A stretch of DNA of 33,069 nt from a virus. The notes beneath the pieces were generated by a model. The model saw only the letters and a program-made list of their open reading frames with translations, made no database searches and was not told the DNA's origin. Positions within the stretch are counted from its first letter, which is position 1. Each line of letters starts with the position of its first letter. Location of the stretch: the UHGV virus genome UHGV-1427736; one strand, 5' to 3'. Shown piece after piece: positions 1 through 33,069 of the stretch. Made by a program: the position numbers and the translations under genes.

Positions 1-55
1 GTTACACATAGCGAAATCTGTAAAAATCCTCCCACCGCGACATAGAGGAGGAGAA

Positions 56-640
56 TTGATGGCCGTCATTGGTTATATCCGTGTATCAACAATCGACCAG
101 AACAGCGATTTACAGCGTAATGCACTCACAAGCGCAAACTGTGACCGCATTTTTGAAGACCGTATGAGCGGAAAAGTTGCCAGCCGCCCCGGTCTGAAAC
201 GCGCTTTAAAGTGCGTTAATAGCGGAGACACCCTGGTTGTGTGGAAACTGGACAGGCTGGGGCGCAGCGTTAAGAACCTGATCGCACTGATATCAGAGTT
301 GCATGAGCGCGGTGCCCACTTCCGCTCTTTAACAGACAGTATTGATACCAGCACTGCCATGGGGCGTTTCTTTTTCCATGTGATGTCGGCACTGGCGGAG
401 ATGGAACGTGAGCTAATCGTCGAACGTACACTTGCCGGACTGGCAGCAGCCAGAGCACAGGGACGCATAGGCGGAAGGCCCAACGCATTAAAGCCGCATG
501 AGCGGGAACAGATTGGGCGGCTATTAACTAAGGGGCATACCCGCCAGCAGCTGGCTATTGTCTACGGGGTGGGGTTATCGACGCTCTACCGGTATTTTCC
601 GGTAGATGGTCAGAGGAAGGATGACACGGTAGGATTGTAA
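56..640 (+). CDS. Serine recombinase / DNA invertase (Hin/Gin/Pin/Cin family)
   Basis: 194 aa. N-terminus IGYIRVSTIDQ with catalytic Ser context, and a C-terminal HTH (GVGLSTLYRYFP) closely matching Hin-family invertases as I recall them. GAGGAGGAG RBS ahead of the ATG. Confidence 0.85.
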   Translation: MMAVIGYIRVSTIDQNSDLQRNALTSANCDRIFEDRMSGKVASRPGLKRALKCVNSGDTLVVWKLDRLGRSVKNLIALISELHERGAHFRSLTDSIDTSTAMGRFFFHVMSALAEMERELIVERTLAGLAAARAQGRIGGRPNALKPHEREQIGRLLTKGHTRQQLAIVYGVGLSTLYRYFPVDGQRKDDTVGL

Positions 641-651
641 TTCTTTTGCAA

Positions 652-1017
652 CTACTGAAACGCCGCAGCGGTGCCATTTATCTCACGGAAATGGGCGCAT
701 TTATCGCGCGGCGCATCAACATCCGGCGCGCCCCGGTGTTCAACCTCATCAACGGTGAATTTCCCTTTGCATACCAGGGCAAAACCTTTCCAGCCGATAT
801 ACACCGTCAGGACAGCGCCACGAACCGGTAGCCCGACCTGCCCGTCGGCATCGTTCAGTTCAATATCAAGCTGGTCAGCCTCAAAGCCCCGGTTATCCGT
901 CAGGGTCATGCTCATCAGACGGTCGCTGATATTGCCGGTAATATCCCTGCTGTCGAGCATCAGCATGTAATCCGGCGTCAGCGTACTGCCTGCATCAAAT
1001 GTCAGTGCATCCAGCAT
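652..1017 (-). pseudogene. D: P2 gpD (tail/late-control protein D) N-terminal fragment, truncated
   Basis: Starts immediately after gpU, as in P2 gene order, and has the gpD-like N-terminus (MLDALTFDAGSTL...). It is only 121 aa against roughly 390 aa for full gpD; the last ~16 residues look unrelated, and the ORF ends 11 bp from the converging invertase stop. Confidence 0.6.
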
Positions 1018-1496
1018 TATCCCGCCCCCGTCATCCCCGTGAATCTGGTCGCCATACTGCCAGCTTTACCGATGAGCGATTCCGCCTGTTTACCGATATC
1101 GCCATAAAGCGCGGCCAGTGATTCATCAACGCGGGTGAGCGACAGCGTAAAATCAATTTTCCGGGGTGTGCCGTCTGCAAAGAAAATACTCCCTGTTTCA
1201 CTTACCCTGCTGATGACATACATGCCGTAAATCATGCCGGTGCCATCCAGCAACGGCCACGCCCGGCCTTCCTCTGCCATCATCCTGAGCGTGGTCATCG
1301 TCAGCTTTCCGCCGGTCAGTTCGGGATAAAGCACACCGGCCAGCGTGATGTTTTCCTCACCCACACCGAGAAACTGAAAAGCGTCCCGTTTACCGATACG
1401 GGAATTTGACGGCCAGCGATAATCTGATTCACGCTGCATGGTCTGGTGTGGCAGCGTCTGGCGCATAAAAACAAACATACCTAACGCGAGCATCAT
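1017..1496 (-). CDS. U: Tail protein gpU
   Basis: 159 aa, matching P2 gpU in length and in position between T and D. Confidence 0.8.
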   Translation of the reverse strand: MMLALGMFVFMRQTLPHQTMQRESDYRWPSNSRIGKRDAFQFLGVGEENITLAGVLYPELTGGKLTMTTLRMMAEEGRAWPLLDGTGMIYGMYVISRVSETGSIFFADGTPRKIDFTLSLTRVDESLAALYGDIGKQAESLIGKAGSMATRFTGMTGAG

Positions 1497-1510
1497 TTTT
1501 CGTCACCTCC

Positions 1511-3958
1511 TTAACCGTCATGCATCATGCTGGCACGGGCGCGCGCACGTTTATCCCGCTCGTATTTTTCGAGCGCATCCTGTAACTGGCGGTCAAGCTG
1601 TGTCCCCGGCGCAGTACCACCCGTCAGGCTGATGTGATATTCGTTTTTACTCTGGTCCACATAAGAGCGGCCAGCCGGTGCCGTAACCGGCTGATAAGCC
1701 TGATAACCTGCATAAGAGCTGGTCGCCGGAATATAACCACCGGTGCCATACGTGGCGGCATGAGTCCTTGCGGCGGTCTGGTCAAGTGTGTCTGACTCTT
1801 TGTTGATAACCCCGAGTTTTTCCAGTACCCAGTCAATACCGCTGCGCAGTTTGTTGAACGCATTAAGCGGCAGCATCAGCGCGTCAGCCAGTGCCTGCCC
1901 GAACATGACACCCGTGTCACGGCAACTGTTCAGGGTGTCCTGAGTGGCTTTGACCGGGGCAATCAGGTTTTTAAACCACTGCCACGCAGCCTGTAACTTT
2001 TCGCCCAGCCAGTCAAACACCGGTTTCAGTGGCGTGAACAGCTCCCCCACCGGCGCAAATGCCGCTTTCAGCCCTTCCACCACACCGCCAAAGAATGCGC
2101 TGACAGGCTCCCAGTATTTACGGATAAGTAACGCCCCGGCGACAATGGCGGCCACCACGGCCACAACCGGCCAGCTAATCGCCCCGATGGCGGTCATAAC
2201 AGCACTGCCAACCGTCGTGAAAATTGCCCCCATTGCGCCTGCTGCCGCGATGATGGCATTAATGCCGGTGATAACCGGCCAGGCTACAAGACCAATGGCA
2301 CCGATGATGCCAGTCAGCGCCAGTGCGCCACCGACAATGAGGCCGATGGTTGACGCCAGTGATTTGTTTTTCTGTATCCAGCCGTCGAGTTTTAACACAT
2401 ACTTTGTGGCCGTCTGCGTAAGCTTACGCAGTGCGCCTTCCTGCTGGTCAAACAGGTCTGTCCCCACCGCCTCATAAGCGGACTGAAACTCCTTAAAGTC
2501 ACCGCCGAGGTTGTCCTGCATGATATTTACCAGCTCGGCGGTCTTCCCGTCTGAGGCTTTAAACGCAGCGGTCAGTTTGTCCAGCTTTCCGGTTGAGGCG
2601 GCAGTCATCAGCACGGCGGCGGCTGAGCTGGCCTCCTCCCCGAAAATGGTTTTCATGTATTCAGCCTGCTGGGCAGTACCGAGCCGGTTTTTCTCAAAAC
2701 TGGCCTGCATTTCTTTCAGAATGGTAAATACTGGCCGGGTGTTTCCCTTGCTGTCTGAGGTTTTCACACCAAGCTCTTTCAGTGCATCCCATGCTTTTCC
2801 CGTCGGTGCCTGCAGGCGGCTTAACACGGCACGGCTTCCCGTCCCCGCCATTGAACCGGTAATTTTTGCATCATGCAGCGCCCCGACCATTGCGGCGGTT
2901 TCTTCAATGCTGACACCGGCATTTTTTGCCACAGGTGCGGCATAGGTCAGCGCATCGCTCATGCCGTCAAAATCGGCGGCGGTTTTGTTCATCGTCATGG
3001 AGAGAACATCCCCGATATGAGCGACCTTATCGTTTGAAAGCTGAAAGGCGGATTTCATCCCCATCAACAGGGCGGCGTTTTCTTCCATCGTGCGGCGGTT
3101 CGCCAGCGCCATGTTCAGCGTGACCGGCGTTGCCGCCTGAATGGCATCAACATCCCCACCGGCTTTCGCAATAATAATCTGCGCACCGGCTGCATCATCT
3201 GCCGAGGCGGCGGTATTGTCGCCGAGCTGGCGCGCCTGCTTGCGGAGTGCGGCCATTTCGGCGGAGTCTTTTGCCACACCTAGCACGGCCTGCAATTCTG
3301 AGTTTTTCTGCGCAAACTCATAACCGGGCATCAGTAGCTTAACACCGGCCATCGTTCCCGCCGCCGCAATCCCCACACCGGCAGCGCCCACTGAGGCCAT
3401 ATTTCCGGCCAGTTCCTTTCCGGCCTGATAACGCTGTTTTACTGCGTTAAGTTTTGCCTGTTGCGCACTGACACGCGCCAGCGCATCACGCTGACGGTTA
3501 AGCTGTGCGGTGGTTTCACTGATACGGTTTTTCAGTCCCTGCTCATCATGTGCAAGATTGCGGGTATTAATTCCCACAGCGGCCAGTTCCCGCTGCTGGC
3601 GTTTAACGGAATCTGTCAGGCGGTTATATTTCGCCTGTAAGTCCTCCGCCGCACGCTTTGCGGATTCCAGCACTTTCGCCTGAGCACGGGTCGGACGTTC
3701 GGTGTTTTTAAACTGTGTGGCAAGGGCTTCGGCTTCCTGCCGTGCCTTTTCAAGTGCATGACCAGTCACGGCGAGCTGTGCACTGGTCTTGCGGAATCCC
3801 TCAATACGGGATGCGTGACCGTTCAGCTCGCGCAGTGATTTTTGTGTTTCCCGGATATCCCCCGACAGCGACCTGCTCGCTGTACGGATGGATTTAAACG
3901 GGCGGGATGCCTGGTCAACAGCCCTGAGCAATACCTGTAATTTTACATTGTTACTCAT
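1511..3958 (-). CDS. T: Tail tape measure protein gpT
   Basis: Long Ala/Gly-rich protein with coiled-coil N-terminus and hydrophobic glycine-zipper segments, in the P2 T position. The ORF-track start at 3970 is a GTG; the first ATG (MSNNVKLQ) is at 3958 and has a GGAAG RBS. Confidence 0.85.
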   Translation of the reverse strand: MSNNVKLQVLLRAVDQASRPFKSIRTASRSLSGDIRETQKSLRELNGHASRIEGFRKTSAQLAVTGHALEKARQEAEALATQFKNTERPTRAQAKVLESAKRAAEDLQAKYNRLTDSVKRQQRELAAVGINTRNLAHDEQGLKNRISETTAQLNRQRDALARVSAQQAKLNAVKQRYQAGKELAGNMASVGAAGVGIAAAGTMAGVKLLMPGYEFAQKNSELQAVLGVAKDSAEMAALRKQARQLGDNTAASADDAAGAQIIIAKAGGDVDAIQAATPVTLNMALANRRTMEENAALLMGMKSAFQLSNDKVAHIGDVLSMTMNKTAADFDGMSDALTYAAPVAKNAGVSIEETAAMVGALHDAKITGSMAGTGSRAVLSRLQAPTGKAWDALKELGVKTSDSKGNTRPVFTILKEMQASFEKNRLGTAQQAEYMKTIFGEEASSAAAVLMTAASTGKLDKLTAAFKASDGKTAELVNIMQDNLGGDFKEFQSAYEAVGTDLFDQQEGALRKLTQTATKYVLKLDGWIQKNKSLASTIGLIVGGALALTGIIGAIGLVAWPVITGINAIIAAAGAMGAIFTTVGSAVMTAIGAISWPVVAVVAAIVAGALLIRKYWEPVSAFFGGVVEGLKAAFAPVGELFTPLKPVFDWLGEKLQAAWQWFKNLIAPVKATQDTLNSCRDTGVMFGQALADALMLPLNAFNKLRSGIDWVLEKLGVINKESDTLDQTAARTHAATYGTGGYIPATSSYAGYQAYQPVTAPAGRSYVDQSKNEYHISLTGGTAPGTQLDRQLQDALEKYERDKRARARASMMHDG

Positions 3959-4378
3959 TCGTGCTTCCACTTCGCCGGAGCGCCTTTTCGCGCCATGTGA
4001 TGAGTTCGGTCAGGCTCATGGGATACAGTTCTGATGGCGGCCAGTGAAATATCACTGCCACATCCGCCATCAGGTCATCGACCGACAGATTTTTCGGGAA
4101 CGTCACTGCACCGAGTTCGGCGACAAAAAACCGACCACCTTACCGGCCAGCGCCACAAGGTCAGGCAGTTCCAGTGCGGCGACTTCCTGCTCGGTCAGCA
4201 TCGGTGCAGTCATGCGCGGCAGCACCTTAATCAGTGCATCGACTTCGGAGTTCGCGACCGCAGCCAGACTGACACCGCGCAGCGTCCCGGCACTGGGTTT
4301 CATCAGCGTGACCTGTTCGATAACCTGCTCACCACGTTTGACCGGATTGTCCAGGGTAATCACATTTTCTTTGTTCAT
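3951..4378 (-). CDS. E': Tail assembly chaperone gpE+E' (programmed -1 frameshift product)
   Basis: Manual translation: after a -1 slip at the TTTTTTG heptamer (minus strand, 4124-4130) the frame continues VAELGAVTFPKNLSVDDLMADVAVIFHWPPSELYPMSLTELITWREKALRRSGSTNE and stops at 3951-3953, overlapping the T start. This matches the conserved E/E' arrangement upstream of the tape measure. Confidence 0.5.
4103..4378 (-). CDS. E: Tail assembly chaperone gpE
   Basis: 91 aa ORF in the P2 E position between FII and T, ending ...KVVGFLSPNSVQ just after the slippery site. Confidence 0.8.
   Translation of the reverse strand: MNKENVITLDNPVKRGEQVIEQVTLMKPSAGTLRGVSLAAVANSEVDALIKVLPRMTAPMLTEQEVAALELPDLVALAGKVVGFLSPNSVQ
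4124..4130 (-). other. Slippery heptamer TTTTTTG for the E/E' -1 ribosomal frameshift
   Basis: Plus strand reads caaaaaa at 4124-4130, i.e. TTTTTTG on the coding strand, 6 codons before the gpE stop. Confidence 0.55.
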
Positions 4379-4434
4379 GGTTTTCTCACTTCTGAATCAG
4401 GGTTAACCGGTCAGCCAGGCTGACCGGATGAAAA

Positions 4435-4953
4435 TCACAGGCCGATATTGCGGCGGTGTTGCTCCAGCCGGTCGACGCCGTTCACCTTCTCAATCATGTT
4501 GATGGTGTCGATTTCGACCAGCTCCTTACCGTCCATCGTCAGCCGGAAATAGGTACAGACCACGGAGATTTTCGACTCGGTGTCTTCTCCCTGTTTACCC
4601 TCGCCGGTATCGATTTCTTTCTGACGTCCACGCATGACCACTTCGACGGCAACCGTTTCGCCGGTATCGTCGCGCTGGTAAGAGCCAGCAAAACGAATCG
4701 GCACGGCATCCACGCCGGTTGCTGCGTAAAGCTCCCAGATAACCGAATCCGGGAAGCCACCGAGCGACCACTCCATTGACAGCGCATCGTCATCAAGGCC
4801 GAGGTCTACCGGTGCGCTGCCGTTCATCCCCGCACCGCGATAGTTTTCGAGCTTACGGGTCAGTTTTGGTAGCGTGACGGACTTCGCAACGCCCTGATAG
4901 CTGTAGCCGTTCAGAAAGACGTTCATTAACTTGAGTTTGCGCGGCATTGCCAT
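4435..4953 (-). CDS. FII: Tail tube protein gpFII
   Basis: 172 aa ORF in the P2 FII position immediately downstream of FI. Confidence 0.85.
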   Translation of the reverse strand: MAMPRKLKLMNVFLNGYSYQGVAKSVTLPKLTRKLENYRGAGMNGSAPVDLGLDDDALSMEWSLGGFPDSVIWELYAATGVDAVPIRFAGSYQRDDTGETVAVEVVMRGRQKEIDTGEGKQGEDTESKISVVCTYFRLTMDGKELVEIDTINMIEKVNGVDRLEQHRRNIGL

Positions 4954-4965
4954 CGGTCAGGCTCC

Positions 4966-6156
4966 TTAATTGCTGTTAACCGAGGTGACCAGATTTGCCA
5001 GGTATTTATCGGTAATACGCTGGCGCAGGGTCAGGTTTTCGAGAGGAGGCACCGGGGTATAGTCGTAGTCGATATACAGTTTTCCGGCCTTGAGGGTTTC
5101 CGCATCGTTGGATTCTTCGCTGAACCAGCAGGTCGCATCCACGATATAGCCGTTTGTTTTCAGCTCACGGAATTTGGCATTGATGCCGTCAACGATGTCG
5201 CGAATCAGCGTTGCGGTGATGGGCTTGTCCACCGCCCACATGTGCGCCTCAGCCATCGTGTCGGCCAGCACCTGCGCGGTGCGGGTGTAGTTTTCAAAGA
5301 GGAACAGCGGGTCATCAGAGCAGGTACGGTTACCCCAGAAGCGGAAACCGTCGCGGCGAATCAGCGTTGTGACGCCAGACTCGTTCAACAGGTCAGCATC
5401 GGTGCCGGACTCCTGCAAATCCCAGAATACAGATGCGCTGATGCCGGTAACACCGTTTACCCCGACGTTGGACAGCGTTTTATGCCAGCCCTGCTCCTGG
5501 TCGATTTTAGCGCGCAGACCCAGCGCACGGGCGGTGGCATACGCGGTGGCGGTGGTACTGGTGACCGTATCCCATGCGAGGAAATCCGGCCAGATGACCA
5601 TCAGCTCACGCTGGCTGAAATTCTGGCGGTAGGCTTTCACCTCGGAAATGGTCTTACAGCCCCATGCGCTGATATATCCGAAAGCGCGCAGCTTCTGACA
5701 GACGGATGCTAGTGCAACAGCCACCTCTTTGGTATCCAGTCCCGGCACACCGAGAATACGCGGTTTAACACCGGTTACCGACTCCGCCGCCAGCAGGGCT
5801 TTCAGTCCGGTGTACTGACCGTTTTCGTCGGTGGTGCCGATGATATTGGAAACGGTCTGCGCAAGTTTCGTTTCCTCGTCGTCGCCGGTGCCGTCTTCCA
5901 CACGCACGACAACGGTGACCGGTTTTGACTGGTCGGCGATGGCCTGCAACGATGCCGCCAGCGTGCCTTTTTTACCGGCCTTTGCAATTGCGCTCTGCAC
6001 ATTGGTAATCAACACCGGTTTATTGAGGGGGAAGGTTTCCGCATCCGCATCGCTGGCCGTGCAGACCATGCCGACAATGGCAGTGGATACGGTGGAAATG
6101 ACGCGGGTGCCGTCGTTAATCTCCAGCACCTGCACGCCATGATGATAGTCACTCAT
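4966..6156 (-). CDS. FI: Contractile tail sheath protein gpFI
   Basis: Sheath-protein-sized ORF in the P2 FI position. The ORF-track start at 6309 gives a 51-aa N-terminal extension; I place the start at the ATG at 6156 (MSDYHHGVQVLE...), which has a GGAG RBS. Confidence 0.85.
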   Translation of the reverse strand: MSDYHHGVQVLEINDGTRVISTVSTAIVGMVCTASDADAETFPLNKPVLITNVQSAIAKAGKKGTLAASLQAIADQSKPVTVVVRVEDGTGDDEETKLAQTVSNIIGTTDENGQYTGLKALLAAESVTGVKPRILGVPGLDTKEVAVALASVCQKLRAFGYISAWGCKTISEVKAYRQNFSQRELMVIWPDFLAWDTVTSTTATAYATARALGLRAKIDQEQGWHKTLSNVGVNGVTGISASVFWDLQESGTDADLLNESGVTTLIRRDGFRFWGNRTCSDDPLFLFENYTRTAQVLADTMAEAHMWAVDKPITATLIRDIVDGINAKFRELKTNGYIVDATCWFSEESNDAETLKAGKLYIDYDYTPVPPLENLTLRQRITDKYLANLVTSVNSN

Positions 6157-6655
6157 CCGTTTAACTCCGTGGTTAATGGGTGCAACTATTTTCTGTTGTG
6201 CAGAGCATGAGACGCTATTTGACCTGGCTGGCCAGTGGATGAAACAACAGATAAAGAAAAGGCGGGCAATCAGCCCGCCAGCCTTGATTTGCACTCTCTC
6301 AATTTCCAACTGACAAAATACGTAGCCAAAACGCTATCAAATCTGACAGCCTGCTTTGAGCGAGAAACAGACATGGATGGCATACAGTGAAAGTAGCCGC
6401 ACAATGAGCATCACTGCAATTCTGAATTCAAGCTCTAATACTATTGAGACCGTATCATACAGTCACTCGCAAAAATTACTTTACCTGAGTGAAAAAATTG
6501 ATTCCAAGCAAAATGAAAACTTGTAATTCATTATTACATGCATAATAATGAATAAAAACTTGAGCTATATAAACCAAAGTTGTTCCGAATAGTCCGTTGA
6601 GACATCACTCGAATTATAGGAATACAAGGTTTTATTTTTATAAGGAATCGCTCCC

Positions 6656-8920
6656 ATGGGTTTGCAAAGCATAAGAATAAAAAACTTACTATCATTTAAT
6701 GATGTAATAATAAATTCCCTAGAGGATGTAAATTGCATTGTAGGGATGAATAATGTTGGCAAATCCAATCTTATGAAAATATTGAAATATTTTTACGACA
6801 AACTTGACGACATAAAAGTAATACCTCCTGATTTTCATTCTAGTTATACTCCTTCAGGGTCAATAACATTGACTTATGATGTAACAAGAATAAAGAGAAT
6901 TGTAATGAACCCTAATAACAATGGTCGCTTTCACAAGCATATTTATAACACTTTATTTAAGCCACAATCATTCATCCGAAAGCCGCAGAAATTCTGTCTT
7001 CCTTTCATATCTCCTTTGGGTTTCCAAAGAAAAAGCACTTATAGCATTACACTCACAATTTCTAAAGATGACTCCGTAACTTGGTCAATTAGCACACCAA
7101 ATGCCCGGCATCTAATTAAAACTCTATTTCCTTTTTTCCATATTGAAACCAGACACATTGACTTATACGACTGGAATAGCATATGGAAAATGCTCAGCAG
7201 TATAAATTCCTTTAATTTCTCTGAAATAAAAAAAGAAGAACTCCTTGAGTTTTTGAATGAGAAAATATCAACTAAGCGGGGTAGTTACAAGAAGTATATA
7301 GAAAGAGTTGAAAATGTAATCCATACTAAACCTTACACCTATAAAGATAAAGTCGTTAATTATCTAAAAATAGTTTTAGATGGCGATATTTTCATAAATA
7401 AAGGTGAAGAACTACATGTTCAGTCGGATGGCACGAACTCTCACAAATATCTTGAAATTATACTTAGCCTATTAATTTCATTAACAAGAACAGAATTTAT
7501 CAATCCAATTATATATATTGATGAACCTGAAATTGGGCTACATCCAAAACTTAGCGAGAACTTTATTGAGAACATAAGCCTGACATATAAAAAGTATGAT
7601 AAAACCCATGAGGAAATTGAGCCTGGAAAATATTCAACACCATATCCAACTCTTATATTTAGCACTCATTCTCCGAGTTTACTAAAACTCACGCTAAAAT
7701 CTTTCTTACATAAACAGCAGGTTTTGCATTTTTCAAAAGAACGTGACAACTCGACCAAAATTTCAAAATTAAACTCTAAATATAATGACATTAGATTTAT
7801 AAATATGCTTAGCGATAATGAGGCCCGTCTATTCTTTAGTGAATACATTCTATTTGTAGAGGGCGCCACAGAAGTTGAATTGTTTAGAAATTATAATCTG
7901 CAAAAGCTGTTTCCAGTACTTAAAAGGTTAGATGTGTATGATTGCGATGAAGTAATGTTGAAAAATATAAACCCCAGCTACTCAAATGCAGCCATCCCAT
8001 TTCTAGTAGTAAAGGATATTGATCAGATTGCCGTTGTTGACTTCGAACATGAACAATTTAAATTTAATTCGAAAGGGAAATCAATTATTAATAAAATCAT
8101 TAAGAGAGATAAACTACACTATTTTTCGACATACCAAAAACCTTTTCTTAACGCAGCAAAATTTCTTTTAAGCCAAGATGAAAGGAAAGTAACATTCAGT
8201 GAAAATGGCCTAAAATTCAGACACTTCAGTATAGGCAGAGTTATAAGCGCAGTTAATTTTTTATCCTCTAAAGATAATGTTTATTATACTTCTACAACGA
8301 TAGAAGGCTCATTGATCAATGAATTCTCTTTAGAGACATTCTCTTTATGGATCATTGACATAGTAATGAGAAGCTTTAATGTAAATAATAAAAACCCTGT
8401 AAAAATGATTAATGCTCTGCTGCAAAAATACGATATTAAAACCCAATCAAAACAACTTTTTCCCAAAATACTTTCAAAATGTGAAACAAATCATAACCTA
8501 CCATTGCGACACATGAGATTATTGAAAATCATTAAAATTAGATATGCTAAAGAAATAATTGATGAGTTTAAAAAAACCATCCCCGACGTAAAAGACCAAG
8601 TTGCTATCTTGCGCCTTATTTTTAGTGGCAAAACAGAAACTCTTGTAAGTATAGAAATGCATTATAAAATTGATCAAAAACCGATACGGCAAGATATATT
8701 GGATTATATCAAAGCATTAAAGTCAGAAAATTTCTCTTTTATGAGTTCTTACATAGGAAAGACTTCTGGATGGGTTACAAGCTTCATTGATTTTAGCCTT
8801 AATCATTATTCAGCCCTAGATAAAGAAAATGTCGAAAAAAAATTCCGCTTGGCTTTTCCTGAAATTTCGCATATCATCGATCATGCTTCTTCTTCGATAG
8901 AAGCTGGAGGGCTCAAATGA
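6656..8920 (+). CDS. OLD-family nuclease: ABC-type ATPase fused to a C-terminal Toprim-like domain
   Basis: 754 aa. Walker A GMNNVGKSN (aa ~30), Walker B/D-loop IIYIDEPEIGLHP, H-loop LIFSTHSPS; then FVEGATEVELF (aa ~400) and VVKDIDQ (aa ~455), consistent with Toprim Glu and DxD motifs. Gene is markedly AT-rich compared with the flanking phage genes. Confidence 0.7.
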   Translation: MGLQSIRIKNLLSFNDVIINSLEDVNCIVGMNNVGKSNLMKILKYFYDKLDDIKVIPPDFHSSYTPSGSITLTYDVTRIKRIVMNPNNNGRFHKHIYNTLFKPQSFIRKPQKFCLPFISPLGFQRKSTYSITLTISKDDSVTWSISTPNARHLIKTLFPFFHIETRHIDLYDWNSIWKMLSSINSFNFSEIKKEELLEFLNEKISTKRGSYKKYIERVENVIHTKPYTYKDKVVNYLKIVLDGDIFINKGEELHVQSDGTNSHKYLEIILSLLISLTRTEFINPIIYIDEPEIGLHPKLSENFIENISLTYKKYDKTHEEIEPGKYSTPYPTLIFSTHSPSLLKLTLKSFLHKQQVLHFSKERDNSTKISKLNSKYNDIRFINMLSDNEARLFFSEYILFVEGATEVELFRNYNLQKLFPVLKRLDVYDCDEVMLKNINPSYSNAAIPFLVVKDIDQIAVVDFEHEQFKFNSKGKSIINKIIKRDKLHYFSTYQKPFLNAAKFLLSQDERKVTFSENGLKFRHFSIGRVISAVNFLSSKDNVYYTSTTIEGSLINEFSLETFSLWIIDIVMRSFNVNNKNPVKMINALLQKYDIKTQSKQLFPKILSKCETNHNLPLRHMRLLKIIKIRYAKEIIDEFKKTIPDVKDQVAILRLIFSGKTETLVSIEMHYKIDQKPIRQDILDYIKALKSENFSFMSSYIGKTSGWVTSFIDFSLNHYSALDKENVEKKFRLAFPEISHIIDHASSSIEAGGLK

Positions 8921-9034
8921 GCTGACGCATGCCGTCACTTGCTCCAGCAAACACTAGCTCGGATTGTCTTGCGTCCGCTAAGCCGCTTTAAGCCTCACGG
9001 GGTGTAAAGATGTTATTGGTATCGAAGAGGAAGC
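8885..9034 (+). ncRNA. Candidate retron msr-msd (non-coding RNA) flanked by a1/a2 inverted repeats
   Basis: GCTTCTTCTTCGAT (8885-8898) and ATCGAAGAGGAAGC (9021-9034) form a 14-bp inverted repeat with one G-U wobble, enclosing ~122 nt that is GC-richer than the flanks. Inside: stem GCTGGAG (8903-8909) / CTCCAGC (8942-8948) around two small hairpins (GCTCA..TGAGC and TGACG..CGTCA). The repeat lies directly upstream of the RT and a2 overlaps its RBS. Confidence 0.3.
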
Positions 9035-9040
9035 TTTTAC

Positions 9041-10138
9041 ATGAAACATAAAATTAATAAAATTAACAATGATTTTTATAAAAATTTTTATCTAAGAGAA
9101 ACATTCTCCGATGATATTATTATGACTCACGGAGTCCCTGAGATTTCCAATGACGATTATAAAAGCATTTCATTAAAGAATAGATTATGTTTCACTATAA
9201 GAAAAAGCTCCCCGCATAAAAAAATACAAGAAAGACTTATAAAAAATTTCCTAGTAAAAGTTCCTCTTAGCTCACCTGCAATTGCCTATCGTAAAAAATT
9301 AAACTATTTGAATTTTCTAGAACCTCATATCCATGGTGAGAACTTTTGTCGAATTGACTTATGTAATTTTTTTCATAACATAAACTATAACTTTGCAAGG
9401 GAGTGTTTCAAATCCTACTTTGAAGATGAATATCTGGTAAATAAAAAAATCAAAGTTATTGATGCATTTTTAAATAGTTTATCTATTGAGATTGTAGTCA
9501 ACAATAAAAAGAAAAAAATATTTCCAATGGGATTCGCCACATCACCTTTCATATCCAATATAATTTTCAGAAAGTTAGATATTTTAATTAAAAGTTTGTG
9601 TGACAAAAGAAGCATCATTTACACTCGTTATGCTGATGATATGCTTTTTTCGAGCTCCGGGAAAGACAAACTTCTTGGAAGTGAACATTTTGACAACGAG
9701 ATATCAACTATTGTCAATACGGCAGGACTGTCCCTCAACAAACATAAAAAAATATTTAAGAAAGGCATAATCTCACTAAACGGCTATGTAATAGAAAATA
9801 AAAATGGAGGGGGAGAGAGAGGGAGTATAAGAATATCTAATGGAAAAATGTATTTAATACGGAAAGCACTAGATAAATTTAAAAAGGGATATTCTAAAGA
9901 GCATATTTGCAAAAAAGTATTTTCTGTTAAATCACCAACTGTCAAGTATAATAACAATGCAGATCAGTTTGTAACGGATTTTTATAATTCACAATTCTCT
10001 AATAAGTTAGCTGGTTATCGTTCATATTTAATATCATTAGTAAAATTTAATGATAAATTCAGATGTTTTCACGAAAACGAAATCACCAAATACTCAGTGA
10101 TTATTGATGAAATTTCTAATGCACTGCTAAAACCCTAG
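9041..10138 (+). CDS. Retron-type reverse transcriptase
   Basis: 365 aa. RT motifs IFPMGFATSPFISNIIFRKLD and IIYTRYADDMLF (YADD box), plus PHIHGENFCRIDLCNFF, align closely with the retron Ec86 RT as I recall it. Size and lack of extra domains fit a retron RT. GAGGAAG RBS. AT-rich. Confidence 0.8.
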   Translation: MKHKINKINNDFYKNFYLRETFSDDIIMTHGVPEISNDDYKSISLKNRLCFTIRKSSPHKKIQERLIKNFLVKVPLSSPAIAYRKKLNYLNFLEPHIHGENFCRIDLCNFFHNINYNFARECFKSYFEDEYLVNKKIKVIDAFLNSLSIEIVVNNKKKKIFPMGFATSPFISNIIFRKLDILIKSLCDKRSIIYTRYADDMLFSSSGKDKLLGSEHFDNEISTIVNTAGLSLNKHKKIFKKGIISLNGYVIENKNGGGERGSIRISNGKMYLIRKALDKFKKGYSKEHICKKVFSVKSPTVKYNNNADQFVTDFYNSQFSNKLAGYRSYLISLVKFNDKFRCFHENEITKYSVIIDEISNALLKP

Positions 10139-10158
10139 CCTTAGAAAGTTAATGTTTT

Positions 10159-10176
10159 GGCCCTAAAGCAAGGGCC
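10159..10176 (+). terminator. Hairpin downstream of the RT gene (possible terminator)
   Basis: GGCCCT-aaagca-AGGGCC stem-loop about 20 nt after the RT stop, but followed by TTAATAG rather than a clean T-run. Confidence 0.3.
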
Positions 10177-10560
10177 TTAATAGTAAAAATAGTTACCAGC
10201 ATAAGTATTCCTTCAACTAATCACACAAATTAACGTTAGCAACGTTCCCTTTTTACACCGTCTGAGCACTAAGCTGTCGGTCATTCTGGTCTACCATACT
10301 ATTATACGTAACATCCAAGAGTGTTCCTGCAAACGGTCGTAGAAAATGCGGGCTTCGCCATTTTCTGGCCGACGCCGGTCTCGTCGAGTTCTTCTGACTG
10401 TTCAAGTGCAAATGCGCCTGTAGGTATCCCTACAAAAGAAACCATCAACTTTTAGATAGTATCTGGCACTCCAACTCCCGCTGTTGACTCGGAGCGGACT
10501 GTCAGATTAGGCTTTACTCTGTACCATAGATACGTTAGCTCACTCCAGAGATCATACAAC

Positions 10561-11088
10561 TTATTGCGGCATGTCCGGCCATTCAGGATTTGAAGGGTCC
10601 ACACGACTGACCAGAACGCTGTAGCGTTCCCATGCATCCAGTCGACTGCGCTCCTCACCTGTTGCCATATTCAGCCTGACAGCGCGCTCCAGCGGCAAAA
10701 TTACGGATTCAGCTTCGGAAAGCAAAGCTGCCTTATGTAATTCCGCTAGTTTCTGCTGTTCGTCTGCCGTATAAATCCGCTTAATCACGGCACCATCCTT
10801 AAACATCCATTTACCTGAGTCATCAGCACGCCGGTTGGCAGTAATATCAGGAACCTCAACGACGCTAAAACCTTCAGGATTAAGCGTTGAAGCATCTCTG
10901 GTGATGGCGACAATAATATTATTTTCATCGTAAACAATCTTTATTGTGTCTGGCTGAAAATTACTTACTTCCTCATACCAGTTTTTTCCGTCTTCGGACC
11001 ATAACCAGATAACATCAAAATTCTTTGTTAGCTGATATTGCTCTTTTGTTTTTGGATTACCTGACTTAATGTTCTTTAAATGCTGCAT
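10561..11088 (-). CDS. G: Tail fiber assembly protein gpG
   Basis: 175 aa, same length as P2 gpG, directly downstream of H. Confidence 0.85.
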
Positions 11089-11091
11089 TAC

Positions 11092-12969
11092 TTACACCTG
11101 CGCAACGTTATACCATGTGCCATTGATGTATTTTTGTATCGGCCTGAAGATGGCCTCATCATCGCCATCTACTTCACCAATGATTCTTAATCCGGTAATC
11201 GTGTGTCCGGCTTTTTCATAACGACCACCTCGCGCCATCAATTGAACAACTCGCGTACCCAGGCGAACATCTTTCACATAGCGGGAATCAAAATTCCCCC
11301 AGTTGCTGGGTTGCATCTGACCGTTAACAGCAAATATTACCGAGTTATCTGTATTTCGCTGGCTATAGAAATGCCATCCGGACTCATCGCCTAACTCTGC
11401 AACCACTGGACGGTTGGAAGCACCCCATAAATTAAAGGTAATATTCTTCGTGGATGTGTTAGAGCTGGATAGCGAGAACTTTTTACTATCCCCTGCCTGA
11501 ATATTTTTAAAAGCAATAGCCACTCCATTCTGAAAACGGAATACACGCTGACTGTTAGCATAAACATCAAGAATACCGTCTCCATTCTGTTTAAATCCGG
11601 TATCATTATCACCAAGGACAATAGAGCTACCACCTAGTGCATTCGTCGTACCAACTCCAAGACAGCCATTAATGACGGCATTAACAAGAATATTTAGTGC
11701 ATCCCATTTCAGCGTCATCAGGTCTTTTGTTGTGGTACTCTGGCGGCTTCTCCATTTGAAATATTCATTGCCGTTATCCCCCGTTTCAAACCACATGTAT
11801 GAATCAGCGTCACCATCGGCATCATTTTTAAATCCAATCTTCGCCCAGTCAGTATTTCGAATCCAGGCAAGGATTGAGTCGTTTTCAAAAGTAATCCCGC
11901 CGGACAAGGTATCGCCATTCTTTTGCACCGCGTTCCTGGCCCTGTTTACCGTTTCCTGCAAACCGAGGTATTCGATAACGGCAGCAATGGTCGCTTTAGC
12001 CAGAATATCCCGCCCGACTTTTGTCAGGGTTGCCAAACTGGCAACATCATTCCCCGTAAAATACGGAAAGCTGTCTGCCGCAGTAGCAAGCCCCGCCAGC
12101 GCCGTCAGAGTGGCATCTTTCGGTTGCTTACCCGCAAGCGCATTAGTCATGGAGGTAGCAAAATTCGGGTCATTGCCCAGCGCCGCCGCCAGCTCGTTCA
12201 GCGTATTCAGTGCGTCAGGCGACGAGTCTACAATGGCGGCAATCGCGGCCATAACGAAAGCCGTGTTTGCGATCTGAGTATTATTCGTTCCCTGTCGCGC
12301 AGTTGGCGTCGTTGGCGTTCCGGTCAGTGCAGGGCTGTTTAATGGCGCTTTTTTGTTCGCTTCATCCATTACCGTCTTAACAGCTTTTGGTGTTGCGGCG
12401 AGCGTTTCAGACGTGCTGTTGGTCGCACTGCTTAACTGAGTAAAACCTTTTGCGGTCAGCGAGGCGTCAGGGTGACGTCGTGACTGTTCATGTTCTGCAA
12501 TTTTGTCATCAACGTAATCCTGCGTTGCCATCACCGTTGTGGTGTCAATGGTCAGCGCCACTGAGGCCACACTGCTGACGATGATGACCATGCGGCAGGT
12601 CTGCGAACGCCCTGAGCCTTCGGCAAGGGCAGGCTTATAACTTTCGGCCATGTTCGCCACGGCAATTAACGTTCCCGCATCATCGTACAGGCCAAGCTCA
12701 CGCATCCAGAAACCGCCCACCTCCGGCGGAATAACCAGCTCTGCGATAATATAATTACTGTTTCGTTTGTCCTGGCTGATTTTGTTCAGCGTATGTCGCC
12801 AGACTTCGTGGATAAGCCCGGTCTGTCCGGCATCCGGGACAGGCAATTTACCACCGCCATCCCCGACGGCCATCGTGGTAATGTTGACCTTCCGCCCTCC
12901 CGGTGCGGTTGCCGCTGCCAGCTTTGCTGCACCGGCAGTGGTGATAACGGTTTTGAATTTTGTGCTCAT
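11092..12969 (-). CDS. H: Tail fiber protein gpH
   Basis: 625 aa. Conserved P2 H-like N-terminus (MSTKFKTVITTAGAAKLAAATAPGGRKVNITTMAVGDGGG) with a variable C-terminal receptor-binding region. Confidence 0.85.
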   Translation of the reverse strand: MSTKFKTVITTAGAAKLAAATAPGGRKVNITTMAVGDGGGKLPVPDAGQTGLIHEVWRHTLNKISQDKRNSNYIIAELVIPPEVGGFWMRELGLYDDAGTLIAVANMAESYKPALAEGSGRSQTCRMVIIVSSVASVALTIDTTTVMATQDYVDDKIAEHEQSRRHPDASLTAKGFTQLSSATNSTSETLAATPKAVKTVMDEANKKAPLNSPALTGTPTTPTARQGTNNTQIANTAFVMAAIAAIVDSSPDALNTLNELAAALGNDPNFATSMTNALAGKQPKDATLTALAGLATAADSFPYFTGNDVASLATLTKVGRDILAKATIAAVIEYLGLQETVNRARNAVQKNGDTLSGGITFENDSILAWIRNTDWAKIGFKNDADGDADSYMWFETGDNGNEYFKWRSRQSTTTKDLMTLKWDALNILVNAVINGCLGVGTTNALGGSSIVLGDNDTGFKQNGDGILDVYANSQRVFRFQNGVAIAFKNIQAGDSKKFSLSSSNTSTKNITFNLWGASNRPVVAELGDESGWHFYSQRNTDNSVIFAVNGQMQPSNWGNFDSRYVKDVRLGTRVVQLMARGGRYEKAGHTITGLRIIGEVDGDDEAIFRPIQKYINGTWYNVAQV

Positions 12970-12979
12970 TATTCCTCAC

Positions 12980-13510
12980 TTATCCGGGGTAAACCGTAAT
13001 TACATCGCCGTCGTAAGCCACACCACCGGCGAACAGGTAGCCGGGAATGTCCCGGGTAATGTTCAGGCCAATAAGATGACGGCTTGCAGGTTTGGCATCA
13101 GCAATCAGCCGTTCCATTTCCTGATACATTGCCTCTGTGATGCCACTTTCCAGTACACCAATATCAAGCCGGAAGGTGCCGGGCGGGTCACTGTTTTCCC
13201 ACCACTCCGTCACGTTGATGAGATAGCCGAGCGGCTCCACCACACGCCGGATTGCACCGATAGTGCCCTTATGACAGTGGATGAAATAGGCATCGCGGAT
13301 AACGGCGCGTTTTGTCGCTTCCGGCCACTTTTCATCCCACCTGTCGACCGAAAACGCCCACGCCAGCCACGGCAGCAGATTTGCCGGACAGGTATCCGGG
13401 TTCCACAGTTCACGAATCCTGACCGGCGTTTTTTCAATTTCCGCACAGGCTTTTGCGGCGGCAACTTCAAGCGGTGATGAGCCGGTCGGCAGCAGTCGCG
13501 AATCACTCAT
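12980..13510 (-). CDS. I: Baseplate assembly protein gpI
   Basis: 176 aa ORF in the P2 I position between J and H. Confidence 0.85.
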   Translation of the reverse strand: MSDSRLLPTGSSPLEVAAAKACAEIEKTPVRIRELWNPDTCPANLLPWLAWAFSVDRWDEKWPEATKRAVIRDAYFIHCHKGTIGAIRRVVEPLGYLINVTEWWENSDPPGTFRLDIGVLESGITEAMYQEMERLIADAKPASRHLIGLNITRDIPGYLFAGGVAYDGDVITVYPG

Positions 13511-14411
13511 CCGAGCCTCCGGTCACGACGCGGTATTCGGTACAGAAAGACGCCTGCGTACTGTTGAGCACGATGTCGGCCAGCGGTGCAGTCAGTTCGA
13601 CACGCTGCACGCCTTCCACATGCAAAGCGGCATAAATGGCAGACAGACGGATGTCGCGCCCCAGCCGGTGCTGTGCCGTGATGTACGCTTCCAGTTTTTT
13701 CACGGCAGCAGCGCGTATGGGTTCGCTTTCGGGACCAGGGTAAAGGTAAAGCGTGGCGTTTATCTGGTATTCAACGATGGCGGCAGACTGCACGGTCACG
13801 CGGTCGGCCACCGGCCTGACGTCCTCGCCATTAAGGGCGTTACGCACCACCGCCAGCAGGTCTTCGGATGCGACACCGTTATTTTCACGTGACAGCACAG
13901 AGATGGTGACGCAGGCCGGAGACGGACTGGTGACAGAGATATCTGCGACACGCCCGTCGGCACTTCGACCATGATACTGATAGGCTCCCACCGACCCGGC
14001 GACGCTTAAGCCCTCAAACGCCTGCTGAATACGCAGACGATAATCGGTGTCAGACTCCATCACTGCCGGTGTCGACGGGATGGTCGAATCATCTGCCGGG
14101 GTGATAATCAGGCGCGTGGTGTTGTAATTGGCACCAATCACATCAAGGTCATTACCGGCAGCACAGGCCAGCATTACCGCCCGTGCGGCCTCATTCACAC
14201 GCTGACGCCAGATAAGCTCACGATAAGCATTTTCCTCCAGCAGTTTGACGAGAGGCTCGGATTCCAGCATCAGGGTACGGGCGACCGCCTCCTGCTGGTC
14301 CTCCGGGTAAAGGGAAATCAGTGTCGCCTTGCGTTCAGCGAGAATGGTTTCAAAGTCCAGCTCCTCGACTACATCCGGTGCGGGTAGCTGGTTCAGGTCG
14401 ATAATCGGCAT
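13503..14411 (-). CDS. J: Baseplate protein gpJ
   Basis: 302 aa ORF in the P2 J position, overlapping the I start. Confidence 0.85.
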   Translation of the reverse strand: MPIIDLNQLPAPDVVEELDFETILAERKATLISLYPEDQQEAVARTLMLESEPLVKLLEENAYRELIWRQRVNEAARAVMLACAAGNDLDVIGANYNTTRLIITPADDSTIPSTPAVMESDTDYRLRIQQAFEGLSVAGSVGAYQYHGRSADGRVADISVTSPSPACVTISVLSRENNGVASEDLLAVVRNALNGEDVRPVADRVTVQSAAIVEYQINATLYLYPGPESEPIRAAAVKKLEAYITAQHRLGRDIRLSAIYAALHVEGVQRVELTAPLADIVLNSTQASFCTEYRVVTGGSDE

Positions 14412-14415
14412 GGTT

Positions 14416-14763
14416 TCAACTCACAGGGATGGTTAACGAAAGTGGCTGGCCGGTGTCGTTGTGCTGGCCGGTTAACGTGACCGTCATTCGCCCGTCAAAA
14501 CTGCACGCCGTAGTGACGGATGACAGGGTGACGCGGGGTTCCCATTTCAGCACCGCCATGTAACAGGCGACCTTAATCTGCAACTCAAGCGCCGGGGTCT
14601 GCGGCTGGTCAATCATTGACGCCAGCAACGAGCCGTAATCACGACGCATCACCCGTGAGCCGACCGGTGTGCGCAGGATATCGCCGATACTCTGGCTGAT
14701 ATGCTCAAGGTCAGTGACAGTCAGGCCATCACTGCGATTCATTCCGAGATAACGCGCTGTCAT
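14416..14763 (-). CDS. W: Baseplate wedge protein gpW
   Basis: 115 aa ORF in the P2 W position. Confidence 0.85.
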   Translation of the reverse strand: MTARYLGMNRSDGLTVTDLEHISQSIGDILRTPVGSRVMRRDYGSLLASMIDQPQTPALELQIKVACYMAVLKWEPRVTLSSVTTACSFDGRMTVTLTGQHNDTGQPLSLTIPVS

Positions 14764-15395
14764 AGAGGACTCCCGGTTGTGCCGCCGCTGTCGCCGGGGT
14801 GTTTATGGGTATGCAGTACCTTACCGTTTGATGAGAGTTCACCGCCGGTGTGTTCAATGTTGCCGCGCATCGTCCCGCCCTTCTGCACTTCCAGCGTGCC
14901 GGTAATCAGCCTGTTGGTGCAGACCACCTCCGGTGTGTCCAGGGTGACGCGGGTTGATGCTTTCACCGTGACCACCGGCACCGTGGCAGTAACAGAATCA
15001 GAAGCCGTCACGCTGGCCGTTTTAATTCCGCTTACCGTGAGTGCACTGGTTTCGGGTTCATACTCAATCACCGCCCCGTCAGGGAAACGGATATGCAGGG
15101 CATCCGCCGACGCAGACGGCGCGGGGTTATCGCCGGAATAAATCCCCGGCAGAACAAACGCCGTGTCAAGTTCACCGCCCACGGCCAGAATCAGCACCTG
15201 CTCCCCCACGGAAGGTGCCCACCATGTGCGCGAACGCCCGGCACGACAGGTCAGCCACTGAAGCCAGTCGGTGCACATGCCGCCGGTCTGCACACGGCAG
15301 CGACCGGCGTTAAGGTCGGTTTCGACGACAAGGCCGGTGCGAATCATGTTGCGCAGTGCGCGCGCGAGTTCCTGAATATTTGCGAGAGTGTTCAT
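14760..15395 (-). CDS. V: Baseplate spike protein gpV
   Basis: 211 aa ORF in the P2 V position; ATGA overlap with W. Confidence 0.85.
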   Translation of the reverse strand: MNTLANIQELARALRNMIRTGLVVETDLNAGRCRVQTGGMCTDWLQWLTCRAGRSRTWWAPSVGEQVLILAVGGELDTAFVLPGIYSGDNPAPSASADALHIRFPDGAVIEYEPETSALTVSGIKTASVTASDSVTATVPVVTVKASTRVTLDTPEVVCTNRLITGTLEVQKGGTMRGNIEHTGGELSSNGKVLHTHKHPGDSGGTTGSPL

Positions 15396-15461
15396 AACGG
15401 GAAGGATGCCGCCGGGTCATACCGGCGGCAATGTGACGATGAGGTGTCGGGAATGGCACAA

Positions 15462-15914
15462 CTAACGGTCGAGGTGCGCCAGAATAATCTCTTCAATCAT
15501 CTGCACATCCTCACCGGTAAAGCCGAGCAGGGGACGCGCCGGATAATCAATTTTCTTACCATCTTTCCGGTTTTCTTCCGACAGACCGAACTGATGCACA
15601 CTGGCGATTTTCGGTGACTTCCCGCCGTAAAACTCCATTGATGCCTGTTCCGGGCTGGCGCGGATATGCAAAAAACGACTGGTGATAAGTTTCGCAAACA
15701 TTTTTCGCTTAACACGACCAGTCTTTTTTCTGGCGCTCTGCTGCTGGCGTGGCGCGTAGGGTGTGCCGTCCGGGGCTTTCTGAGCCATCACCCGACGCTG
15801 CTGACTCTGCCGCAGACGTTTCGCCAGTTCGGCGCTCAGTCGCCGACGCCCTGACGGTGACAGCGATTCAATCAGTCCGGTCAGCCGGTCTTCAAAACGC
15901 TTAAACTCATTCAT
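15462..15914 (-). CDS. S: Tail completion protein gpS
   Basis: 150 aa ORF in the P2 S position. Confidence 0.8.
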   Translation of the reverse strand: MNEFKRFEDRLTGLIESLSPSGRRRLSAELAKRLRQSQQRRVMAQKAPDGTPYAPRQQQSARKKTGRVKRKMFAKLITSRFLHIRASPEQASMEFYGGKSPKIASVHQFGLSEENRKDGKKIDYPARPLLGFTGEDVQMIEEIILAHLDR

Positions 15915-16374
15915 CCCACTTGCTCACCAGTTCGCCATTGATATAAAGCTCCACCGGGCGGGTGACCGGCTCCGGCGGCAGAGGTTCCGGGATATTCTTC
16001 ACATGCAGCGCGCCGTCCACCTCACTGACCAGCGTGCGCTCGGTCAGCATCAGGCTGATGCTGATATCAAAGCTGCTGTCATTGTTGATGTCTGCATAAA
16101 ACGTGAAGCCCTTTTTCTGGCCTTCGTCGGTGGTCATGATGTCGGGCTGATTTTCCCGCAGCCACGCCAGCACCGGCACGATGAGCAGGTCAAAATCACC
16201 GGTAAAGTCGGTCACAATGACATTGAGCGTGTAACGCTTTTCAAATGACAGCGACGTCGCCAGTGTGGAGGCAATACTCCCGTTATCCACGAATATCCGA
16301 AGCATCTCGGGACTGGTTTTCAGCACCGTGACGGCATCAGTCAGCGCCCTGCGCAGGCTGTCGGGTTTGAGCAT
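15907..16374 (-). CDS. R: Tail completion protein gpR
   Basis: 155 aa ORF in the P2 R position. Confidence 0.8.
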   Translation of the reverse strand: MLKPDSLRRALTDAVTVLKTSPEMLRIFVDNGSIASTLATSLSFEKRYTLNVIVTDFTGDFDLLIVPVLAWLRENQPDIMTTDEGQKKGFTFYADINNDSSFDISISLMLTERTLVSEVDGALHVKNIPEPLPPEPVTRPVELYINGELVSKWDE

Positions 16375-16627
16375 CGTTTTCGTCCTGACAGTGTTTAATC
16401 ATTTTTACCTGGCTGGCACAGCGTGCCAGCGCGTTCTCAAGCTGTCGGATATCGGCACTTAAATCGCCGTTCGTCTCCGGGTCACTGCCCGGCATCTGGC
16501 AAAGGCTCACTTTCGGGCAAGCGTTGGCGACAATCACTGGCGTCTGTGCAGACCGGGCGCTGGTGCAACCGGCGCACAGCATCAGGCAGGCCAGCGCCGT
16601 ACCAGCGGCGAAAATCTTCGTTTTCAT
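16337..16627 (-). CDS. lysC: LysC (Rz1-like outer-membrane lipoprotein spanin)
   Basis: 96 aa with signal peptide and lipobox (LMLCAGC), in an alternative frame overlapping the lysB 3' end and the R 5' end, as in P2. Confidence 0.65.
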   Translation of the reverse strand: MKTKIFAAGTALACLMLCAGCTSARSAQTPVIVANACPKVSLCQMPGSDPETNGDLSADIRQLENALARCASQVKMIKHCQDENDAQTRQPAQGAD

Positions 16628-16907
16628 TCAGTAACCTCGTGATGGTTTTCTCGCGCTGTGCTTCACGCTTCGCCGCGTTCTCCAGTTCCTGACGCAGTGC
16701 CACCTGCGCCAGCTCGTTTTTGTCTGCTCTGGTGAGGGCAACATGAAGCTGATTTTTCAGCATGGTGATGGTCGTCTGCTGCCCGTTGGCGACGTTGTTC
16801 GCCCTGTCCAGCGAGGTGCGCAGGCTGGCGTTTTCATGCTTCGCCAGAAACAGACCGGCCACCGCCAGTGATAACAACACAACCAGCACAATCATCAGCT
16901 TTGACAT
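16482..16907 (-). CDS. lysB: LysB (Rz-like inner-membrane spanin)
   Basis: 141 aa with N-terminal transmembrane segment and coiled-coil region, in the P2 lysB position. Confidence 0.75.
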   Translation of the reverse strand: MSKLMIVLVVLLSLAVAGLFLAKHENASLRTSLDRANNVANGQQTTITMLKNQLHVALTRADKNELAQVALRQELENAAKREAQREKTITRLLNENEDFRRWYGAGLPDAVRRLHQRPVCTDASDCRQRLPESEPLPDAGQ

Positions 16908-17320
16908 GGTTCCCGCCCCTCAAAACGCTGACGACAGGCCGTGCGTATCAACCGGAAGAACACCGACGCCACGAGGTAAATCAGCGCGGTAAAAATCCAC
17001 CCGGCAGTGACCAGCGAGATAAACGTCGCCACCATCACCACCAGAGCCGCCGCCCGTCTGCGCCACGGCACCGGCTGCAAAAACAGCGACGCGACAATAT
17101 TCACGGCCAGCGATTCTGGCGGCAGCTCCCGCCCGTAGCGTTCCAGCACATACTCAGTGGCATACACGCCGACACCACCGGCAACCACACAGATAACCGT
17201 CGCCAGAATCGCCCAGGCGGCGACAAAATTGACGGCCACGCTCTGCGGGTAAATCAGGAACAGTGCCAGCATCAGCGCCAGCGACACGTTCAGCATCAGT
17301 GAAAGGGATAATTTCTTCAT
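16895..17320 (-). CDS. lysA: LysA (membrane protein, lysis timing)
   Basis: 141 aa multi-transmembrane hydrophobic protein in the P2 lysA position. Confidence 0.7.
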   Translation of the reverse strand: MKKLSLSLMLNVSLALMLALFLIYPQSVAVNFVAAWAILATVICVVAGGVGVYATEYVLERYGRELPPESLAVNIVASLFLQPVPWRRRAAALVVMVATFISLVTAGWIFTALIYLVASVFFRLIRTACRQRFEGREPCQS

Positions 17321-17334
17321 GGTGTTTACTCCGT

Positions 17335-17832
17335 TTAAGCCGGTACGCCGCCAGCGGTACGCCAGACGGTGACCAGTTTTTCCAGTGAATGCTCACGCTG
17401 ACCGTAACCGGCACCCGGCAGGGACGCCCAGATATTGCGACAGCGTGAAATGGCTCGCTCAATGCGTCCCGCCCGGATGTCATCCAGTGCACCGCGTTCG
17501 CGGATCAACTGAATGGCAAGTCTGTCCTGTGACAACGGACTGAAATCCGGCAGGGCAAGCTGTTTGCGGTAATGCGGCCAGAACAGGTAAAGATGCTGAT
17601 AGCGACCTGAGGCCGTGGATTTTTCACCGCGACGGTTAAACACCTTCGCCGGTCGGCCATGTGCGAACGGGTGGTCACTGTAGTCGGTGAAGATTTCCGG
17701 CTTCCCGTCCAGTCCGGTGACTATCACGTCATAGCCCCGGTTTTTCGTCAGCGGATGGTTTGCCGTCCCTTCGGACACGGCCAGCATGTCGAGAAAGGCG
17801 GCGATATTCTGATGCGTGTTAATAACCGGCAT
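17335..17832 (-). CDS. K: Endolysin gpK (lysozyme)
   Basis: 165 aa ORF in the P2 K position between Y and lysA. Confidence 0.85.
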   Translation of the reverse strand: MPVINTHQNIAAFLDMLAVSEGTANHPLTKNRGYDVIVTGLDGKPEIFTDYSDHPFAHGRPAKVFNRRGEKSTASGRYQHLYLFWPHYRKQLALPDFSPLSQDRLAIQLIRERGALDDIRAGRIERAISRCRNIWASLPGAGYGQREHSLEKLVTVWRTAGGVPA

Positions 17833-18113
17833 TACGGTTTCCCCCTACCCTTAAAGCGGCGCTGAATGGCAATCTCAATCACCTGATAACCGGCGATACC
17901 CAGCATGGAGCCGATACCGCACACCGCAGGCAGTGACAGGTCAGGAAACTGCACCAGAACAACACCGGCAACCATCGAGACAAAACCACCGAGCAACATG
18001 CGCCCGATAAACAGACGCGGGGTGATGGGTTCACCACCGGCAAGCACCTTGCCGACAACAATCAGCACCCCAATCATGAAAAGCGACAGGACGCTTTTTT
18101 CTTCTGCTGTCAT
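17832..18113 (-). CDS. Y: Holin gpY
   Basis: 93 aa small membrane protein with transmembrane segments, immediately upstream of the endolysin. Confidence 0.75.
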   Translation of the reverse strand: MTAEEKSVLSLFMIGVLIVVGKVLAGGEPITPRLFIGRMLLGGFVSMVAGVVLVQFPDLSLPAVCGIGSMLGIAGYQVIEIAIQRRFKGRGKP

Positions 18114-18116
18114 GCG

Positions 18117-18320
18117 TTACTCCCACAGATTGACAGTTTCAGCCACGGGCGCGGTCTGAACGTCGGGCAGTTCGACGGCGGTGCCGTGTGGCAGCACCGC
18201 ACCCAGTTCAGCCAGTCCCGGATTTGCGGCGAGCACGGTCTCAACCACGCCCTCAGTGCGCCCGTAATACCGGACACAAATGGCGTCGAGCGTGTCGCCC
18301 TGTAGCGCAAAGGTCTTCAT
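18117..18320 (-). CDS. X: Tail protein gpX
   Basis: The ORF extends to 18389, but the start consistent with the upstream gene's stop is the ATG at 18320 (MKTFALQGDTLD..., 67 aa), overlapping the L stop. Confidence 0.7.
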   Translation of the reverse strand: MKTFALQGDTLDAICVRYYGRTEGVVETVLAANPGLAELGAVLPHGTAVELPDVQTAPVAETVNLWE

Positions 18321-18829
18321 CAGATTTGACTCACGATGCAGCGCGGCTTGTCCTGGATGCGCGCCACTGCCCAGCGCATATCTCGCCACAGCTCATCAAT
18401 GGTGCTGTCAATGCTGTCGGCCTTCTTGTCGCCTTTCGCACTGGCATCCACACCGCGATAACGTTCATAAAGCGACGCGGTCGCCATCGCACACACGGCG
18501 CGCTCGTAGTAAAAAACTTTGATGCTTTCACCGTCGATGTCGTCCGCCGGGACGTCCGCCAGACGCGTAAAACCGGCGGCAATTTTCTGTTCGCGGTACT
18601 CGTACAGCTCCGCATTCGTCTCCGCCATGCCTGACTTGATGGCCTCACGCAGACGGGCGGGGGCGACGGTCTGCTCAAGGCGCATACGTTCCCGGACGCG
18701 CTTCGGGTCGATATCGGGAAAAAAGAACGTGTTTTTAATCACCGGCTCGTCGCCTGCCGGTTGCGGGATGACCACCGTACCCTCACCGGACACGGGAGCC
18801 TCCTTTCGCGGAATAATCAGCGTCATCAT
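18320..18829 (-). CDS. L: Head completion/stabilisation protein gpL
   Basis: Start placed at MMTLIIPRKEAP (ATG at 18829, GAGGT RBS) rather than the ORF-track start at 18889. P2 L position. Confidence 0.8.
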   Translation of the reverse strand: MMTLIIPRKEAPVSGEGTVVIPQPAGDEPVIKNTFFFPDIDPKRVRERMRLEQTVAPARLREAIKSGMAETNAELYEYREQKIAAGFTRLADVPADDIDGESIKVFYYERAVCAMATASLYERYRGVDASAKGDKKADSIDSTIDELWRDMRWAVARIQDKPRCIVSQI

Positions 18830-18928
18830 GACTACCTCTGAAAAGTCGGGCGGTGGACGCCGGTGCAGTGTCAGGTGATTCACCCTCACTGACCGGCGTG
18901 CCGCCCTGGCGCGGGGCGCATTCGGTTG

Positions 18929-19672
18929 TTAACTGGCTTTCTTTTTCGGGCGTCCACGTTTTGCCGGTGTCACGCTCCGGGTCTTACGCGGGGCGCGGGT
19001 GGCCGCTTTGGGCTGCGGCTCCGGCTTCGGTTTCAGCTCCCGCTCCAGTCGTTCAATCTCTTTTTTGACGCCTGCCTGACAGTCGAGCTGTGTCGCACGT
19101 TGCAGGTGAGCCAGCGCACCGGCGGCATCACCACCGTCACGCAGAAACAGACCGGTAATTTTGTGCAGCTTTGCGCGCACTTCATCAGGCATGTCAGCCG
19201 TGGCGGTCAGTTCAAGGGTCTCCGTCAGCAGGCGGGTATCCACAGACTCACCGGCAGCGTGAGCGCGCATGGCCGCAAGCGCTACCTCCTCGGTGAACAT
19301 GTACGGCGGGGTACGGCGGTGTTTACCCGGCATGGTCAGACCGTACTTCAGGGCATAACGGGCAATCTCCAGCGCACCGGCAATATCGCCGGTATCCAGA
19401 CGCCACAGCATGACCGTCATCAGAATGTCATCCTGTGCACCTTTGCCCTGCTCCAGCACGCCGTTTACCCACGGCAACCAGAACGGCAGCAGTTCGCGTT
19501 TTTTCGCGGCCTTCAGCTCTTTTGAATAAATCGCTTTCAGTGTGCGCTGGTCTGCGGCGAGCTTAACCAGCATCTGCTCATAGACAGTTGCATGTCGCAG
19601 CGGGGCGGCTTCCCGCTGCGCGGTCATCGCTGCCGAGACCCGCATCATGTGGCGCTGTGCGGGACTCGTCAT
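18929..19672 (-). CDS. M: Terminase small (endonuclease) subunit gpM
   Basis: 247 aa ORF with basic C-terminus, in the P2 M position. Confidence 0.8.
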   Translation of the reverse strand: MTSPAQRHMMRVSAAMTAQREAAPLRHATVYEQMLVKLAADQRTLKAIYSKELKAAKKRELLPFWLPWVNGVLEQGKGAQDDILMTVMLWRLDTGDIAGALEIARYALKYGLTMPGKHRRTPPYMFTEEVALAAMRAHAAGESVDTRLLTETLELTATADMPDEVRAKLHKITGLFLRDGGDAAGALAHLQRATQLDCQAGVKKEIERLERELKPKPEPQPKAATRAPRKTRSVTPAKRGRPKKKAS

Positions 19673-19675
19673 CGG

Positions 19676-20749
19676 TTACGCTCCAGGCTCTGCGGTCGCT
19701 TTAGCCAGTGTGGAGAAATCACTGACCTTAATTTTTTCCACCAGACAACCGGCGGCGTAGTCTTCCACCACGTAATCAATGTTCATTGACTCGTAGTTCT
19801 CCACGCGGTCGAGTTTCGGGTTTTCCTCAATCACGCGGCGATGGCTGTCATCCATGTAGTAGATGGACAGGTTTTCCAGCTTTGTGATGAGCATCGCATC
19901 CGCCGGGAAGTACGGGACGCGTACCGCCGGCAGGTTACCGATGCGTTTCTGGCTGATGATGACGTCAGCGGCCAGCATTTCGCTGTTGTCCTGCTCCTTG
20001 TTGACGATGGGAAAATACTTGTCCGCCAGTAGCTGACGTCCCACAATCACCACAAGGTCAGGGTCTTCCTGATACCACGGCTCAATCAGGTTGTTGGTCG
20101 CATCCATCACCAGTGCGTCAAGGCTGGCATAATCACCGCCCTTACCCACGCGGATAACCTCAGAGGTGGTGTGCCCTTCCTCGTCAGTGACCTTGCTCAT
20201 CACGCGCGCCGGTGCTTCATTGCGGTATTTCTGCAGCCAGCCGACCGCCACATCCTGTAGCATCGGATTACTGCTGCGGTCAGAGGTTTCGGCACGCCTC
20301 ACGCCGTTAAAACCGGCCATGATTAAATCAAGGGACTGGCGTTTGATAATGGCGTTACGGACACGGAGCTGGAAATCCTGATAACGCGCCCACAGGTCAA
20401 GCGTTTTGTAGCGGATATAAAAATCGAAGTTAATCTGGTCGCATTCGTACTTGTTTGACGCCAGCTTCGAGAAGTCCTTCGGCTGACGCTCGGTGCCACC
20501 GGCGGTGTCGCTGGTGCTGGCGATGGAGCCGGTGACACCAATACCAATTTTTTCCCCTTTCATTTCGCTGACCGGCACAATGTTGATGCGGGTCAGAAAG
20601 TCAGAGGACTCCTGCATGGTGTTCATCAGGGTCTGGGTGACCGACGGTTCAACGGTGAATTTTTTCGACACATCACCGGCGTCGATGCCGTTCAGTTCGG
20701 CAACACGGGACAGGTAGGCATTAAATTTAAAGCGGGTTTCCTGGCGCAT
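19676..20749 (-). CDS. N: Major capsid protein gpN
   Basis: 357 aa ORF in the P2 N position. Confidence 0.9.
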   Translation of the reverse strand: MRQETRFKFNAYLSRVAELNGIDAGDVSKKFTVEPSVTQTLMNTMQESSDFLTRINIVPVSEMKGEKIGIGVTGSIASTSDTAGGTERQPKDFSKLASNKYECDQINFDFYIRYKTLDLWARYQDFQLRVRNAIIKRQSLDLIMAGFNGVRRAETSDRSSNPMLQDVAVGWLQKYRNEAPARVMSKVTDEEGHTTSEVIRVGKGGDYASLDALVMDATNNLIEPWYQEDPDLVVIVGRQLLADKYFPIVNKEQDNSEMLAADVIISQKRIGNLPAVRVPYFPADAMLITKLENLSIYYMDDSHRRVIEENPKLDRVENYESMNIDYVVEDYAAGCLVEKIKVSDFSTLAKATAEPGA

Positions 20750-20807
20750 AGTTTTTCCTGAAATTAAGGGTTAATCGTGAAGGTTTTCCCGGACTGACTG
20801 ACACCGG

Positions 20808-21662
20808 TCAGCAGTTCGTCATCAGGGCGTCACCGCCACCGCCGGTGGCTTTACTGCGGCGCTGCTGGGTCAGACTTTCGGTGTGGTCGAGACTGTTTTT
20901 CAGGCGGGTGAATGCCTGACTGGTTTCATCCGCCCTGTCAGTCACATCCTGCTTAAGTGCGGAAAAGGCGGTTTCCATCTCAGCAAGGCGCTGCTCAGTG
21001 GCGCTCAGTTTTTCCTGCACATGCTCAGCGACAGCGGTCACCGCTTCATGCACGTCATTCAGACGGGCGTCATCGCTGGCCTGTTTGCGGCCAAAAATGG
21101 ATTTCACCTTTTCGGTCAGGGCTGTGAACACGGTTTCAGGCAGGTCTTCAAATTCCAGCTCAACAGGCGTTGCCACTGAAATCAGGTTTTCAGGGCTTAA
21201 TTTGAAGCGGTTCAGGGGGTTGTGTTTTGCCGTGCGGCAGAATTCCAGGTATTCCGTACCGAGGCTTGCCGGGTCATCGGTGACGGCCAGCCCCACCAGA
21301 TAACATTTGCCGGTGTTGGCAAAGTTCGGCTGAATTTCCATTGAGGTGTAGACCTTCTGCGCGGCCTTGTTCATCGCGATAAGGTCATCGGTCGGGGTGA
21401 TTTTCGCAAACAGCGCCCATTTGCCTTTCAGCGCCGAATCGTCATCAATCTTTTCGGCCTTCAGTTCGACCACATCGCCATAACGTTTAAAAATGCCGTC
21501 AGGCAGGATGCCGCGCAGATGTTCCAGGTTAATGCGGCAACCATAGACTCGCGGGTCAAAGGTTTCGGCCATTTCCTGAATATCCTGCGCACTGATGACA
21601 CGCCCGTCACAGGTGTCACCCTCAACGCCGATACGAAAGAATTTTGAGACTTTTTTTGCCAT
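20808..21662 (-). CDS. O: Capsid scaffolding protein gpO
   Basis: Start placed at MAKKVSKFFRIGVEGD (ATG at 21662, 284 aa) rather than the ORF-track start at 21728. P2 O position. Confidence 0.85.
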   Translation of the reverse strand: MAKKVSKFFRIGVEGDTCDGRVISAQDIQEMAETFDPRVYGCRINLEHLRGILPDGIFKRYGDVVELKAEKIDDDSALKGKWALFAKITPTDDLIAMNKAAQKVYTSMEIQPNFANTGKCYLVGLAVTDDPASLGTEYLEFCRTAKHNPLNRFKLSPENLISVATPVELEFEDLPETVFTALTEKVKSIFGRKQASDDARLNDVHEAVTAVAEHVQEKLSATEQRLAEMETAFSALKQDVTDRADETSQAFTRLKNSLDHTESLTQQRRSKATGGGGDALMTNC

Positions 21663-21835
21663 TGTCAGGAGTCCTGAATAGTGATTAGAGGAGTCACATG
21701 TCGGCATCAGTTTCCCGACGATGCGCATCCTCCGCCATCAGTCCCGGATGGCTTATCACTGACACAACAGCACCTTAGCGAATCGCGGGGCGCGACTCAG
21801 TAGCCTTGCCGTGTATTCATCACGGCGAGGTATTC
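21663..21835. promoter_or_regulatory. Divergent promoter region between O and P (expected P2 late promoters)
   Basis: 173-bp intergenic region between divergent O and P starts. Contains the dyad GTCGG-N10-CCGAC at 21700-21719. Late-promoter identity is inferred from P2 genome organisation, not from a matched consensus. Confidence 0.4.
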
Positions 21836-23608
21836 ATGACCATCACCACAGACACCACTCTTTTGCACGACCCGCGTCGTCAGGCGGCGCTGCTGTACTG
21901 GCAGGGGTTTTCCGTGCCGCAGATTGCCGCCATGTTGCAGATGAAACGCCCGACGGTGCAGAGCTGGAAACAGCGCGACGGCTGGGACAGCGTTGCCCCC
22001 ATCAGCCGTGTCGAAATGAGTCTGGAAGCGCGGCTGACCCAGCTCATTATCAAACCGCAGAAAACCGGCGGTGACTTCAAGGAAATTGACCTGCTCGGAC
22101 GCCAGATTGAACGACTGGCACGGGTAAACCGCTACAACCAGACCGGCAACGAGGCAGACCTTAATCCGAACATCGCTAACCGCAACAAAGGCGGGCGACG
22201 CAAACCGAAAAAGAATTTTTTCAGCGACGAGGCTATCGAAAAGCTGGAGCAGATTTTCTTTGAGCAGTCTTTCGAATATCAGTTGCACTGGTATCGCGCC
22301 GGGCTTGAGCACCGCATCCGCGATATCCTGAAATCCCGCCAGATTGGCGCGACGTTTTATTTTTCCCGCGAGGCGCTGCTGCGCGCCCTGAAAACCGGTC
22401 ATAACCAGATTTTTCTGTCGGCCAGTAAAACGCAGGCGTATGTGTTCCGCGAATACATCATCGCCTTTGCCCGGCTGGTTGACGTTGACCTGACCGGTGA
22501 CCCGATTGCCCTGGGCAATAACGGCGCAAAACTGATTTTTCTCGGCACCAACTCCAACACCGCACAGAGCCATAACGGCGACCTGTACGTCGACGAGATT
22601 TTCTGGATCCCGAATTTTCAGGTACTGCGTAAGGTGGCATCAGGTATGGCCTCACAGAGTCACCTGCGCTCGACCTATTTCTCCACCCCGTCCACGCTGG
22701 CGCACGACGCCTACCCGTTCTGGTCGGGGGAACTGTTTAACCGGGGACGCGCCAGCGCCGCTGAACGCGTGGAAATCGACGTCAGTCATAACGCCCTTGC
22801 CGGTGGGCTTCTCTGTGCGGACGGCCAGTGGCGGCAGATTGTCACCATTGAGGACGCGCTGAAAGGCGGCTGCACGCTGTTCGACATTGAGCAGCTCAAA
22901 CGTGAAAACAGCGCCGACGATTTTAAAAACCTGTTCATGTGTGAATTTGTTGACGACAAGGCGTCGGTGTTCCCGTTCGAGGAGCTGCAACGCTGCATGG
23001 TCGACACGCTGGAAGAATGGGAAGACTATGCGCCGTTTGCCGCCAATCCGTTCGGCTCCCGCCCGGTATGGATTGGTTACGACCCGTCACACCGTGGCGA
23101 CAGCGCCGGATGCGTGGTACTGGCACCGCCGGTGGTGGCCGGTGGCAAATTCAGAATACTTGAGCGTCACCAGTGGAAAGGCATGGACTTTGCCACTCAG
23201 GCTGAATCCATCCGCAAACTCACTGAAAAATACAACGTCGAATACATCGGAATTGATGCCACCGGCCTCGGTGTCGGCGTGTTCCAGCTCGTGCGCTCGT
23301 TCTATCCCGCCGCGCGCGATATCCGCTACACACCGGAAATGAAAACCGCAATGGTGCTCAAGGCAAAAGACGTTATCCGTCGTGGCTGTCTGGAATATGA
23401 CGTCAGCGCCACCGACATCACCAGCTCGTTTATGGCTATCCGCAAGACCATGACCAGCAGCGGACGCAGCGCCACCTATGAGGCCAGCCGCAGCGAGGAA
23501 GCCAGCCACGCCGACCTCGCCTGGGCGACCATGCACGCCCTGTTAAATGAGCCACTCACCGCCGGTATCAGCACCTCGCTGACATCCACCATTCTGGAGT
23601 TTTACTGA
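21836..23608 (+). CDS. P: Terminase large (ATPase) subunit gpP
   Basis: Start placed at MTITTDTTLLHDPRRQAALLYWQGFS (ATG at 21836, 590 aa). P2 P position. Confidence 0.9.
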   Translation: MTITTDTTLLHDPRRQAALLYWQGFSVPQIAAMLQMKRPTVQSWKQRDGWDSVAPISRVEMSLEARLTQLIIKPQKTGGDFKEIDLLGRQIERLARVNRYNQTGNEADLNPNIANRNKGGRRKPKKNFFSDEAIEKLEQIFFEQSFEYQLHWYRAGLEHRIRDILKSRQIGATFYFSREALLRALKTGHNQIFLSASKTQAYVFREYIIAFARLVDVDLTGDPIALGNNGAKLIFLGTNSNTAQSHNGDLYVDEIFWIPNFQVLRKVASGMASQSHLRSTYFSTPSTLAHDAYPFWSGELFNRGRASAAERVEIDVSHNALAGGLLCADGQWRQIVTIEDALKGGCTLFDIEQLKRENSADDFKNLFMCEFVDDKASVFPFEELQRCMVDTLEEWEDYAPFAANPFGSRPVWIGYDPSHRGDSAGCVVLAPPVVAGGKFRILERHQWKGMDFATQAESIRKLTEKYNVEYIGIDATGLGVGVFQLVRSFYPAARDIRYTPEMKTAMVLKAKDVIRRGCLEYDVSATDITSSFMAIRKTMTSSGRSATYEASRSEEASHADLAWATMHALLNEPLTAGISTSLTSTILEFY

Positions 23609-24642
23609 TGAGCAAGAAAAAAGGGAAAACACCGCAACCTGCGGCAAAAAAAATGACCGCCAGCGCCCCGAAAATGGAGGCATTCACCTTTGGTGAGCCG
23701 GTGCCGGTACTCGACCGCCGTGACATTCTGGATTACGTCGAGTGCATCAGTAACGGCAGATGGTATGAGCCACCGGTCAGCTTTACCGGTCTGGCAAAAA
23801 GCCTGCGTGCTGCCGTACATCACAGCTCACCGATTTACGTCAAACGTAATATTCTGGCTTCAACGTTTATTCCGCACCCGTGGCTTTCCCAGCAGGATTT
23901 CAGCCGCTTTGTGCTGGATTTTCTGGTGTTCGGTAATGCGTTTCTGGAAAAGCGTTACAGCACCACCGGTAAGGTCATCAGACTGGAAACCTCACCGGCA
24001 AAATATACCCGCCGTGGTGTGGAAGAGGATGTTTACTGGTGGGTGCCGTCCTTCAACGAGCCGACAGCCTTCGCGCCCGGCTCCGTGTTTCACCTGCTGG
24101 AGCCCGATATTAATCAGGAGCTGTACGGCCTGCCGGAATATCTGAGCGCCCTTAACTCTGCCTGGCTGAATGAGTCGGCCACGCTGTTCCGCCGCAAGTA
24201 TTACGAAAACGGCGCACATGCCGGATACATCATGTACGTCACTGATGCCGTGCAGGATCGCAACGATATCGAAATGCTTCGCGAAAACATGGTGAAGTCG
24301 AAAGGCCGCAACAACTTTAAAAACCTGTTTCTCTATGCCCCGCAGGGGAAAGCCGACGGCATTAAAATTATCCCGCTCAGTGAAGTGGCAACGAAGGACG
24401 ATTTTTTTAATATCAAAAAAGCCAGCGCCGCTGACCTGCTGGACGCGCACCGCATCCCCTTTCAGTTGATGGGCGGCAAGCCGGAGAACGTCGGGTCGCT
24501 GGGCGATATTGAGAAAGTGGCAAAGGTCTTTGTCCGCAATGAGCTTATCCCGTTACAGGACAGGATCCGCGAGATAAACGGCTGGCTCGGTCAGGAGGTC
24601 ATCCGCTTTAAAAACTACTCACTGGACACTGACAACGGCTGA
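23608..24642 (+). CDS. Q: Portal protein gpQ
   Basis: 344 aa ORF; ATGA overlap with the P stop, as in P2. Confidence 0.9.
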   Translation: MSKKKGKTPQPAAKKMTASAPKMEAFTFGEPVPVLDRRDILDYVECISNGRWYEPPVSFTGLAKSLRAAVHHSSPIYVKRNILASTFIPHPWLSQQDFSRFVLDFLVFGNAFLEKRYSTTGKVIRLETSPAKYTRRGVEEDVYWWVPSFNEPTAFAPGSVFHLLEPDINQELYGLPEYLSALNSAWLNESATLFRRKYYENGAHAGYIMYVTDAVQDRNDIEMLRENMVKSKGRNNFKNLFLYAPQGKADGIKIIPLSEVATKDDFFNIKKASAADLLDAHRIPFQLMGGKPENVGSLGDIEKVAKVFVRNELIPLQDRIREINGWLGQEVIRFKNYSLDTDNG

Positions 24643-24647
24643 ACATC

Positions 24648-24669
24648 GCCGCCTGCGGGCGGCTTTTTT
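24648..24669 (+). terminator. Rho-independent terminator after Q
   Basis: GCCGCC-tgcg-GGCGGC hairpin followed by TTTTTT, starting 6 nt after the Q stop. Confidence 0.65.
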
Positions 24670-24811
24670 ACACCCCGTCATCACGCCCTCACACGTTCGC
24701 CACTGTACAAAACACCCCGCAGACACACCAACGCCCCGGCAGGCCGACTAAACGCCATCACGACGCGCTCAGACGCTGAAAAAATAAAATCAGCACCACC
24801 GCCAGCGCGCA

Positions 24812-24830
24812 GTGCTTTCCCCGCCTCGCC
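24812..24830. other. P2-type cos site (19-nt cohesive end sequence)
   Basis: gtgctttccccgcctcgcc at 24812-24830 is the reverse complement of the P2 cohesive-end sequence GGCGAGGCGGGGAAAGCAC as I recall it, and sits in the expected position next to Q. Confidence 0.6.
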
Positions 24831-24958
24831 CGCCCGCTTCATGGGTCGGTTTTAATGCAGGTGCACGAACACACTGGAGACGCACCAGTACTGGCGGTGG
24901 TCACGTAGATCCGCCCCTTAAAAGCCATGCAGAATAATGCAACTATTGCGGGCGTCGG

Positions 24959-25378
24959 CTAATCATCTTCTAAAGGTGGAATTTTGATGCCACTAATTAG
25001 CAGTACTTTCCGGTATGCCTCAAAAATAATGTTGTGTGTTTTTTGTAAATCATCGAGCATTTTTTGCCGTCCTGCTGGGGTATCTTTGGCAAAATTATGA
25101 GCGCGAAAAAAATCATGTGCCAAGTAGTTTCTGGCTTTAAGAGCATCTGACACATACTCCAGTGTATCAGCATCCTCCACCATCCTAGACTTCAGTGCGT
25201 AATTCAATTTACCCAGCGTGTATTTATCCATTTCTAAAAACTGTTTTTTCAGCGACTGTATATCTTTCCCCTGACTCATATCATACTCAGTGATAACATT
25301 TATCAACTCAGTCTCCAGTAATTGAGCTGCTTCCGAAGCATAACCAAATTTCCAATAAACCGTATCAAGCGTCACCAT
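24959..25378 (-). CDS. Small hypothetical protein with an Rx4H (HEPN-like) motif; partner of the adjacent HNH nuclease
   Basis: 139 aa, AT-rich, with no P2 counterpart I recognise. Contains ARNYLAHDFF (R-x4-H). GGGGAA RBS 8 nt ahead of the ATG; 91 bp downstream of the HNH gene on the same strand. Confidence 0.5.
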   Translation of the reverse strand: MVTLDTVYWKFGYASEAAQLLETELINVITEYDMSQGKDIQSLKKQFLEMDKYTLGKLNYALKSRMVEDADTLEYVSDALKARNYLAHDFFRAHNFAKDTPAGRQKMLDDLQKTHNIIFEAYRKVLLISGIKIPPLEDD

Positions 25379-25469
25379 ATAATCTATTCCCCATATAACA
25401 AATCACACCCCAAATTAAATCATAATACATAATTAAATCTAACGCCTCGCTGCACCAGAAGAAGTCATG

Positions 25470-26801
25470 TTAACGCTTATCATGGAACTTTTTCCATTTT
25501 GTCATCAACTTTCCAGCATCAAGTTCTACATGATGCGGTTGTAGAGTTTTACCCTCAAACATAGTTTTGTGGATACAATTAATAGAAAAATGAACCGTTA
25601 AGTCCTCTGGATTAATCCCCATTAATCCTTTATCAAACATTCGGTGTAAACTTACTTCAAGTAACAGGCCATTAGATGTGTTATTATTTGCTGATTCTGT
25701 TATTGCTTCAATATGTGCGGCTTCCAATATCCCCTCTGGCAATGGATAGCCAGTAATAGCACATCTGCCATTGAAGTTATCCCAAACACGGCGTTTGAAA
25801 TCAGCTTGATCTCCAGCATGACGGACTTTGTGAGTAACCTCGACTGTTCGTCCTGTAGCACAGGTATCGTTTGCGGCCTTGAAAGGATTAGTTAGACTTT
25901 CATTAATGGCTATATCCGTTCCATCCATGATAAGAGATATTTCATTATTGGGTTCGGATGATGTTAATGGACTTATGTACTGATTGCTTAAAAAAGTCAT
26001 ACTAGATTCTTCATCAGTCGCGAGTTTCCACGCTTCTGATTGTGTCATTGTTAGCAATGCCGTTTGATAAACTTGCTTATTAAAATAACGTTTATCTTTC
26101 TTGTCACTCCCCATATTAATAGTACTAGATTTAATCGGAAGTGTTTTATCACCAATTAGTAGATCACGTATTTCTACAGTCTCTTCTAAGGTATCAATAG
26201 GAGCTACTATAGGGTTAGTCAACGGGTTATCTACATGATCTACGTGGTTGTGTCGTAAATGCCACTCTATAGCACTATCTTTTATATGTATCTCGCAGAC
26301 AGGGCATACAATAAGCCCCATAGATGTTACAGGTAGCTTTTTGCCACCGATTAAGCGTAATGTATTTGCATTCTGGTTATGTACTTTCTTTTGGTTCTGT
26401 GTCAGTACACTACGCTTAGCCTCTAAACGGGTCGGAATCTTAGCAAGATTAAGCGATTTACGGCTCTCTTGTCTCTCAAGATCATAGATCCGAATCCCTG
26501 CTCCAGTTTTGATTTTTGTCCACATAGAGATAGAACTAAGGAATTTATGTCCATGTACTTTTTCATAATCAGCATAAGCTTGCAAAGTAGCAGTGGAACT
26601 ATCTAATCCTTTTTTACGGAGTGCTGTATATTGCTGAAAAAGATTAATAGCATGAGCTGTAATAGAGCGCCTATTCTCTATAATTTGCGTTTTTTTTGCT
26701 GCTTGTTCTGCTTGCAATGCTTTTTGTTCAGGGGTAAGCGACTTCTTTTTGGCTTTCTTGGTTCTTTTCTTACTCAAAGTTTTCTTACTGTTATTGTTCA
26801 T
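25470..26801 (-). CDS. Zinc-finger / HNH (His-Me finger) nuclease with a basic N-terminal tail
   Basis: 443 aa. Lys-rich N-terminus (MNNNSKKTLSKKRTKKAKKKS); C2H2-like CPVCEIHIKDSAIEWHLRHNH; C-terminal HNH motif GRCAITGYPLPEGILEAAHIEAI...NGLLLEVSLHRMFDKGL. AT-rich gene between cos and A. Confidence 0.65.
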   Translation of the reverse strand: MNNNSKKTLSKKRTKKAKKKSLTPEQKALQAEQAAKKTQIIENRRSITAHAINLFQQYTALRKKGLDSSTATLQAYADYEKVHGHKFLSSISMWTKIKTGAGIRIYDLERQESRKSLNLAKIPTRLEAKRSVLTQNQKKVHNQNANTLRLIGGKKLPVTSMGLIVCPVCEIHIKDSAIEWHLRHNHVDHVDNPLTNPIVAPIDTLEETVEIRDLLIGDKTLPIKSSTINMGSDKKDKRYFNKQVYQTALLTMTQSEAWKLATDEESSMTFLSNQYISPLTSSEPNNEISLIMDGTDIAINESLTNPFKAANDTCATGRTVEVTHKVRHAGDQADFKRRVWDNFNGRCAITGYPLPEGILEAAHIEAITESANNNTSNGLLLEVSLHRMFDKGLMGINPEDLTVHFSINCIHKTMFEGKTLQPHHVELDAGKLMTKWKKFHDKR

Positions 26802-26910
26802 TTTGCAAGCCTTTAATCTAATTCATGGAAAGGGGCATTCACTTGCCCTGTATCCAGTAAACTGACATAACACGATATAAGCAAGCTCCGTAATTCTTTC
26901 ATGTTAATCA

Positions 26911-29229
26911 TCAATGGTCCATTGTGAATCCCGGCCACTCATCAGCGACCGGATACGTGAATTTTTTACCGTCGTAATTTACAGTCGCGCCACGCGCCAG
27001 CGCCTCAAGCTCCCATCGCTGCGGCCTGATACCGTTCTGAGCAAGGTCAACGCGGATACGGGTGATTTGCATTCGTTCCGACCTGTTCAGTCTGGCCGAT
27101 GGCGCTATTTCATGCGGTTTTAACGGGCTTCCGTTTCTTTGCTGACGGTTTGGTCTTCTCAGGCCGTGTTTTAATGCGCTTCTGAGCGCCCTCACGACCT
27201 CCGGGTCATTCCATTCGATAACACCGTCATCAACCAGATTAAGCACGGCTGCGGCGTGCTCAGAAGGTGTGGGAGCCGGTAACGAAGTATCACCACCGGT
27301 GAGCTTTCCACAGTTATTGACAGGACTCCGAGGCGCGGCGATGCCGCTTTTTAAAGTCAAAGGCTCAACGACCGGAACTTTCGGCACAATGCGCCAGTCC
27401 GTCGTTCTGGTGATATGAATATGACGCGCGCCGAGATGCGGCGCGTAAATGCCGACCACTCTCTCGACTTCTTCCTCATACTCGTTAACGTCATCCGACG
27501 GGCTACGGGCGACCCTGACAGTCTGACAATCGCGCGGGACATTTGCCCCACCCTGCGCGCTGATATACAACGCAAAATCACCACTGTCTGCGGCGGCGCG
27601 TGCAGCCTCGACGCGTTCGTCAAACTCATCAGCAATGCTGACGCCGCGAGGCAATTTGCGTAGTTCACGGTAAGCCCCCATTGTCGGCAGGCCAACCGTT
27701 TTAAATTGCGGAATGCGCCACGTTGACGCCCATGCGGTAACAGCCGCGGCAGTATCTTTCAGCGGCCTGCCAGTATCGTTATCGAGCTGACCATCCAGTG
27801 CATAGCCGTCGATGTTTTTTGAGATGTATTTCGCGATATATCCCGCAGCACCGCCCCGGTTAAGGTGTTTTGCCTGAAAACGGTTTCGCGCAGCGCCTCT
27901 TTCGTCACCATCCTCTTTGAGCGCATAGCGACGCATGATTTCGATAATCTGGTTACGCTGGCGTGGATTACAAAAAAGCATCATATGCCAGTGCGGCGTT
28001 CCGTCGTGGTGTGGCTCAACGACACGCAAACCGTAGACCTGTAAATCATTATCCTTGAATGCCGTCCGCATCAGGCTCCAGATACGGCAGAGATAACGCT
28101 GCGCATCCTTTGGATTAAATGCCTCATCGTTCCAGCCGTGATTAAGCTGAACGGTTTTACTTTCGCCTTTTCCGACCTGACGTGTCGGGTGATACTTTGA
28201 CGGCGCGGTCAGCGTGATAAACATCCCCACATCACCCTCTGCGGCGGCGTAACGCTCAATACCGGCAATGGTGTTCATCAGCTCCATCCGGCGAATTTCA
28301 GGATTAGAAATACTGCCCATCACCTTACTGATAAGGTCGATGCGCTCGCCGGTTTCCCTGTTTTCAAGGTCACACGATTTAAGAAATTCCAGATTTGCCT
28401 GGCGGCGTGCACGTACATCACGAATGGCATGTTTACTGGCATAAGGAGAACGGTCTTTATTCACCTCCCCGACAGCAATCAGTAACGCCTCATGCCAGCG
28501 CATACGCTGGCCTTTAAGCTGATGAGTCCACCACTCATCGTTAAACAGACGGGCAATGGCAGAATATGCCTGCCTCGTGGTTATCTGTCCTTTACGGTAT
28601 TTTTTCCAGTAGAGCGGGGAAATATTGAAAGCACGTGCAGCGCCAGCAACATGACCATACAGATGATCCTGCGCCTCATCCGTAAACAGCGATTCTTTTT
28701 CGCCATGCGCATCCACCCAGGCATCGCAGAGTTCCTCATACATCATGAAAAGCTGCGATGAGATACGGGCGGCAAACTTTTTCAGCTCCTTGTCATTCAT
28801 CCCCGGCAGACGCGCATAATGGTCACGCTCTGCCAAAAACAGCAACGACGCGTCGGTGTTCATTTCATGGCGCTGATTCACACGCTCAATGCGCGGCCAT
28901 AAACGACGCTGAAAAGTGGATGTGAGGAAATAAAACCCGTGCACCGGGCTTTTATTGCGCCGGATGTAGTCATAGCGTGAAGTAAACAGCGAGCGCAAAA
29001 AGTAAGGCAGGCGGTTAATCGTGGATAAAACACCTTGCACCTGACGCATCTCATCACGTGTAAGGGGTCTTTCGCGCCCGACAGCCTCGCGTGGCGCGTT
29101 CCATGCATAAGCACCGGCAAACGTCTTACCGGTGCCTGCGGCAAATGCTGACGGAGGGACAAAACGCCCGGAGGCTTTAACGGCCATATGAGCCAAAAGC
29201 CTCTGAACAACGCTTGCTGAGTTGCTCAA
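26911..29229 (-). CDS. A: Replication initiation protein gpA (rolling-circle nickase)
   Basis: 772 aa ORF in the P2 A position. A possible alternative start at Met15 (MAVKASGRF, ATG at 29187) would reduce the overlap with the upstream ORF. Confidence 0.85.
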   Translation of the reverse strand: MSNSASVVQRLLAHMAVKASGRFVPPSAFAAGTGKTFAGAYAWNAPREAVGRERPLTRDEMRQVQGVLSTINRLPYFLRSLFTSRYDYIRRNKSPVHGFYFLTSTFQRRLWPRIERVNQRHEMNTDASLLFLAERDHYARLPGMNDKELKKFAARISSQLFMMYEELCDAWVDAHGEKESLFTDEAQDHLYGHVAGAARAFNISPLYWKKYRKGQITTRQAYSAIARLFNDEWWTHQLKGQRMRWHEALLIAVGEVNKDRSPYASKHAIRDVRARRQANLEFLKSCDLENRETGERIDLISKVMGSISNPEIRRMELMNTIAGIERYAAAEGDVGMFITLTAPSKYHPTRQVGKGESKTVQLNHGWNDEAFNPKDAQRYLCRIWSLMRTAFKDNDLQVYGLRVVEPHHDGTPHWHMMLFCNPRQRNQIIEIMRRYALKEDGDERGAARNRFQAKHLNRGGAAGYIAKYISKNIDGYALDGQLDNDTGRPLKDTAAAVTAWASTWRIPQFKTVGLPTMGAYRELRKLPRGVSIADEFDERVEAARAAADSGDFALYISAQGGANVPRDCQTVRVARSPSDDVNEYEEEVERVVGIYAPHLGARHIHITRTTDWRIVPKVPVVEPLTLKSGIAAPRSPVNNCGKLTGGDTSLPAPTPSEHAAAVLNLVDDGVIEWNDPEVVRALRSALKHGLRRPNRQQRNGSPLKPHEIAPSARLNRSERMQITRIRVDLAQNGIRPQRWELEALARGATVNYDGKKFTYPVADEWPGFTMDH

Positions 29230-29452
29230 CCTGCGCGTTTAAATCAGCAAAAGACTTTGCGCTTCCGGTCAGAATATCGTGATGCATCAGGCCGGAAACG
29301 AGCTGGCTTAATTTCGGGTAATAACCAACCACCGCCAGCCATTCCTGACCGGCGTTTTTACCGCTTTCCGCTCTCTTTTTCTCGTGGAGAATAAACTGAA
29401 AGCTGTCACTGGTAACGACATAACGTTCGCCAATTTCAATACGAATACTCAT
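29177..29452 (-). CDS. Hypothetical protein (P2 early-operon small ORF)
   Basis: 91 aa ORF translationally coupled (ATGA overlap) to the upstream gene in the B-A early operon. Confidence 0.55.
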   Translation of the reverse strand: MSIRIEIGERYVVTSDSFQFILHEKKRAESGKNAGQEWLAVVGYYPKLSQLVSGLMHHDILTGSAKSFADLNAQVEQLSKRCSEAFGSYGR

Positions 29453-29673
29453 GCCGTTCTCCGGTAATGTTTGTTTTTTGCTTCAAAGACTGACTGACAG
29501 GAAACACAACGCGTGGCTGACGGATAAGCCGCACGACGGGCAGCAGGTATTGGCGCGTCACACTCTTCGCAAACCAGCGCAGAAGCACAGCAATGTTTTA
29601 CCCTTGCCGCGTTAATCTGGCGCTCCAGTAATTCAGCCTGTTGTTCCTGAATAAAATCTACGTTGTCCGGCAT
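29449..29673 (-). CDS. DksA/TraR-type C4 zinc-finger protein
   Basis: 74 aa with paired CxxC motifs (CEEC ... CVSC); AAGGAG RBS; start overlaps the upstream stop. Confidence 0.6.
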   Translation of the reverse strand: MPDNVDFIQEQQAELLERQINAARVKHCCASALVCEECDAPIPAARRAAYPSATRCVSCQSVFEAKNKHYRRTA

Positions 29674-29975
29674 TACCAGCTCCTTTTGTCGTTCAGCTTC
29701 TTAAATTCATCAGCGCAATAACTGGCGAGTTCTGTCATTAATTTTGTCAGTTCATCCACTGAGGAAACTTGCTTGTGGAATACAGCGCGTTTAACAAGTA
29801 AATTGACCACATCAGACAGGAGGTTTAATTCACTCTGATAAATTGCGATAACAGATTCAGTTATTTCGCGCTTCTCTTTATCAATACCAAGTTGAATAAG
29901 AGACAAATCACCATTTTTCATAACGGCGATTTTTAAGGCGTTATTCAGTAATACAACCGAACGAGAACAGGACAT
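29673..29975 (-). CDS. Hypothetical protein (P2 early-operon small ORF)
   Basis: The ORF-track start at 29978 is TTG; first ATG at 29975 with GGGAGG RBS, overlapping the upstream stop (TGATG). Confidence 0.5.
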   Translation of the reverse strand: MSCSRSVVLLNNALKIAVMKNGDLSLIQLGIDKEKREITESVIAIYQSELNLLSDVVNLLVKRAVFHKQVSSVDELTKLMTELASYCADEFKKLNDKRSW

Positions 29976-30199
29976 CAAAGTACCTCCCCGCGAGACAATC
30001 CGATATTGTGAAATTTTTCCGACTCCTGACTGAGCAGCTCGACTATCTCCACGCGGGATAACTCCGCCTTTGTGATGTGGCGAATCATGGCGTCAAGATG
30101 AGAAGAAAAGCGCGTCGCAGCGTCGGCCTGTGCTTCGGTTCTGGCCTGTTGCAGCAGTAATGCGTATATACCGCACTGATTTTCAGAAACTGTATGCAT
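29975..30199 (-). CDS. Hypothetical protein (P2 early-operon small ORF)
   Basis: Start placed at the ATG at 30199 (MHTVSENQ...), which has a GGAGAAAG RBS, rather than the ORF-track start at 30232. Confidence 0.5.
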
Positions 30200-30262
30200 G
30201 ACTTTCTCCAGGCAAAAAGAAGCCCCGCACAATTAAGTACGTTAAAAACTCTGGTTAATTAC

Positions 30263-30763
30263 TTAATGCAGATATTGCTCTGGTTTTACCGACGTCAGAA
30301 TTGTCGGCGCATACTCAAACAGGCTGAATAATTCACGTAATGCACGGAATAAAGCATCACGCCAGTAACATGATTCTTCATTAATTCGCCAGTATGGCTG
30401 GTTAAATTCTTTTTCTGTCAGTCGTGCGTGCATAAATAAAGTACGGCGCTGACTGACGGTTAAAAAACTAATATATGCATACTCACTTGCGCCAACCTGA
30501 CGGCGTTTTGAGAATGCCCCACGCAGTTCATCAATTGCACAAACCAGCCGTTCACGTTCGACGTCGTTCATTTCTTCAAAACGCATCGTTGCGTGACGTT
30601 GTTTTAACTGCGCATGAAAGCAAACTGTTAGCCGTTCGCGCTCCATCATCTGATTATAATAATCACATGTATCCTGCCAGCGAGGGACGGCAAGATGCTT
30701 ACCAATTATCCGGCGCATAGCTGCTGGCTGTTTTTCGACGAGATTGAGCGTCATCACTGTCAT
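30263..30763 (-). CDS. B: Replication protein gpB (helicase loader)
   Basis: 166 aa ORF in the P2 B position downstream of cox. Confidence 0.8.
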   Translation of the reverse strand: MTVMTLNLVEKQPAAMRRIIGKHLAVPRWQDTCDYYNQMMERERLTVCFHAQLKQRHATMRFEEMNDVERERLVCAIDELRGAFSKRRQVGASEYAYISFLTVSQRRTLFMHARLTEKEFNQPYWRINEESCYWRDALFRALRELFSLFEYAPTILTSVKPEQYLH

Positions 30764-30954
30764 TTCCAGACCCTCCGGCTTTTCAGAAAGGTCAGAGCCT
30801 TTTTTAACGGACTCTGTTTTTTGGTGCGGATAATGATTCCCTTACGCCCCTTACCGTGGGTGATGGTGAAGTCAATCGCCCTGGGGCTTTCGTTACGCAA
30901 TAACTGAGCAATACAACGAGGCTCATTCATACGATTCTCCTTAACGTGGTTCAC
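30760..30954 (-). CDS. Hypothetical small protein between cox and B
   Basis: 64 aa ORF with ATGA overlap onto the B start. The start is uncertain because it overlaps the cox 3' end; an internal Met (MNEPRC) is an alternative. Confidence 0.4.
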   Translation of the reverse strand: MNHVKENRMNEPRCIAQLLRNESPRAIDFTITHGKGRKGIIIRTKKQSPLKKALTFLKSRRVWK

Positions 30955-31216
30955 CGAGACCTAACCACATCAACCAGCCGTCACGAATCTCTTTAGGACG
31001 GCTTTCATAAGCCAGTTTTAGTCCGTTATTCCATGCCGGAAGGTATACCCAATATTCACCTGCACGACCTGAAGCTGATTGTGGATCGGTCATATCAATT
31101 ACAGGCAGCTTTCCTTTATCGATCATCCGACGAACCGCTCCTGTCGATTTTCCTATTAGTTTTGCGAACTCCTGATAAGGAATCGCATCAGTCATGAGTG
31201 TTACTTGCTTGCTCAT
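30941..31216 (-). CDS. cox: Cox (excisionase and repressor of Pc)
   Basis: 91 aa, same length as P2 Cox, divergent from C. Confidence 0.85.
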   Translation of the reverse strand: MSKQVTLMTDAIPYQEFAKLIGKSTGAVRRMIDKGKLPVIDMTDPQSASGRAGEYWVYLPAWNNGLKLAYESRPKEIRDGWLMWLGLGEPR

Positions 31217-31330
31217 GTCGTCCTCTAGCCCTCATGAATTGCGTTTAATGCCTTATAATGCCTTTTAGTGCCCACATCCAAGCACTAAACAATCTACATC
31301 TAAACTAAATACTATTGAGATCTAAACACC
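31217..31330. promoter_or_regulatory. Immunity switch region with divergent early promoters (Pe / Pc) and operators
   Basis: 114-bp AT-rich intergenic region between divergent cox and C, as in P2. Individual -10/-35 elements were not resolved. Confidence 0.5.
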
Positions 31331-31630
31331 ATGTCAAACACGATAAGCGAGAAGATAGTCTTAATGCGAAAATCAGAGTATTTGAGCAGACAACAACTTG
31401 CTGATTTAACAGGGGTTCCGTATGGCACGCTGAGTTACTATGAAAGTGGTCGTTCAACACCTCCAACAGATGTCATGATGAACATCCTGCAGACCCCACA
31501 ATTCACCAAATACACTTTATGGTTCATGACCAACCAGATCGCTCCTGAGTCCGGGCAAATTGCGCCCGCTCTCGCACACTTTGGGCAAAACGAAACAACG
31601 TCGCCCCACTCCGGTCAAAAGACTGGTTAA
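31331..31630 (+). CDS. C: Immunity repressor C
   Basis: 99 aa with HTH (SRQQLADLTGVPYGTLSYYESG); same length and position as the P2 C repressor. Confidence 0.85.
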   Translation: MSNTISEKIVLMRKSEYLSRQQLADLTGVPYGTLSYYESGRSTPPTDVMMNILQTPQFTKYTLWFMTNQIAPESGQIAPALAHFGQNETTSPHSGQKTG

Positions 31631-31745
31631 CAATTCATCGTGAATATATTCATTACAAGTGCCTACTATTGGTGGCTAAATTTCAGCCACCACGAAAAAA
31701 GCGATTAGTAGTCGCAAAAAAACACACCACTCGGAGGGTTTTCTG

Positions 31746-32759
31746 ATGGCAATCAAAAAACTCGATGATGGTCGATATGAAGTGGACATCCGCCCTACTG
31801 GACGTAATGGAAAACGCATCCGTAGGAAGTTTGATAAGAAAAGCGAAGCTGTCGCTTTCGAGAAATACACGTTGTACAACCACCACAATAAAGAATGGCT
31901 ATCAAAACCAACAGACAAGCGACGTCTGTCGGAGCTGACACAGATCTGGTGGGATTTAAAGGGTAAACACGAAGAGCATGGGAAATCTAATCTTGGAAAA
32001 ATTGAAATCTTCACAAAAATAACGAATGACCCATGCGCATTTCAAATTACGAAATCGCTTATCAGCCAGTACTGCGCCACCCGAAGAAGCCAGGGTATTA
32101 AACCTTCGAGTATCAATCGTGATTTGACATGTATTAGCGGCATGTTTACAGCCCTGATTGAAGCGGAGTTATTCTTTGGTGAGCACCCTATCAGAGGGAC
32201 AAAAAGGCTTAAGGAGGAAAAACCAGACACAGGCTATCTCACGCAGGAAGAAATTGCCTTACTGCTTGCGGCTCTTGACGGCGACAACAAAAAGATTGCG
32301 ATTCTTTGCCTGAGTACTGGAGCACGTTGGGGAGAAGCAGCTCGTTTGAAAGCAGAAAATATCATCCATAACCGCGTCACGTTTGTTAAAACGAAAACAA
32401 ACAAACCACGCACCGTCCCGATCTCAGAGGCTGTTGCCAAAATGATCGCGGATAACAAACGAGGTTTTTTATTCCCTGATGCTGATTACCCTCGCTTCAG
32501 ACGAACAATGAAAGCAATAAAACCGGATTTGCCAATGGGGCAAGCCACACATGCACTAAGGCACAGCTTTGCCACTCATTTCATGATTAATGGAGGAAGT
32601 ATTATCACGCTACAACGGATACTAGGTCACACACGGATTGAGCAAACTATGGTTTACGCTCATTTTGCGCCAGAGTACCTTCAGGACGCCATTTCTCTTA
32701 ATCCGTTAAGAGGTGGTACTGAGGCCGAGAGTGTCCACACAGTGTCCACAGTAGAGTAA
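31746..32759 (+). CDS. int: Tyrosine integrase
   Basis: 337 aa. Tyrosine-recombinase catalytic residues visible (R...HxLRHSFATH...Y in ALRHSFATHFM and TMVYAHF); P2 Int position downstream of C. Confidence 0.9.
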   Translation: MAIKKLDDGRYEVDIRPTGRNGKRIRRKFDKKSEAVAFEKYTLYNHHNKEWLSKPTDKRRLSELTQIWWDLKGKHEEHGKSNLGKIEIFTKITNDPCAFQITKSLISQYCATRRSQGIKPSSINRDLTCISGMFTALIEAELFFGEHPIRGTKRLKEEKPDTGYLTQEEIALLLAALDGDNKKIAILCLSTGARWGEAARLKAENIIHNRVTFVKTKTNKPRTVPISEAVAKMIADNKRGFLFPDADYPRFRRTMKAIKPDLPMGQATHALRHSFATHFMINGGSIITLQRILGHTRIEQTMVYAHFAPEYLQDAISLNPLRGGTEAESVHTVSTVE

Positions 32760-32838
32760 CGTTTAAGGGCTTTCAGTGGTAATTTATGCCGCTCAAACCC
32801 GCATTGTACCGTTGAAAGCCCCTACTGGTGACACCCTA

Positions 32839-32865
32839 AATCTCCCTTACGCGGGCTTATTTTTT
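32839..32865. other. Prophage attachment core (P2 att core-like, prophage-host junction)
   Basis: AATCTCCCTTACGCGGGCTTATTTTT matches the reverse complement of the P2 att core as I recall it (AAAAAATAAGCCCGTGTAAGGGAGATT) with one or two mismatches, about 80 bp after the int stop. Confidence 0.45.
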
Positions 32866-32943
32866 ACCTTTCATCCTGTTCTTACCCGCTTTTTCCTTCT
32901 CTGGGATACACTCTTTCTATAGTTAAAAAAGGGAGCAACCCGG

Positions 32944-33069
32944 ATGGCATCCTATCCAGACAGTTTATTAATTCTCAATGGCAAAAGTGCAGGCAACGAT
33001 CTGTTGCGCCAGGCGATCACCGAATTGCGTGAAGATGGCGCGCGCATTCACGTGCGGGTGACCTTTGAA
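32944..33069 (+). CDS. yegS: Host gene, N-terminal part (YegS-like lipid kinase), partial at window end
   Basis: [40 protein letters not shown] resembles the N-terminus of enterobacterial YegS as I recall it. GGGAG RBS. Composition returns to host-like after the att core. Confidence 0.45.

What the first reader, a model, noticed from the sequence alone, without database searches (positions are those of the whole stretch)
1..1017. Prophage left end is rearranged: gpD truncated and abutted by a converging Hin-family invertase
gpD retains roughly its first 105 residues and ends in unrelated sequence; no ogr gene or att site follows. 11 bp away, on the opposite strand, ends a complete Hin/Gin/Pin-type invertase gene. 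In phages these invertases normally sit beside an invertible tail-fiber segment, but here H and G are 10 kb away and show no sign of an invertible cassette. Either an invertase-bearing element recombined into D, or this is a junction with a second (possibly tail-fiber-switching) element lying beyond the window. The prophage may be unable to make functional tails.
Basis: partly seen in the sequence, partly recalled or inferred. Interest (0 to 1): 0.45.

Follow-up and report, generated by a model that had tools for sequence, protein, structure and literature searches.

The report
Transposable phage inserted into P2 gene D
The truncated tail gene and the neighbouring invertase mark the spot where a second, Mu-style "jumping" phage transposed into a resident P2-like prophage. 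This is an ordinary, fully explained nested-prophage junction, not a new kind of rearrangement.

Summary
Window 652-1017(-) encodes the first 100 residues of P2 gpD plus 21 foreign residues. A complete 193/194-aa Gin-type invertase (56/59-640, +) ends 11 bp away.

The cause is a single transposition event. Window 1-718 is the right end of a roughly 35-kb BcepMu-like transposable prophage, which ends ...GCGCATCA at 718. The same end abuts unrelated genes (barA, dsdX/dsdA, glcF, rlmC, csgC) in five complete E. coli genomes. Each time the element runs TG...CA and is flanked by a 6-bp target duplication.

I predicted the reciprocal junction as GGTGACC-ACATCC|TGATTAG... and found it in five independent assemblies, three from samples that also hold the right junction. 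There it is followed by the rest of D (288 aa), ogr and the host genes trhP-baeRS. So nothing was deleted: D is split at codon 100 with an ACATCC duplication.

The invertase is the incoming phage's own host-range switch. Its gix-like sites and tail-fibre cassettes begin 4 bp beyond window position 1, where the metagenome contig broke. Contigs sharing this junction carry the segment in both orientations.

The host is an Enterobacter cloacae-complex bacterium. Interest is low.

The parts
1..718 (+). Right-terminal 718 bp of a BcepMu-like transposable prophage (the remaining ~34 kb lies beyond the contig end).
   Evidence: 99.3-99.4% identical to the right ends of complete ~35-kb prophages in E. 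coli S12 and AVS0747. 24 E. coli records match, all ending at 718-722 next to different host genes.
59..640 (+). Gin-type serine DNA invertase (193 aa from the ATG; an upstream in-frame TTG is at 56), the last gene of the transposable phage.
   Evidence: Resolvase + HTH_7. PHROG 125 DNA invertase. Phage Mu Gin structures 3UJ3/4M6F at E~1e-78 with the catalytic Ser in the conserved YxRVST motif.
641..718 (+). Right transposon end: terminal ...CA at 717-718, with two subterminal repeats ATTTATC(G/T)C at 699-707 and 676-684. Their reverse complement is G(A/C)GATAAAT, at +12 and +35 from the tip. These are the presumed transposase binding sites.
   Evidence: The same motif sits at the same offsets at the left end of the element, and related motifs (G(A/C)GATA with an A/T-rich tail) sit at the same offsets at both ends of phage BcepMu. 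Only 4 occurrences in the whole 33-kb window on both strands.
719..724 (.). ACATCC: the right copy of the 6-bp target-site duplication in gene D.
   Evidence: Intact D reads GGTGACC-ACATCC-GGCGCG. The window reads ...GCATCA|ACATCCGGCGCG. The left junction in L054, L056, L057, L059 and L061 reads GGTGACCACATCC|TGATTAGAC....
652..1017 (-). Chimeric ORF D': codons 1-100 of P2-type gpD (719-1017), then 21 codons and a stop read from the transposon end (652-718).
   Evidence: Break at window 718/719, which corresponds to L001 6000/6001.
1017..1496 (-). P2 gpU, intact, immediately upstream of D in the same operon. It anchors the P2-like context.
   Evidence: Pfam Phage_P2_GpU 2.8e-44. 100% DNA identity to the UPEC85 prophage over 719-3000.

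Best explanation
A BcepMu-like (Mu-style) transposable temperate phage integrated by DDE-transposase strand transfer into codon 100 of tail gene D. The target was a P2-like prophage already resident between trhP(yegQ) and yegS in an Enterobacter cloacae-complex chromosome. Staggered cuts 6 bp apart duplicated ACATCC. Window 1-718 is the incoming phage's right end. It holds that phage's last gene, a Gin-type invertase, followed by 78 bp of transposon terminus ending in CA. The invertase played no part in making the junction. It flips a ~2.1-kb tail-fibre/assembly-protein segment bounded by 26-bp gix-like sites, and that segment begins 4 bp left of window position 1. The metagenome contig stops there because the assembly could not traverse the 248-nt inverted repeat; a mix of both orientations in the sample would produce such a break. 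D is split into a 100-aa N-terminal stub (in the window) and a 288-aa C-terminal remnant followed by ogr and attL, about 35 kb away. The P2-like prophage is therefore very probably D-minus and tail-defective.

Shown here: the exact breakpoints, the duplication, the reciprocal junction, the family and termini of the element, the many other insertion sites, and the two orientations of the segment.

Inferred: the ~35-kb size and completeness of the element in this particular strain, the cause of the contig break, and the loss of P2 tail function.
For: (1) P2 homology begins exactly at 719 in more than 1,600 E. coli genomes and in P2 itself.

(2) Window 1-718 matches 24 E. coli records. Each match ends at 718-722 next to a different gene.

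(3) In 5 of 5 complete genomes examined, the element is TGATTAG...GCGCATCA, splits one locus, and is flanked by a 6-bp duplication: ATTCAT, CACATT, AATAAT, CCATAG, GACAAT.

(4) 27 metagenome contigs carry the left end, with about 25 distinct flanks.

(5) The element encodes an rve-type DDE transposase that is 68-69% identical to those of BcepMu and phiE255, an ExeA-like AAA ATPase and Mor. It is gene-for-gene syntenic with BcepMu, including the early operon pointing at the left end. Its termini are homologous to BcepMu's.

(6) Prediction test. The 288-aa ORF expected at the left junction (GTG at V100) exists in the protein collection. Five of the ten contigs shown for it read GGTGACCACATCC|TGATTAGACTTGAG.... 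These include L054, L057 and L061, which come from the same samples as the right-junction contigs L006, L010 and L012. L054 continues into D', ogr, trhP, baeR, baeS and the mdt genes.

(7) L006 and L007 extend the window leftwards into gix-like sites, inverted fibre cassettes and baseplate genes. They carry the segment in opposite orientations.

(8) Empty attB: the two host flanks overlap by 27 bp in E. cloacae M-7.
Against: The whole element was not recovered from the window's own sample. Its length and integrity there are extrapolated from relatives that are 99% identical over the 718 bp seen. Exact-pattern scans for the left junction in the JGI metagenome and viral collections found nothing, so the reciprocal junction is documented in other samples that carry the identical right junction, not in sample 3300045988 itself. 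Contigs L009 and L011 share the junction but carry a different fibre cassette (84% identity), so the lineage is not strictly clonal in that region. I could not confirm from the literature held here that a 6-bp duplication is the published value for BcepMu-type transposases.
Confidence: 0.93

Rival explanations
1. Metagenome mis-assembly: the contig falsely joins a Mu-like phage end to a P2-like prophage.
For: The window is a complete metagenome contig that ends at a repeat. No complete E. coli genome of the 5,426 searched has this junction.
Against: The identical chimeric ORF is found in 8 contigs from independent samples, from several sources and with different contig-naming schemes (JGI, ENA k141_ and NODE_ contigs, Logan). 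The reciprocal junction has the exact 6-bp duplication predicted beforehand and is seen in 5 assemblies. The break falls precisely at the element's biological terminus.
Confidence: 0.01
2. The serine invertase itself, or a gix-like pseudo-site in D, mediated insertion or inversion that fused the invertase module to D. This is the reader's 'invertase-bearing element recombined into D' taken as site-specific recombination.
For: The invertase lies only 78 bp from the junction. Hin/Gin enzymes can act on secondary sites (general knowledge).
Against: The junction is at a TG...CA transposon terminus with a 6-bp direct duplication, the signature of DDE transposition. Serine invertases exchange at a 2-bp core and make no duplication. 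The gix-like sites lie upstream of the gene, outside the window. The same terminus abuts more than 25 unrelated sequences. No gix-like sequence is present at 700-740.
Confidence: 0.01
3. Deletion or rearrangement: replicative transposition or recombination removed the 3' part of D, ogr and attL, leaving a truncated P2 remnant fused to the Mu-like end. This matches the reader's title.
For: Within the window nothing of D beyond codon 100, ogr or att is present. Transposable phages do generate adjacent deletions (general knowledge). Many P2-like prophages elsewhere carry internal deletions ending in D (P0001, P0002, P0008).
Against: In samples ERZ27276303, ERZ783192 and ERZ784722, both junctions exist with matching ACATCC. 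D codons 100-387, ogr and the host flank are intact. For the window's own sample this is inferred, not observed.
Confidence: 0.04

Closest known systems
Burkholderia phages BcepMu and phiE255 (genus Bcepmuvirus), with the enterobacterial relatives Escherichia phage PhiKM (PQ738613), Phi06_2974 B (KM389306/7) and contig KP12_2 (OM835952)
   Same: The transposase is 68-69% identical to BcepMu/phiE255 and 93-97% to PhiKM/Phi06_2974 B. It has an ExeA-like transposition ATPase, Mor, and a GemA-like gp16. The early operon is inverted towards the left end, followed by the lysis cassette, Mu-type head genes and P2-type tail genes in the same order (PMC2771037; PMC5977238 for the B3-type layout). The TG...CA termini carry homologous subterminal repeats at +12 and +35. 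It inserts at many sites.
   Different: BcepMu has no tail-fibre inversion system (PMC2771037); its right end carries fibre gene H plus an acyltransferase. The element here ends with an invertible fibre segment and a Gin-type invertase, with no gene after it.
Phage Mu G segment / Gin (also Hin, Cin, Pin) DNA inversion systems
   Same: A 193-aa serine invertase that matches Mu Gin over its whole length (E~1e-78). 26-bp sites TTCCCCTAAACC-AA-GGTTTTTGGAAA lie in inverted orientation at the outer ends of a 248-nt inverted repeat. Two opposed sets of fibre C-terminus plus assembly protein are present. The invertase gene lies just outside the segment at the phage's right end. Both orientations are seen.
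   Different: The carrier phage is not Mu. MuA-type transposase is absent (no Mu hit at E<=1e-5) and there is no com/mom after the invertase. The transposon end follows 78 bp after the stop codon. The target duplication is 6 bp, against 5 bp for Mu (the Mu value is from memory).
Nested prophages: Mu-like phage inserted in another prophage
   Same: GenBank records of Stx-converting phages (LC727881, LC727895) annotate a 'region of the inserted Bacteriophage Mu-like phage' and carry a related invertase. This is the same phenomenon of a transposable phage landing inside a resident prophage.
   Different: Here the recipient is a P2-like prophage, the hit gene is the essential tail gene D, and the host is Enterobacter.

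Membership tests
BcepMu-like transposable phages | rve/DDE transposase of the BcepMu (Tn552/IS1604-related) type, not MuA | tested here: met
   Tested in relatives 99% identical over the shared end. Pfam rve at 1.6e-07, 31.9 bits, just under the 32.6-bit curated cutoff. tblastn gives 67.8% identity to BcepMu and 69% to phiE255 over 98% of the length. The gene itself is outside the window.
BcepMu-like transposable phages | Companion ExeA-like AAA+ transposition protein and a Mor-type activator, in an early operon that points to the left end (inverted relative to Mu) | tested here: met
   AAA_22 3.3e-20 and Mor 1e-42. Gene order and strands in L004, L015-L017 match BcepMu genes 1-13.
BcepMu-like transposable phages | Termini 5'-TG...CA-3' with repeated subterminal transposase sites | tested here: met
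   Window 717-718 is CA. Repeats lie at 699-707 and 676-684. The same architecture is found at the left end and at both BcepMu ends.
BcepMu-like transposable phages | Insertion at many unrelated sites with a short target duplication | tested here: met
   5 of 5 complete genomes have 6-bp duplications. About 25 distinct left flanks occur in metagenomes. In this lineage ACATCC is present at both junctions.
BcepMu-like transposable phages | Replicative transposition, and packaging with host DNA at the virion DNA ends | not testable with these tools
   Requires virion DNA or induction experiments.
Hin/Gin/Cin/Pin DNA invertases | Serine recombinase of about 190 aa with an N-terminal catalytic domain (active-site Ser ~9-10) and a C-terminal HTH | tested here: met
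   Resolvase + HTH_7. Aligns to Gin residues 2-182, including the YxRVST motif.
Hin/Gin/Cin/Pin DNA invertases | Two 26-bp hix/gix-type sites in inverted orientation flanking the invertible segment, next to the gene | tested here: met
   The sites are not in the window, which starts 4 bp past the right site. They are present in L002 and in the junction-sharing contigs L006, L007 and L009-L013.
Hin/Gin/Cin/Pin DNA invertases | The segment actually inverts | tested here: met
   L006 and L007 carry the identical D junction but have the ~1.7-kb core in opposite orientations, with the breakpoint at the gix core. This is observational; no enzymology was done.
Hin/Gin/Cin/Pin DNA invertases | Fis-dependent recombinational enhancer inside the 5' part of the invertase gene | not tested
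   Fis sites are too degenerate for a convincing scan, so none was attempted.
P2-like phages (Peduovirus), gene D | Full-length gpD of about 387 aa following U and preceding ogr | tested here: not met
   Only codons 1-100 remain contiguous with U. Intact relatives have a 387-aa D plus ogrK. The remainder lies across the insert.

The most novel reading that the evidence does not exclude
The enterobacterial BcepMu-like phages may form an uncharacterised hybrid lineage. It would combine a BcepMu transposition and morphogenesis backbone, a Mu-style Gin/G-segment host-range switch at the extreme right end, and a 6-bp target duplication. Its insertion into another prophage's essential tail gene might also not be random, for example selected inter-prophage interference or tolerated 'safe-harbour' targeting.
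Probability: 0.07. Interest if true: 0.45.

Novelty: new member of a known kind. Interest (0 to 1): 0.15.

Why it matters
The main value is as a resolved annotation puzzle. A truncated P2 D next to a Hin-like gene is explained by one transposition event, and no novel recombination is needed. It gives a clean natural example of one temperate phage inactivating another by insertion, with both junctions and the target duplication documented across several metagenomes. It also shows that invertible segments break short-read contigs exactly at the gix site, which can mislead a reader looking at a single window. Finally, it records that BcepMu-type transposable phages carrying a Gin module circulate among Enterobacter, Escherichia and Klebsiella and make 6-bp duplications. 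None of this changes current understanding.

Tried and rejected
- An exact-pattern scan of metagenome contigs for the predicted left junction found nothing. Scanning viral contigs for a shorter left-junction pattern gave 8 chance matches in unrelated sequence, and the right-junction pattern gave none.
- The second metagenome scan, with the left-end sequence alone, gave 27 loci. None was in gene D, but they were useful as evidence for many insertion sites.
- The search for homologous proteins with the D C-terminus did not list the left-junction protein. It listed other truncated or fused D proteins (V-D, FI-D and T-D fusions), which I read as internal deletions in other P2-like prophages.
It worked only after listing of cluster members gave it an id.
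- Five of the ten contigs shown for the 288-aa ORF (L053, L055, L058, L060, L062) lack the Mu-like end. They represent other disruptions of D and are irrelevant here.
- Literature searches did not yield a published target-duplication length for BcepMu. The B3 paper is not held, and the 'PhiKM' search was swamped by phiKMV papers.
- Homologous recombination between the two phages' D genes was considered and rejected. They share only 33% identity over 178 aa, and the junction is at the transposon tip, not in the Mu-like D gene.

Full report

Yes. The ORF list and the sequence show a 194-aa ORF at 56-640(+), which is 193 aa from the ATG at 59. A 121-aa ORF lies at 652-1017(-), with 11 bp between the two stop codons.

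The first ORF carries Pfam Resolvase and HTH_7 domains and hits PHROG 125 'DNA invertase' at 5.8e-86. The second hits no Pfam family. Its residues 1-100 match the P2 gpD PHROG (phrog_52, 9e-48). They are identical to the first 100 residues of the intact 387-aa gpD of the E. coli UPEC85 prophage, and the last 21 residues are unrelated. gpU and the tape-measure protein follow upstream as in P2.

Megablast puts the P2 homology boundary at exactly 719 in more than 1,600 E. coli genomes and in phage P2 itself, which is 96.9% identical. Intact relatives have D (387 aa) followed by ogrK and then host genes. None of that lies in the window to the left of 719.

**2. What is window 1-718?**

Searched on its own, it matches 24 E. 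coli records at 91-99% identity. Every match stops at 718-722, and the neighbouring gene differs each time: barA, dsdA, rlmC, csgC, gadC, napB, hybA, ynfE and others.

In strains AVS0747 and S12 (99.3-99.4% identical over this stretch), the DNA upstream is a prophage of about 35 kb. It has Mu-type head genes (DUF935 portal, Mu F-like and G-like proteins), P2-type tail and baseplate genes, and a tail fibre plus assembly protein. An inverted second set of fibre C-terminus plus assembly protein follows, and then the recombinase.

At the other end is an early operon pointing outwards. It encodes an HTH regulator, a DUF3102 protein, a 589-aa rve-type DDE transposase, an ExeA-like AAA ATPase, DUF3164, a gp16 (GemA-like) protein and Mor.

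The transposase is 68-69% identical to those of Burkholderia phages BcepMu and phiE255, 56% to Pseudomonas B3, and 93-97% to Escherichia phages PhiKM and Phi06_2974 B. The BcepMu record is syntenic gene for gene except at its right end, which carries fibre gene H plus an acyltransferase.

Published descriptions agree. BcepMu replicates by transposition, has terminal CA dinucleotides, and has a Tn552/IS1604-type transposase unrelated to MuA. Its genes 1-13 lie on the bottom strand, its tail genes are P2-like, and it has no tail-fibre inversion system (PMC2771037). B3-type phages differ from Mu by an inverted early operon and different transposition proteins (PMC5977238).

**3. Termini and target duplication**

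In five complete genomes the element runs from TGATTAGACTTGAGATAAATG... to ...ATTTATCGCGCGGCGCATCA. In four it splits a gene (barA, glcF, rlmC, csgC), and in the fifth it sits in the dsdX-dsdA spacer. Each copy is flanked by a 6-bp direct duplication: ATTCAT, CACATT, AATAAT, CCATAG and GACAAT.

Two of these cases alone could not distinguish a 5-bp from a 6-bp duplication. The other three do: their sixth bases read the same on both sides, and in rlmC that base is G, which shows that the T before GATTAG belongs to the element.

Both ends carry G(A/C)GATAA(A/T)T at +12 and +35 from the tip, which corresponds to window 699-707 and 676-684. BcepMu's ends are TGAAGAGAGGTGAGATATTTCC... and TGAAGCGCGGCGCGATATTTC..., with the same architecture.

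A scan of metagenome contigs for the 27-nt left end returned 27 loci with about 25 different flanks. The element therefore behaves as a transposable phage.

**4. Prediction test in this lineage**

If the window shows a simple transposition, the other end of the element should read ...GGTGACC ACATCC|TGATTAGAC.... An ORF starting at the GTG of D codon 100 (288 aa) should then be callable there.

That exact 288-aa sequence is in the protein collection (P0121). Five of the ten contigs shown for it (of 11 read) have precisely the predicted junction. Three of those come from samples that also contain the right junction:

| Sample | Right-junction contig | Left-junction contig |
|---|---|---|
| ERZ27276303 | L006 | L054 |
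| ERZ783192 | L010 | L057 |
| ERZ784722 | L012 | L061 |

L054 continues into the D remnant, ogr, trhP, baeR, baeS and the mdt genes. D is therefore split at codon 100 with an ACATCC duplication, and nothing is lost.

The right junction itself, recognised by the identical 121-aa chimeric ORF, occurs in 8 contigs from JGI, ENA and Logan assemblies. One of them is the window, which is the whole contig Ga0495776_061701 of sample 3300045988. This excludes mis-assembly.

**5. The invertase and the 'missing' invertible cassette**

The protein aligns end to end with phage Mu Gin (PDB 3UJ3/4M6F, E~1e-78), including the catalytic-serine motif.

In AVS0747 a 248-nt inverted repeat (94% complementary) bounds the fibre cassettes. 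At its two outer ends are the sites TTCCCCTAAACC-AA-GGTTTTTG(GAAA/ACAA). From memory, these closely resemble the hix/gix half-site consensus TTATCAAAAACC around a central AA.

Window position 1 corresponds to the base 4 bp beyond the right site. Two other junction contigs stop inside the same repeat (L012 and L013).

L006 and L007 have the same D junction but carry the segment core in opposite orientations, with the switch point at the gix core. This is direct observational evidence that the system inverts. L009 and L011 carry a different cassette (84% identity) at the same junction, which I did not pursue.

**6. Host and prophage context**

The last 200 bp of the window and the L054 flank are only about 81% identical to E. 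coli, or unmatched there. They are 98-99% identical to Enterobacter hormaechei B56 and E. cloacae M-7.

In M-7 the two flanks overlap by 27 bp. That is the empty P2-type attachment site between trhP and yegS. The corresponding att copy in the window lies around 32839-32865.

The rest of the P2-like prophage has ORFs of normal size, though I did not examine it in detail. The incoming phage's own gpD homologue is only 33% identical to P2 gpD over 178 residues. Cross-complementation is therefore doubtful, and the P2-like prophage is probably tail-defective. That last step is inference.

**7. Rivals**

- **Mis-assembly** is excluded by the recurrence of the junction and by the reciprocal junction.
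- **Invertase-mediated recombination** is excluded. The junction is at the transposon tip and has a 6-bp duplication. Serine invertases exchange at a 2-bp core and make no duplication. The gix-like sites lie upstream of the gene.
- **Deletion of the P2 left end** is excluded in the three samples that hold both junctions. It is unlikely, but not directly excluded, in the window's own sample.
- **Homologous exchange between the two D genes** does not fit the breakpoint.

**8. Comparison and novelty**

The element is a member of the BcepMu-like transposable phages by every sequence-testable criterion. It differs from BcepMu in carrying a Mu-style Gin and invertible fibre module as its right-terminal unit. 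Close relatives are already deposited (PhiKM, Phi06_2974 B, KP12_2).

Transposable phages landing inside other prophages are also on record, for example the Stx phages annotated with an inserted Mu-like phage.

The finding is therefore a well-resolved, ordinary event: a new instance of known kinds. Interest is low, at about 0.15.

Noticed in passing
window 6656-10138 (+): A retron defence system sits in the P2 hotspot between the tail-fibre genes and FI. It comprises a 754-aa ATPase-Toprim effector (PADLOC ATPase-Toprim_I-B, 1.6e-210) and a 365-aa reverse transcriptase (RT_I-B, 2.7e-106). The UPEC85 counterpart is annotated 'retron Eco8 family effector endonuclease'.
   Followed up: partly
window 24959-26801 (-): A 443-aa protein with a C-terminal HNH match (PADLOC HNH, 2.2e-11) and an adjacent 139-aa ORF with no match lie in the variable region between Q/cos and the early genes. 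This is possibly another hotspot cargo or defence gene pair.
   Followed up: partly
window 32839-33069; loci L064, L065: The host flank (yegS start) is 98-99% identical to Enterobacter hormaechei / E. cloacae and has no megablast match in 5,426 E. coli genomes. Yet the prophage DNA is 100% identical over 2.3 kb to an E. coli UPEC85 prophage. The same P2-like phage, and the same BcepMu-like phage, therefore circulate across genera. The empty attB in E. cloacae M-7 shows a 27-bp core overlap.
   Followed up: partly
L009 (ERZ784772) and L011 (ERZ784705), region next to the invertase: These contigs share the identical D junction but carry a tail-fibre/assembly cassette only ~84% identical to the one in L006/L007/AVS0747. 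That suggests cassette replacement or more than two alternative cassettes in this lineage.
   Followed up: no
proteins P0001, P0002, P0008, P0016-P0026: Many database proteins fuse the N-terminus of another P2 tail protein (V, FI sheath, T, I, J) in frame to the C-terminal two-thirds of gpD. I read these as internal deletions in decaying P2-like prophages of E. coli that end inside D.
   Followed up: no
L053, L055, L058, L060, L062: The same 288-aa D remnant (GTG at codon 100) is called in contigs without any Mu-like insertion. In L053 it follows a separate 81-aa ORF. D is therefore also disrupted by other lesions in other strains.
   Followed up: no
phage records LC727881 / LC727895: Stx-converting phage records are annotated with a 'region of the inserted Bacteriophage Mu-like phage' and carry a related invertase (~69% DNA identity). 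This is a precedent for transposable phages nesting inside other prophages.
   Followed up: no
OM835952.1 (L005), 'Klebsiella phage KP12 clone KP12_2': This 34.9-kb record is filed under Vequintavirinae. By gene content it is a BcepMu-like transposable phage genome, 93.8% identical to window 1-663. It is probably a co-assembled prophage or contaminant contig that has been mislabelled taxonomically.
   Followed up: partly

What the first reader, a model, noticed from the sequence alone, without database searches (positions are those of the whole stretch)
6310..10560. AT-rich cargo island at the P2 G-to-FI (Z/fun) locus carrying an OLD-nuclease plus retron-type RT pair
Between the tail fiber assembly gene G and the sheath gene FI, where P2 has Z/fun, sits a strongly AT-rich two-gene operon on the opposite strand to the flanking tail genes. 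It encodes an OLD-family ATPase-Toprim nuclease followed by a retron-type RT. Retrons with OLD effectors are a known defence class (Eco8-like), so the family is probably not new. What is worth checking is the order (effector before RT), the divergent RT motifs and the implied ncRNA position.
Basis: partly seen in the sequence, partly recalled or inferred. Interest (0 to 1): 0.7.

Follow-up and report, generated by a model that had tools for sequence, protein, structure and literature searches.

The report
Eco8-type retron in P2 prophage
This AT-rich insert in a P2-like E. coli prophage is an intact but diverged copy of the already well-studied Retron-Eco8 anti-phage system (OLD nuclease, msr-msd RNA, reverse transcriptase), so it is a new member of a known family, not a new kind of system.

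Summary
Window 6367-10477 (GC about 0.30 against about 0.56 in the flanks) replaces the fun(Z) segment of phage P2, between tail-fibre assembly gene G and sheath gene FI, and like fun(Z) it lies on the opposite strand.

It carries a complete type I-B2 (Retron-Eco8 family) retron:
- OLD-family ATPase-Toprim effector, 6656-8920. It scores 654 bits against the NCBIfam Eco8-effector equivalog (cutoff 250).
- A 154-nt msr-msd ncRNA, 8883-9036, which I located here.
- A retron RT, 9041-10138 (PADLOC RT_I-B, 353 bits).

Both proteins match the solved Eco8 structures, at 41% (RT) and 47% (OLD) identity. Effector-ncRNA-RT is the normal Eco8 order. The RT motifs (PMG, YADD, xNG) are intact. The ncRNA lies in the 120-nt gap, with its a1 arm inside the OLD 3' end.

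A covariance model finds this RNA upstream of the RT in 28 related loci, and 42 of 48 base pairs show compensatory changes. The 3.6-kb cassette also occurs in other genomic contexts in Serratia, Pectobacterium, Proteus, Morganella and Providencia. Only 2 of 5426 complete E. coli genomes carry it at this P2 locus.

Low interest. msDNA synthesis and defence activity are inferred, not tested.

The parts
6367..10477 (.). Cargo segment that replaces the P2 fun(Z) segment between G and FI (AT-rich island)
   Evidence: GC profile. Breakpoints of homology to P2 NC_001895 with the P2 annotation. 378 E. coli genomes share only the outer flanks and carry other cargo there.
6617..10194 (+). Conserved mobile retron cassette (effector, ncRNA, RT and about 40/56 nt of flanks)
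   Evidence: blastn at 74-83% identity over this span to loci in Serratia, Pectobacterium, Proteus, Morganella, Providencia and a metagenome contig, all in different genomic contexts.
6656..8920 (+). Retron Eco8-family OLD effector (ABC ATPase + TOPRIM nuclease), 754 aa
   Evidence: NCBIfam NF038234 retron_eff_Eco8, 654 bits (cutoff 250). PADLOC ATPase-Toprim_I-B, 699 bits. PDB Eco8 OLD nuclease, 760 bits over residues 1-750. 47% identity to Eco8 OLD over 591 aa. Walker A K36, Walker B D289-E290, EGATE with E402, D454-x-D456, F92/H95.
8849..8877 (+). Promoter-like site (TTGGCT-17-TATCAT) inside the OLD 3' coding sequence; putative promoter of the ncRNA-RT transcript
   Evidence: Consensus scan (the count of such sites in the region equals chance). 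A -10-like TATNNT hexamer lies 3-7 nt before a1 in 25 of the 29 family loci and 12-13 nt before it in four. Its first T falls on a third codon position in 27 of the 29, and the residue there varies. Inference, not shown.
8883..9036 (+). msr-msd ncRNA (154 nt)
   Evidence: 15-nt a1/a2 inverted repeat. MFE z-score -2.8. Alignment with Eco8 and six relatives. RNAalifold consensus. Model R1 scores 187 bits here and finds full-length matches upstream of the RT in 28 loci. 92.5% of cells paired, and 42 of 48 pairs with changes on both sides.
8883..8899 (+). Inverted repeat a1 (IRa1), lying inside the OLD CDS (codons for A-S-S-S-I)
   Evidence: Pairs with 9020-9036. Aligns with Eco8 r1-r17.
8900..8900 (+). 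Predicted branching (priming) guanosine
   Evidence: Aligns with Eco8 rG18, the published branching G (PMC12887533, PMC13402713). The sequence GATAG is invariant in all loci.
8900..8957 (+). msr region (predicted 58 nt, two RNA stem-loops inside a 7-bp closing helix)
   Evidence: Homology mapping onto Eco8 r18-r81. Helices with compensatory changes.
8949..9018 (+). msd template; predicted 70-nt msDNA 5'-CAATAACATCTTTACACCCCGTGAGGCTTAAAGCGGCTTAGCGGACGCAAGACAATCCGAGCTAGTGTTT-3'
   Evidence: The same mapping applied to the Eco8 locus returns exactly the published 75-nt msDNA with all published segment boundaries (against PMC12887533).
9020..9036 (+). Inverted repeat a2 (IRa2), preceded by the opposing G at 9019; contains the GAGGA Shine-Dalgarno of the RT
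9041..10138 (+). Retron RT, type I-B, 365 aa
   Evidence: PADLOC RT_I-B, 353.5 bits (next best RT_II-A, 115). PDB Eco8 RT, 298.6 bits. Pfam RVT_1. 41% identity to Eco8 RT. PMG 162-164, YADD 197-200, LNG 246-248.
10160..10177 (+). GC-rich hairpin GGCCCT-AAAGCA-AGGGCC after the RT stop; possible terminator
   Evidence: Read from the sequence. It lies inside the part conserved with Serratia and Pectobacterium. The terminator scan did not call it because the T tract is weak.
4966..6156 (-). P2 FI tail sheath gene (left flank)
   Evidence: RefSeq annotation of the identical UPEC85 prophage. Homology to P2.
10561..11088 (-). P2 G tail-fibre assembly gene (right flank)

Best explanation
The island is a horizontally acquired 3.6-kb defence cassette inserted at the Z/fun cargo locus of a P2-like prophage. 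It encodes a complete retron of type I-B2, the Retron-Eco8 family.

Inferred mechanism, by homology with Eco8:
1. The 154-nt msr-msd RNA (8883-9036) folds through its a1/a2 arms.
2. The RT primes from the 2'-OH of G8900 and copies 9018 back to 8949, giving a branched RNA-DNA msDNA of about 70 nt.
3. RT, msDNA and the OLD ATPase-Toprim nuclease assemble into an auto-inhibited complex.
4. On infection by another phage, that phage's single-stranded-DNA-binding protein binds the msDNA.
5. This releases the nuclease, which degrades phage and host DNA, so the infection aborts.

The prophage thereby protects its lysogen from competing phages. No SSB gene is annotated in this prophage, so its own induction would not be expected to set the system off.

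Shown here: family membership of both proteins, intact catalytic residues, the ncRNA with covariation support, and the insertion breakpoints. Inferred: msDNA synthesis, complex formation, the SSB trigger, and an internal ncRNA-RT promoter.
For: Effector: NCBIfam equivalog retron_eff_Eco8, 654 bits against a cutoff of 250. PADLOC ATPase-Toprim_I-B, 699 bits, E 1.6e-210. End-to-end match to the solved Eco8 OLD nuclease, 760 bits.

RT: PADLOC RT_I-B, 353.5 bits. Solved Eco8 RT, 298.6 bits over residues 6-363.

Residues that abolish defence when mutated in Eco8 (PMC12887533, PMC13402713) are all present: K36, Walker B, E402, DxD and YADD. The msDNA-contacting residues F92/H95 of the OLD protein are also present.

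[quoted passage not shown] The same mapping reproduces the published 75-nt Eco8 msDNA. Model R1 finds the RNA in 28 related loci, always just upstream of the RT. 92.5% of cells are paired, against 40-46% in the slid controls, and 42 of 48 pairs carry compensatory changes.

Architecture: OLD, a gap of 119-121 nt, then RT in the close relatives and in Eco8 itself.

Context: RefSeq already names the effector in the identical UPEC85 sequence. The P2 breakpoints and the fun(Z) analogy come.
Against: Nothing here is experimental for this copy. Identity to the characterised Eco8 is only 41% (RT) and 47% (OLD).

The msDNA is predicted to be 5 nt shorter than in Eco8, and its second DNA stem-loop (DSLb) is unrelated in sequence.

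The FDYY loop becomes ordered on SSB binding in Eco8 and is needed for defence there. Here it is FSTY, preceded by a 5-residue insertion. The trigger or its specificity could therefore differ.

The RT falls below the cutoff of the only NCBIfam retron RT model it hits, St85 at 118 bits against 235. NCBIfam returned no Eco8-type RT model.

The alignment behind the pair counts was fitted to the model, which biases those counts towards the structure.
Confidence: 0.9

Rival explanations
1. Same family and architecture, but a functionally distinct subtype. The subclade found in Escherichia, Serratia, Pectobacterium, Proteus, Morganella, Providencia and Edwardsiella senses a different phage trigger, or a different range of SSBs, than Eco8. 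The reason would be that the variable msDNA stem-loop DSLb and the activation loop have diverged.
For: RT identity falls from 71-90% within the subclade to 44% or less for all other relatives. DSLb is the only fast-evolving part of the ncRNA, at 76% mean pairwise identity, against 99% for DSLa and 100% for a2 among seven relatives. FDYY is replaced by FSTY with a 5-residue insertion before it. The msDNA is predicted at 70 nt rather than 75 nt.
Against: All catalytic residues and the DSLa-contacting residues are conserved. The overall RNA architecture is identical. Divergence at this level is usual within a retron type and need not change the trigger.
Confidence: 0.25
2. The cassette is an inactive relic, carried passively in the prophage.
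For: It is rare, at 2 of 5426 complete E. coli genomes. A related Providencia copy has its OLD gene split into two pieces, 215 and 522 aa (L088).
Against: Both ORFs are full length relative to homologues and to the solved structures. All catalytic motifs are intact. The ncRNA scores highest of all loci against the family model, 187 bits. The two E. coli copies are 99.5% identical over 4.25 kb.
Confidence: 0.05
3. The RT is not a retron RT. It would be a DRT/Abi-type RT (P2-like phages are known to carry an RT at their other variable locus), paired with a Gabija-like or stand-alone OLD nuclease.
For: Weak profile hits to Drt2 (38.6 bits) and to GajA models (about 40-52 bits). Rousset 2022 (PMC9122126) cites Odegrip 2006 for a functional RT in a variable P2 locus.
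Against: Drt2 scores 38.6 bits against a cutoff of 390. GajA scores are more than ten times lower than the I-B effector model, and there is no GajB helicase nearby. A retron ncRNA with a1/a2 arms and a branching G is present and covaries. The solved Eco8 proteins are the top PDB matches.
Confidence: 0.02

Closest known systems
Retron-Eco8 of E. coli 200499 (type I-B2 of Mestre et al. 2020); cryo-EM structures 9lbq, 9lp9, 9p4j and others
   Same: The three components are in the same order (OLD effector, msr-msd, RT) with the same spacing of about 120 nt. The a1/a2 sequence, branching G and opposing G are shared, as is the RNA architecture of two RNA stem-loops and two DNA stem-loops. DSLa is nearly identical. 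The Toprim motifs EGxxE and DxD are present, as are Walker A/B, YADD/PMG, and the OLD residues F92/H95 that hold the msDNA lasso (PMC12887533, PMC13402713, PMC7736814).
   Different: Identity is only 41% (RT) and 47% (OLD). The predicted msDNA is 70 nt rather than 75 nt, and the RNA stem-loops are shorter. DSLb is unrelated in sequence. The FDYY activation loop reads FSTY, with a 5-residue insertion before it. The genomic context differs: the P2 prophage Z/fun locus here, against an integrase-plus-relaxase element next to mutS for canonical Eco8.
Close orthologues in Serratia marcescens, Pectobacterium, Proteus, Morganella, Providencia and Edwardsiella (uncharacterised)
   Same: RT identity is 71-90%. 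The ncRNA is 154 nt in all, the gene lengths match, and the 3.6-kb cassette is conserved at 74-83% DNA identity.
   Different: They sit elsewhere: between chromosomal phn/permease and nrdDG genes (Serratia), in a lambda-like tail region (Proteus), or next to int/xis (Morganella). None is next to P2 tail genes.
P2 fun(Z), and the 'Z-region' cargo of P2-EC46, -EC48 and -EC58 (GenBank AJ512680, AJ512681, AJ512683)
   Same: Same insertion site between G and FI. Same opposite-strand orientation. All are non-essential lysogenic-conversion or phage-exclusion cargo; cloned fun(Z) blocks T5.
   Different: The genes are unrelated. The P2 hotspot surveyed systematically for defence systems (Rousset 2022, PMC9122126) is the other locus, gpA-gpQ (old/tin).
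Type I-A retrons (Eco4/Ec83, Eco7/Ec78) and type I-C (Eco2/Ec67)
   Same: They are retrons with a nuclease effector that is controlled by the msDNA.
   Different: The RT scores much lower against these (43-53 bits in PDB; PADLOC RT_I-A 87 bits, RT-Toprim_I-C 71 bits). In I-A the effector is split into an ATPase and an HNH protein encoded after the RT, and in I-C a Toprim domain is fused to the RT (PMC7736814).

Membership tests
Retron type I-B2 / Retron-Eco8 family | RT belongs to the I-B retron RT group | tested here: met
   PADLOC RT_I-B PDLC02938, 353.5 bits, E 2.7e-106, end to end; the next best model, RT_II-A, scores 115 bits. Solved Eco8 RT, 298.6 bits over residues 6-363. 41% identity.
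Retron type I-B2 / Retron-Eco8 family | RT catalytic motifs (PMG, YADD, I/L-NG) | tested here: met
   PMG 162-164, YADD 197-200, LNG 246-248. P162, G164, Y197, A198, D199 and G248 are invariant in 24 family members.
Retron type I-B2 / Retron-Eco8 family | Effector is a single OLD-like protein: an ABC ATPase fused to a Toprim domain with motif IV EGxxE and motif V DxD | tested here: met
   NF038234 equivalog, 654.4 bits against a cutoff of 250. PADLOC ATPase-Toprim_I-B, 699 bits. Eco8 OLD structure sequence, 760 bits. K36, D289-E290, E402-G-A-T-E406, D454-I-D456. Motif definitions are from PMC7736814.
Retron type I-B2 / Retron-Eco8 family | Order effector, ncRNA, RT on one strand | tested here: met
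   6656-8920, 8883-9036 and 9041-10138, all on the + strand. Eco8 has the same order (L091, L096; PMC12887533).
Retron type I-B2 / Retron-Eco8 family | msr-msd ncRNA with terminal inverted repeats a1/a2 bordered by a branching G and an opposing G | tested here: met
   a1 8883-8899 pairs with a2 9020-9036; G8900 and G9019 border them. Family model, 187 bits. Covariation: 42 of 48 pairs with changes on both sides, and 0 of 500 shuffles reach the observed values.
Retron type I-B2 / Retron-Eco8 family | Production of branched msDNA | not testable with these tools
   Only a prediction: 70 nt of DNA on a 58-nt msr.
Retron type I-B2 / Retron-Eco8 family | Abortive-infection defence activated when phage SSB binds the msDNA | not testable with these tools
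   Known for Eco8 (PMC13402713). Here the msDNA-contact residues F92/H95 are conserved.
Retron type I-B2 / Retron-Eco8 family | FDYY activation loop of the effector (Eco8 residues 481-484) | tested here: inconclusive
   It aligns to F490-S-T-Y493, preceded by a 5-residue insertion. Two of the four residues are kept.
Non-retron defence RTs (DRT / Abi-type) | RT reaches the family model cutoff | tested here: not met
   Drt2 NF041746, 38.6 bits against a cutoff of 390. Group II intron RT, 37 bits against 300.
Gabija (GajA + GajB) | GajA-type OLD nuclease with an adjacent UvrD-like helicase GajB | tested here: not met
   The best GajA model scores 51.7 bits, against 699 for the I-B effector model. 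The island has no helicase ORF.
P2 Z/fun cargo locus | Variable segment bounded by the end of G and the pF/FI region of a P2-like prophage | tested here: met
   Breakpoints at 6366/6367 and 10477/10478 relative to P2. The prophage gene order runs from ogr to int, as in P2. 378 E. coli genomes share the flanks and carry other cargo. The right flank matches the 'Z-region' records of P2-EC46, -EC48 and -EC58.

The most novel reading that the evidence does not exclude
This copy represents an uncharacterised subclade of Eco8-type retrons (RT at 44% identity or less to every relative outside the subclade). Its shorter msDNA, its fast-evolving second DNA stem-loop and its altered activation loop would give it a different trigger specificity from Eco8. 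It would also spread as a self-contained 3.6-kb cassette, with an ncRNA promoter embedded in the effector's coding sequence, between chromosomal sites and cargo slots of unrelated prophages (P2-like and lambda-like).
Probability: 0.25. Interest if true: 0.4.

Novelty: new member of a known kind. Interest (0 to 1): 0.2.

Why it matters
It matters little for discovery. The family, its structure and its SSB-triggered mechanism were published in 2020-2026, and RefSeq already names the effector.

The modest value lies in five points.
1. The ncRNA is unannotated in RefSeq and absent from Rfam (no credible hit). It is now placed to the base, with a testable msDNA prediction.
2. A covariance model recovers the I-B2 ncRNA across Gammaproteobacteria and Campylobacterota.
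3. The P2 Z/fun slot, the P2 cargo locus that the 2022 hotspot survey did not analyse, can hold a retron.
4. A diverged natural variant, with a conserved DSLa and a variable DSLb, could help map which part of the msDNA sets SSB specificity.
5. A 70-nt msDNA scaffold could be one more option for retron-based editing.

Tried and rejected
Rfam scan of 6000-10800 at E up to 10. Only chance-level hits came back (snoR27, ST7-AS1, ODC IRES; all far below gathering score), so no curated family covers this ncRNA.

Inverted repeats flanking the cargo, as annotated in the P2-EC48 Z-region record. The best pair, 6340-6355 with 10493-10508, scores 22 while shuffles reach 24, so it is not above chance.

Promoter and terminator scan. 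There were 18 promoter-like sites against 18.2 expected, so the scan alone says nothing. Only the site at 8849-8877 gained support, and that came from cross-species conservation.

Search for the same cassette next to P2 tail genes in other species. tblastn of FI, FII, G and H against 40 related loci found nothing.

Deposited phage genomes. None carries this cassette; a Vibrio phage has a 36%-identical RT.

Small ORFs in the island flanks (6356-6526 +, 10253-10411 -). No Pfam hit, so they are treated as non-genes.

Literature search for Z/fun as a defence hotspot. The search tool could not match the term, and the Odegrip 2006 paper is not held.

Not done: structure prediction, because the solved Eco8 structures match by sequence end to end.

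Full report
**Observation.** The window is a nearly complete P2-like prophage. It is 100% identical over the queried 4.25 kb to E. coli UPEC85 (NZ_CM137000.1), where it lies next to yegR/yegS. GC falls to 0.28-0.37 across 6501-10000. On the FI side the tail genes are at 0.55-0.59, and on the other side G and the 3' part of H are at 0.43-0.46. The only long ORFs in the dip are on the + strand, at 6656-8920 (754 aa) and 9041-10138 (365 aa). The neighbours are on the - strand: FII 4435-4953, FI 4966-6156, G 10561-11088 and H 11092-12969.

Comparison with phage P2 fixes the junctions. Window 6108-6366 matches P2 17700-17438, which holds the FI start, the pF transcription start and the activator site. 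Window 10478-11200 matches P2 15356-14635, which is G plus 82 nt. The segment 6367-10477 therefore takes the place of P2 15357-17437. That P2 segment holds the V-operon terminator and fun(Z), a non-essential T5-exclusion gene that is also transcribed against the tail genes.

**The proteins.** The 754-aa protein is an OLD-family ABC-ATPase/Toprim nuclease of the retron type.
- It scores 654 bits on the NCBIfam equivalog 'retron Eco8 family effector endonuclease' (cutoff 250).
- It scores 699 bits on PADLOC ATPase-Toprim_I-B. Gabija GajA models reach about 50 bits.
- Against PDB sequences its only hit is the Retron-Eco8 OLD nuclease, 760 bits over residues 1-750.

The 365-aa protein is a retron RT.
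- It scores 353.5 bits, end to end, on PADLOC RT_I-B. The next best model scores 115 bits.
- It scores 298.6 bits against the solved Eco8 RT.
- Drt2 and group II intron models are far below their cutoffs.

Identity to Eco8 is 41% for the RT and 47% for the OLD protein over 591 aa. Every residue whose mutation abolishes Eco8 defence is present: Walker A K36, Walker B D289-E290, Toprim E402 within EGATE (the I-B2 signature EGxxE of Mestre et al., PMC7736814), D454-x-D456, and RT Y197-A-D-D200 (PMC12887533, PMC13402713). RT P162-M-G164 and L246-N-G248 are also present, as are the OLD residues F92/H95 that pack against the msDNA lasso. The RT motifs are therefore not divergent. The one notable difference is the FDYY loop, which becomes ordered on SSB binding in Eco8. 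It aligns to F490-S-T-Y493, preceded by a 5-residue insertion.

**The ncRNA.** A 15-nt inverted repeat (8885-8899 with 9020-9034, 93% complementary) brackets the intergenic region. The 221-nt stretch 8860-9080 folds better than all 200 shuffles (z = -2.8).

I retrieved the Eco8 locus itself (L091; its RT is essentially identical to the PDB chain) and six close relatives. Their alignment shows that the a1 arm, the following G, the a2 arm and the preceding G are nearly identical from this window to Eco8. As a check, I mapped the published Eco8 numbering (rG18 branching G, msr to rG81, msDNA dC1-dT75) onto L091. That reproduces a 75-nt msDNA with every published segment boundary.

The same mapping applied to the window gives these coordinates:

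| Element | Window coordinates |
|---|---|
| a1 | 8883-8899 |
| Branching G | 8900 |
| msr (58 nt) | 8900-8957 |
| msd template (70 nt) | 8949-9018 |
| Opposing G | 9019 |
| a2 | 9020-9036 |

RNAalifold returns the Eco8 architecture: an a1/a2 helix, a 7-bp closing helix, two RNA stem-loops and two template stem-loops. Seven of the pairs are compensatory.

A covariance model built from these eight sequences finds a full-length match immediately upstream of the RT in 28 loci. Beyond the close relatives and Eco8, these come from genera such as Marinomonas, Pseudoalteromonas, Shewanella, Vibrio, Sulfurimonas and Aliarcobacter. On that alignment 92.5% of cells are standard pairs, against 40-46% when partners are slid. 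42 of 48 pairs change on both sides, and no shuffle out of 500 reaches the observed values. The caveat is that the alignment was fitted to the model. Rfam has no family for this RNA.

The ncRNA thus sits where the family has it, in the gap between the genes. Its first 38 nt lie inside the OLD reading frame, and a1 encodes the conserved C-terminal A-S-S-S-I.

**Order and transcription.** Effector, ncRNA, RT is the native Eco8 arrangement (PMC12887533; L091 and L096). It holds in every close relative, with a gap of about 120 nt.

A promoter-like site (TTGGCT-17-TATCAT, 8849-8877) ends 5 nt before a1. On its own this means nothing, because the region has as many such sites as shuffled sequence. 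A TATNNT hexamer does recur before a1, however. It lies 3-7 nt upstream in 25 of the 29 family loci and 12-13 nt upstream in four; in Eco8 it is a perfect TATAAT. In 27 of the 29 loci its first T is the third position of a codon whose amino acid varies (H, Y, S, D, G, R, V, A, I), while T occupies only 32-48% of third positions in these genes. I read this as nucleotide-level selection for an internal promoter of the ncRNA-RT unit. It is an inference and not phylogenetically corrected.

**Mobility and rarity.** Homology to the relatives spans 6617-10194 at 74-83% identity and stops there. The contexts differ:
- In Serratia the cassette lies between phosphonate/permease genes and nrdDG.
- In Proteus it lies beside lambda-like tail genes.
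- In Morganella it lies beside int/xis.
- Canonical Eco8 lies in an integrase-plus-relaxase element next to mutS.
- A third E. coli lineage, in 36 genomes, lies in an IS-ridden island next to the ldtA and cobUST genes.

Only 2 of 5426 complete E. coli genomes carry this cassette. 378 genomes share just the P2 flanks and hold other cargo in the slot, including SIR2/PIN and DUF4145 genes. No deposited phage genome has the cassette.

Within the subclade the ncRNA is under strong constraint, except for the second template stem-loop. DSLb shows 76% mean pairwise identity, against 99% for DSLa and 100% for a2. In Eco8, DSLb is the part not resolved in the cryo-EM map (PMC12887533).

**Mechanism.** By homology with Eco8, the RT makes a branched msDNA and assembles with it and the OLD nuclease into an auto-inhibited complex. 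A phage SSB binding the msDNA releases the nuclease, and the infection aborts (PMC12887533, PMC13402713). Shown here are membership, intact catalytic residues and the RNA. Inferred are msDNA synthesis, complex assembly and the trigger. No SSB gene is annotated in this prophage, which fits a system aimed at competing phages.

**Verdict.** This is a diverged, apparently intact member of the Retron-Eco8 / type I-B2 family, sitting in the P2 Z/fun cargo slot. It is a new member of a known kind, and interest is low. The most novel reading still open is a change in trigger specificity in this subclade.

Noticed in passing
window 24950-26900: A second AT-rich island (GC 0.38-0.39) lies at the other P2 cargo hotspot, between portal Q (23608-24642 +) and replication endonuclease A (26911-29229 -). 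It holds two - strand genes. One, 25470-26801 (443 aa), has a C-terminal HNH_2 domain (6.6e-11) and about 300 N-terminal residues with no family hit. The other, 24959-25378 (139 aa), has no Pfam hit and only a faint PD-Lambda-3_B match (0.002). It is not a recognised system in PADLOC 2.0, so it may be an uncharacterised defence candidate.
   Followed up: partly
window 10266-10419; L092 5001-5149: A non-coding stretch downstream of the RT lies inside the island but outside the conserved retron cassette. It is 84% identical to a stretch about 215 nt downstream of a GajA/GajB-like pair (ATP-dependent nuclease plus helicase) in E. coli NCTC9064. Two different OLD-family defence cassettes therefore share a non-coding tail. 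It is otherwise found only in the two retron-bearing genomes.
   Followed up: partly
window 8872-8877 and the same position in 28 related loci: A -10-like hexamer TATNNT lies 3-7 nt upstream of the ncRNA a1 arm in 25 of the 29 type I-B loci and 12-13 nt upstream in four. It is built from the codons X-Ile-Ile/Leu of the effector's C-terminus. In 27 of the 29 the wobble base of the variable X codon is T. This suggests an ncRNA promoter embedded in the coding sequence.
   Followed up: partly
window 8958-8989 (template of msDNA stem-loop DSLb): Among seven close relatives this is the only fast-evolving part of the ncRNA: 14 variable columns and 76% identity, with pairing kept. DSLa, a1 and a2 are 98-100% identical even though the flanking genes are only about 80% identical.
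   Followed up: partly
window 6518-6561: A 19-nt-arm palindrome (AACTTGTAATTCATTATTA, 6 nt, TAATAATGAATAAAAACTT) overlaps a promoter-like site (6521-6549) about 100 nt upstream of the OLD start. It lies outside the part conserved with other species. It could be an operator or promoter specific to this insertion.
   Followed up: no
window 6261-6279 (- strand): A strong terminator-like hairpin (GGCGGGC-TGATT-GCCCGCC, then a T run) sits just upstream of the pF activator site, inside the P2-homologous flank. The annotated P2 V-operon terminator lies in the segment that was replaced. Late transcription from G may therefore run antisense through the whole retron until it reaches this hairpin.
   Followed up: no
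L097 (E. coli 675SK2) 4801-8292: A third Eco8-family lineage in E. coli occurs in 36 complete genomes. It matches canonical Eco8 DNA only across the ncRNA region (75% identity) and sits in an IS-rich island next to ldtA and cobUST. RefSeq leaves the RT unnamed and the ncRNA unannotated in all three lineages.
   Followed up: no
L088 (Providencia, Logan SRR31591577) 1789-4055: In one Providencia assembly the OLD effector gene is split into two ORFs (215 and 522 aa), while the RT is intact. This may be a decaying copy or an assembly error.
   Followed up: no

What the first reader, a model, noticed from the sequence alone, without database searches (positions are those of the whole stretch)
8885..9034. 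Candidate retron msr-msd between the effector and RT genes, bounded by a 14-bp inverted repeat
Retron ncRNAs are bounded by a1/a2 inverted repeats. Here a 14-bp repeat (8885-8898 and 9021-9034, one G-U wobble) encloses a GC-richer ~122-nt segment with nested stem-loops. a1 lies in the last codons of the OLD gene; a2 overlaps the RT Shine-Dalgarno; an AG follows a1 (candidate branching G at 8900 or 8903). An ncRNA between effector and RT would be an atypical layout. The repeat is low-complexity (CTT/GAA-rich) and 122 nt is short for msr-msd, so chance is not excluded.
Basis: seen in the sequence. Interest (0 to 1): 0.6.

Follow-up and report, generated by a model that had tools for sequence, protein, structure and literature searches.

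The report
Eco8-family retron msr-msd RNA gene
The inverted repeat is real and bounds the template RNA (msr-msd) of an anti-phage retron closely related to the well-studied Retron-Eco8, carried here by a P2-like prophage; the call is correct, but the system is a known kind and its gene order is normal for that family.

Summary
A 15-bp inverted repeat (8885-8899 / 9020-9034, one G-U) encloses a 120-nt, 56% GC island between an OLD-type ATPase-TOPRIM gene (6656-8920) and a retron RT gene (9041-10138).

The interpretation as a retron msr-msd is supported. The segment is homologous to the experimentally characterised Retron-Eco8 ncRNA. I found the Eco8 locus in a metagenome contig (L009), and every published Eco8 nucleotide number maps onto it.

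A covariance model finds the same RNA upstream of the RT in about 45 related loci. The a1/a2 stem and three inner helices show extensive compensatory changes (about 90% of cells paired, against 37-50% in slid controls).

By homology:
- the branching G is G8900, not G8903;
- msr is about 8900-8957;
- the msd template is about 8949-9018, giving a predicted 70-nt msDNA.

Effector-ncRNA-RT is the family norm (Millman 2020; 41 of 45 loci here). The rival sites upstream and downstream lie outside the conserved cassette and give no model hit.

This is a new member of a known kind (type I-B2 retron; RT 41% and effector 49% identical to Eco8), in the sheath/tail-fibre hotspot of a P2-like prophage. Interest is low.

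The parts
6656..8920 (+). Effector gene: OLD-family ABC-ATPase + TOPRIM nuclease (754 aa), retron type I-B / Eco8 family. Its last codons contain a1.
   Evidence: PADLOC ATPase-Toprim_I-B, E=1.6e-210, full length. PDB 'Retron Eco8 OLD nuclease', E=3e-227. 49% identity to the Eco8 effector over 752 aa, with Walker A K36, EGATE and DID motifs and the msdDNA-contacting F92/H95/Y97 conserved. RefSeq product 'retron Eco8 family effector endonuclease'.
8849..8877 (+). Possible internal promoter for the ncRNA (TTGGCT-17-TATCAT). The -10 element ends 7 nt before a1. Weak evidence.
   Evidence: Consensus scan, 9/12 matches, but the number of hits in the region equals the shuffle expectation. It is homologous in position to the -10 that Millman et al. 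used (BPROM) to set nt 1 of the Eco8 ncRNA. The conserved TATNAT also encodes the effector's D/H-I-I motif and moves with that motif in distant relatives, so conservation is confounded by coding.
8885..8899 (+). a1 (IRa1), the 5' arm of the ncRNA closing stem; overlaps effector codons A-S-S-S-I.
   Evidence: Inverted repeat I1. Helix 1 in family alignments: 94-97% of cells paired, and 12 of 15 pairs with changes on both sides in 47 sequences.
8900..8900 (+). Predicted branching (priming) guanosine, homologue of Eco8 rG18.
   Evidence: Invariant column G18 in A3. In L009 (canonical Eco8) the same column is nt 18 by the published numbering. G18C abolishes Eco8 defence (PMC13402713).
8900..8957 (+). 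Predicted msr RNA (58 nt). Elements: dsRa 8903-8909 / 8942-8948; RSLa 8910-8923; RSLb 8924-8936; RNA-DNA hybrid/termination segment AAACAC 8949-8954; 3' end at G8957 (= Eco8 rG81).
   Evidence: Column-by-column homology to Eco8 rG18-rG81 (published features). MFE fold. Covariation: dsRa 7/7 pairs and RSLb 4-5/5 pairs with changes on both sides.
8949..9018 (+). Predicted msd template (70 nt). It is read from G9018 (templates dC1) back to A8949 (templates the last dT). Contains the DSLb template 8955-8980 and the DSLa template 8986-9009.
   Evidence: The same rule applied to L009 gives exactly the published 75-nt Eco8 msdDNA, with every named nucleotide matching. The DSLa outer stem shows covariation (helix 4). 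The ends are inferred, not measured.
9019..9019 (+). 'Opposing G' facing the branching G at the base of the a1/a2 stem.
   Evidence: Conserved G before TATC in the family. Described for Eco8 in PMC13402713.
9020..9034 (+). a2 (IRa2), the 3' arm of the closing stem. Contains the RT Shine-Dalgarno-like GAGGA (9027-9031).
   Evidence: Anti-SD duplex -6.0 kcal/mol at GAGGA, 9 nt before the ATG. a2 ends 0-10 nt before the RT start in 39 of 45 loci.
9041..10138 (+). Retron reverse transcriptase (365 aa), type I-B.
   Evidence: PADLOC RT_I-B, E=2.7e-106. Pfam RVT_1. PDB Retron Eco8 RT, E=6.5e-88. 41% identity to the Eco8 RT. RYADD at 196-200 is invariant in 36 homologues.
10159..10176 (+). 6-bp GC-rich hairpin (GGCCCT-AAAGCA-AGGGCC) 20 nt after the RT stop; a possible end of the operon transcript.
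   Evidence: MFE and centroid fold. It lies inside the cassette conserved with Serratia and Pectobacterium, which ends at 10194. It has no T-run and is not called by the terminator scan.

Best explanation
Window 8885-9034 (+) is the msr-msd non-coding RNA gene of a three-part type I-B2 (Retron-Eco8 family) anti-phage retron. The other two parts are the OLD-type ATPase-TOPRIM effector upstream (6656-8920) and the RT downstream (9041-10138).

Shown here:
- The RNA is homologous to the Eco8 ncRNA.
- Its a1/a2 stem and inner helices are maintained by compensatory substitutions across about 45 loci.
- It always sits between an OLD-like ORF and the RT, on their strand.

Inferred from Eco8 biochemistry and cryo-EM (PMC13402713; bioRxiv 10.64898/2025.12.04.692459):
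- The transcript folds so that a1 pairs with a2.
- The RT primes from the 2'-OH of G8900 and copies the template from G9018 back to A8949, stopping at the conserved AAACAC segment. This gives a roughly 70-nt msDNA joined 2'-5' to a roughly 58-nt msr RNA.
- msDNA, RT and the OLD nuclease assemble into an autoinhibited complex.
- Binding of a phage SSB to the msDNA releases the nuclease, which degrades DNA and aborts the infection.

The cassette is cargo in the variable locus between the tail sheath and tail-fibre-assembly genes of a P2-like prophage. It presumably protects the lysogen against other phages.
For: Proteins:
- PADLOC gives full-length hits: ATPase-Toprim_I-B 1.6e-210 and RT_I-B 2.7e-106.
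- PDB hits to the Retron Eco8 OLD nuclease (3e-227) and RT (6.5e-88).

RNA homology:
- nhmmer with the window segment alone finds the region just upstream of the RT in 26 loci, including L009.
- L009 encodes the Eco8 proteins.
- Published Eco8 positions G18, RSLa 28-45, RSLb 46-61, U72/A73, C78, G81, dA15, dT30, A25-T29, C20/G26 and the 75-nt msd length all fall on the right bases of L009.
- The window aligns to L009 through all these elements.

Structure:
- On a structure-blind MAFFT alignment of 17 sequences, 89.7% of cells pair against 45-50% when partners are slid. 19 pairs show double changes against 4-9 in the slid controls.
- On 47 distinct sequences, 90.9% pair against 37-44%, and 31 of 35 pairs show double changes.
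- The covariance model scores the window site at 144 bits; the next plus-strand hit scores 12 bits.
- The model finds plus-strand hits next to the RT in about 45 loci, about 30 of them not in the seed.

Layout and conservation:
- A 700-830 aa ORF ends 8-52 nt inside the RNA in 41 of 45 loci.
- The ncRNA is about 70% identical to those of L004 and Eco8, while the RT proteins are only 41-43% identical.
- The effector residues that contact msdDNA SL1 in Eco8 (F92, H95, Y97) are conserved.
Against: - No expression, msDNA or defence data exist for this locus; everything functional is transferred from Eco8, whose proteins are only 41-49% identical.
- The predicted 70-nt msDNA does not fold better than shuffles as free DNA (z = +0.6). 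Its second hairpin (DSLb) is shorter than in Eco8 and could not be aligned, so 'two DNA stem-loops' is not established.
- The RT residue that stops synthesis in Eco8 (F51) aligns with C50 here, with F51 adjacent, so the exact 3' end of the msDNA is uncertain by a few bases.
- Rfam has no matching family.
- The covariation counts on A5 come from a model-fitted alignment and lean towards the structure.
Confidence: 0.93

Rival explanations
1. The conserved structure is mainly a cis-regulatory mRNA element between the two genes (RBS occlusion or translational coupling of the RT to the effector), not a reverse-transcription template.
For: - a2 carries the only SD-like motif for the RT, and it is fully paired with a1 in the fold.
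- a1 lies inside the effector ORF in 41 of 45 loci, and a2 ends within 10 nt of the RT start in 39 of 45.
Against: - The homologous Eco8 RNA is reverse-transcribed. msDNA is seen by gel and cryo-EM with a 2'-5' link at G18, and G18C kills defence.
- The inner conserved elements (GAUAG, AAACAC-UAG, CUUUA..CAC..GUG..UAAAG) match RT-binding, termination and effector-binding parts of the msDNA. A simple RBS switch does not need them.
- A regulatory role may exist in addition to the template role, but not instead of it.
Confidence: 0.03
2. The retron is a decayed relic: the RNA is recognisable, but the system no longer makes msDNA or defends.
For: The cassette is rare in E. coli: only 2 of 5426 complete genomes carry it. 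No experimental data exist.
Against: - Both ORFs are intact and full length against their HMMs. Catalytic motifs are present (YADD, Walker A K36, EGATE, DID).
- a1/a2 pair perfectly apart from one G-U.
- The whole cassette 6617-10194 is conserved at 81-83% nucleotide identity in Serratia and Pectobacterium, and at about 74% in two metagenome contigs. The RNA is more conserved than the genes. This indicates purifying selection.
Confidence: 0.03
3. The inverted repeat is a chance low-complexity match (CTT/GAA-rich), and the true ncRNA lies upstream of the effector (6310-6655) or downstream of the RT (10139-10560).
For: The arms are pyrimidine- and purine-rich. One of 300 shuffles reached 15 bp.
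Against: - The covariance model gives no hit above 8 bits in either flank.
- The flanks fold unremarkably (z = -1.9 and -1.4).
- The flanks lie outside the cassette shared with other genera (6617-10194).
- a1/a2 co-vary across the family, for example GCTTCGCACCTGATAG / TATCAGGGCGAAGC and ACTTCGGTTCCGATAG / TATCGGAACCGAAGT.
Confidence: 0.01

Closest known systems
Retron-Eco8 (E. coli 200499; type I-B2; Millman et al. 2020; cryo-EM structures 2025-26)
   Same: - Same three parts in the same order and on the same strand (OLD-type effector, ncRNA, RT).
- ncRNA alignable end to end: identical a1 core GCTTCTTCTTCGATAG, the same branching-G context, the same termination block (AAAxAC-UAG) and the same DSLa core (CTTTACAC...GTG...TAAAG in DNA).
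- a1 in the effector's last codons (ASSSIEA in both).
- The effector residues that contact msdDNA are conserved.
   Different: - RT 41% and effector 49% identical.
- ncRNA 150 nt against 165 nt; predicted msDNA 70 nt against 75 nt; msr 58 nt against 64 nt.
- RSLa, RSLb and the dsRa stem differ by compensatory changes; DSLb is shorter.
- a1/a2 is 15 bp here and 17 bp in Eco8.
- Located in a P2-like prophage hotspot.
- Not tested experimentally.
Second E. coli Eco8-family lineage (for example strain 675SK2, locus L004; 36 complete genomes)
   Same: Same architecture. ncRNA about 71% identical over 250 nt, with an identical a1 and an identical 31-nt DSLa block.
   Different: RT only 43% identical. 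a2 carries two one-sided changes that swap which positions are G-U. The inner stems differ by compensatory changes. The locus is flanked by IS630 remnants rather than P2 tail genes.
Classical retrons (Ec86/Eco1, Ec73, Ec78, Ec83)
   Same: a1/a2-closed ncRNA, branching G at the end of a1, YADD RT, and msDNA acting as a sensor that holds an effector in check.
   Different: - In those retrons msr-msd usually starts the operon upstream of the RT, and the effector genes do not overlap it. Here the ncRNA is wedged between effector and RT and overlaps both the effector stop region and the RT ribosome-binding site.
- RT similarity is low (E about 1e-14 to Ec86).
- Eco8-type msDNA is reported to have two DNA stem-loops rather than one.
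P2 Old protein and Abi-P2 (P2-EC30 RT), other cargo of P2-like phage variable loci
   Same: All are defence genes carried in variable loci of P2-like phages. Old shares the ATPase-TOPRIM architecture (PADLOC Old, E=8e-16).
   Different: Old acts without an RT or msDNA. Abi-P2 is an AbiK-like protein-primed polymerase, not a retron RT (PMC9508834).

Membership tests
Retron (generic) | ncRNA closed by complementary a1/a2 repeats | tested here: met
   15-bp stem. 94-97% of cells paired across the family, and 12 of 15 pairs with changes on both sides.
Retron (generic) | Conserved branching guanosine immediately 3' of a1 (with an opposing G before a2) | tested here: met
   G8900 is an invariant column and equals Eco8 rG18 by the published numbering. 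G9019 is in the opposing position. Its chemical role was not tested.
Retron (generic) | msd region with stem-loop(s) that becomes the msDNA | tested here: inconclusive
   The template hairpin homologous to Eco8 DSLa is present, and its outer stem co-varies (helix 4). The second hairpin is predicted only by single-sequence folding. The free 70-nt DNA folds no better than shuffles.
Retron (generic) | Retron-clade RT with a YADD active site and the conserved region X His and region Y Gly | tested here: met
   RT_I-B HMM, 2.7e-106. RYADD 196-200, H96 and G248 are invariant in 36 homologues. The exact NAxxH and VTG letters of Mestre et al. are not reproduced; only their most conserved residues are.
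Retron (generic) | Production of branched msDNA (2'-5' RNA-DNA link) | not testable with these tools
   Needs msDNA isolation and sequencing. Shown only for the Eco8 homologue.
Retron type I-B2 / Retron-Eco8 family | Associated OLD-like protein: N-terminal ABC ATPase plus TOPRIM with motif IV EGxxE and motif V DxD | tested here: met
   ATPase-Toprim_I-B, 1.6e-210. EGATE and DID are aligned with the Eco8 E402 and D450-D452 region. The definition is from Mestre et al. Table 1.
Retron type I-B2 / Retron-Eco8 family | Gene order effector - ncRNA - RT on one strand, with a conserved intergenic region of more than 100 nt | tested here: met
   (41 of 45 loci). Literature.
Retron type I-B2 / Retron-Eco8 family | ncRNA homologous to the Eco8 ncRNA | tested here: met
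   nhmmer hit to L009, E=2.4e-15. The covariance model scores the window at 144 bits and L009 at 143 bits. Both were in the seed. About 30 non-seed loci are also found.
Retron type I-B2 / Retron-Eco8 family | Abortive-infection defence triggered by phage SSB binding to the msDNA | not testable with these tools
   Known for Eco8 only.
Rfam RNA families (any, including retron msr) | Match to a curated covariance model | tested here: not met
   No hit in 8885-9034, even at E up to 10. The Eco8-type ncRNA matched no Rfam family in this search.

The most novel reading that the evidence does not exclude
The overlap may be a built-in switch. a1 lies inside the last codons of the effector gene, and a2 is the RT ribosome-binding site. 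One transcript would then alternate between two exclusive states. In the first, ribosomes finishing the effector melt a1, freeing the SD so that the RT is translated; this couples RT output to effector output. In the second, with no ribosome on a1, a1/a2 closes, the RT ribosome-binding site is hidden, and the RNA serves as the reverse-transcription template.

This would help set the 1:1:1 stoichiometry needed for the autoinhibited complex. It would also explain why the effector tail 'ASSSIE' tracks the RNA rather than the protein: distant relatives keep the pairing but not the peptide. I found no mention of this in the Eco8 papers I could search.
Probability: 0.3. Interest if true: 0.4.

Novelty: new member of a known kind. 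Interest (0 to 1): 0.2.

Why it matters
- It adds a correctly delimited, unannotated ncRNA gene to a locus that RefSeq annotates only as two proteins.
- It gives a divergent natural variant of the Eco8 msDNA: predicted 70 nt, with different RSLa, RSLb and DSLb. That variant could be used to test which msDNA features set phage-SSB specificity, or as another retron scaffold for editing.
- It documents that Eco8-type retrons travel as cargo in the sheath/tail-fibre variable locus of P2-like prophages.
- It does not change how retrons are understood. A defence-system annotator would already call a type I-B retron here.

Tried and rejected
- **Rfam.** A scan of 6000-11000 at E up to 10 found nothing at the site.
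- **GenBank phage collection.** A megablast of the cassette found no match.
- **Genome-contig scan.** Run with the single RT protein, it gave only two close loci. Diversity came instead from a profile scan of metagenome and viral contigs.
- **P2-EC30 lead.** I asked whether the RT known from the P2-EC30 variable locus is this system. It is not: that RT is Abi-P2, an AbiK-like polymerase. The original paper is not held.
- **Internal promoter.** TTGGCT-17-TATCAT ends 7 nt before a1 and matches the position Millman et al. used for Eco8. However, promoter-like hits in the region equal the shuffle expectation. In distant relatives the TATNAT moves with the effector's D-I-I codons rather than staying at a fixed distance from a1. 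I keep it only as a possibility.
- **Rival ncRNA sites.** 6310-6655 and 10139-10560 give no model hit and weak fold z-scores, and they lie outside the conserved cassette.
- **Free-DNA fold of the predicted msDNA.** Not better than shuffles, so I do not claim stable DNA hairpins from energy alone.
- **Minus-strand reading.** It scores only 26 bits, which comes from the symmetric closing stem, against 144 bits on the plus strand.
Full report
**Observation.** The longest inverted repeat in 8700-9200 has arms at 8885-8899 and 9020-9034. It is 15 nt long with one G-U pair, and 120 nt separate the arms. Only 1 of 300 dinucleotide-preserving shuffles of that region produced a stem this long. The enclosed segment is a GC island: 56% GC, against 23-35% in the two flanking genes. 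Folded as RNA, 8880-9040 gives -58.7 kcal/mol with a1 and a2 paired around nested hairpins; z = -3.6, and no shuffle of 200 folds as well. a1 covers effector codons A-S-S-S-I, and the effector stop (TGA 8918-8920) lies 20 nt further on. a2 holds the only Shine-Dalgarno-like motif before the RT start codon: GAGGA at 9027-9031, with the ATG at 9041.

**The two genes.** ORF 6656-8920 matches the PADLOC model ATPase-Toprim_I-B over its full length (E=1.6e-210). ORF 9041-10138 matches RT_I-B (E=2.7e-106). Their best solved-structure relatives are the Retron-Eco8 OLD nuclease (E=3e-227) and the Retron-Eco8 RT (E=6.5e-88). Identity to Eco8 is 49% for the effector and 41% for the RT. The TOPRIM motif is EGATE followed by DID. 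By the table in Mestre et al. 2020 this is subtype I-B2. RefSeq annotates the identical locus in E. coli UPEC85 as 'retron Eco8 family effector endonuclease' plus 'reverse transcriptase domain-containing protein', with no RNA feature.

**Genomic context.** The window is an almost complete P2-like prophage. The cassette sits between the tail sheath gene and the tail-fibre-assembly gene, on the opposite strand to both. In other E. coli genomes, only the outer ends of the queried interval (6310-10560) match, and the annotated genes between those ends differ: for example a SIR2-family protein with a PIN-domain protein, a DUF4145 protein, or hypothetical proteins. This is therefore a variable cargo locus. 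Only 2 of 5426 complete E. coli genomes carry this exact cassette. Four IMG/VR viral contigs carry an identical RT.

**Is the layout atypical?** No. [quoted passage not shown] Later structural papers draw the locus as effector, ncRNA, RT (PMC13402713). Among 45 related loci that I collected, 41 have a 700-830 aa ORF ending 8-52 nt inside the 5' end of the RNA. In 39 of the 45, the RT start codon follows a2 by 0-10 nt.

**Homology to the characterised Eco8 ncRNA.** A profile scan of metagenome and viral contigs with 36 RT homologues returned 160 loci. nhmmer, using the window segment alone, hits the region immediately upstream of the RT in 26 of them, always on the RT strand. One of these, L009, encodes the Eco8 proteins as deposited in the PDB. 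Setting nt 1 at L009:3299 reproduces every published coordinate:
- branching rG18, RSLa 28-45 and RSLb 46-61;
- U72/A73 at the termination site, the hybrid segment A73-C78, and the msr end at G81;
- a2 ending at nt 165, the length given by Millman et al.;
- a template from A73 to the G before the opposing G of exactly 75 nt, the published msdDNA length;
- dA15, dT30, the A25-T29 bubble and C20/G26 all falling on the right bases.

The window aligns with L009 through all of these elements. The a1 core GCTTCTTCTTCGATAG is identical. The blocks AAACAC-TAG and CTTTAAGCCTCACGGGGTGTAAAG differ from Eco8 by a few bases. The stems in between differ by paired substitutions, for example GCUGGAG/CUCCAGC here against GCUGAGG/CCUCAGU in Eco8.

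**Covariation.** On a MAFFT alignment of 17 non-identical sequences, made without reference to structure, I imposed five helices taken from the Eco8 structure (a1/a2, dsRa, RSLb, DSLa outer and DSLa inner). In that test, 89.7% of cells form standard pairs, against 45-50% when the 3' partners are slid by 1-3 columns. Nineteen pairs show changes on both sides, against 4-9 in the slid controls. No shuffle of 500 reaches the observed values for the percentage paired, pairs with double changes, cells with double changes or the covariation score; 16 of 500 reach the count of further pair types.

A covariance model built on this alignment scores the window site at 144 bits. The next plus-strand hit in all 33 kb scores 12 bits. 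The minus-strand reading scores 26 bits, which comes from the symmetric closing stem. Across the fetched loci, the model finds one plus-strand hit next to the RT in about 45 loci, about 30 of them outside the seed. On that alignment of 47 distinct sequences, 90.9% of cells pair against 37-44% in the slid controls, and 31 of 35 pairs show double changes. In a1/a2, 12 of 15 pairs show double changes, and the remaining three, all in the four-pair GAUA/UAUC block next to the branching G, never vary. This second alignment is fitted to the model, so it leans towards the structure; the first is not. The compensation is visible by eye, for example GCTTCGCACCTGATAG with TATCAGGGCGAAGC, and ACTTCGGTTCCGATAG with TATCGGAACCGAAGT.

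**Anatomy in window coordinates (by homology; the ends are inferred).**
- a1: 8885-8899. Branching G: 8900.
- dsRa: 8903-8909 with 8942-8948. RSLa: 8910-8923 (the effector stop codon lies in its loop and stem). RSLb: 8924-8936.
- Termination/hybrid block AAACAC: 8949-8954. msr 3' end: G8957.
- msd template: 8949-9018. DSLb template: 8955-8980. DSLa template: 8986-9009.
- First templating base: G9018. Opposing G: 9019. a2: 9020-9034.
- Predicted msDNA: 70 nt, 5'-CAATAACATCTTTACACCCCGTGAGGCTTAAAGCGGCTTAGCGGACGCAAGACAATCCGAGCTAGTGTTT-3'.

**Rival sites.** The cassette shared with Serratia marcescens and a Pectobacterium strain (81-83% nucleotide identity) and with two metagenome contigs (about 74%) spans 6617-10194. 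Most of 6310-6655 and of 10139-10560 therefore lies outside the module. Neither flank gives a model hit above 8 bits, and both fold unremarkably (z = -1.9 and -1.4).

**Mechanism.**
- Shown here: a conserved, structured RNA homologous to a proven retron template, placed between intact homologues of the Eco8 effector and RT.
- Inferred from Eco8: priming at G8900; synthesis of a roughly 70-nt msDNA that stops at the AAACAC block; assembly with RT and the OLD nuclease into an autoinhibited oligomer; activation by phage SSB binding to the msDNA; and non-specific DNA degradation with abortive infection.
- Consistent with transfer of this mechanism: the effector residues that grip msdDNA SL1 in Eco8 (F92, H95, Y97) and the DSLa bases they contact are conserved.

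**Caveats.**
- There are no experimental data for this locus.
- The predicted msDNA does not fold better than shuffles as free DNA.
- DSLb is shorter than in Eco8 and could not be aligned.
- Eco8 RT F51, which stacks on A73 to stop synthesis, aligns with C50 here, with F51 adjacent. The exact 3' end of the msDNA is therefore uncertain.

**Overlap of RNA and coding signals.** In this family the 5' arm of the RNA is always inside or against the end of the effector ORF. In most loci the 3' arm is the RT ribosome-binding region. The peptide encoded by a1 is not conserved across the family (ASSSIE, VSSSID, RLRFR, IEKKL), whereas the pairing is. The RNA therefore appears to be the constrained partner. 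This suggests, but does not show, that effector translation and a1/a2 folding are mutually exclusive and that RT translation is coupled to effector translation. I found no discussion of this in the Eco8 papers I could search.

**Promoter.** A promoter-like TTGGCT-17-TATCAT ends 7 nt before a1, at the position Millman et al. used to define nt 1 of the Eco8 ncRNA. Its conservation is confounded by the D/H-I-I codons, and it shifts with them in distant relatives.

**Verdict.** The 'atypical layout' and 'too short' concerns are unfounded, and the branching G is G8900. This is a new, divergent member of the known Retron-Eco8 / type I-B2 family in a P2-like prophage hotspot. It is of low general interest, with a modestly interesting open question about translational coupling.

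Noticed in passing
window 24959-26801 (-): A second AT-rich island (36-40% GC against about 55%) lies between the replication endonuclease gene and the portal gene, which is the other variable locus of P2-like phages. It holds a 443-aa protein with a C-terminal HNH_2 domain (Pfam 6.6e-11; weak PADLOC 'HNH' hits) and a 139-aa protein with no family match. This may be another defence cargo.
   Followed up: partly
window 6528-6553 (+): A perfect 10-bp palindrome, TTCATTATTA-CATGCA-TAATAATGAA, lies about 100 nt upstream of the effector start. It overlaps a promoter-like site (TTGTAA-17-AATAAT, 6521-6549). It is outside the part of the cassette shared with Serratia and Pectobacterium (which starts at 6617). 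It could be an operator or promoter acquired with the P2 context.
   Followed up: no
window 8885-8920 and related loci: The effector C-terminal peptide is dictated by the RNA arm a1: ASSSIE(A) in the Eco8-like clades, and different peptides where a1 has co-varied. The effector stop codon lies anywhere from inside a1 to inside RSLa in different lineages.
   Followed up: partly
L004 (E. coli 675SK2, NZ_CP027701.1 2993387-2996878) and 35 other complete E. coli genomes: A third Eco8-family lineage (RT 43% identical to the window RT) is much commoner in E. coli than the window's cassette: 36 genomes against 2. In L004 it is flanked by IS630 remnants and degraded phage genes rather than by an intact P2 prophage.
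   Followed up: partly
window 10159-10176 (+): A GC-rich 6-bp hairpin 20 nt after the RT stop lies inside the conserved cassette. It has no T-run, so it is not a canonical intrinsic terminator.
   Followed up: no
L019, L034, L035, L039 (metagenome contigs): In several distant family members, the ORF that starts right after a2 is 440-460 aa instead of about 365 aa. Several long RT homologues in the protein search (P0102, P0114) carry an extra Pfam PF03118 domain. These may be RT fusions within type I-B.
   Followed up: no

What the first reader, a model, noticed from the sequence alone, without database searches (positions are those of the whole stretch)
6656..8920. OLD-family effector is large, with a long insert between Walker A and Walker B
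At 754 aa the protein is longer than P2 Old as I recall it. About 270 residues separate Walker A (GMNNVGKSN) from Walker B (IDEPEIGLHP), which in OLD and ABC ATPases is where a coiled-coil or dimerisation insert sits. The Toprim-like region has E (VEGATE) and KDID rather than textbook acidic clusters. A further ~280-residue Lys-rich C-terminal extension of unknown function follows.
Basis: seen in the sequence. Interest (0 to 1): 0.45.

Follow-up and report, generated by a model that had tools for sequence, protein, structure and literature searches.

The report
Retron-Eco8-family OLD nuclease on P2 prophage
The 754-residue protein is an ordinary, already annotated member of the Retron-Eco8 family of ATP-binding DNA-cutting defence proteins, sitting next to its reverse transcriptase and small RNA inside a P2-like prophage, and its size, internal insert and long tail are the normal build of that family.

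Summary
It is the effector of a type I-B2 retron, a "class 3A" OLD nuclease of the Retron-Eco8 family. It scores 654 bits against NCBIfam NF038234 (cutoff 250) and E=1.6e-210 against PADLOC ATPase-Toprim_I-B. It aligns end to end with the solved Retron-Eco8 OLD nuclease (E=3e-227, about 51% identity), and an AlphaFold model superposes on it at TM 0.84-0.87. RefSeq already names the identical protein "retron Eco8 family effector endonuclease".

The retron ncRNA (about 8883-9036) and an RT_I-B reverse transcriptase (9041-10138) follow directly.

- The Walker A-to-B insert is the Eco8 helical dimerisation domain.
- VEGATE and KDID are the canonical Toprim Glu and DxD motifs, invariant in 55 relatives.
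- The "C-terminal extension" is the expanded Toprim domain typical of this class. It carries catalytic E550, K659 and K702.

Family members are 735-761 aa, so the length is normal.

The cassette replaces fun(Z) in a prophage about 97% identical to P2. The only mild differences from Eco8 are a shorter msd stem-loop 2 and non-conserved KxxK and FDYY residues. Verdict: already known, low interest.

The parts
6656..8920 (+). OLD-family effector CDS (754 aa), Retron-Eco8 family, class 3A OLD nuclease
   Evidence: ORF. NCBIfam NF038234, 654 bits against cutoff 250. PADLOC ATPase-Toprim_I-B, E=1.6e-210. PDB Retron Eco8 OLD nuclease, E=3e-227, residues 1-750 against 1-743. Foldseek TM 0.84-0.87. RefSeq WP_023304001.1 is identical.
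6743..6769 (+). Walker A / P-loop GMNNVGKSN (aa 30-38; K36 corresponds to Eco8 K36)
   Evidence: G30, N32, N33, G35, K36 and N38 invariant. Eco8 K36A abolishes defence (PMC12887533).
7148..7435 (+). Helical dimerisation/tetramerisation insert within the ATPase domain (aa 165-260; Eco8 161-256)
   Evidence: Mapping at 64.6% identity. Eco8 domain borders come from PMC13402713 and PMC12887533. The AF2 model shows helices 173-243 but at low pLDDT.
7517..7546 (+). Walker B IDEPEIGLHP (aa 288-297; D289 and E290 invariant)
7838..8917 (+). Expanded Toprim nuclease domain (aa 395-754; Eco8 391-750). Catalytic residues: E402 and E406 (nt 7859-7873), D454 and D456 (nt 8015-8023), E550 (nt 8303-8305), K659 (nt 8630-8632), K702 (nt 8759-8761)
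   Evidence: Residue mapping. All are invariant in 55 sequences. The Eco8 equivalents are essential for defence (PMC12887533 section 24). Pfam PF20469 gives a weak hit at aa 393-456. The structural match covers the full length.
8883..9036 (+). Retron ncRNA (msr-msd). IRa1 is 8885-8899, inside the OLD coding 3' end. Branching G is 8900. Predicted msr is 8900-8957. Predicted msd template is 8949-9018 (about 70-nt msdDNA). IRa2 is 9020-9034.
   Evidence: 84% identity to another Eco8-family locus whose proteins are only 52% and 43% identical. The a1/a2 stem occurs in related loci, always as ...GATA-G / G-TATC.... It is 15 bp, with compensatory changes at most pairs in an 11-locus alignment. MFE is -58.7 kcal/mol, z=-3.55. 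Numbering was transferred from L038, which is 99% identical to PDB Eco8.
9041..10138 (+). Retron reverse transcriptase (365 aa), RT_I-B; YADD at aa 197-200 (nt 9629-9640)
   Evidence: PADLOC RT_I-B, E=2.7e-106. Pfam RVT_1. PDB Retron Eco8 RT, E=6.5e-88. YADD position.
6310..10560 (.). Low-GC (0.29-0.39) moron island between tail sheath gene FI (4966-6156, -) and tail fibre assembly gene G (10561-11088, -). It occupies the position of fun(Z) in phage P2.
   Evidence: Composition. RefSeq annotation of the identical locus. The window is about 97% identical to P2 outside the islands. P2 map G - fun(Z) - FI.
8849..8877 (+). Promoter-like site TTGGCT-17-TATCAT inside the OLD 3' coding region, ending about 6 nt before the predicted ncRNA 5' end (inferred, weak)
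   Evidence: but the number of such sites in the region is at chance level. A TATNNT box sits at the same distance from IRa1 in most related loci, though it also encodes the conserved PE..II peptide.

Best explanation
The protein is the effector nuclease of a three-part type I-B2 retron of the Retron-Eco8 family (OLD gene, ncRNA, RT gene), carried as a lysogenic-conversion cassette in the fun(Z) slot of a P2-like prophage.

Shown here by sequence and structure comparison: an N-terminal ABC-type ATPase split by a helical dimerisation insert, and a C-terminal expanded Toprim nuclease with all catalytic residues intact. An intact ncRNA and a YADD-containing RT lie directly downstream.

Inferred by homology to Eco8, whose cryo-EM structures and mutants are published:
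- The RT copies the msd part of the ncRNA into a roughly 70-nt msdDNA branched from G8900.
- Four RT-msDNA units dock on a tetramer of the OLD protein and hold the nuclease autoinhibited. msd stem-loop 1 is lassoed around helices carrying F92, H95 and Y97 of a neighbouring OLD subunit.
[quoted passage not shown] The Toprim DNA channel opens.
- The nuclease then degrades phage and host double-stranded DNA, killing the cell before the phage completes its cycle (abortive infection).
For: Family membership:
- NCBIfam equivalog NF038234, 654 bits against cutoff 250.
- PADLOC ATPase-Toprim_I-B, E=1.6e-210, and RT_I-B, E=2.7e-106.
- Full-length phmmer match to PDB Retron Eco8 OLD nuclease, E=3e-227, and to the Eco8 RT, E=6.5e-88.
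- AF2 model (pLDDT 81) superposes on Eco8 OLD chains at TM 0.84-0.87. GajA and Thermus OLD come next, at TMq 0.30-0.42.
- The identical protein is already named in RefSeq.

Intact active sites:
- K36, D289/E290, E402, E406, D454, D456, E550, K659 and K702 are conserved with Eco8 and invariant in 55 relatives.
- F92, H95 and Y97, the msd SL1 contacts, are conserved.

ncRNA:
- a1/a2 stem with compensatory changes and a significant fold.
- msd SL1 is 19 of 24 identical to Eco8.
- The order OLD-ncRNA-RT occurs in 31 of 33 related genomic loci.

Mechanism and domain borders come from PMC12887533 and PMC13402713.
Against: - Nothing here is experimental for this allele.
- It is only about 51% identical to Eco8 (RT 43% to another family member; not computed against Eco8 itself), and the C-terminal 280 residues only about 35%.
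- Eco8 residues shown to matter for DNA binding or activation are not conserved at the aligned positions: KxxK K460/K463 map to E464/Q467, FDYY maps to FSTY, and R664/K665 map to D673/Q674. The alignment is least certain in exactly this region.
- The predicted msr (58 against 64 nt) and msd (70 against 75 nt) are shorter. Stem-loop 2, the SSB docking site in Eco8, differs in sequence and folds weakly.
- Pfam's Toprim model is below its gathering score, and Rfam has no matching family for the ncRNA.
Confidence: 0.9

Rival explanations
1. Same family, different sensing. This roughly 51%-identity subclade (E. coli, Serratia, Pectobacterium, Morganella, Edwardsiella, Proteus) assembles like Eco8. 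But its msd stem-loop 2 and activation-loop residues differ, so it responds to a different set of phage SSBs, or to a different trigger, and so has a different phage range.
For: SL2 is shorter, is unrelated in sequence to Eco8 SL2, and varies even among 82-84% identical relatives. KxxK and FDYY are not conserved. In Eco8, SL2 is the SSB docking site and FDYY is needed for activation (PMC13402713). SSB phylogeny is reported to determine Eco8 specificity (PMC12887533 abstract).
Against: SSBs bind ssDNA with little sequence preference. SL1, its protein contacts and all catalytic residues are conserved. No data here bear on the trigger.
Confidence: 0.25
2. A stand-alone class 1 OLD nuclease like P2 Old, acting by itself, with the neighbouring RT unrelated.
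For: The host element is P2-like, and P2 is the phage that encodes the founding Old protein. PADLOC Old gives a partial hit, E=8e-16.
Against: The Old hit is about 195 orders of magnitude weaker than ATPase-Toprim_I-B and covers only residues 2-160 in its best stretch. An RT_I-B follows in 31 of 33 related loci, with a covarying ncRNA between the genes whose IRa1 is embedded in the OLD ORF. In Eco8 the OLD protein alone has no dsDNA cleavage activity (PMC12887533 abstract).
Confidence: 0.01
3. A Gabija GajA (class 2 OLD) or a fused PARIS AriA-AriB (class 4) protein.
For: Many PADLOC GajA and AriA profiles hit at E=1e-8 to 1e-17. GajA structures are the next-best structural matches.
Against: These hits reflect the shared OLD/ABC-ATPase fold only. 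TMq is 0.30-0.42 against 0.82-0.87 for Eco8 OLD. The island holds only two ORFs of at least 60 aa that fit its layout, so there is no GajB/UvrD-like helicase gene.
Confidence: 0.01
4. A decayed, non-functional retron remnant carried passively by the prophage.
For: It is rare: only 2 of 5,426 complete E. coli genomes carry this allele.
Against: Both ORFs are intact and full length. All catalytic residues, YADD, the branching G and the a1/a2 stem are intact. The two genomes that carry the allele are 99.5-100% identical to the window across the island, and 78-84% identical orthologues exist in five other genera.
Confidence: 0.03

Closest known systems
Retron-Eco8 OLD nuclease (E. coli 200499; UniProt P0DV58; PDB 9lbq, 9lp9, 9lpa, 9p4j, 9x94 and others), class 3A OLD of a type I-B2 retron
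   Same: Same length class (754 against 750 aa). Same domain order: ATPase, helical dimerisation insert, expanded Toprim. All catalytic and msd-SL1-contact residues are the same. Same gene order OLD-ncRNA-RT, with IRa1 embedded in the OLD 3' end (encoding ASSSIE). The conserved msd SL1 is shared. TM 0.84-0.87.
   Different: About 51% identity overall and about 35% in the last 280 residues. KxxK, FDYY and part of the basic patch are not conserved at the aligned positions. There is a 4-residue insertion in the poorly ordered 104-124 loop. msr is about 6 nt shorter and msd about 5 nt shorter, with a different SL2. It sits in a P2 prophage fun(Z) slot rather than a chromosomal island next to an integrase.
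Gabija GajA (class 2 OLD), e.g. PDB 8sm3, 8x5i
   Same: ABC-ATPase with a dimerisation insert plus a Toprim nuclease using Glu and DxD. It forms a tetrameric core. It is the next-best structural match.
   Different: GajA partners with the GajB helicase, not an RT and msDNA. Its Toprim domain is smaller and lacks the all-helical insertion (Eco8 568-638 and 651-696). Sequence identity is 12-15%, and the query-normalised TM-score is 0.30-0.42.
Phage P2 Old and Thermus scotoductus OLD (class 1 OLD), PDB 6p74
   Same: Founding members of the same ATPase-Toprim superfamily. P2 Old is likewise a P2 moron gene that excludes other phages.
   Different: They are stand-alone genes of about 580 aa or fewer. 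P2 Old is encoded at the other P2 hotspot (old/tin, between A and Q). Here that hotspot holds an HNH-domain gene instead. The query-normalised TM-score is 0.32.
Phage P2 fun(Z) lysogenic-conversion locus
   Same: Same position between G and FI. Same orientation, antisense to the tail operons. Same role as a non-essential phage-exclusion cargo slot.
   Different: The cargo is entirely different: a retron instead of the single fun(Z) gene.

Membership tests
Retron-Eco8 family effector (class 3A OLD; type I-B2 retron) | Passes the curated family model over its full length | tested here: met
   NCBIfam NF038234 (equivalog), 654.4 bits against cutoff 250, residues 1-747 on profile positions 1-678 of 679. 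PADLOC ATPase-Toprim_I-B, E=1.6e-210.
Retron-Eco8 family effector (class 3A OLD; type I-B2 retron) | N-terminal ABC-type ATPase with Walker A Lys and Walker B Asp/Glu, interrupted by a helical dimerisation domain | tested here: met
   Pfam AAA_15 and AAA_21 above cutoff. K36, D289 and E290 are invariant. The insert at aa 165-260 aligns to Eco8 161-256 at 65% identity. The AF2 model is helical there but at low confidence.
Retron-Eco8 family effector (class 3A OLD; type I-B2 retron) | C-terminal Toprim active site: Glu after beta1, a second Glu, DxD, a distal Glu and two Lys (Eco8 E398, E402, D450, D452, E544, K653, K693) | tested here: met
   The window has E402, E406, D454, D456, E550, K659 and K702. 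All are identical to Eco8 and invariant in 55 sequences.
Retron-Eco8 family effector (class 3A OLD; type I-B2 retron) | Expanded Toprim domain with an extra all-helical insertion running to the C-terminus | tested here: met
   The alignment to Eco8 is continuous to residue 750. The AF2 model has pLDDT about 90 over 500-750 and TM 0.84-0.87 to full-length Eco8 OLD chains.
Retron-Eco8 family effector (class 3A OLD; type I-B2 retron) | Retron RT of the I-B clade encoded directly downstream (OLD upstream means class 3A / I-B2) | tested here: met
   RT_I-B, E=2.7e-106. Eco8 RT, E=6.5e-88. YADD at aa 197-200. The arrangement occurs in 31 of 33 related loci.
Retron-Eco8 family effector (class 3A OLD; type I-B2 retron) | msr-msd ncRNA between OLD and RT, with a1/a2 inverted repeats flanking a branching G | tested here: met
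   IRa1 8885-8899, G8900, IRa2 9020-9034. The stem is 15 bp and 11 of its pairs show changes on both sides across 11 loci. z=-3.55. Positional homology to the Eco8 ncRNA.
Retron-Eco8 family effector (class 3A OLD; type I-B2 retron) | DNA-channel and activation residues shown to be functional in Eco8 (KxxK 460-463, FDYY 481-484, K662/R664/K665) | tested here: inconclusive
   The aligned positions are E464/Q467, FSTY and K671/D673/Q674. Other Lys residues lie nearby (K469-K483), and the alignment is least reliable in this region. These residues are not family-invariant.
Retron-Eco8 family effector (class 3A OLD; type I-B2 retron) | msDNA synthesis, 4:4:4 RT:msDNA:OLD assembly, phage-SSB-triggered dsDNA cleavage, abortive infection | not testable with these tools
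   Known for Eco8 only (PMC12887533, PMC13402713). Inferred here by homology.
Class 1 OLD (P2 Old / Ts OLD) | Stand-alone gene without a dedicated partner | tested here: not met
   RT and ncRNA are adjacent and conserved.
Class 2 OLD (Gabija GajA) | Adjacent GajB UvrD/PcrA-like helicase gene | tested here: not met
   The island contains only the OLD and RT genes. GajA profiles score about 1e-14 against 1e-210 for I-B.

The most novel reading that the evidence does not exclude
This P2-borne subclade is about 51% identical to Eco8. It has a shorter, unrelated msd stem-loop 2 and lacks Eco8's KxxK and FDYY residues. It may therefore recognise a different phage trigger, or a different range of SSBs, than Eco8. 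If so, msd SL2 variation would be the specificity determinant that diversifies this retron family, here used by a P2 prophage to exclude competitors from the fun(Z) slot.
Probability: 0.2. Interest if true: 0.35.

Novelty: already known. Interest (0 to 1): 0.12.

Why it matters
It matters little beyond correct annotation. The features flagged as odd are the defining architecture of class 3 OLD nucleases, solved by cryo-EM in 2025-2026: the size, the insert between the Walker motifs and the long C-terminal region. The exact protein is already named in RefSeq.

The locus is a tidy natural example of a P2-like prophage carrying a complete Eco8-type retron in the fun(Z) moron slot. As a divergent allele, it could help test which msDNA and Toprim-loop features set trigger specificity.

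Tried and rejected
- Rfam at a permissive E-value over 6000-11200 found no RNA family. The ncRNA had to be defined by comparison with related loci.
- Pfam's OLD-like_TOPRIM hit is below its gathering score (17.3 against 23.2 bits), so Pfam alone could not settle Toprim. The PDB sequence match and the fold search did.
- Megablast against complete E. coli genomes found this allele in only 2 of 5,426 genomes. The distant mode was needed to reach other Eco8-family loci at about 68% DNA identity.
- The first Python attempt failed because a locus file had not yet synchronised.
- The promoter scan gave a well-placed site upstream of the ncRNA, but the number of sites in the region equals the shuffled expectation. 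It is reported only as a weak lead.
- A tblastn search for P2 tail genes next to the closest orthologous retrons (Pectobacterium, Serratia) found none within 4 kb. The cassette is therefore not tied to P2-like phages.
- Only one phage record, a Vibrio phage, carries a relative, at 35% identity.
- Class 1 OLD, GajA and PARIS readings were considered and rejected on scores and gene content.
- The Lys-rich character of the C-terminus was checked and found to be marginal.
Full report
**Observation**

The window has an ORF at 6656-8920 on the + strand encoding 754 residues. The quoted motifs are present:
- GMNNVGKSN at residues 30-38
- IDEPEIGLHP at 288-297
- VEGATE at 401-406
- KDID at 453-456

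The gap between the Walker motifs is 249 residues, not about 270. The gene lies in a 4.2-kb low-GC island (0.29-0.39, against about 0.56 around it). The island also holds a 365-residue ORF at 9041-10138 (+).

**Identity**

Both proteins match retron type I-B models very strongly.
- The large protein hits PADLOC ATPase-Toprim_I-B at E=1.6e-210 over residues 1-747. The small one hits RT_I-B at E=2.7e-106.
- NCBIfam's equivalog model NF038234, "retron Eco8 family effector endonuclease", scores 654 bits against a cutoff of 250.
- Against the Protein Data Bank, the only hit for the large protein is the Retron Eco8 OLD nuclease. It scores E=3e-227 and aligns residues 1-750 to 1-743 with only small gaps. 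The RT hits the Eco8 RT at E=6.5e-88.
- Global identity to Eco8 OLD is about 51%: 57-65% in the ATPase and its insert, 51% in the Toprim core, and 35% in the last 280 residues.
- An AlphaFold2 model built from 55 relatives (pLDDT 81, and about 90 over residues 500-750) superposes on Eco8 OLD chains at TM 0.84-0.87 over the full length. GajA and Thermus OLD follow at query-normalised TM-scores of 0.30-0.42.
- The identical DNA occurs in E. coli UPEC85, where RefSeq annotates WP_023304001.1 as "retron Eco8 family effector endonuclease".
- Full-length relatives are 735-761 aa, so 754 aa is the family norm.

**What the flagged features are**

The Eco8 cryo-EM papers (PMC12887533 and PMC13402713) describe three parts:
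- an ATPase domain, residues 1-390
- a helical insertion within it, residues 161-256, which mediates dimerisation and tetramerisation
- a Toprim domain, residues 391-750, which is "significantly expanded" relative to class 1 and class 2 OLDs by an all-helical insertion (568-638 and 651-696) that lines the DNA channel

VEGATE supplies E402 and E406, and KDID supplies D454 and D456. These are the canonical Toprim Glu and DxD, not an atypical pattern.

The "C-terminal extension" is part of Toprim. It carries E550, K659 and K702, which correspond to Eco8 E544, K653 and K693; mutation of each abolishes Eco8 defence.

All of these residues, plus K36 and D289/E290, are invariant across 55 family members. 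The C-terminal region has 11.4% Lys against 9.5% elsewhere, a marginal enrichment in a protein that is Lys- and Ile-rich throughout because of its AT-rich DNA.

**The rest of the system**

The 120-nt spacer plus the last 36 nt of the OLD ORF encode the retron ncRNA.
- A 15-bp inverted repeat is formed by IRa1 (8885-8899) and IRa2 (9020-9034). It flanks the branching G at 8900 and a G-G pair at 9018-9019.
- This region is 84% identical to another Eco8-family locus whose proteins are only 52% and 43% identical to those in the window.
- Across 11 loci, 11 of the 15 a1/a2 stem pairs show changes on both sides that keep the pairing; the four pairs at the GATA/TATC end are invariant or vary on one side only. 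An msr hairpin covaries as well.
- The RNA folds at z=-3.55 against shuffles.
- A Klebsiella locus (L038) is 99% identical to the PDB Eco8 protein, and its ncRNA reproduces the published Eco8 numbering exactly. Transferring that numbering gives a predicted window msr of 8900-8957 (58 nt against 64) and a predicted msd template of 8949-9018 (about 70 nt against 75).
- msd stem-loop 1 is 19 of 24 identical to Eco8. Stem-loop 2 is shorter and unrelated in sequence.
- The order OLD-ncRNA-RT, which defines class 3A / type I-B2 (PMC10568477), holds in 31 of 33 related genomic loci.

**Mechanism (inferred by homology)**

- The RT makes the branched msDNA.
- Four RT-msDNA units bind an OLD tetramer and keep it autoinhibited.
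- Phage SSB binds the msdDNA and opens the Toprim channel.
- dsDNA is then degraded and the cell dies before the phage completes its cycle.

The SL1-contact residues F92, H95 and Y97 are conserved. Eco8's KxxK (K460/K463), FDYY loop and R664/K665 are not conserved at the aligned positions. Together with the different SL2, this leaves room for a different trigger range, but nothing here tests that.

**Context**

Outside two low-GC islands, the window is about 97% identical to phage P2. In P2, the slot between G and FI holds fun(Z), transcribed antisense to the tail genes. Here the retron occupies that slot in the same orientation.

The closest orthologues (78-84% identity, in Serratia, Pectobacterium, Morganella, Edwardsiella and Proteus) show no P2 tail genes within 4 kb. 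The cassette is therefore mobile between contexts.

**Verdict**

The features thought unusual are the normal, structurally solved architecture of class 3 OLD nucleases, and the protein is already annotated as such. This is already known and of low interest.

Noticed in passing
window 24700-26900: There is a second low-GC island (about 0.38) between portal gene Q (23608-24642, +) and replication gene A (26911-29229, -). This is the P2 old/tin hotspot. It holds a 443-aa ORF (25470-26801, -) with a C-terminal HNH_2 domain (PF13391, E=6.6e-11; PADLOC 'HNH', E=2e-11) and a 139-aa ORF (24959-25378, -) with no Pfam or PADLOC hit. So P2's own class 1 Old is absent from its usual slot while a class 3 OLD sits in the other moron slot.
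   Followed up: partly
window 8885-8920: The ncRNA's IRa1 and branching G lie inside the OLD coding sequence. GCTTCTTCTTCGATAGAAGC encodes the near-invariant C-terminal peptide ASSSIEA. The conserved C-terminus of the protein may therefore reflect an RNA-structure constraint as much as a protein one. In more distant subclades (e.g. L011, L020-L025, L033) IRa1 lies 20 nt or more downstream of the stop instead.
   Followed up: partly
window 8849-8877: A sigma-70-like site, TTGGCT-17-TATCAT, ends about 6 nt before the predicted ncRNA 5' end. A TATNNT box sits at the same distance from IRa1 in most related loci. This suggests an internal promoter for ncRNA-RT embedded in the OLD 3' coding region. 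However, it overlaps the conserved PE..II codons, and the number of promoter-like sites in the region is at chance level.
   Followed up: partly
window 8958-8985 (msd stem-loop 2 template): The msd SL2 segment differs even among 82-84% identical orthologues (window, L003 and L004). It is unrelated in sequence to Eco8 SL2, while SL1 is nearly invariant. In Eco8, SL2 is the phage-SSB docking site (PMC13402713).
   Followed up: partly
window 10139-10560: About 420 nt downstream of the RT stop have no ORF of 60 aa or more, apart from one that overlaps gene G. A terminator-like hairpin lies at 10370-10386 (+). P2 has a putative rho-independent terminator for the V operon at the equivalent place.
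   Followed up: no
L002 (E. coli ECKH-505), locus 1-14404: A different Eco8-family retron (52% identical effector) occurs in about 50 complete E. coli genomes. It sits in a chromosomal island next to an 'ABC-three component system', IS1/IS630 fragments and a disrupted DUF4917 gene, not in a P2 prophage.
   Followed up: no
H15, E. coli JNE21-009 (NZ_AP041814.1) 2440214-2442925: In other P2-like prophages the same G/FI slot carries different cargo, e.g. an M48 metalloprotease plus an AbiGi-family antitoxin, or single hypothetical genes. This is consistent with the slot being a variable moron/defence hotspot.
   Followed up: no

What the first reader, a model, noticed from the sequence alone, without database searches (positions are those of the whole stretch)
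9041..10138. Retron RT with non-canonical versions of retron signature motifs
The finger/palm motifs resemble Ec86, but where Ec86 has NAxxH (NATPH) this protein reads NFLEPH, and where Ec86 has the VTG motif (RKVTGLVI) it reads ISLNGYVI. The YADD box is intact, so the enzyme is probably active. The altered motifs may mean different ncRNA recognition or a divergent retron subtype.
Basis: partly seen in the sequence, partly recalled or inferred. Interest (0 to 1): 0.5.

Follow-up and report, generated by a model that had tools for sequence, protein, structure and literature searches.

The report
Ordinary Eco8-family retron in P2 prophage
The gene is the reverse transcriptase of a complete Eco8-type (type I-B2) anti-phage retron carried as cargo in an E. 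coli P2-like prophage, and its "odd" motifs are the normal ones for that known family.

Summary
ORF 9041-10138 (+) encodes a 365-aa reverse transcriptase (RT) with YADD intact. A HMMER alignment to Ec86 puts FLEPH opposite NATPH and SLNGYVI opposite KVTGLVI.

The interpretation needs correcting. These motifs are the consensus of a known family, not a peculiarity of this protein. In 57 homologues the columns read [FLYM][LF]EPH and S[LIV]NGY[VT]I. The solved Retron-Eco8 RT reads YLEPH and ING, and ING has been named and mutated in print.

The RT is 41% identical to the Eco8 RT. It scores 353 bits on PADLOC RT_I-B. It matches the family consensus at 73 of 76 well-conserved columns.

Immediately upstream lie the two partners:
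- an Eco8-family OLD-like ATPase-Toprim effector at 6656-8920 (NCBIfam NF038234, 654 bits);
- a 150-nt msr-msd ncRNA at 8885-9034, with inverted repeats, a branching G at 8900 and covariation support.

The order effector-ncRNA-RT recurs in 76 of 80 related loci. The 4.1-kb module sits in the variable Z region of a P2-like prophage, between the tail sheath and tail-fibre assembly genes.

Verdict: a new, uncharacterised member of a known kind. It probably works like Eco8, where phage SSB binds the msDNA and releases the nuclease, causing abortive infection. Interest is low.

The parts
6368..10491 (.). Low-GC (~30%) cargo island in the Z region of a P2-like prophage, between the tail sheath gene and the tail-fibre assembly gene
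   Evidence: GC profile. Homology to other P2-like prophages stops at 6366/6368 and resumes at 10492. Only 2 of 5426 complete E. coli genomes carry the cargo, while 376 others share only the flanks and hold different cargo. PGAP annotation of the identical UPEC85 locus.
6656..8920 (+). Retron effector: 754-aa OLD-like ABC-ATPase + Toprim nuclease. Walker A K36, Walker B IYIDEPE 286-292, Toprim VEGATE 401-406 (EGxxE), DID 454-456.
   Evidence: NCBIfam NF038234 retron_eff_Eco8, 654 bits against a cutoff of 250. PADLOC ATPase-Toprim_I-B, 699 bits. PDB Retron Eco8 OLD nuclease E=3e-227 over residues 1-750. 46% identity to Eco8 OLD over 580 aa. Motif positions.
8885..9034 (+). Retron ncRNA (msr-msd), 150 nt. 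Its first 36 nt overlap the last 12 codons of the effector.
   Evidence: 15-nt inverted repeat. MFE -57.5 kcal/mol, z=-3.5. Collinear with the Eco8 ncRNA at L082:1738-1902. Covariation: 97% of cells paired and 11 pairs changed on both sides against 2.3 in shuffles, 0/500. Across 18 distant loci, 95% paired and 54 double-changed cells against 16.
8885..8899 (+). IRa1 (GCTTCTTCTTCGATA); also encodes the effector C-terminal residues A-S-S-S-I
   Evidence: Pairs with 9020-9034 through 14 Watson-Crick pairs and 1 G-U pair.
8900..8900 (+). Predicted branching (priming) guanosine, equivalent to Eco8 rG18
   Evidence: First base after IRa1. Invariant GATAG in 18 of 18 aligned ncRNAs. In L082 the same G is the 18th base of AAGCTTCTTCTTCGATAG, matching the rG18 of PMC12887533. 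Its role here is inferred.
8903..8948 (+). msr core: closing stem 8903-8909/8942-8948 around two small hairpins at 8910-8923 and 8924-8936 (Eco8 dsRa, RSLa and RSLb equivalents)
   Evidence: Helices 2-4 have 9 of 16 pairs with changes on both sides.
8949..9018 (+). Predicted msd template, giving a ~70-nt msDNA, with two hairpins at 8955-8980 and 8986-9009
   Evidence: By register with Eco8, where synthesis starts opposite the G 5' of the opposing G and stops at A73. The ends are inferred, not measured.
9019..9034 (+). Opposing G (9019) and IRa2 (9020-9034, TATCGAAGAGGAAGC). IRa2 contains the Shine-Dalgarno-like GAGGAA of the RT gene.
9041..10138 (+). Retron reverse transcriptase, 365 aa, type I-B2. 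D106, F111, PMG 162-164, YADD 197-200, LNG 246-248, FLEPH 92-96.
   Evidence: PADLOC RT_I-B, 353 bits, with the next model (RT_II-A) at 115 bits. PDB Retron Eco8 RT E=6.5e-88. 41% identity to Eco8 RT. Matches the family consensus at 73 of 76 conserved columns.
9311..9328 (+). NFLEPH: region X, the family's counterpart of NAxxH
9770..9793 (+). ISLNGYVI: RT7/region Y start, counterpart of VTG (called ING in Eco8)
6340..6360 (.). Left arm of the imperfect inverted repeat that brackets the cargo (partner at 10488-10508)
   Evidence: The right flank matches the feature annotated 'left inverted repeat' in P2-EC48 and P2-EC31 Z-region records.
10488..10508 (.). Right arm of the same inverted repeat

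Best explanation
The ORF is the reverse transcriptase of a complete three-part type I-B2 retron of the Retron-Eco8 family. The retron is carried as accessory cargo in the Z region of an E. coli P2-like prophage.

Most likely mechanism, by homology with Eco8:
1. The 150-nt ncRNA (8885-9034) folds so that IRa1 and IRa2 pair.
2. The RT primes on the 2'-OH of G8900.
3. It copies about 70 nt of the msd template (9018 back to about 8949) into msDNA that stays joined to the msr RNA.
4. RT, msDNA and the OLD-like ATPase-Toprim effector assemble into an autoinhibited complex.
5. [quoted passage not shown]
6. The nuclease degrades phage and host DNA, and the infection aborts.

The FLEPH and LNG motifs are this family's normal versions of NAxxH and VTG. 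They do not indicate an unusual enzyme.

Shown here: the family assignment of both proteins, intact catalytic residues, the presence and conserved structure of the ncRNA, the conserved gene order, and the prophage context.

Inferred: msDNA synthesis and its ends, complex formation, the trigger, and the abortive-infection outcome.
For: RT:
- PADLOC RT_I-B 353 bits, with all 25 best hits shown being retron RT models.
- PDB Retron Eco8 RT E=6.5e-88 over residues 6-363, 41% identity.
- D106, F111, PMG, YADD and LNG line up with Eco8 D107, F112, PMG163-165, YADD198-201 and ING247-249. Mutation of each of these abolishes defence (PMC13402713).
- Family consensus at 73 of 76 conserved columns.
- FLEPH and SLNGYVI are the majority residues in 57 homologues.

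Effector:
- NF038234 at 654 bits and PDB Eco8 OLD at E=3e-227.
- K36, Walker B, the EGxxE glutamate and DxD are all present. EGxxE is the I-B2 signature in Mestre 2020.

ncRNA:
- IRa1/IRa2 with flanking Gs.
- Same layout and about 70% sequence identity to the Eco8 ncRNA, whose rG18 maps onto G8900.
- Covariation on close and distant sets.

Architecture: effector-spacer-RT on one strand in 76 of 80 related loci from Proteobacteria and Firmicutes. A retron-form inverted repeat was found automatically in 39 of them.

Context: identical locus in E. coli UPEC85, where PGAP already names the effector 'retron Eco8 family effector endonuclease'.

Eco8 mechanism: PMC12887533 and PMC13402713. Eco8 is typed I-B2 in PMC8632793.
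Against: - Nothing here measures function. No msDNA, expression or defence data exist for this variant.
- Identity to Eco8 is only 41% (RT) and 46% (effector).
- The predicted msDNA is shorter than Eco8's (about 70 nt against 75) with different hairpin sequences, so the trigger or phage range may differ.
- The predicted msDNA alone, folded as DNA, is no more stable than shuffled sequence (z=+0.6).
- Rfam has no model that matches the ncRNA.
- Promoter-like sites in the island are no more frequent than chance.
Confidence: 0.88

Rival explanations
1. The altered NAxxH and VTG motifs mark a functionally divergent enzyme, with a different way of recognising or priming on its ncRNA than known retrons.
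For: The residues do differ from the 14 of 16 classical retron RTs that carry NAXXH and VTG (PMC6868368). Type I-B2 has its own ncRNA family (PMC7736814). The Eco8 msDNA has two DNA stem-loops, unlike Eco1, Eco4 and Eco7.
Against: The difference applies to the whole I-B2 family and is already represented by solved Eco8 structures. The window protein carries the family consensus. Its ncRNA has the standard retron layout of IRa1, branching G, msr hairpins, msd and IRa2. Eco8 primes from rG18 through a 2',5' bond like other retrons.
Confidence: 0.05
2. The RT is not a retron RT but another defence RT of the kind known from P2 variable regions (Abi-P2, DRT or UG class). The neighbouring OLD-like protein is an independent defence gene such as OLD, Gabija GajA or PARIS AriA/B.
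For: P2-like phages are known to carry a non-retron RT in a variable locus (Odegrip 2006, cited in PMC9122126). The effector also gives weak hits to AriA, Old and GajA models at 46-62 bits. The RT gives 38.6 bits to Drt2.
Against: These hits are roughly 10-fold weaker than the retron I-B models (699 and 353 bits). Both proteins match the two Eco8 chains in the PDB end to end. A covarying msr-msd ncRNA lies between the genes. The pair is syntenic in 76 of 80 loci.
Confidence: 0.02
3. The locus is a decayed or silent retron remnant that no longer functions.
For: It is rare, present in 2 of 5426 complete E. coli genomes. It is AT-rich horizontally acquired DNA. No expression data exist, and no promoter stands out above chance.
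Against: Both ORFs are full length relative to Eco8. All tested catalytic residues are intact. The ncRNA stems are intact with compensatory changes in relatives. The two E. coli copies are 99.5-100% identical. Relatives at 71-90% identity in Serratia, Pectobacterium, Proteus, Morganella and Providencia keep the whole module.
Confidence: 0.05

Closest known systems
Retron-Eco8 (type I-B2; E. coli 200499; PDB 23or, 9lbq, 9p4j and others)
   Same: - Same three parts in the same order: OLD-like ATPase-Toprim effector, ncRNA, RT.
- Both proteins align end to end with the Eco8 chains.
- Same catalytic residues.
- Same variant motifs: xLEPH, and [I/L]NG in place of VTG.
- ncRNA collinear, with identical IRa1 core GCTTCTTCTTCGATA-G and the conserved CTCAC.G.GTGTAAAGAT...TTGG-TATCG 3' element.
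- In both, IRa1 overlaps the effector C-terminal codons ASSSIEA.
   Different: - 41% (RT) and 46% (effector) identity only.
- ncRNA shorter: 150 nt against 165 nt, with predicted msr about 58 nt against 64 and msDNA about 70 nt against 75.
- Hairpin sequences differ.
- LNG rather than ING.
- Sits in a P2-like prophage Z region.
- No experimental data.
Retron-Eco1 (Ec86, type II-A3)
   Same: Retron RT fold and motif order. YADD, the H of region X and the G of VTG are conserved. HMMER E=5e-14 over residues 54-253.
   Different: Ec86 has canonical NATPH and VTG. It has a different effector type (nucleoside deoxyribosyltransferase-like) and ncRNA, and belongs to a different RT clade.
Retron-Eco6 (Ec48, type IV)
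   Same: Same RT clade 3 as I-B2 in Mestre 2020. It is one of the two validated retron RTs that already deviate at the N of NAXXH, and it has T to H in VTG (PMC6868368). This shows the motif drift is clade-level.
   Different: Its effector is a two-transmembrane protein, and it guards RecBCD. It was not compared by sequence here.
Type I-B1 and I-A retrons (Eco7/Ec78, Eco4/Ec83) and class 1/2 OLD nucleases, GajA, PARIS AriAB
   Same: ABC-ATPase (plus Toprim or HNH) effectors. Weak profile matches.
   Different: The second PADLOC RT_I-B model scores 92 bits against 353. The Toprim motif IV here is EGxxE (I-B2), not EDxxL (I-B1). OLD, GajA and AriAB work without an RT or msDNA.

Membership tests
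Retron (general) | RT with retron-type regions X and Y and an intact YxDD catalytic box | tested here: met
   YADD at 197-200. The region X His (H96) and region Y Gly (G248) are the residues Mestre 2020 calls most conserved, and both are invariant in the family alignment. All 25 best PADLOC hits shown are retron RT models.
Retron (general) | Adjacent ncRNA with flanking inverted repeats (a1/a2) and a conserved branching G next to a1 | tested here: met
   IRa1 8885-8899, G8900, G9019, IRa2 9020-9034. Covariation. GATAG invariant in 18 of 18 sequences.
Retron (general) | Production of msDNA branched through a 2',5' bond | not testable with these tools
   Needs nucleic-acid extraction. Predicted to be about 70 nt by register with Eco8.
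Type I-B2 retron (Retron-Eco8 family) | RT belongs to the I-B2 / Eco8 RT group | tested here: met
   PADLOC PDLC02938 RT_I-B at 353 bits against the next type at 115 bits. Eco8 RT E=6.5e-88 and 41% identity over the full length. No explicit tree with curated references was built.
Type I-B2 retron (Retron-Eco8 family) | Associated protein with N-terminal ABC-ATPase (Walker A/B) plus Toprim, motif IV EGxxE and motif V DxD | tested here: met
   GMNNVGKS (K36), IYIDEPE, VEGATE and KDID. NF038234 at 654 bits, above the 250 cutoff. Definition from PMC7736814.
Type I-B2 retron (Retron-Eco8 family) | Gene order effector - ncRNA - RT on one strand | tested here: met
   Window 6656-8920, 8885-9034, 9041-10138. 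Same order in Eco8 (construct OLD-ncRNA-RT) and in 76 of 80 loci.
Type I-B2 retron (Retron-Eco8 family) | ncRNA of the I-B2 structural family (closing stem, two msr hairpins, two msd hairpins) | tested here: met
   Consensus fold of window, six close relatives, Eco8 and Marinomonas: 6 helices, 97% of cells paired. The layout matches the Eco8 description in PMC12887533. There is no Rfam model to test against.
Type I-B2 retron (Retron-Eco8 family) | Anti-phage abortive infection triggered by phage SSB binding the msDNA | not testable with these tools
   Known for Eco8 only.
Canonical retron RT motif set (NAxxH + VTG) | Literal N-A-x-x-H in region X and V-T-G in RT7 | tested here: not met
   F-L-E-P-H and L-N-G at the homologous positions. 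The literal motifs are also absent from Eco8 and from most of the 57 homologues. They describe most retron clades but do not define retron membership.

The most novel reading that the evidence does not exclude
This enterobacterial subclade is found in E. coli, Serratia, Pectobacterium, Proteus, Morganella and Providencia and is 41-46% identical to Eco8. It has a shorter msDNA (about 70 nt) with different hairpins. It may therefore sense a different set of phage SSBs, or another ssDNA-binding trigger, than Eco8.

The tight overlaps may also couple expression of the three components. IRa1 and the priming G lie inside the effector's last codons, and the RT ribosome-binding site lies inside IRa2.
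Probability: 0.25. Interest if true: 0.35.

Novelty: new member of a known kind. Interest (0 to 1): 0.13.

Why it matters
The main value is as a correction. Literal NAxxH and VTG strings are not reliable tests for retron RTs. In RT clade 3, including the structurally solved Eco8, only the His and the Gly persist, so motif-based screens would wrongly flag or miss this family.

There is also an annotation gap. NCBI's pipeline names the effector but leaves this RT as a generic "reverse transcriptase domain-containing protein". NCBIfam gave no Eco8-family RT hit, and the ncRNA has no Rfam model.

Practically, the locus offers a second, 41%-identical natural variant of Eco8 with a shorter msDNA. 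It could be compared with Eco8 to map what sets trigger specificity. It is also another example of defence cargo in the P2 Z region.

Tried and rejected
- Rfam search of 5500-11500 at E<=1 found nothing, so the ncRNA had to be found through inverted repeats and comparative analysis.
- The first fold of a wider stretch (8840-9060) was not distinguishable from shuffles (z=-1.5). The exact 150-nt element is (z=-3.5).
- The predicted msDNA folded alone as DNA is not unusually stable, so I make no claim about DNA hairpin stability.
- The promoter and terminator scan is at chance level in this AT-rich island. The candidate ncRNA promoter is kept only as a remark.
- No phage genome in the collection carries the module. 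One Vibrio phage has a 36%-identical relative.
- My simple perfect-arm search missed the inverted repeat in about half of the related loci. This reflects the method and does not show that the repeat is absent there.
- The Abi-P2/DRT reading and the stand-alone OLD/PARIS/Gabija reading were considered and rejected on score ratios and synteny.
- I looked in both Eco8 structure papers for a discussion of the region X histidine (H97, E95, P96) and found none.
- I did not run structure prediction or a fold search, because solved structures of a 41%-identical homologue already exist.

Full report
**1. The observation**

The ORF at 9041-10138 (+) is real and encodes 365 aa. It matches Pfam RVT_1 at E=4.5e-15. 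NFLEPH lies at residues 91-96, PMG at 162-164, YADD at 197-200 and ISLNGYVI at 244-251.

That position is not conserved among relatives, where it reads D, H, N, K or E.

**2. What the protein is**

The RT scores 353 bits on PADLOC's RT_I-B model, and the next retron type scores 115 bits. Against solved structures it matches the Retron-Eco8 RT at E=6.5e-88 over residues 6-363. Identity to the Eco8 RT is 41%. P0017 is the Eco8 RT apart from one residue.

A database search returned 558 homologues. A close group at 71-99% identity comes from E. coli, Serratia, Proteus, Morganella, Providencia and Edwardsiella. There is then a step down to about 44% and below, which includes Eco8.

In an alignment of 57 of these homologues the two questioned motifs are the family consensus:
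- Position 92: F/L/Y/M
- Position 93: L/F
- E94: 54 of 57
- P95: 53 of 57
- H96: 57 of 57
- S245: 55 of 57
- Position 246: L/I/V
- N247: 51 of 57
- G248: 57 of 57
- Y249: 54 of 57

Of 76 columns conserved at 80% or more among the other 56 sequences, the window protein has the consensus residue at 73. It is a typical family member.

**3. What the literature already says**

Simon et al. 2019 report NAXXH and VTG in 14 of 16 validated retron RTs. Ec48 is an outlier at both motifs (PMC6868368).

Mestre et al. 2020 state that H is the most conserved residue of NAXXH and G the most conserved of VTG. They place type I-B2 in RT clade 3 together with Ec48 (PMC7736814).

Retron-Eco8 is a type I-B2 system (PMC8632793). 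Ji et al. 2026 name the "ING motif (I247-G249)" of the Eco8 RT. They show that mutating ING, YADD, PMG, D107 or F112 abolishes defence (PMC13402713). All of these residues have counterparts in the window protein: LNG, YADD, PMG, D106 and F111.

The "non-canonical" motifs are therefore a known clade-level trait.

**4. The rest of the system**

*Effector.* Directly upstream, 6656-8920 (+) encodes a 754-aa protein. It scores 654 bits on NCBIfam NF038234 "retron Eco8 family effector endonuclease" (cutoff 250) and 699 bits on PADLOC ATPase-Toprim_I-B. It matches the Eco8 OLD nuclease in the PDB at E=3e-227 over residues 1-750. Identity is 46% over the 580 residues available in a partial Eco8 contig. 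Walker A K36, Walker B, the Toprim EGxxE glutamate (the I-B2 signature of Mestre 2020) and DxD are all present.

*ncRNA.* Between and overlapping the two genes is a 150-nt element at 8885-9034. A 15-nt inverted repeat (8885-8899 with 9020-9034) is flanked on the inside by G8900 and G9019. The element folds at -57.5 kcal/mol, z=-3.5.

I fetched the Eco8 locus. Its ncRNA starts AAGCTTCTTCTTCGATAG, which puts the published priming rG18 exactly on the G that corresponds to window G8900. The two ncRNAs are collinear.

Covariation supports the structure on two alignments:
- *Close set* (window, six close relatives, Eco8 and a Marinomonas locus). The consensus has six helices: the IR stem, a closing stem, two msr hairpins and two msd hairpins. 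97% of cells are paired. 11 pairs changed on both sides, against 2.3 in shuffles (0/500) and 0-2 in slid controls.
- *Distant set* (18 proteobacterial loci). The IR stem and one msr hairpin keep 95% pairing. 54 cells are double-changed, against 16 in shuffles.

*Predicted RNA and DNA ends.* By register with Eco8, the msr would run from 8900 to about 8957. The msd template would run from 9018 back to about 8949, giving an msDNA of about 70 nt where Eco8 has 75. These ends are inferred.

**5. Conservation of the architecture**

In 80 related genomic loci from Proteobacteria and Firmicutes, the effector lies upstream of the RT on the same strand in 76. The other four have at most 1,140 nt of upstream DNA. 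A retron-form repeat (arm-G ... G-arm) was picked up automatically in 39 loci.

The module conserved with the Serratia and Pectobacterium copies spans window 6617-10194. Relatives sit next to integrases, phage tail genes or AcaB-type regulators, so the module moves between mobile elements.

**6. Context**

The window matches E. coli UPEC85 at 100%. The neighbouring genes are P2-like: ogrK, D, tape measure, tail tube and tail sheath on one side, and tail-fibre assembly, tail fibre and baseplate on the other.

The 30%-GC island is bounded at 6367/6369 and 10491 by comparison with other P2-like prophages, which carry different cargo there. Only 2 of 5426 complete E. coli genomes have this cargo. 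Another 376 share only the flanks.

The right flank matches what GenBank records of P2-EC48 and P2-EC31 "proviral Z-region" annotate as an inverted repeat. An imperfect inverted repeat at 6340-6360 and 10488-10508 brackets the island. In phage P2 itself this position holds Z/fun; that point comes from my own knowledge.

**7. Mechanism**

The best-supported account is that the locus works as Eco8 does. The RT makes msDNA from the ncRNA. RT, msDNA and OLD assemble 4:4:4 in an autoinhibited state. Phage SSB then binds the msdDNA and releases the Toprim nuclease, which degrades phage and host DNA and aborts the infection (PMC12887533, PMC13402713).

For this window, only the parts list and their integrity are shown. 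Every functional step is inferred from a 41-46% identical homologue.

Points against, or open:
- The predicted msDNA alone does not fold better than shuffles.
- No promoter stands out above chance.
- The trigger range may differ from Eco8's.

**8. Rivals**

- A mechanistically divergent RT is unlikely. The motif state is shared by the whole family and the ncRNA has the standard retron layout.
- A non-retron defence RT plus an independent OLD, PARIS or Gabija gene is excluded by score ratios, synteny and the ncRNA.
- A dead remnant is unlikely, given intact ORFs, catalytic residues and RNA stems, and conservation across genera.

**9. Verdict**

This is a correct sequence observation with an over-reading of its significance. 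The locus is a new, uncharacterised member of the known type I-B2 (Eco8) retron family, located in a P2 prophage hotspot. Novelty: new member of a known kind. Interest: low.

Noticed in passing
window 24643-26910: A second low-GC (~38%) cargo island lies between the portal gene gpQ (23608-24642, +) and the replication gene gpA (26911-29229, -). This is the old/tin hotspot of P2-like phages described by Rousset et al. 2022. Here it holds a 443-aa protein with a C-terminal HNH_2 endonuclease domain (25470-26801, -) and a 139-aa ORF with no family match (24959-25378, -). It could be an uncharacterised defence candidate.
   Followed up: partly
window 8885-8920: IRa1 and the predicted priming G lie inside the last 12 codons of the effector, GCT TCT TCT TCG ATA GAA GCT... 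= A-S-S-S-I-E-A. The same ASSSIEA tail and overlap occur in Eco8. In all proteobacterial loci where the repeat was found, IRa1 sits within or abuts the effector 3' end. The same bases are therefore constrained by both protein and RNA.
   Followed up: partly
window 9020-9041: The Shine-Dalgarno-like GAGGAA of the RT gene (about 9028-9033) lies inside IRa2. The IRa1/IRa2 duplex of the ncRNA would therefore cover the RT ribosome-binding site. Eco8 has GGAGAAGAAG in the same place. This could couple ncRNA folding to RT translation.
   Followed up: no
window 8849-8877: A promoter-like site, TTGGCT-17-TATCAT, ends 7 nt before the first base of IRa1. Eco8 has a perfect TATAAT at the same offset (L082:1727-1732). 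Such sites are at chance frequency in this AT-rich island and this one lies in coding sequence, so it is only a lead for an internal ncRNA-RT promoter.
   Followed up: partly
window 6340-6360 and 10488-10508: An imperfect inverted repeat (21 nt, 81% complementary, weakly extendable to about 45 nt) brackets the cargo island exactly at its borders. The right arm region matches the annotated 'left inverted repeat' of the P2-EC48 and P2-EC31 Z-region records. It may be the recombination site through which Z-region cargo is exchanged.
   Followed up: partly
window 6368-6616 and 10195-10491: Two stretches inside the island (249 nt and 297 nt) are not shared with the Serratia or Pectobacterium copies of the retron. 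In 5426 E. coli genomes they occur only in the same two strains. They carry no annotation and no Rfam or family hit, and only ORFs of 52 aa or less. Their origin and role are unknown.
   Followed up: partly
window 10159-10176: A GC-rich hairpin, GGCCCT-aaagca-AGGGCC, lies 21 nt after the RT stop and inside the part of the module conserved with Serratia and Pectobacterium. It has no T-run, so the terminator scan did not flag it. It could be the end of the transcript.
   Followed up: no
window 9041-10138; L081 (UPEC85): There is an annotation gap. PGAP names the effector 'retron Eco8 family effector endonuclease' but calls the RT only 'reverse transcriptase domain-containing protein'. The best NCBIfam hit for the RT is the St85 RT model at 118 bits, below its 235-bit cutoff. 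The ncRNA is not annotated and Rfam has no matching model.
   Followed up: yes
L085, L086, L083 (relatives): Close relatives of the module sit in different mobile contexts. In Morganella it is next to a phage integrase and excisionase. In a Proteus-like contig it is next to lambda-type tail tip genes. In a metagenomic contig it is next to AcaB-family regulators. The module therefore moves as a unit between elements.
   Followed up: no

What the first reader, a model, noticed from the sequence alone, without database searches (positions are those of the whole stretch)
24643..26910. Uncharacterised two-gene module (Zn-finger HNH nuclease + small Rx4H protein) in the P2 cos-to-A variable locus
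P2 carries old and tin between cos and the A gene, and in P2-like prophages this locus is a known hotspot for exchangeable anti-phage cargo. Here it holds two co-oriented AT-rich genes (443 aa and 139 aa, 91 bp apart) set in GC-richer P2 backbone; neither resembles old or tin. The combination of a lysine-rich tail, a C2H2-like finger, an HNH nuclease and a small possible HEPN partner is not one I can assign to a named defence family. This is the best candidate in the window for an undescribed defence or abortive-infection system.
Basis: partly seen in the sequence, partly recalled or inferred. Interest (0 to 1): 0.8.

Follow-up and report, generated by a model that had tools for sequence, protein, structure and literature searches.

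The report
Two separate cargo genes in P2 hotspot
Between the packaging site and the replication gene of a P2-type prophage sit two foreign, untested genes, a zinc-finger HNH DNA nuclease and a small HEPN-like protein. They look like anti-phage cargo, but they travel independently of each other and do not form one new two-gene system.

Summary
Two co-oriented AT-rich ORFs lie between an exact P2 cos site and gene A: 443 aa at 25470-26801(-) and 139 aa at 24959-25378(-), 91 bp apart.

ORF443 has a Lys-rich tail, long helices, a conserved C-x2-C-x11-H-x4-H finger and a C-terminal HNH_2 domain with an invariant H/N/H triad. ORF139 is an all-alpha protein with an invariant RNxLxH motif. It is a homologue of phage PSP3 gp38.

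PADLOC assigns neither protein to a named system. However, the exact arrangement is already listed, untested, in Rousset et al. 2022 Table S5A as "HNH_2 + hypothetical".

The two-gene-module reading is not supported:
- ORF443 relatives occur alone in five other contexts, beside Gabija, PARIS or a TIR gene, and share no conserved neighbour.
- ORF139 relatives occur without ORF443 in at least seven other contexts, mostly P2-like hotspots, and carry their own conserved 5' region.

The best reading is two independent single-gene cassettes. One is a methylase-less, restriction-like HNH nuclease. The other is a solo HEPN-like candidate abortive-infection RNase, analogous to HepS. The functions are inferred, not shown. 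I rate this a new variant of known kinds, of moderate interest.

The parts
24643..24958 (.). GC-rich P2 backbone spacer that holds cos. It is not part of the cargo. A terminator-like hairpin follows the portal gene at 24648-24663(+).
   Evidence: About 230-260 bp from 24643 match sequenced P2-like phages at 90-94%.
24812..24830 (-). cos cohesive-end sequence GGCGAGGCGGGGAAAGCAC
   Evidence: Exact match, with 0.02 expected by chance. The query sequence was recalled from memory as the P2 cos end.
24959..25378 (-). ORF139, a member of the PSP3 gp38 family. It is a small all-alpha protein and a candidate solo HEPN-like RNase.
   Evidence: AF2 gives pLDDT 90.7 and five helices. It is 72% identical to PSP3 gp38. 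It matches phrog_12893 at 3e-86. The family has 1963 cluster representatives.
25115..25132 (-). RNYLAH (aa 83-88), an Rx4H motif of HEPN type
   Evidence: Translation. Invariant in 30 homologues. In 62 diverse homologues N84 and H88 are invariant and R83 and L86 are at least 90% conserved.
25379..25469 (-). 91-bp spacer. About 77-85 bp nearest ORF139 belong to the ORF139 cassette's own conserved 5' region. The junction with the ORF443 cassette lies at about 25440-25460.
   Evidence: The alignment of five contexts shows conservation starting at GCAGCGAGGCGTTAGA. The ST131-type match to the window ends at 25455 (H33). A weak terminator-like hairpin lies at 25459..25438(-).
25470..26801 (-). ORF443, a stand-alone zinc-finger/coiled-coil HNH_2 nuclease
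   Evidence: It matches phrog_20585 at 4e-181. [quoted passage not shown]
25611..25763 (-). HNH_2 (PF13391) core, aa 347-397: C347, EAAHIE (H363), NNNTSNG (N377), LHRMFD (H386)
   Evidence: It aligns with the HNH endonuclease 6yex_A at E 9e-6.
26244..26306 (-). C2H2-like zinc finger, aa 166-186 (C-x2-C-x11-H-x4-H)
   Evidence: There are weak profile matches to C2H2 fingers such as ZNF622 and ZNF524, and some family members match zf-C2H2 Pfam families.
26373..26732 (-). Long helical (coiled-coil-like) region, aa 24-143
   Evidence: AF2 predicts helices at 24-63, 68-87, 91-116 and 125-143. pLDDT is 84-95 across aa 21-110 and falls to 56-77 beyond.
26733..26801 (-). Lys-rich N-terminal tail, aa 1-23
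   Evidence: The AF2 model is disordered here.
26802..26910 (-). Upstream region of ORF443. A weak promoter-like site (TTCACA-16-TAACAT) at 26928..26901 overlaps the end of gene A.
   Evidence: This is a consensus match only. The number of promoter-like sites in the region is no higher than in shuffles.

Best explanation
The interval is the cos-proximal gpA-gpQ cargo hotspot of a P2-like prophage. It holds two independently mobile, foreign single-gene cassettes, not one two-gene system.

Cassette 1 is ORF443, a methyltransferase-less, restriction-like DNA endonuclease. A C-terminal HNH_2 (His-Me finger) domain with H363, N377 and H386 would do the cutting. An N-terminal Lys-rich tail, long helices and a C2H2-type zinc finger would bind or select nucleic acid. 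I infer that it attacks incoming phage DNA on its own, in the manner of prophage-borne McrA or type IV HNH enzymes, while sparing P2 and host DNA.

Cassette 2 is ORF139, of the PSP3 gp38 family. It is a minimal all-alpha protein with an invariant RNxLxH motif. I infer that it is a solo HEPN-type RNase that rests as an inactive oligomer. A component of an infecting phage would switch it on, and it would then cleave tRNA or other RNA and abort the infection, as HepS and Tha do.

Shown here: the gene structures, the conserved motifs, the independent distributions and the defence-island neighbourhoods. Inferred: nuclease and RNase activity, the triggers, and anti-phage function.
For: Independence:
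- ORF443 homologues at 28-80% identity sit alone in five other contexts: a Citrobacter island beside GajA/GajB, a Klebsiella island, a lambdoid prophage beside a TIR gene, a Pectobacterium integrative element, and an E. coli island beside AriA/AriB.
- tblastn finds no ORF139 in the first two of these; in the other three the called genes include none of ORF139's size. blastp finds no conserved neighbour across all of them.
- ORF139 homologues lie in P2-like hotspots with other cargo: PDC-S31 plus PDC-M18 in ST131; DinI plus a 243-aa gene in Salmonella; a DUF262 gene in Kosakonia; DUF3850; DUF7415 only in K. aerogenes; and phage PSP3 gp38.
- In complete E. coli genomes, 31 carry ORF139-like DNA and 12 carry ORF443.
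- ORF139 carries its own conserved 5' region. The junction is at about 25455.
- In strain W13-16, ORF443 is split by IS3 while ORF139 is intact.

ORF443 chemistry:
- All 45 family members match HNH_2.
- The H/N/H residues are invariant.
- The closest solved relative is the HNH endonuclease 6yex.
- The weak best hits in NCBIfam and PADLOC are restriction enzymes.
- There is no methyltransferase in the locus.

ORF139 as HEPN:
- The motif is conserved across 62 diverse members of a family with 1963 clusters.
- The AF2 model is a confident helical bundle.
- The sub-threshold HMM hits of family members concentrate on HEPN models: HepT-like at 1.5e-5, RiboL-PSP, Apea, PD-T4-2_B, Cas13a/b, Cas13-ApeA and Csx1/Csm6.

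Precedents: the solo-HEPN abortive-infection protein HepS (PMC13043305) and the hotspot's established role in defence (PMC9122126; PMC9519451).
Against: - There is no functional data for either gene.
- ORF139 itself reaches no Pfam HEPN threshold.
- Profile searches of PDB sequences find no HEPN or HepS match.
- The ORF443 model is poor, with pLDDT 62.8 and the HNH part at 36-60. Its fold search was uninformative.
- The N-terminal half of ORF443 has no recognised modified-base reader, so a type IV-like mode is only a guess.
- In this arrangement the gp37-like gene and the hairpin that usually precede ORF139 are missing. ORF139 may therefore be co-transcribed with ORF443 here, and the two could cooperate secondarily.
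- Only about a dozen neighbourhoods were inspected.
Confidence: 0.55

Rival explanations
1. One reading: ORF443 and ORF139 form one two-component defence system. For example, the HNH nuclease senses or cuts phage DNA while the HEPN RNase acts as a second effector, or one regulates the other.
For: - The genes are co-oriented, 91 bp apart and of similar low GC.
- They are always together in the 12 E. coli genomes and the one Enterobacter genome that carry ORF443.
- The hairpin and gp37-like gene that precede ORF139 elsewhere are absent here, which allows read-through.
- In Kosakonia an ORF139 homologue sits beside a DUF262 gene that matches NsnA and PD-T4-2_A. That echoes PD-T4-2, which combines DUF262 and HEPN (PMC10952713). 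ORF139-type proteins may therefore pair with different nucleases or NTPases.
Against: - All co-occurrences are one near-identical arrangement (99-100% nt), so they count as one event.
- None of five other ORF443-family contexts has ORF139, and no other ORF139-family context examined has ORF443.
- ORF139 is essentially the sole cargo in K. aerogenes prophages.
- ORF139 is kept where ORF443 is broken by IS3.
Confidence: 0.15
2. ORF139 (gp38) is not a defence gene. It would instead be a lineage-specific accessory of PSP3/186-type phages, linked to gp37 and to cos, with a role in the phage's own biology such as regulation, counter-defence or packaging. Only ORF443 would then be exchangeable defence cargo.
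For: - ORF139 is the last gene before cos in six of the seven P2-like arrangements examined, the window and PSP3 included.
- The DNA homology runs without a break from the portal gene through cos into ORF139 (H33).
- A conserved 69-aa gp37-like gene precedes it in PSP3, Salmonella, E. coli 06-3462 and K. aerogenes.
- No defence HMM matches it convincingly.
Against: - Its GC is about 0.37-0.39 in a 0.55 backbone.
- It is present in only 31 of about 2156 E. coli genomes with P2-type cos flanks.
- The family has 1963 clusters, including members away from P2 phages in islands with PIN toxins, ArdC, GmrSD_N, HsdR, DUF4145 and PDC-S52 genes.
- An invariant RNxLxH points to catalysis rather than a structural or packaging role.
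Confidence: 0.2
3. ORF443 is a selfish or phage-service HNH enzyme, not a defence enzyme. It would be either a homing endonuclease or an HK97-gp74-type HNH factor that helps terminase cut cos.
For: It is an HNH protein encoded next to cos, the portal gene and the terminase gene. HNH homing endonucleases are common in phages (general knowledge).
Against: - P2 and nearly all P2-like prophages lack it. Only 12 of 2156 E. coli genomes with the flank carry it.
- It is AT-rich and foreign.
- Its relatives sit in chromosomal islands beside Gabija, PARIS and TIR genes and in an integrative element, not inside conserved phage genes.
- It belongs to HNH_2, the family of restriction enzymes (PMC5714182). 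At 443 aa it is far larger than the packaging HNH factors, which are about 100-120 aa (size from memory).
Confidence: 0.07

Closest known systems
Type IV / McrA-like HNH restriction endonucleases: VcaM4I EVE-HNH (identity of PDB 6yex from memory), ScoMcrA-type phosphorothioate-dependent enzymes (NCBIfam PT-DNA_restrict), and EcoKMcrA of prophage e14 (from memory)
   Same: Each is a single polypeptide with a C-terminal HNH nuclease and the same H...N...H core. ORF443 aligns to 6yex_A at E 9e-6. There is no partner methyltransferase, and the gene is carried on mobile elements or prophages.
   Different: ORF443 has no EVE, SRA, SBD or other known modified-base reader. It has a Lys-rich tail, about 120 aa of long helices and a C2H2-type finger instead. 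It scores 33 bits against the PT-DNA_restrict cutoff of 180. Dependence on DNA modification is untested.
HepS (Gifsy-1 prophage solo-HEPN abortive-infection anticodon nuclease; PMC13043305) and Tha (S. aureus prophage tail-activated HEPN; PMC11087260)
   Same: Each is a small prophage-encoded protein with an Rx4-6H motif and no obligatory partner or antitoxin. The expected logic is a resting oligomer activated by a phage structural protein.
   Different: There is no detectable sequence similarity. The profiles of ORF139's family find no HEPN or HepS chain among PDB sequences. The HEPN fold of ORF139 is not proven. The trigger, target and oligomeric state are unknown.
PD-T4-2 (DUF262 protein + HEPN protein; Vassallo et al. 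2022, domains as tabulated in PMC10952713)
   Same: Some ORF139-family members weakly match PD-T4-2_B (E 0.001-0.003). A Kosakonia P2-like prophage pairs an ORF139 homologue with a DUF262 gene that matches PD-T4-2_A at 1.4e-19.
   Different: The window has no DUF262 gene. ORF139 itself does not match PD-T4-2_B, and its neighbour here is an HNH_2 nuclease.
P2 gpA-gpQ hotspot cargo (old/tin and the 169 catalogued systems of Rousset et al. 2022)
   Same: The position is the same, and the cargo is likewise short and AT-rich. This exact pair is listed in their Table S5A as 'HNH_2 + hypothetical'.
   Different: It is not among the systems they cloned and tested: Table S2 has no HNH entry. It is not homologous to old or tin.

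Membership tests
HNH_2 (PF13391) His-Me finger nucleases (ORF443) | Profile score above Pfam's gathering threshold | tested here: met
   42.3 bits against a cutoff of 21, over aa 347-397. All 45 aligned homologues match.
HNH_2 (PF13391) His-Me finger nucleases (ORF443) | Conserved catalytic H...N...H residues | tested here: met
   H363, N377 and H386 are invariant in 45 sequences. They align with the ASHIKP...HNG...DHLFD segment of 6yex_A.
HNH_2 (PF13391) His-Me finger nucleases (ORF443) | Metal-dependent nuclease activity | not testable with these tools
   Needs biochemistry.
Type IV modification-dependent restriction endonuclease (ORF443) | A recognised modified-base reader domain (EVE, SRA, SBD, YTH, ASCH or the McrA N-domain) fused to the nuclease | tested here: not met
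   The N-terminal 330 aa have no such Pfam or NCBIfam match. A C2H2-like finger and helices are found instead.
Type IV modification-dependent restriction endonuclease (ORF443) | No cognate methyltransferase in the locus | tested here: met
   Only two ORFs lie between cos and gene A, and neither is a methyltransferase.
Type IV modification-dependent restriction endonuclease (ORF443) | Cleavage depends on modified DNA | not testable with these tools
   Needs plaque assays with modified and unmodified phage DNA.
HEPN superfamily (ORF139) | Rx4-6H motif with a polar residue after R, conserved across the family | tested here: met
   RNYLAH at aa 83-88. It is invariant in 30 homologues. In 62 diverse homologues N84 and H88 are invariant and R83 and L86 are at least 90% conserved.
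HEPN superfamily (ORF139) | All-alpha up-and-down helical bundle that specifically resembles solved HEPN domains | tested here: inconclusive
HEPN superfamily (ORF139) | Significant profile match to a curated HEPN family | tested here: inconclusive
   ORF139 itself has none. One family member matches HepT-like at 1.5e-5. Other weak hits cluster on RiboL-PSP, Apea, PD-T4-2_B, Cas13 and Csx1/Csm6.
HepS-type solo-HEPN abortive-infection proteins (ORF139) | No conserved functional partner gene | tested here: inconclusive
   The neighbouring large genes differ in every context. A 69-aa gp37-like gene often lies upstream, separated by a hairpin, but it is absent here and in Kosakonia.
HepS-type solo-HEPN abortive-infection proteins (ORF139) | Sequence homology to HepS | tested here: not met
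   Profile searches of all PDB chain sequences found no HEPN or HepS chain at E up to 10. This assumes the HepS structure is in that copy of the PDB.
PD-T4-2 (DUF262 + HEPN) | An adjacent DUF262 (PD-T4-2_A) gene and a B protein that matches the model | tested here: not met
   There is no DUF262 gene in the interval. ORF139 does not match PD-T4-2_B. Only 2-3 distant family members match, at E about 0.001-0.003.
PD-Lambda-3 | Both components present and matched | tested here: not met
   The only hit is a 15-bit partial match to PD-Lambda-3_B (E 0.0022). ORF443 matches no PD-Lambda-3 model.
HEPN-MNT toxin-antitoxin | An adjacent minimal nucleotidyltransferase antitoxin | tested here: not met
   No such gene is next to ORF139 here or in any context inspected.
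P2 Old / Tin | Homology to Old (ATPase-TOPRIM) or Tin | tested here: not met
   Neither protein has an Old or Tin hit in PADLOC.

The most novel reading that the evidence does not exclude
ORF139 may represent a large, unnamed family of minimal solo immune RNases. The family has about 2000 clusters at 50% identity, has no Pfam model, and includes gp38 of phage PSP3. Its members would have their own phage trigger. Separately, ORF443 may define a new stand-alone defence nuclease class in which a C2H2 zinc finger and a coiled coil, rather than a modified-base reader, select the target for an HNH_2 domain. A bolder version is that ORF139-type proteins are interchangeable partners of different nucleases or NTPases (HNH_2 here, DUF262 in Kosakonia).
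Probability: 0.3. Interest if true: 0.6.

Novelty: new variant of a known kind. Interest (0 to 1): 0.4.

Why it matters
The P2 cos-proximal hotspot has repeatedly yielded working anti-phage systems, and the genes there that remain unannotated are worth triaging.

This locus offers two compact single-gene candidates that current defence annotation misses. The first is an HNH nuclease with an unusual zinc-finger and coiled-coil front end. Its relatives sit beside Gabija, PARIS and TIR genes. The second is a 139-aa protein with a HEPN-type motif. It belongs to a very large uncurated family and is present in a classical phage, as PSP3 gp38.

Knowing that the two genes are separable changes the experiment. 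They should be cloned and mutated individually, not only as a pair. If both work, the gain is incremental: two more members of known strategies, restriction-like DNA cleavage and solo-HEPN abortive infection. It would not be a new principle.

Tried and rejected
- Named-system assignment. PADLOC, Pfam, NCBIfam and PHROGs gave only generic HNH models, a 15-bit PD-Lambda-3_B hit and two function-unknown PHROGs.
- Structure of ORF443. The AF2 model was poor (pLDDT 62.8). Foldseek against the PDB gave only noise, with E of 1.4 or worse.
- Sequence-profile searches of PDB chains with the 30- and 62-sequence ORF139 alignments. There was no meaningful hit.
- RNA elements. Rfam found nothing in 24400-27100 at E up to 1, and nothing in the whole window at gathering thresholds. 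There are no tRNAs.
- Promoters. The consensus scan found no more sites than in shuffles. Transcription units are therefore unresolved.
- Literature. I looked for either protein among tested systems. Accessions or sequence motifs were absent from the held supplements of Vassallo 2022 and DefensePredictor 2026. Some of those files are truncated, so absence is not proof. Brenes & Laub 2025, which I recall from memory, is not in the library.
- Rejected readings: old/tin homology; a type II restriction-modification system (no methylase); HEPN-MNT (no MNT gene); and a packaging or homing HNH (wrong distribution and size).
Full report
**The observation**

ORF443 lies at 25470..26801 on the minus strand, ORF139 at 24959..25378 on the minus strand, and 91 bp separate them. 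GC falls to 0.35-0.40 between about 25000 and 27000, against 0.52-0.58 on both sides.

The flanks are P2 backbone. Terminase ATPase is at 21806..23608(+), portal at 23608..24642(+), and replication endonuclease A at 26911..29229(-). An exact copy of the 19-nt sequence I recalled as the P2 cohesive end lies at 24812..24830. The left 316 bp of the reported interval are therefore cos backbone, and the foreign cargo runs from about 24950 to 26905.

The window is 100% identical to a prophage of E. coli UPEC85.

The cargo swap is real. 76 sequenced P2-like phages and 2156 of 5426 complete E. coli genomes match only the cos-side flank. Only 12 genomes carry the cargo.

**ORF443**

- **Nuclease domain.** Pfam finds HNH_2 (PF13391) at aa 347-397, at 42.3 bits against a cutoff of 21. 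All 45 aligned homologues match it.
- **Conserved residues.** C347, the EAAHIE segment (H363), NNNTSNG (N377), H386 and H404 are invariant. C166, C169, H181 and H186 are at least 90% conserved and form a C-x2-C-x11-H-x4-H finger.
- **Finger type.** The family profile weakly matches classical C2H2 fingers in the PDB. A few members match zf-C2H2 Pfam families.
- **Closest solved relative.** This is the HNH endonuclease 6yex_A, at E 9e-6. From memory, 6yex is the EVE-HNH type IV enzyme VcaM4I.
- **Other weak hits.** NCBIfam's best hit is the phosphorothioate-dependent restriction enzyme family, far below its cutoff. PADLOC gives only generic HNH and restriction models.
- **Family background.** A published classification places HNH_2 among restriction enzymes such as AlwI, BbrI and HphI (PMC5714182).
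- **N-terminal half.** It has a Lys-rich tail and confidently predicted long helices. The whole-protein model is poor, at pLDDT 62.8, and its fold search was uninformative.

**ORF139**

- **Family match.** No Pfam family matches. In 30 homologues, R83, N84, L86 and H88 (RNxLxH) are invariant, as are an N-terminal EAAQLLE segment (E16-E22), E24 and L25.
- **Fold.** AlphaFold gives a confident five-helix all-alpha model, pLDDT 90.7.
- **Family size.** A profile search of 1.84 billion representative proteins finds 1963 clusters at E of 1e-3 or better. In 62 diverse members the motif persists: N84 and H88 are invariant, and R83 and L86 are at least 90% conserved.
- **HMM hits.** The sub-threshold hits of family members fall strikingly often on HEPN models: HepT-like at 1.5e-5, RiboL-PSP, Apea, DUF4145, PD-T4-2_B, Cas13a/b, Cas13-ApeA and Csx1/Csm6.

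I take ORF139 to be a HEPN-type protein with fair but not full confidence.

**Are the two genes one module?**

ORF443-family genes occur alone in five other, unrelated settings:
- in Citrobacter, beside a resolvase and GajA/GajB;
- in a Klebsiella island;
- at 77% identity, in a lambdoid prophage beside a TIR gene;
- in a Pectobacterium integrative element with a relaxase;
- in an E. coli island beside AriA/AriB.

tblastn finds no ORF139 within 5 kb in the Citrobacter and Klebsiella loci. In the other three the called genes include none of ORF139's size. An all-against-all blastp of the immediate neighbours in all six contexts finds no shared partner.

ORF139-family genes lie in P2-like gpA-gpQ hotspots with quite different company:

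| Context | Neighbouring cargo |
|---|---|
| ST131-type E. coli | PDC-S31 (DUF2971) plus PDC-M18A/B |
| Salmonella | DinI plus a 243-aa gene |
| Kosakonia | a DUF262 gene matching NsnA and PD-T4-2_A |
| E. coli 06-3462 | DUF3850 |
| Klebsiella aerogenes | only a small DUF7415 gene |
| phage PSP3 | ORF139 homologue is gp38, the last gene before cos |

Further evidence points the same way:
- Among complete E. coli genomes, 31 carry ORF139-like DNA and 12 carry ORF443.
- The 12 co-occurrences, and one in Enterobacter, are one near-identical arrangement. They count as a single event.
- In strain W13-16, ORF443 is split by an IS3 element while ORF139 is intact.
- About 80 bp upstream of ORF139 are conserved across all five contexts aligned. 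Homology to the ST131 arrangement stops at window position 25455, 15 bp from the ORF443 stop codon.

Elsewhere a 69-aa gp37-like gene and a GC-rich hairpin precede ORF139. Here both are missing, and ORF443 occupies their place. The simplest reading is that an HNH cassette was inserted next to a resident gp38-type cassette.

**Mechanism I commit to**

ORF443 is a stand-alone, methylase-less, restriction-like DNA endonuclease. Its zinc-finger and helical front end selects the target, and its HNH_2 domain cuts. Its repeated placement beside Gabija, PARIS and TIR genes and in prophage cargo sites argues for an anti-phage role.

ORF139 is a solo HEPN-type RNase that stays inactive until a phage component switches it on and then aborts the infection. 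The model is HepS of Gifsy-1. HepS is a single HEPN protein with no partner. It forms a resting tetramer, is triggered by siphovirus tail-tip proteins, and cleaves tRNA anticodon loops (PMC13043305).

The domains, motifs, distributions and neighbourhoods are shown here. The enzymatic activities, the triggers and protection itself are inferred.

**Rivals**

- **A true HNH-plus-HEPN pair (0.15).** The close spacing, the possible read-through, and the Kosakonia ORF139-DUF262 pairing that echoes PD-T4-2 (PMC10952713) keep this alive.
- **ORF139 as a PSP3/186-lineage accessory with a phage-internal role (0.2).** Its fixed position next to cos and its link to gp37 favour this. Its low GC, its rarity in E. 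coli P2-like prophages, and a huge family that extends to non-phage islands argue against it.
- **ORF443 as a homing or packaging HNH (about 0.07).** The distribution, the family and the size all make this unlikely.

**Novelty**

The hotspot and its defensive role are established (PMC9122126; PMC9519451). This exact pair is already listed in Rousset et al. Table S5A as "HNH_2 + hypothetical" (WP_023304084 + WP_023281582), but it is not among their tested systems.

I found neither protein in the held supplements of two later screens. Those files are partly truncated.

Both genes therefore remain uncharacterised, and each falls within a known strategy: an HNH restriction-like nuclease and a solo HEPN protein. 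I rate the locus a new variant of known kinds, with moderate interest.

**In passing**

The window's second AT-rich island, about 6400-10200 at GC near 0.30, sits where I recall P2's Z/fun hotspot. It carries a type I-B retron, with an ATPase-TOPRIM gene at 1.6e-210 and a reverse transcriptase at 2.7e-106. This prophage therefore carries known defence cargo at its other hotspot as well.

Noticed in passing
window 6400-10200 (ORFs 6656..8920 + and 9041..10138 +): A second AT-rich island (GC about 0.30) sits where I recall P2's Z/fun hotspot lying. It encodes a type I-B retron. The 754-aa protein matches PADLOC ATPase-Toprim_I-B at 1.6e-210, and the 365-aa protein matches RT_I-B at 2.7e-106 and Pfam RVT_1. 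No Rfam msr/msd match reached the gathering threshold, so the ncRNA was not located.
   Followed up: partly
L033 (phage PSP3 NC_005340) 4160-4369 and 4501-4920; L011 5660-5869; L019 5558-5764; L030 4627-4830: ORF139 is the homologue of PSP3 gp38. A conserved 69-aa gp37-like gene (MHRLPGEIPQHKTK...) lies just upstream of ORF139 homologues in PSP3, Salmonella, E. coli 06-3462 and K. aerogenes, separated from them by a GC-rich hairpin. It is degraded in ST131 strains and absent from this window and from Kosakonia. Its function is unknown.
   Followed up: partly
ORF139 family: The small RNxLxH protein family has 1963 cluster representatives at E of 1e-3 or better (646 at 1e-10 or better) in a library of 1.84 billion proteins, yet it has no Pfam model.
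   Followed up: partly
L020 (E. coli W13-16 NZ_CP080235) 3328-5995: In a degraded copy of the same prophage, an IS3-family element splits the ORF443 gene while ORF139 stays intact.
   Followed up: no
L014 6001-8409 (Kosakonia radicincitans P2-like prophage): An ORF139 homologue is followed by a 592-aa DUF262 (GmrSD_N) gene that matches NsnA (1.3e-32) and PD-T4-2_A (1.4e-19). This HEPN-like plus DUF262 pairing is reminiscent of PD-T4-2. A distant homologue, L028, also has a GmrSD_N gene about 3 kb away.
   Followed up: partly
L017 5084-7081 (metagenome contig): A 153-aa distant ORF139 homologue sits in a tight run of small genes: DUF4145 (a weak PD-T7-4 match), a 123-aa ORF, and DUF6988 (PDC-S52, 1.8e-21), with a DUF5677 gene nearby. 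This may be a cluster of small helical defence-candidate proteins.
   Followed up: no
L002 6148-8647 (E. coli ST131-type P2 prophage): The common ST131 cargo beside the ORF139 homologue consists of PADLOC candidate systems PDC-S31 (DUF2971) and PDC-M18A/B.
   Followed up: no
Rousset et al. 2022 Table S5A and DefensePredictor supplement: A different P2-hotspot arrangement is also labelled 'HNH_2 + hypothetical' (WP_087902667, 316 aa, + WP_087902671). DefensePredictor lists its HNH protein as a predicted novel defence gene. I could not check whether its partner is related to ORF139.
   Followed up: no

What the first reader, a model, noticed from the sequence alone, without database searches (positions are those of the whole stretch)
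24959..25378. Small partner protein with an R-x4-H motif (possible HEPN RNase, antitoxin-like regulator, or sensor)
The 139-aa protein contains ARNYLAHDFF, which fits the Rx4-6H signature of HEPN RNases, in a protein of roughly HEPN-domain size. It sits immediately downstream of the HNH gene, likely in the same operon. A DNase plus putative RNase pair would be a dual-nuclease module. A single short motif is weak evidence on its own.
Basis: inference. Interest (0 to 1): 0.55.

Follow-up and report, generated by a model that had tools for sequence, protein, structure and literature searches.

The report
Stand-alone HEPN-like gene in P2 prophage
The 139-aa gene is real and probably encodes a small, previously unnamed HEPN-type RNase, but it is a self-contained mobile gene carried in the defence hotspot of a P2-like prophage and is not a partner of the neighbouring HNH nuclease.

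The parts
24959..25378 (-). Coding sequence of the 139-aa stand-alone HEPN-like protein (identical to WP_023281582; family phrog_12893)
   Evidence: ORF; RefSeq CDS; phrog_12893 E=3.4e-86; 37 close homologs and 1,971 cluster representatives; AF2 model pLDDT 90.4, five helices
25115..25132 (-). Codons for R83-N84-Y85-L86-A87-H88, the candidate HEPN Rx4H catalytic motif, at the C-terminal end of helix 70-93
   Evidence: Sequence read. R kept in 71/72, N in 70/72 and H in 71/72 relatives. Helix boundaries. HEPN motif position as described in PMC3710099
25304..25336 (-). Codons for residues 15-25 (SEAAQLLETEL), the second conserved block, on helix 1. E22 is invariant and Q19 and E16 are nearly invariant. 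E22 is a candidate for the upstream acidic residue of HEPN active sites
   Evidence: E22 72/72, Q19 69/72, E16 65/72. The Pfam DUF4145 match of the family consensus runs colinearly from this helix to the motif. Spatial proximity to R83/H88 was not verified
25379..25455 (-). The gene's own conserved 5' region of about 77 nt (SD-like GGGGA about 9 nt before the ATG). Homology between different cargo contexts extends to this point and no further
   Evidence: ST131-type loci match window 24960-25455 only. Alignment of upstream regions from 8 contexts. No consensus sigma-70 promoter was found in it, so promoter function is inferred, not shown
25437..25453 (-). Junction element GCAGCGAGGCGTTAGAT at the left boundary of the module. 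It is shared by all P2-like contexts and resembles the 3' end of an integron attC site (GGCGTTAG plus a GTTRRRY core)
   Evidence: Alignment; attC ends in L033 and L062. No complete attC site was detected in the window, so the resemblance is only a lead
25438..25459 (-). Weak terminator-like hairpin directly after the HNH stop codon, between the two genes
   Evidence: Pattern scan: 8-pair stem with only 3 G-C pairs and a T-poor tail. Weak evidence for transcriptional separation
24812..24830 (.). P2-type cos cohesive-end sequence (gtgctttccccgcctcgcc, the complement of GGCGAGGCGGGGAAAGCAC), about 125 bp beyond the gene's stop codon. It makes this gene the last gene of the phage's right arm
   Evidence: Sequence. 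The linear PSP3 genome record ends exactly before this block in the alignment. The identity of the P2 cos 19-mer rests on my own knowledge. Hotspot location next to cos per PMC9122126
25470..26801 (-). Neighbouring but independent module: a 443-aa HNH_2 nuclease with a C2H2-like zinc-finger region, probably a self-sufficient type IV-like restriction nuclease
   Evidence: PF13391 E=6.6e-11; PADLOC HNH E=2.2e-11; weak similarity to a phosphorothioate-DNA restriction endonuclease; found without the small gene in L083

Best explanation
The gene is an autonomous, single-gene mobile module. It encodes a minimal, one-domain protein of the HEPN superfamily that belongs to a large family not yet named.

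Proposed mechanism (inferred): it is expressed from its own 5' region in the lysogen and assembles into a dimer or higher oligomer, as HEPN domains do. This brings two R83-N84-x3-H88 motifs together, with E22 nearby, to form a metal-independent RNase site. The site stays inactive until a component of an infecting phage triggers it. It then cleaves tRNA or other RNA and aborts the infection. This is the logic shown experimentally for the prophage-encoded solo HEPN proteins HepS and Tha.

The gene sits in the cos-proximal defence hotspot of a P2-like prophage as separate cargo beside the HNH nuclease, not as its partner.

Shown here: the gene, its family, motif conservation, the helical fold, its autonomy and its mobility. 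Inferred: HEPN homology, oligomerisation, RNase activity, the trigger and the defence role.

Approximate sub-confidences: autonomy 0.9; HEPN superfamily 0.65-0.7; RNase 0.55; anti-phage role 0.45.
For: Autonomy:
- In P2-like phages the gene is always the last gene before cos. The cargo between gpA and it differs: HNH (window; 12 E. coli genomes), PDC-M18A/B + PDC-S31/DUF2971 (18 genomes), DUF3850 + a 68-aa ORF (1 genome), and TumA/TumB/gp37 in phage PSP3.
- Homology between contexts stops 77 nt upstream of the ATG, at a shared junction.
- In L082/L089 the HNH gene is 96% identical but the small gene only 85%, within flanks that are 98-99% identical. That implies a recombination breakpoint between the two genes.
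- Across 49 loci from many phyla no neighbour family recurs, and no MNT-like antitoxin signature was found.
- In about 6 of 49 loci the gene is a single-gene integron cassette bounded by attC-like repeats.

HEPN:
- R, N and H are conserved in 70-71 of 72 relatives, and E22 is invariant.
- The AF2 model (pLDDT 90.4) places RNYLAH at the end of the penultimate helix, before the loop to the last helix. PMC3710099 describes this position for HEPN, together with a polar N after the R.
- 20 sub-threshold hits to 7 Pfam HEPN families among 72 members.
- The two best Pfam hits of the family consensus are HEPN_Apea (E=0.0023) and DUF4145 (E=0.0059), and its best NCBIfam hit is the C-terminal HEPN region of Csm6 (E=0.0035).
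- Natural fusions to a HepT-like domain score above Pfam's cut-off, and a tandem-duplicated member and adjacent paralogs exist. These fit HEPN dimerisation.

Defence context:
- The gpA-gpQ interval is the established P2 defence hotspot, and this exact arrangement is listed there untested.
- Both cargo genes are AT-rich (35-43% GC against 52-59% for the backbone).
- Precedents: HepS and Tha.
Against: - The only formal profile-profile comparison I could run (family alignments against a DUF4145 subfamily alignment) gave probability 0.1%.
- Foldseek against the PDB and BFVD found nothing significant.
- Four sequence or profile searches of PDB sequences found no HEPN entry, neither 3jrt nor 9OIJ.
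- Every HEPN family hit is below its curated cut-off and may be driven largely by the same short motif.
- A 139-aa protein has no room for a separate sensor domain, and no antitoxin was found, so it is unclear how an active RNase would be kept harmless.
- No experiment bears on RNase activity, toxicity or phage defence.
Confidence: 0.55

Rival explanations
1. One reading: the small protein is the dedicated partner (second nuclease, antitoxin-like regulator or sensor) of the upstream HNH nuclease, and the two form a single two-gene system.
For: The genes are on the same strand, 91 bp apart, and both are AT-rich cargo. All 12 complete E. coli genomes and 4 viral contigs with this HNH allele also carry the small gene. 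Rousset et al. list 'HNH_2 + hypothetical' as one arrangement.
Against: The small gene occurs without HNH in 19 of 31 E. coli genomes, in PSP3, in other viral contigs and in all 49 diverse loci. A 78%-identical HNH gene lies next to a TIR gene with no small gene. A recombination breakpoint falls between the two genes. A terminator-like hairpin lies between them, and the small gene has its own conserved 5' region. Homologs are single-gene integron cassettes. Neighbours of homologs show no HNH enrichment.
Confidence: 0.07
2. The protein is a non-catalytic helical-bundle protein, such as a binding or inhibitor protein, an adaptor or a regulator. Its conserved R-N-x3-H and E residues serve binding or structure, and the HEPN resemblance is convergent or only motif-deep.
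Against: Near-absolute conservation of exactly the HEPN catalytic triplet (R, polar N, H) plus an invariant acidic residue, across about 2,000 clusters and many phyla. The motif sits at the canonical structural position. HEPN families are the dominant theme among weak hits in three independent libraries. Fusion to a HepT-like HEPN domain.
Confidence: 0.2
3. The protein is a HEPN-type toxin of a cryptic toxin-antitoxin or addiction module. Its antidote is not a neighbouring protein but perhaps an RNA from the conserved 5' region, or control by oligomerisation. Its role would be to stabilise the prophage or cassette, or to induce stress dormancy, and not to defend against phage.
For: Integron cassette arrays commonly carry toxin RNases, and an integron-cassette HEPN family was proposed to induce dormancy (PMC3710099). 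The 5' region of about 75 nt travels with the gene. Phage-encoded AbiF HEPN systems with RNA-based regulation are reported (title listed, paper not read).
Against: No repeat-type RNA antitoxin or Rfam family was detected around the gene. The 5' region varies between contexts, with indels. The location in the P2 defence hotspot, beside other candidate defence modules, favours a defence role.
Confidence: 0.12
4. The protein is a phage counter-defence enzyme: a minimal HEPN that degrades cyclic oligonucleotide second messengers or defence RNAs. It would protect the P2-like phage instead of the host.
For: The best NCBIfam similarity of the family consensus is to the Csm6 HEPN region. From my own knowledge, Csm6 HEPN domains can cleave cyclic oligoadenylates. 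The gene is phage-borne.
Against: Most family members lie in bacterial chromosomes and integron arrays across many phyla, not in phages. Only 2 phage records in a collection of 50,697 carry it. The hotspot is known for defence cargo, not anti-defence cargo.
Confidence: 0.05

Closest known systems
HepS ('HEPN Solo'), Gifsy-1 prophage of Salmonella Typhimurium (PDB 9OIJ/9OIK; PMC13043305)
   Same: Both are prophage-encoded, small, stand-alone proteins with no partner gene and a canonical Rx4H motif with a polar residue after the R. Both are accessory cargo of a temperate enterobacterial phage. HepS shows that a solo HEPN can be held inactive by its own oligomeric state and be triggered by a phage protein.
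   Different: [quoted passage not shown] The motif is at R100-H105 in HepS and R83-H88 here. No PDB sequence or fold search retrieved 9OIJ. I could not obtain the HepS sequence, and LT2's Gifsy-1 lacks it, so direct homology remains untested. Trigger, target and oligomeric state are unknown here.
Tha (tail-activated HEPN anti-phage system) of S. aureus prophages (PMC11087260)
   Different: Tha is 301 aa, with an N-terminal region of about 165 aa in front of the HEPN domain. The window protein is 139 aa, domain only. It comes from Gram-positive siphoviruses. No sequence similarity was detected.
Integron cassette HEPN family (PDB 3jrt) of Anantharaman et al. 2013 (PMC3710099)
   Same: A stand-alone small HEPN protein carried as an integron gene cassette with a conserved Rx4-6H. 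Homologs of the window protein are likewise single-gene cassettes in chromosomal integron arrays of Vibrio, Lysobacteraceae and Woeseiaceae.
HepT/MntA (HEPN-MNT) type VII toxin-antitoxin toxins
   Different: No MNT nucleotidyltransferase gene is adjacent in any context, and no MNT signature occurs in 368 neighbour proteins. The protein does not reach the Pfam HepT-like threshold.
P2 old and tin (the cargo at the same locus in reference phage P2)
   Same: Same genomic slot: accessory, lysogen-expressed exclusion genes between gpA and cos/gpQ.
   Different: The proteins are unrelated. Old is an ATPase-TOPRIM nuclease, and there is no similarity.

Membership tests
HEPN superfamily (Anantharaman et al. 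2013) | Conserved Rx4-6H motif with a polar residue (N, D or H) immediately after the R | tested here: met
   R83-N84-x3-H88 is kept in 70-71 of 72 diverse relatives. Definition taken from PMC3710099
HEPN superfamily (Anantharaman et al. 2013) | All-alpha four-helix up-down core, often with an insert between helices 2 and 3, and the motif at the end of helix 3 just before the loop to helix 4 | tested here: met
   AF2 model with pLDDT 90.4. Helices are 4-35, 40-50/55-64 (a broken second helix or an insert), 70-93 (holding the motif at 83-88), a loop, then 101-128. Definition.
HEPN superfamily (Anantharaman et al. 2013) | A second conserved acidic residue upstream, positioned near the motif | tested here: inconclusive
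   E22 is invariant (72/72), and E16 and E24 are conserved. They lie on helix 1 and not in an Ex3[KR] context, and their spatial proximity could not be checked
HEPN superfamily (Anantharaman et al. 2013) | Statistically significant sequence or profile similarity to an established HEPN family | tested here: inconclusive
   Only sub-threshold hits: 7 Pfam HEPN families (best E 0.0022-0.006), the Csm6 HEPN region (E 0.0035) and a PHROG Abi protein (E 0.0076). hhalign against a DUF4145 subfamily gave probability 0.1%. HHpred against all HEPN families could not be run
HEPN superfamily (Anantharaman et al. 2013) | Structural similarity to solved HEPN domains | tested here: inconclusive
HEPN superfamily (Anantharaman et al. 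2013) | Metal-independent RNase activity that depends on the R and H, and dimerisation forming a composite site | not testable with these tools
   Only indirect hints exist: a tandem-duplicated member (P0184), adjacent paralogs, and fusions to a HepT-like domain
HepS family (HEPN Solo) | Sequence homology to STM14_3211 / PDB 9OIJ | tested here: inconclusive
   No PDB hit in 4 sequence or profile searches and 2 fold searches. I could not confirm that 9OIJ is in the copies searched, and I could not obtain the HepS sequence
Integron cassette HEPN (3jrt) | Sequence homology to 3jrt | tested here: not met
   No match at E<=10 with two family profiles, the consensus or the Vibrio cassette homolog
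HepT/MntA type VII TA | Adjacent MNT nucleotidyltransferase antitoxin gene | tested here: not met
   No recurrent neighbour and no MNT signature in 49 loci. None in the P2 contexts either
   The small gene occurs without HNH in most contexts, and HNH occurs without the small gene in L083
P2 cos-proximal defence hotspot cargo (Rousset et al. 2022) | Located between gpA and gpQ/cos of a P2-like prophage, variable between otherwise similar phages | tested here: met
   gpA at 26911-29229 and portal at 23608-24642. cos at 24812-24830. Only 31 of 5,426 E. coli genomes carry the gene, whereas 2,156 match the flanks. The arrangement is listed in Table S5A of PMC9122126
Integron gene cassette | A single ORF bounded by attC recombination sites (RYYYAAC...GTTRRRY imperfect palindromes) in a same-strand array | tested here: met
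   Met for homologs in L033, L065 and L062 (repeat families flank the gene on both sides), with attC-like folds also in L037, L041 and L073 (26 sites against 3 in shuffles). Not met for the window copy itself, where only a junction resembling an attC 3' end is present

The most novel reading that the evidence does not exclude
The gene founds a new, widespread family (about 2,000 clusters at 50% identity, across many phyla) of one-domain, partner-less immune proteins. In this reading a 139-150-aa HEPN-like module senses phage infection and also cleaves RNA, with its own oligomeric state as the only control. The family would spread as a plug-in unit between chromosomal integron cassette arrays and the cos-proximal hotspot of P2-like phages, and the attC-like junction upstream of the window copy would be a trace of that transfer.
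Probability: 0.3. Interest if true: 0.55.

Novelty: new member of a known kind. Interest (0 to 1): 0.4.

Why it matters
If the reading holds, a large and phylogenetically broad protein family would gain a testable function: a solo HEPN RNase. At present it has no Pfam or NCBIfam model and is annotated everywhere as hypothetical. Together with HepS, Tha and the 3jrt cassette family, it would support the view that minimal stand-alone HEPN proteins are a common type of bacterial and prophage immunity that annotation misses.

It would also link two reservoirs of defence genes, sedentary integron cassette arrays and the P2 hotspot.

For this scan, the practical point is that adjacency inside a phage hotspot does not imply a functional pair. 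Here at least two independent modules are stacked, and in ST131-type strains three or four.

Tried and rejected
1. Curated libraries on the protein itself: Pfam and NCBIfam gave nothing. PADLOC gave only a weak PD-Lambda-3_B hit (E=0.002), which I could not follow up because PD-lambda-3 is not described in the main text of PMC9519451.

2. PDB by sequence or profile (four searches): only spurious helical hits.

3. Foldseek against the PDB and BFVD: no hit at E<=0.001. The AFDB libraries were not available.

4. hhalign of both family alignments against a DUF4145 subfamily alignment built for the purpose: negative, even with permissive settings. Caveat: that subfamily is narrow and uses an R-x2-G-N-x-A-x-H spacing.

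5. A dedicated partner:
- No recurrent neighbour in 49 loci.
- The 68-aa gp37-like ORF often found upstream in P2-likes looked like a candidate antitoxin. It occurs in 486 E. coli genomes against 31 for the small gene and is absent from the HNH loci, so I rejected it.
- No MNT signatures.

6. Known RNA families around the gene: none.

7. A consensus promoter in the 91-bp gap: none found by the pattern scan.

8. Obtaining the HepS sequence for a direct comparison: LT2's Gifsy-1 record has no ORF with R100...H105, and no supplementary text is held for the paper.

9. My first attC detector (ungapped complementarity) found nothing and was too strict. I replaced it with a folding-based one.

10. 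The search for related loci with the broad alignment failed for lack of a conserved stretch, so I used the narrower alignment.

Full report
**1. The observation**

The window is a P2-like (Peduovirus-type) prophage of E. coli, 100% identical over the queried region (window 24640-26920) to strain UPEC85. An ORF of 139 aa runs from 25378 to 24959 on the minus strand and contains ...LKARNYLAHDFFRAH.... RNYLAH is residues 83-88, encoded at 25115-25132.

Upstream on the same strand, after a 91-bp gap, lies a 443-aa protein with an HNH_2 domain (PF13391, E=6.6e-11). The coordinates and the description are therefore correct.

The motif in a single sequence means little. In 1,210 random 139-aa stretches of unrelated proteins, Rx4-6H occurs in 52%, Rx4H in 27% and RNx3H in 3%.

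**2. The family**

The protein has no Pfam or NCBIfam match and belongs to PHROG 12893, of unknown function. There are two groups of homologs:
- Enterobacterial homologs at 63-99% identity.
- A broad set at about 40% identity and about 153 aa, from metagenomes.

An exhaustive profile search found 1,971 cluster representatives at E<=0.001 and 641 at E<=1e-10. Genome hits span Acidobacteriota, Proteobacteria, Gemmatimonadota, Planctomycetota, Verrucomicrobiota, Cloacimonadota, Omnitrophota and Thermotogota. Every source annotates them as hypothetical.

In a 72-sequence alignment with 25% mean column identity:
- G12, E22, G56 and G103 are invariant.
- R83 is kept in 71/72, N84 in 70/72 and H88 in 71/72.
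- Q19, T54, H94 and M107 are kept in more than 90%.

It is this conservation, not the motif's presence in one sequence, that exceeds chance.

**3. Is it HEPN?**

Fold and motif position. An AlphaFold2 model built from the alignment is confident (pLDDT 90.4, pTM 0.82) and all-helical. Its helices are 4-35, 40-50, 55-64, 70-93 and 101-128. RNYLAH lies at the C-terminal end of the penultimate helix, followed by a loop and the last helix.

The reference analysis of the superfamily (PMC3710099) defines HEPN by these features:
- A four-helix up-down bundle, often with an insert between helices 2 and 3.
- A polar residue, mostly N, D or H, after the R.
- A second, upstream acidic residue.

The first three fit. 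For the fourth there is an invariant E22, but I could not verify its position in space.

Sequence-based evidence is consistent but entirely below threshold:
- Scanning the 72 members individually, the most enriched theme among weak Pfam hits is the HEPN clan: Apea 6, RiboL-PSP 4, DUF4145 4, Cthe_2314 2, LA2681 2, Swt1 1 and MAE_28990 1.
- The two best Pfam hits of the family consensus are HEPN_Apea (E=0.0023) and DUF4145 (E=0.0059).
- The DUF4145 match of the close-homolog consensus runs colinearly from the conserved helix 1 through the motif.
- In NCBIfam the best hit of the consensus is the C-terminal HEPN region of Csm6 (E=0.0035).
- One member hits a PHROG annotated as an abortive-infection protein.

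Fusions and duplications:
- Two family members of 279 aa carry a C-terminal HepT-like domain above Pfam's cut-off. By eye that domain has lost its own R and H.
- A 331-aa member is a tandem duplication that keeps both motif sets.
- Three loci have adjacent paralogs.

These fit the dimeric mode of HEPN domains.

Evidence against:
- A profile-profile comparison with a DUF4145 subfamily alignment built for the purpose was negative (probability 0.1%).
- Foldseek found nothing in the PDB or BFVD.
- Four PDB sequence searches found no HEPN entry.

I rate HEPN-superfamily membership at about 0.65-0.7. The family is clearly distinct from every HEPN family that has a model or a solved structure.

**4. 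Is it the HNH gene's partner?**

No.

(a) Among 5,426 complete E. coli genomes, 31 carry the small gene. Twelve have it with the HNH gene. Eighteen (ST131-type) have two hypothetical genes and a DUF2971 gene instead. One has DUF3850/ASCH plus a 68-aa ORF. In the sequenced P2-like Salmonella phage PSP3 it is gp38, preceded by TumA, TumB and gp37.

(b) In every P2-like context, including ten viral contigs, it is the last gene before cos and the portal gene, whatever lies upstream.

(c) The other ST131 cargo genes are themselves separate PADLOC candidate systems, PDC-M18A/B and PDC-S31. The hotspot therefore stacks independent modules.

(d) Homology between contexts ends 77 nt upstream of the ATG, at a shared element GCAGCGAGGCGTTAGA[T/C]. 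A weak terminator-like hairpin follows the HNH stop codon.

(e) In one contig the HNH gene is 96% identical and the small gene only 85%, within flanks that are 98-99% identical. This indicates recombination between the two genes.

(f) A 78%-identical HNH gene sits in a non-P2 contig, convergent with a TIR-effector gene, and has no small gene nearby.

(g) In 49 diverse genomic loci no neighbour family recurs. The neighbours are mostly housekeeping genes, with occasional defence genes and other HEPN-clan genes. There is no HNH enrichment and no MNT-type signature.

(h) The frequently adjacent gp37-like ORF is present in 486 E. coli genomes, so it is a general P2 accessory gene and not a partner.

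**5. Mobility**

In Vibrio olivae (L062), a Lysobacteraceae MAG (L033) and a Woeseiaceae MAG (L065), the gene lies in arrays of short same-strand ORFs. These are separated by repeated elements of 60-120 bp with RYYYAAC...GTTRRRY ends, for example CCTAACAATTCG...CAGGCGTTAGGC. Copies of the repeat lie immediately before and after the gene.

A folding-based detector found 26 such sites in 49 loci, against 3 in shuffled controls. They flank the gene in L033, L065, L037, L041 and L073. In about 6 of 49 loci the gene is thus a single-gene integron cassette, which by definition is an autonomous mobile unit.

The window has no complete attC site. Its upstream junction (GGCGTTAGAT) resembles an attC 3' end, and I regard that as a lead only.

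**6. Context and likely function**

The interval between gpA (26911-29229) and cos/gpQ (cos at 24812-24830, portal at 23608-24642) is the documented defence hotspot of P2-like phages, where P2 itself carries old and tin (PMC9122126; PMC9519451).

Rousset et al. list "HNH_2 + hypothetical" (WP_023304084 + WP_023281582) in their raw table of arrangements, untested. None of the five protein accessions searched, including the window's small protein and HNH protein, is mentioned in any searchable paper.

Both cargo genes are AT-rich, at 35-43% GC against 52-59% for the backbone.

Two experimentally characterised precedents show how a prophage-encoded single HEPN protein can work without a partner:
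- HepS of Gifsy-1 is constitutively made and forms an autoinhibited tetramer. The tail-tip protein J opens it, and it then cleaves tRNA anticodon loops (PMC13043305).
- Tha of S. aureus phages carries RNSIMH, is activated by minor tail proteins, and is a non-specific RNase (PMC11087260).

By analogy I propose that the window protein oligomerises through a HEPN-type interface, forms a composite RNxxxH site, is silent until a phage component triggers it, and then cleaves RNA to abort infection. Everything in that proposal beyond motif, fold, autonomy and location is inference.

Rivals, with confidences:
- Non-catalytic helical protein: 0.2.
- Cryptic toxin or addiction cassette: 0.12.
- Counter-defence nuclease: 0.05.

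**7. Novelty and verdict**

Stand-alone HEPN proteins in prophages (HepS, Tha) and in integron cassettes (3jrt) are known kinds. This protein appears to be a new, large and unannotated family of that kind, so I classify it as a new member of a known kind.

A specialist would not find it very surprising. It is nonetheless a concrete, cheap-to-test candidate for a single-gene defence family, with an unusual double lifestyle as an integron cassette and as P2 hotspot cargo. Interest is 0.4.

The HEPN idea is partly supported. The dual-nuclease operon idea is not supported.

Noticed in passing
L033:5917-6603; L065:5883-6589; L062:4596-5266 (also L037, L041, L073): Homologs of the small protein are single-gene integron cassettes. 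attC/VCR-like repeats (RYYYAAC...GTTRRRY) lie directly before and after the ORF, in arrays of 7-13 repeats per 12-kb locus.
   Followed up: partly
window 25437-25453 (-): The conserved left junction of the small-gene module, GCAGCGAGGCGTTAGAT, is shared by all P2-like contexts and resembles the 3' end of an attC site (GGCGTTAG plus a GTTRRRY core). This hints at an integron-cassette origin. No complete attC site is present in the window.
   Followed up: partly
L001, between 6749 and 7150 (-); L090:5702-5863 (+): ST131-type E. coli loci contain an unannotated ORF homologous (52-56%) to PSP3 gp37 and WP_000554767, a roughly 68-aa protein. It lies in the 402-bp 'gap' upstream of the small gene. 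The gp37-like gene is in 486 of 5,426 E. coli genomes, mostly next to DUF3850/ASCH, and its function is unknown.
   Followed up: partly
L001:7151-9650 (-): The ST131-type P2 hotspot stacks further candidate defence modules: PDC-M18A (380 aa, E=9e-41), PDC-M18B (158 aa, E=3e-19) and PDC-S31/DUF2971 (243 aa, E=2e-47).
   Followed up: partly
L083:2264-4934: A 78%-identical homolog of the HNH protein lies convergent with a 335-aa TIR-domain protein (CAP12/Pycsar-type TIR, E=1.3e-21; PADLOC PDC-S35) in a non-P2 viral contig. This may be a different defence pairing, or simply a defence island.
   Followed up: no
window 24925-24958 (just after the stop codon, gene orientation): A TGCAT-rich element (GCAATAGTTGCATTATTCTGCATGG; TGCATTAGATGCATT...TGCATG in relatives) is conserved across all P2-like contexts, including diverged phages, and is partly duplicated in ST131-type loci. 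It could be a terminator, a protein-binding site or part of the extended cos region.
   Followed up: no
P0184 (331 aa); P0265 and P0078 (279 aa): Natural fusions exist in the family. P0184 is a tandem duplicate that keeps both RNxLAH motifs. P0265 and P0078 join the family domain to a C-terminal HepT-like domain (above Pfam's cut-off) that appears to have lost its own R and H (LGDEFREPPY in place of RNxxxHxY).
   Followed up: partly
L082/L089 (IMGVR_UViG_2703718839_000009): A mosaic locus: gpA is 98%, HNH 96% and the portal 99% identical to the window, but the small gene only 85%. This indicates allele replacement of the small gene alone.
   Followed up: no
window 25470-26801 (-), protein residues about 160-200: The HNH protein has a C2H2-like zinc-finger stretch (CPVCEIHIKDSAIEWHLRHNH; weak OrsD hit) and a lysine-rich N-terminus ahead of the HNH_2 domain. 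It shows weak similarity to phosphorothioate-DNA-dependent restriction endonucleases (E=2.9e-8, far below the cut-off), which suggests a modification-dependent type IV-like nuclease.
   Followed up: no
L003/L007:4724-7081: In an Acidobacteriota MAG the homolog sits in a tight same-strand run of small genes: a DUF4145 (HEPN clan) protein, a 123-aa ORF, the homolog, then DUF6988, with DUF5677 further on. This may be an island of small defence-type genes.
   Followed up: no
window 24681-24842 (-): A 53-aa ORF overlaps the cos site. RefSeq does not annotate it and it is probably not a gene.
   Followed up: no
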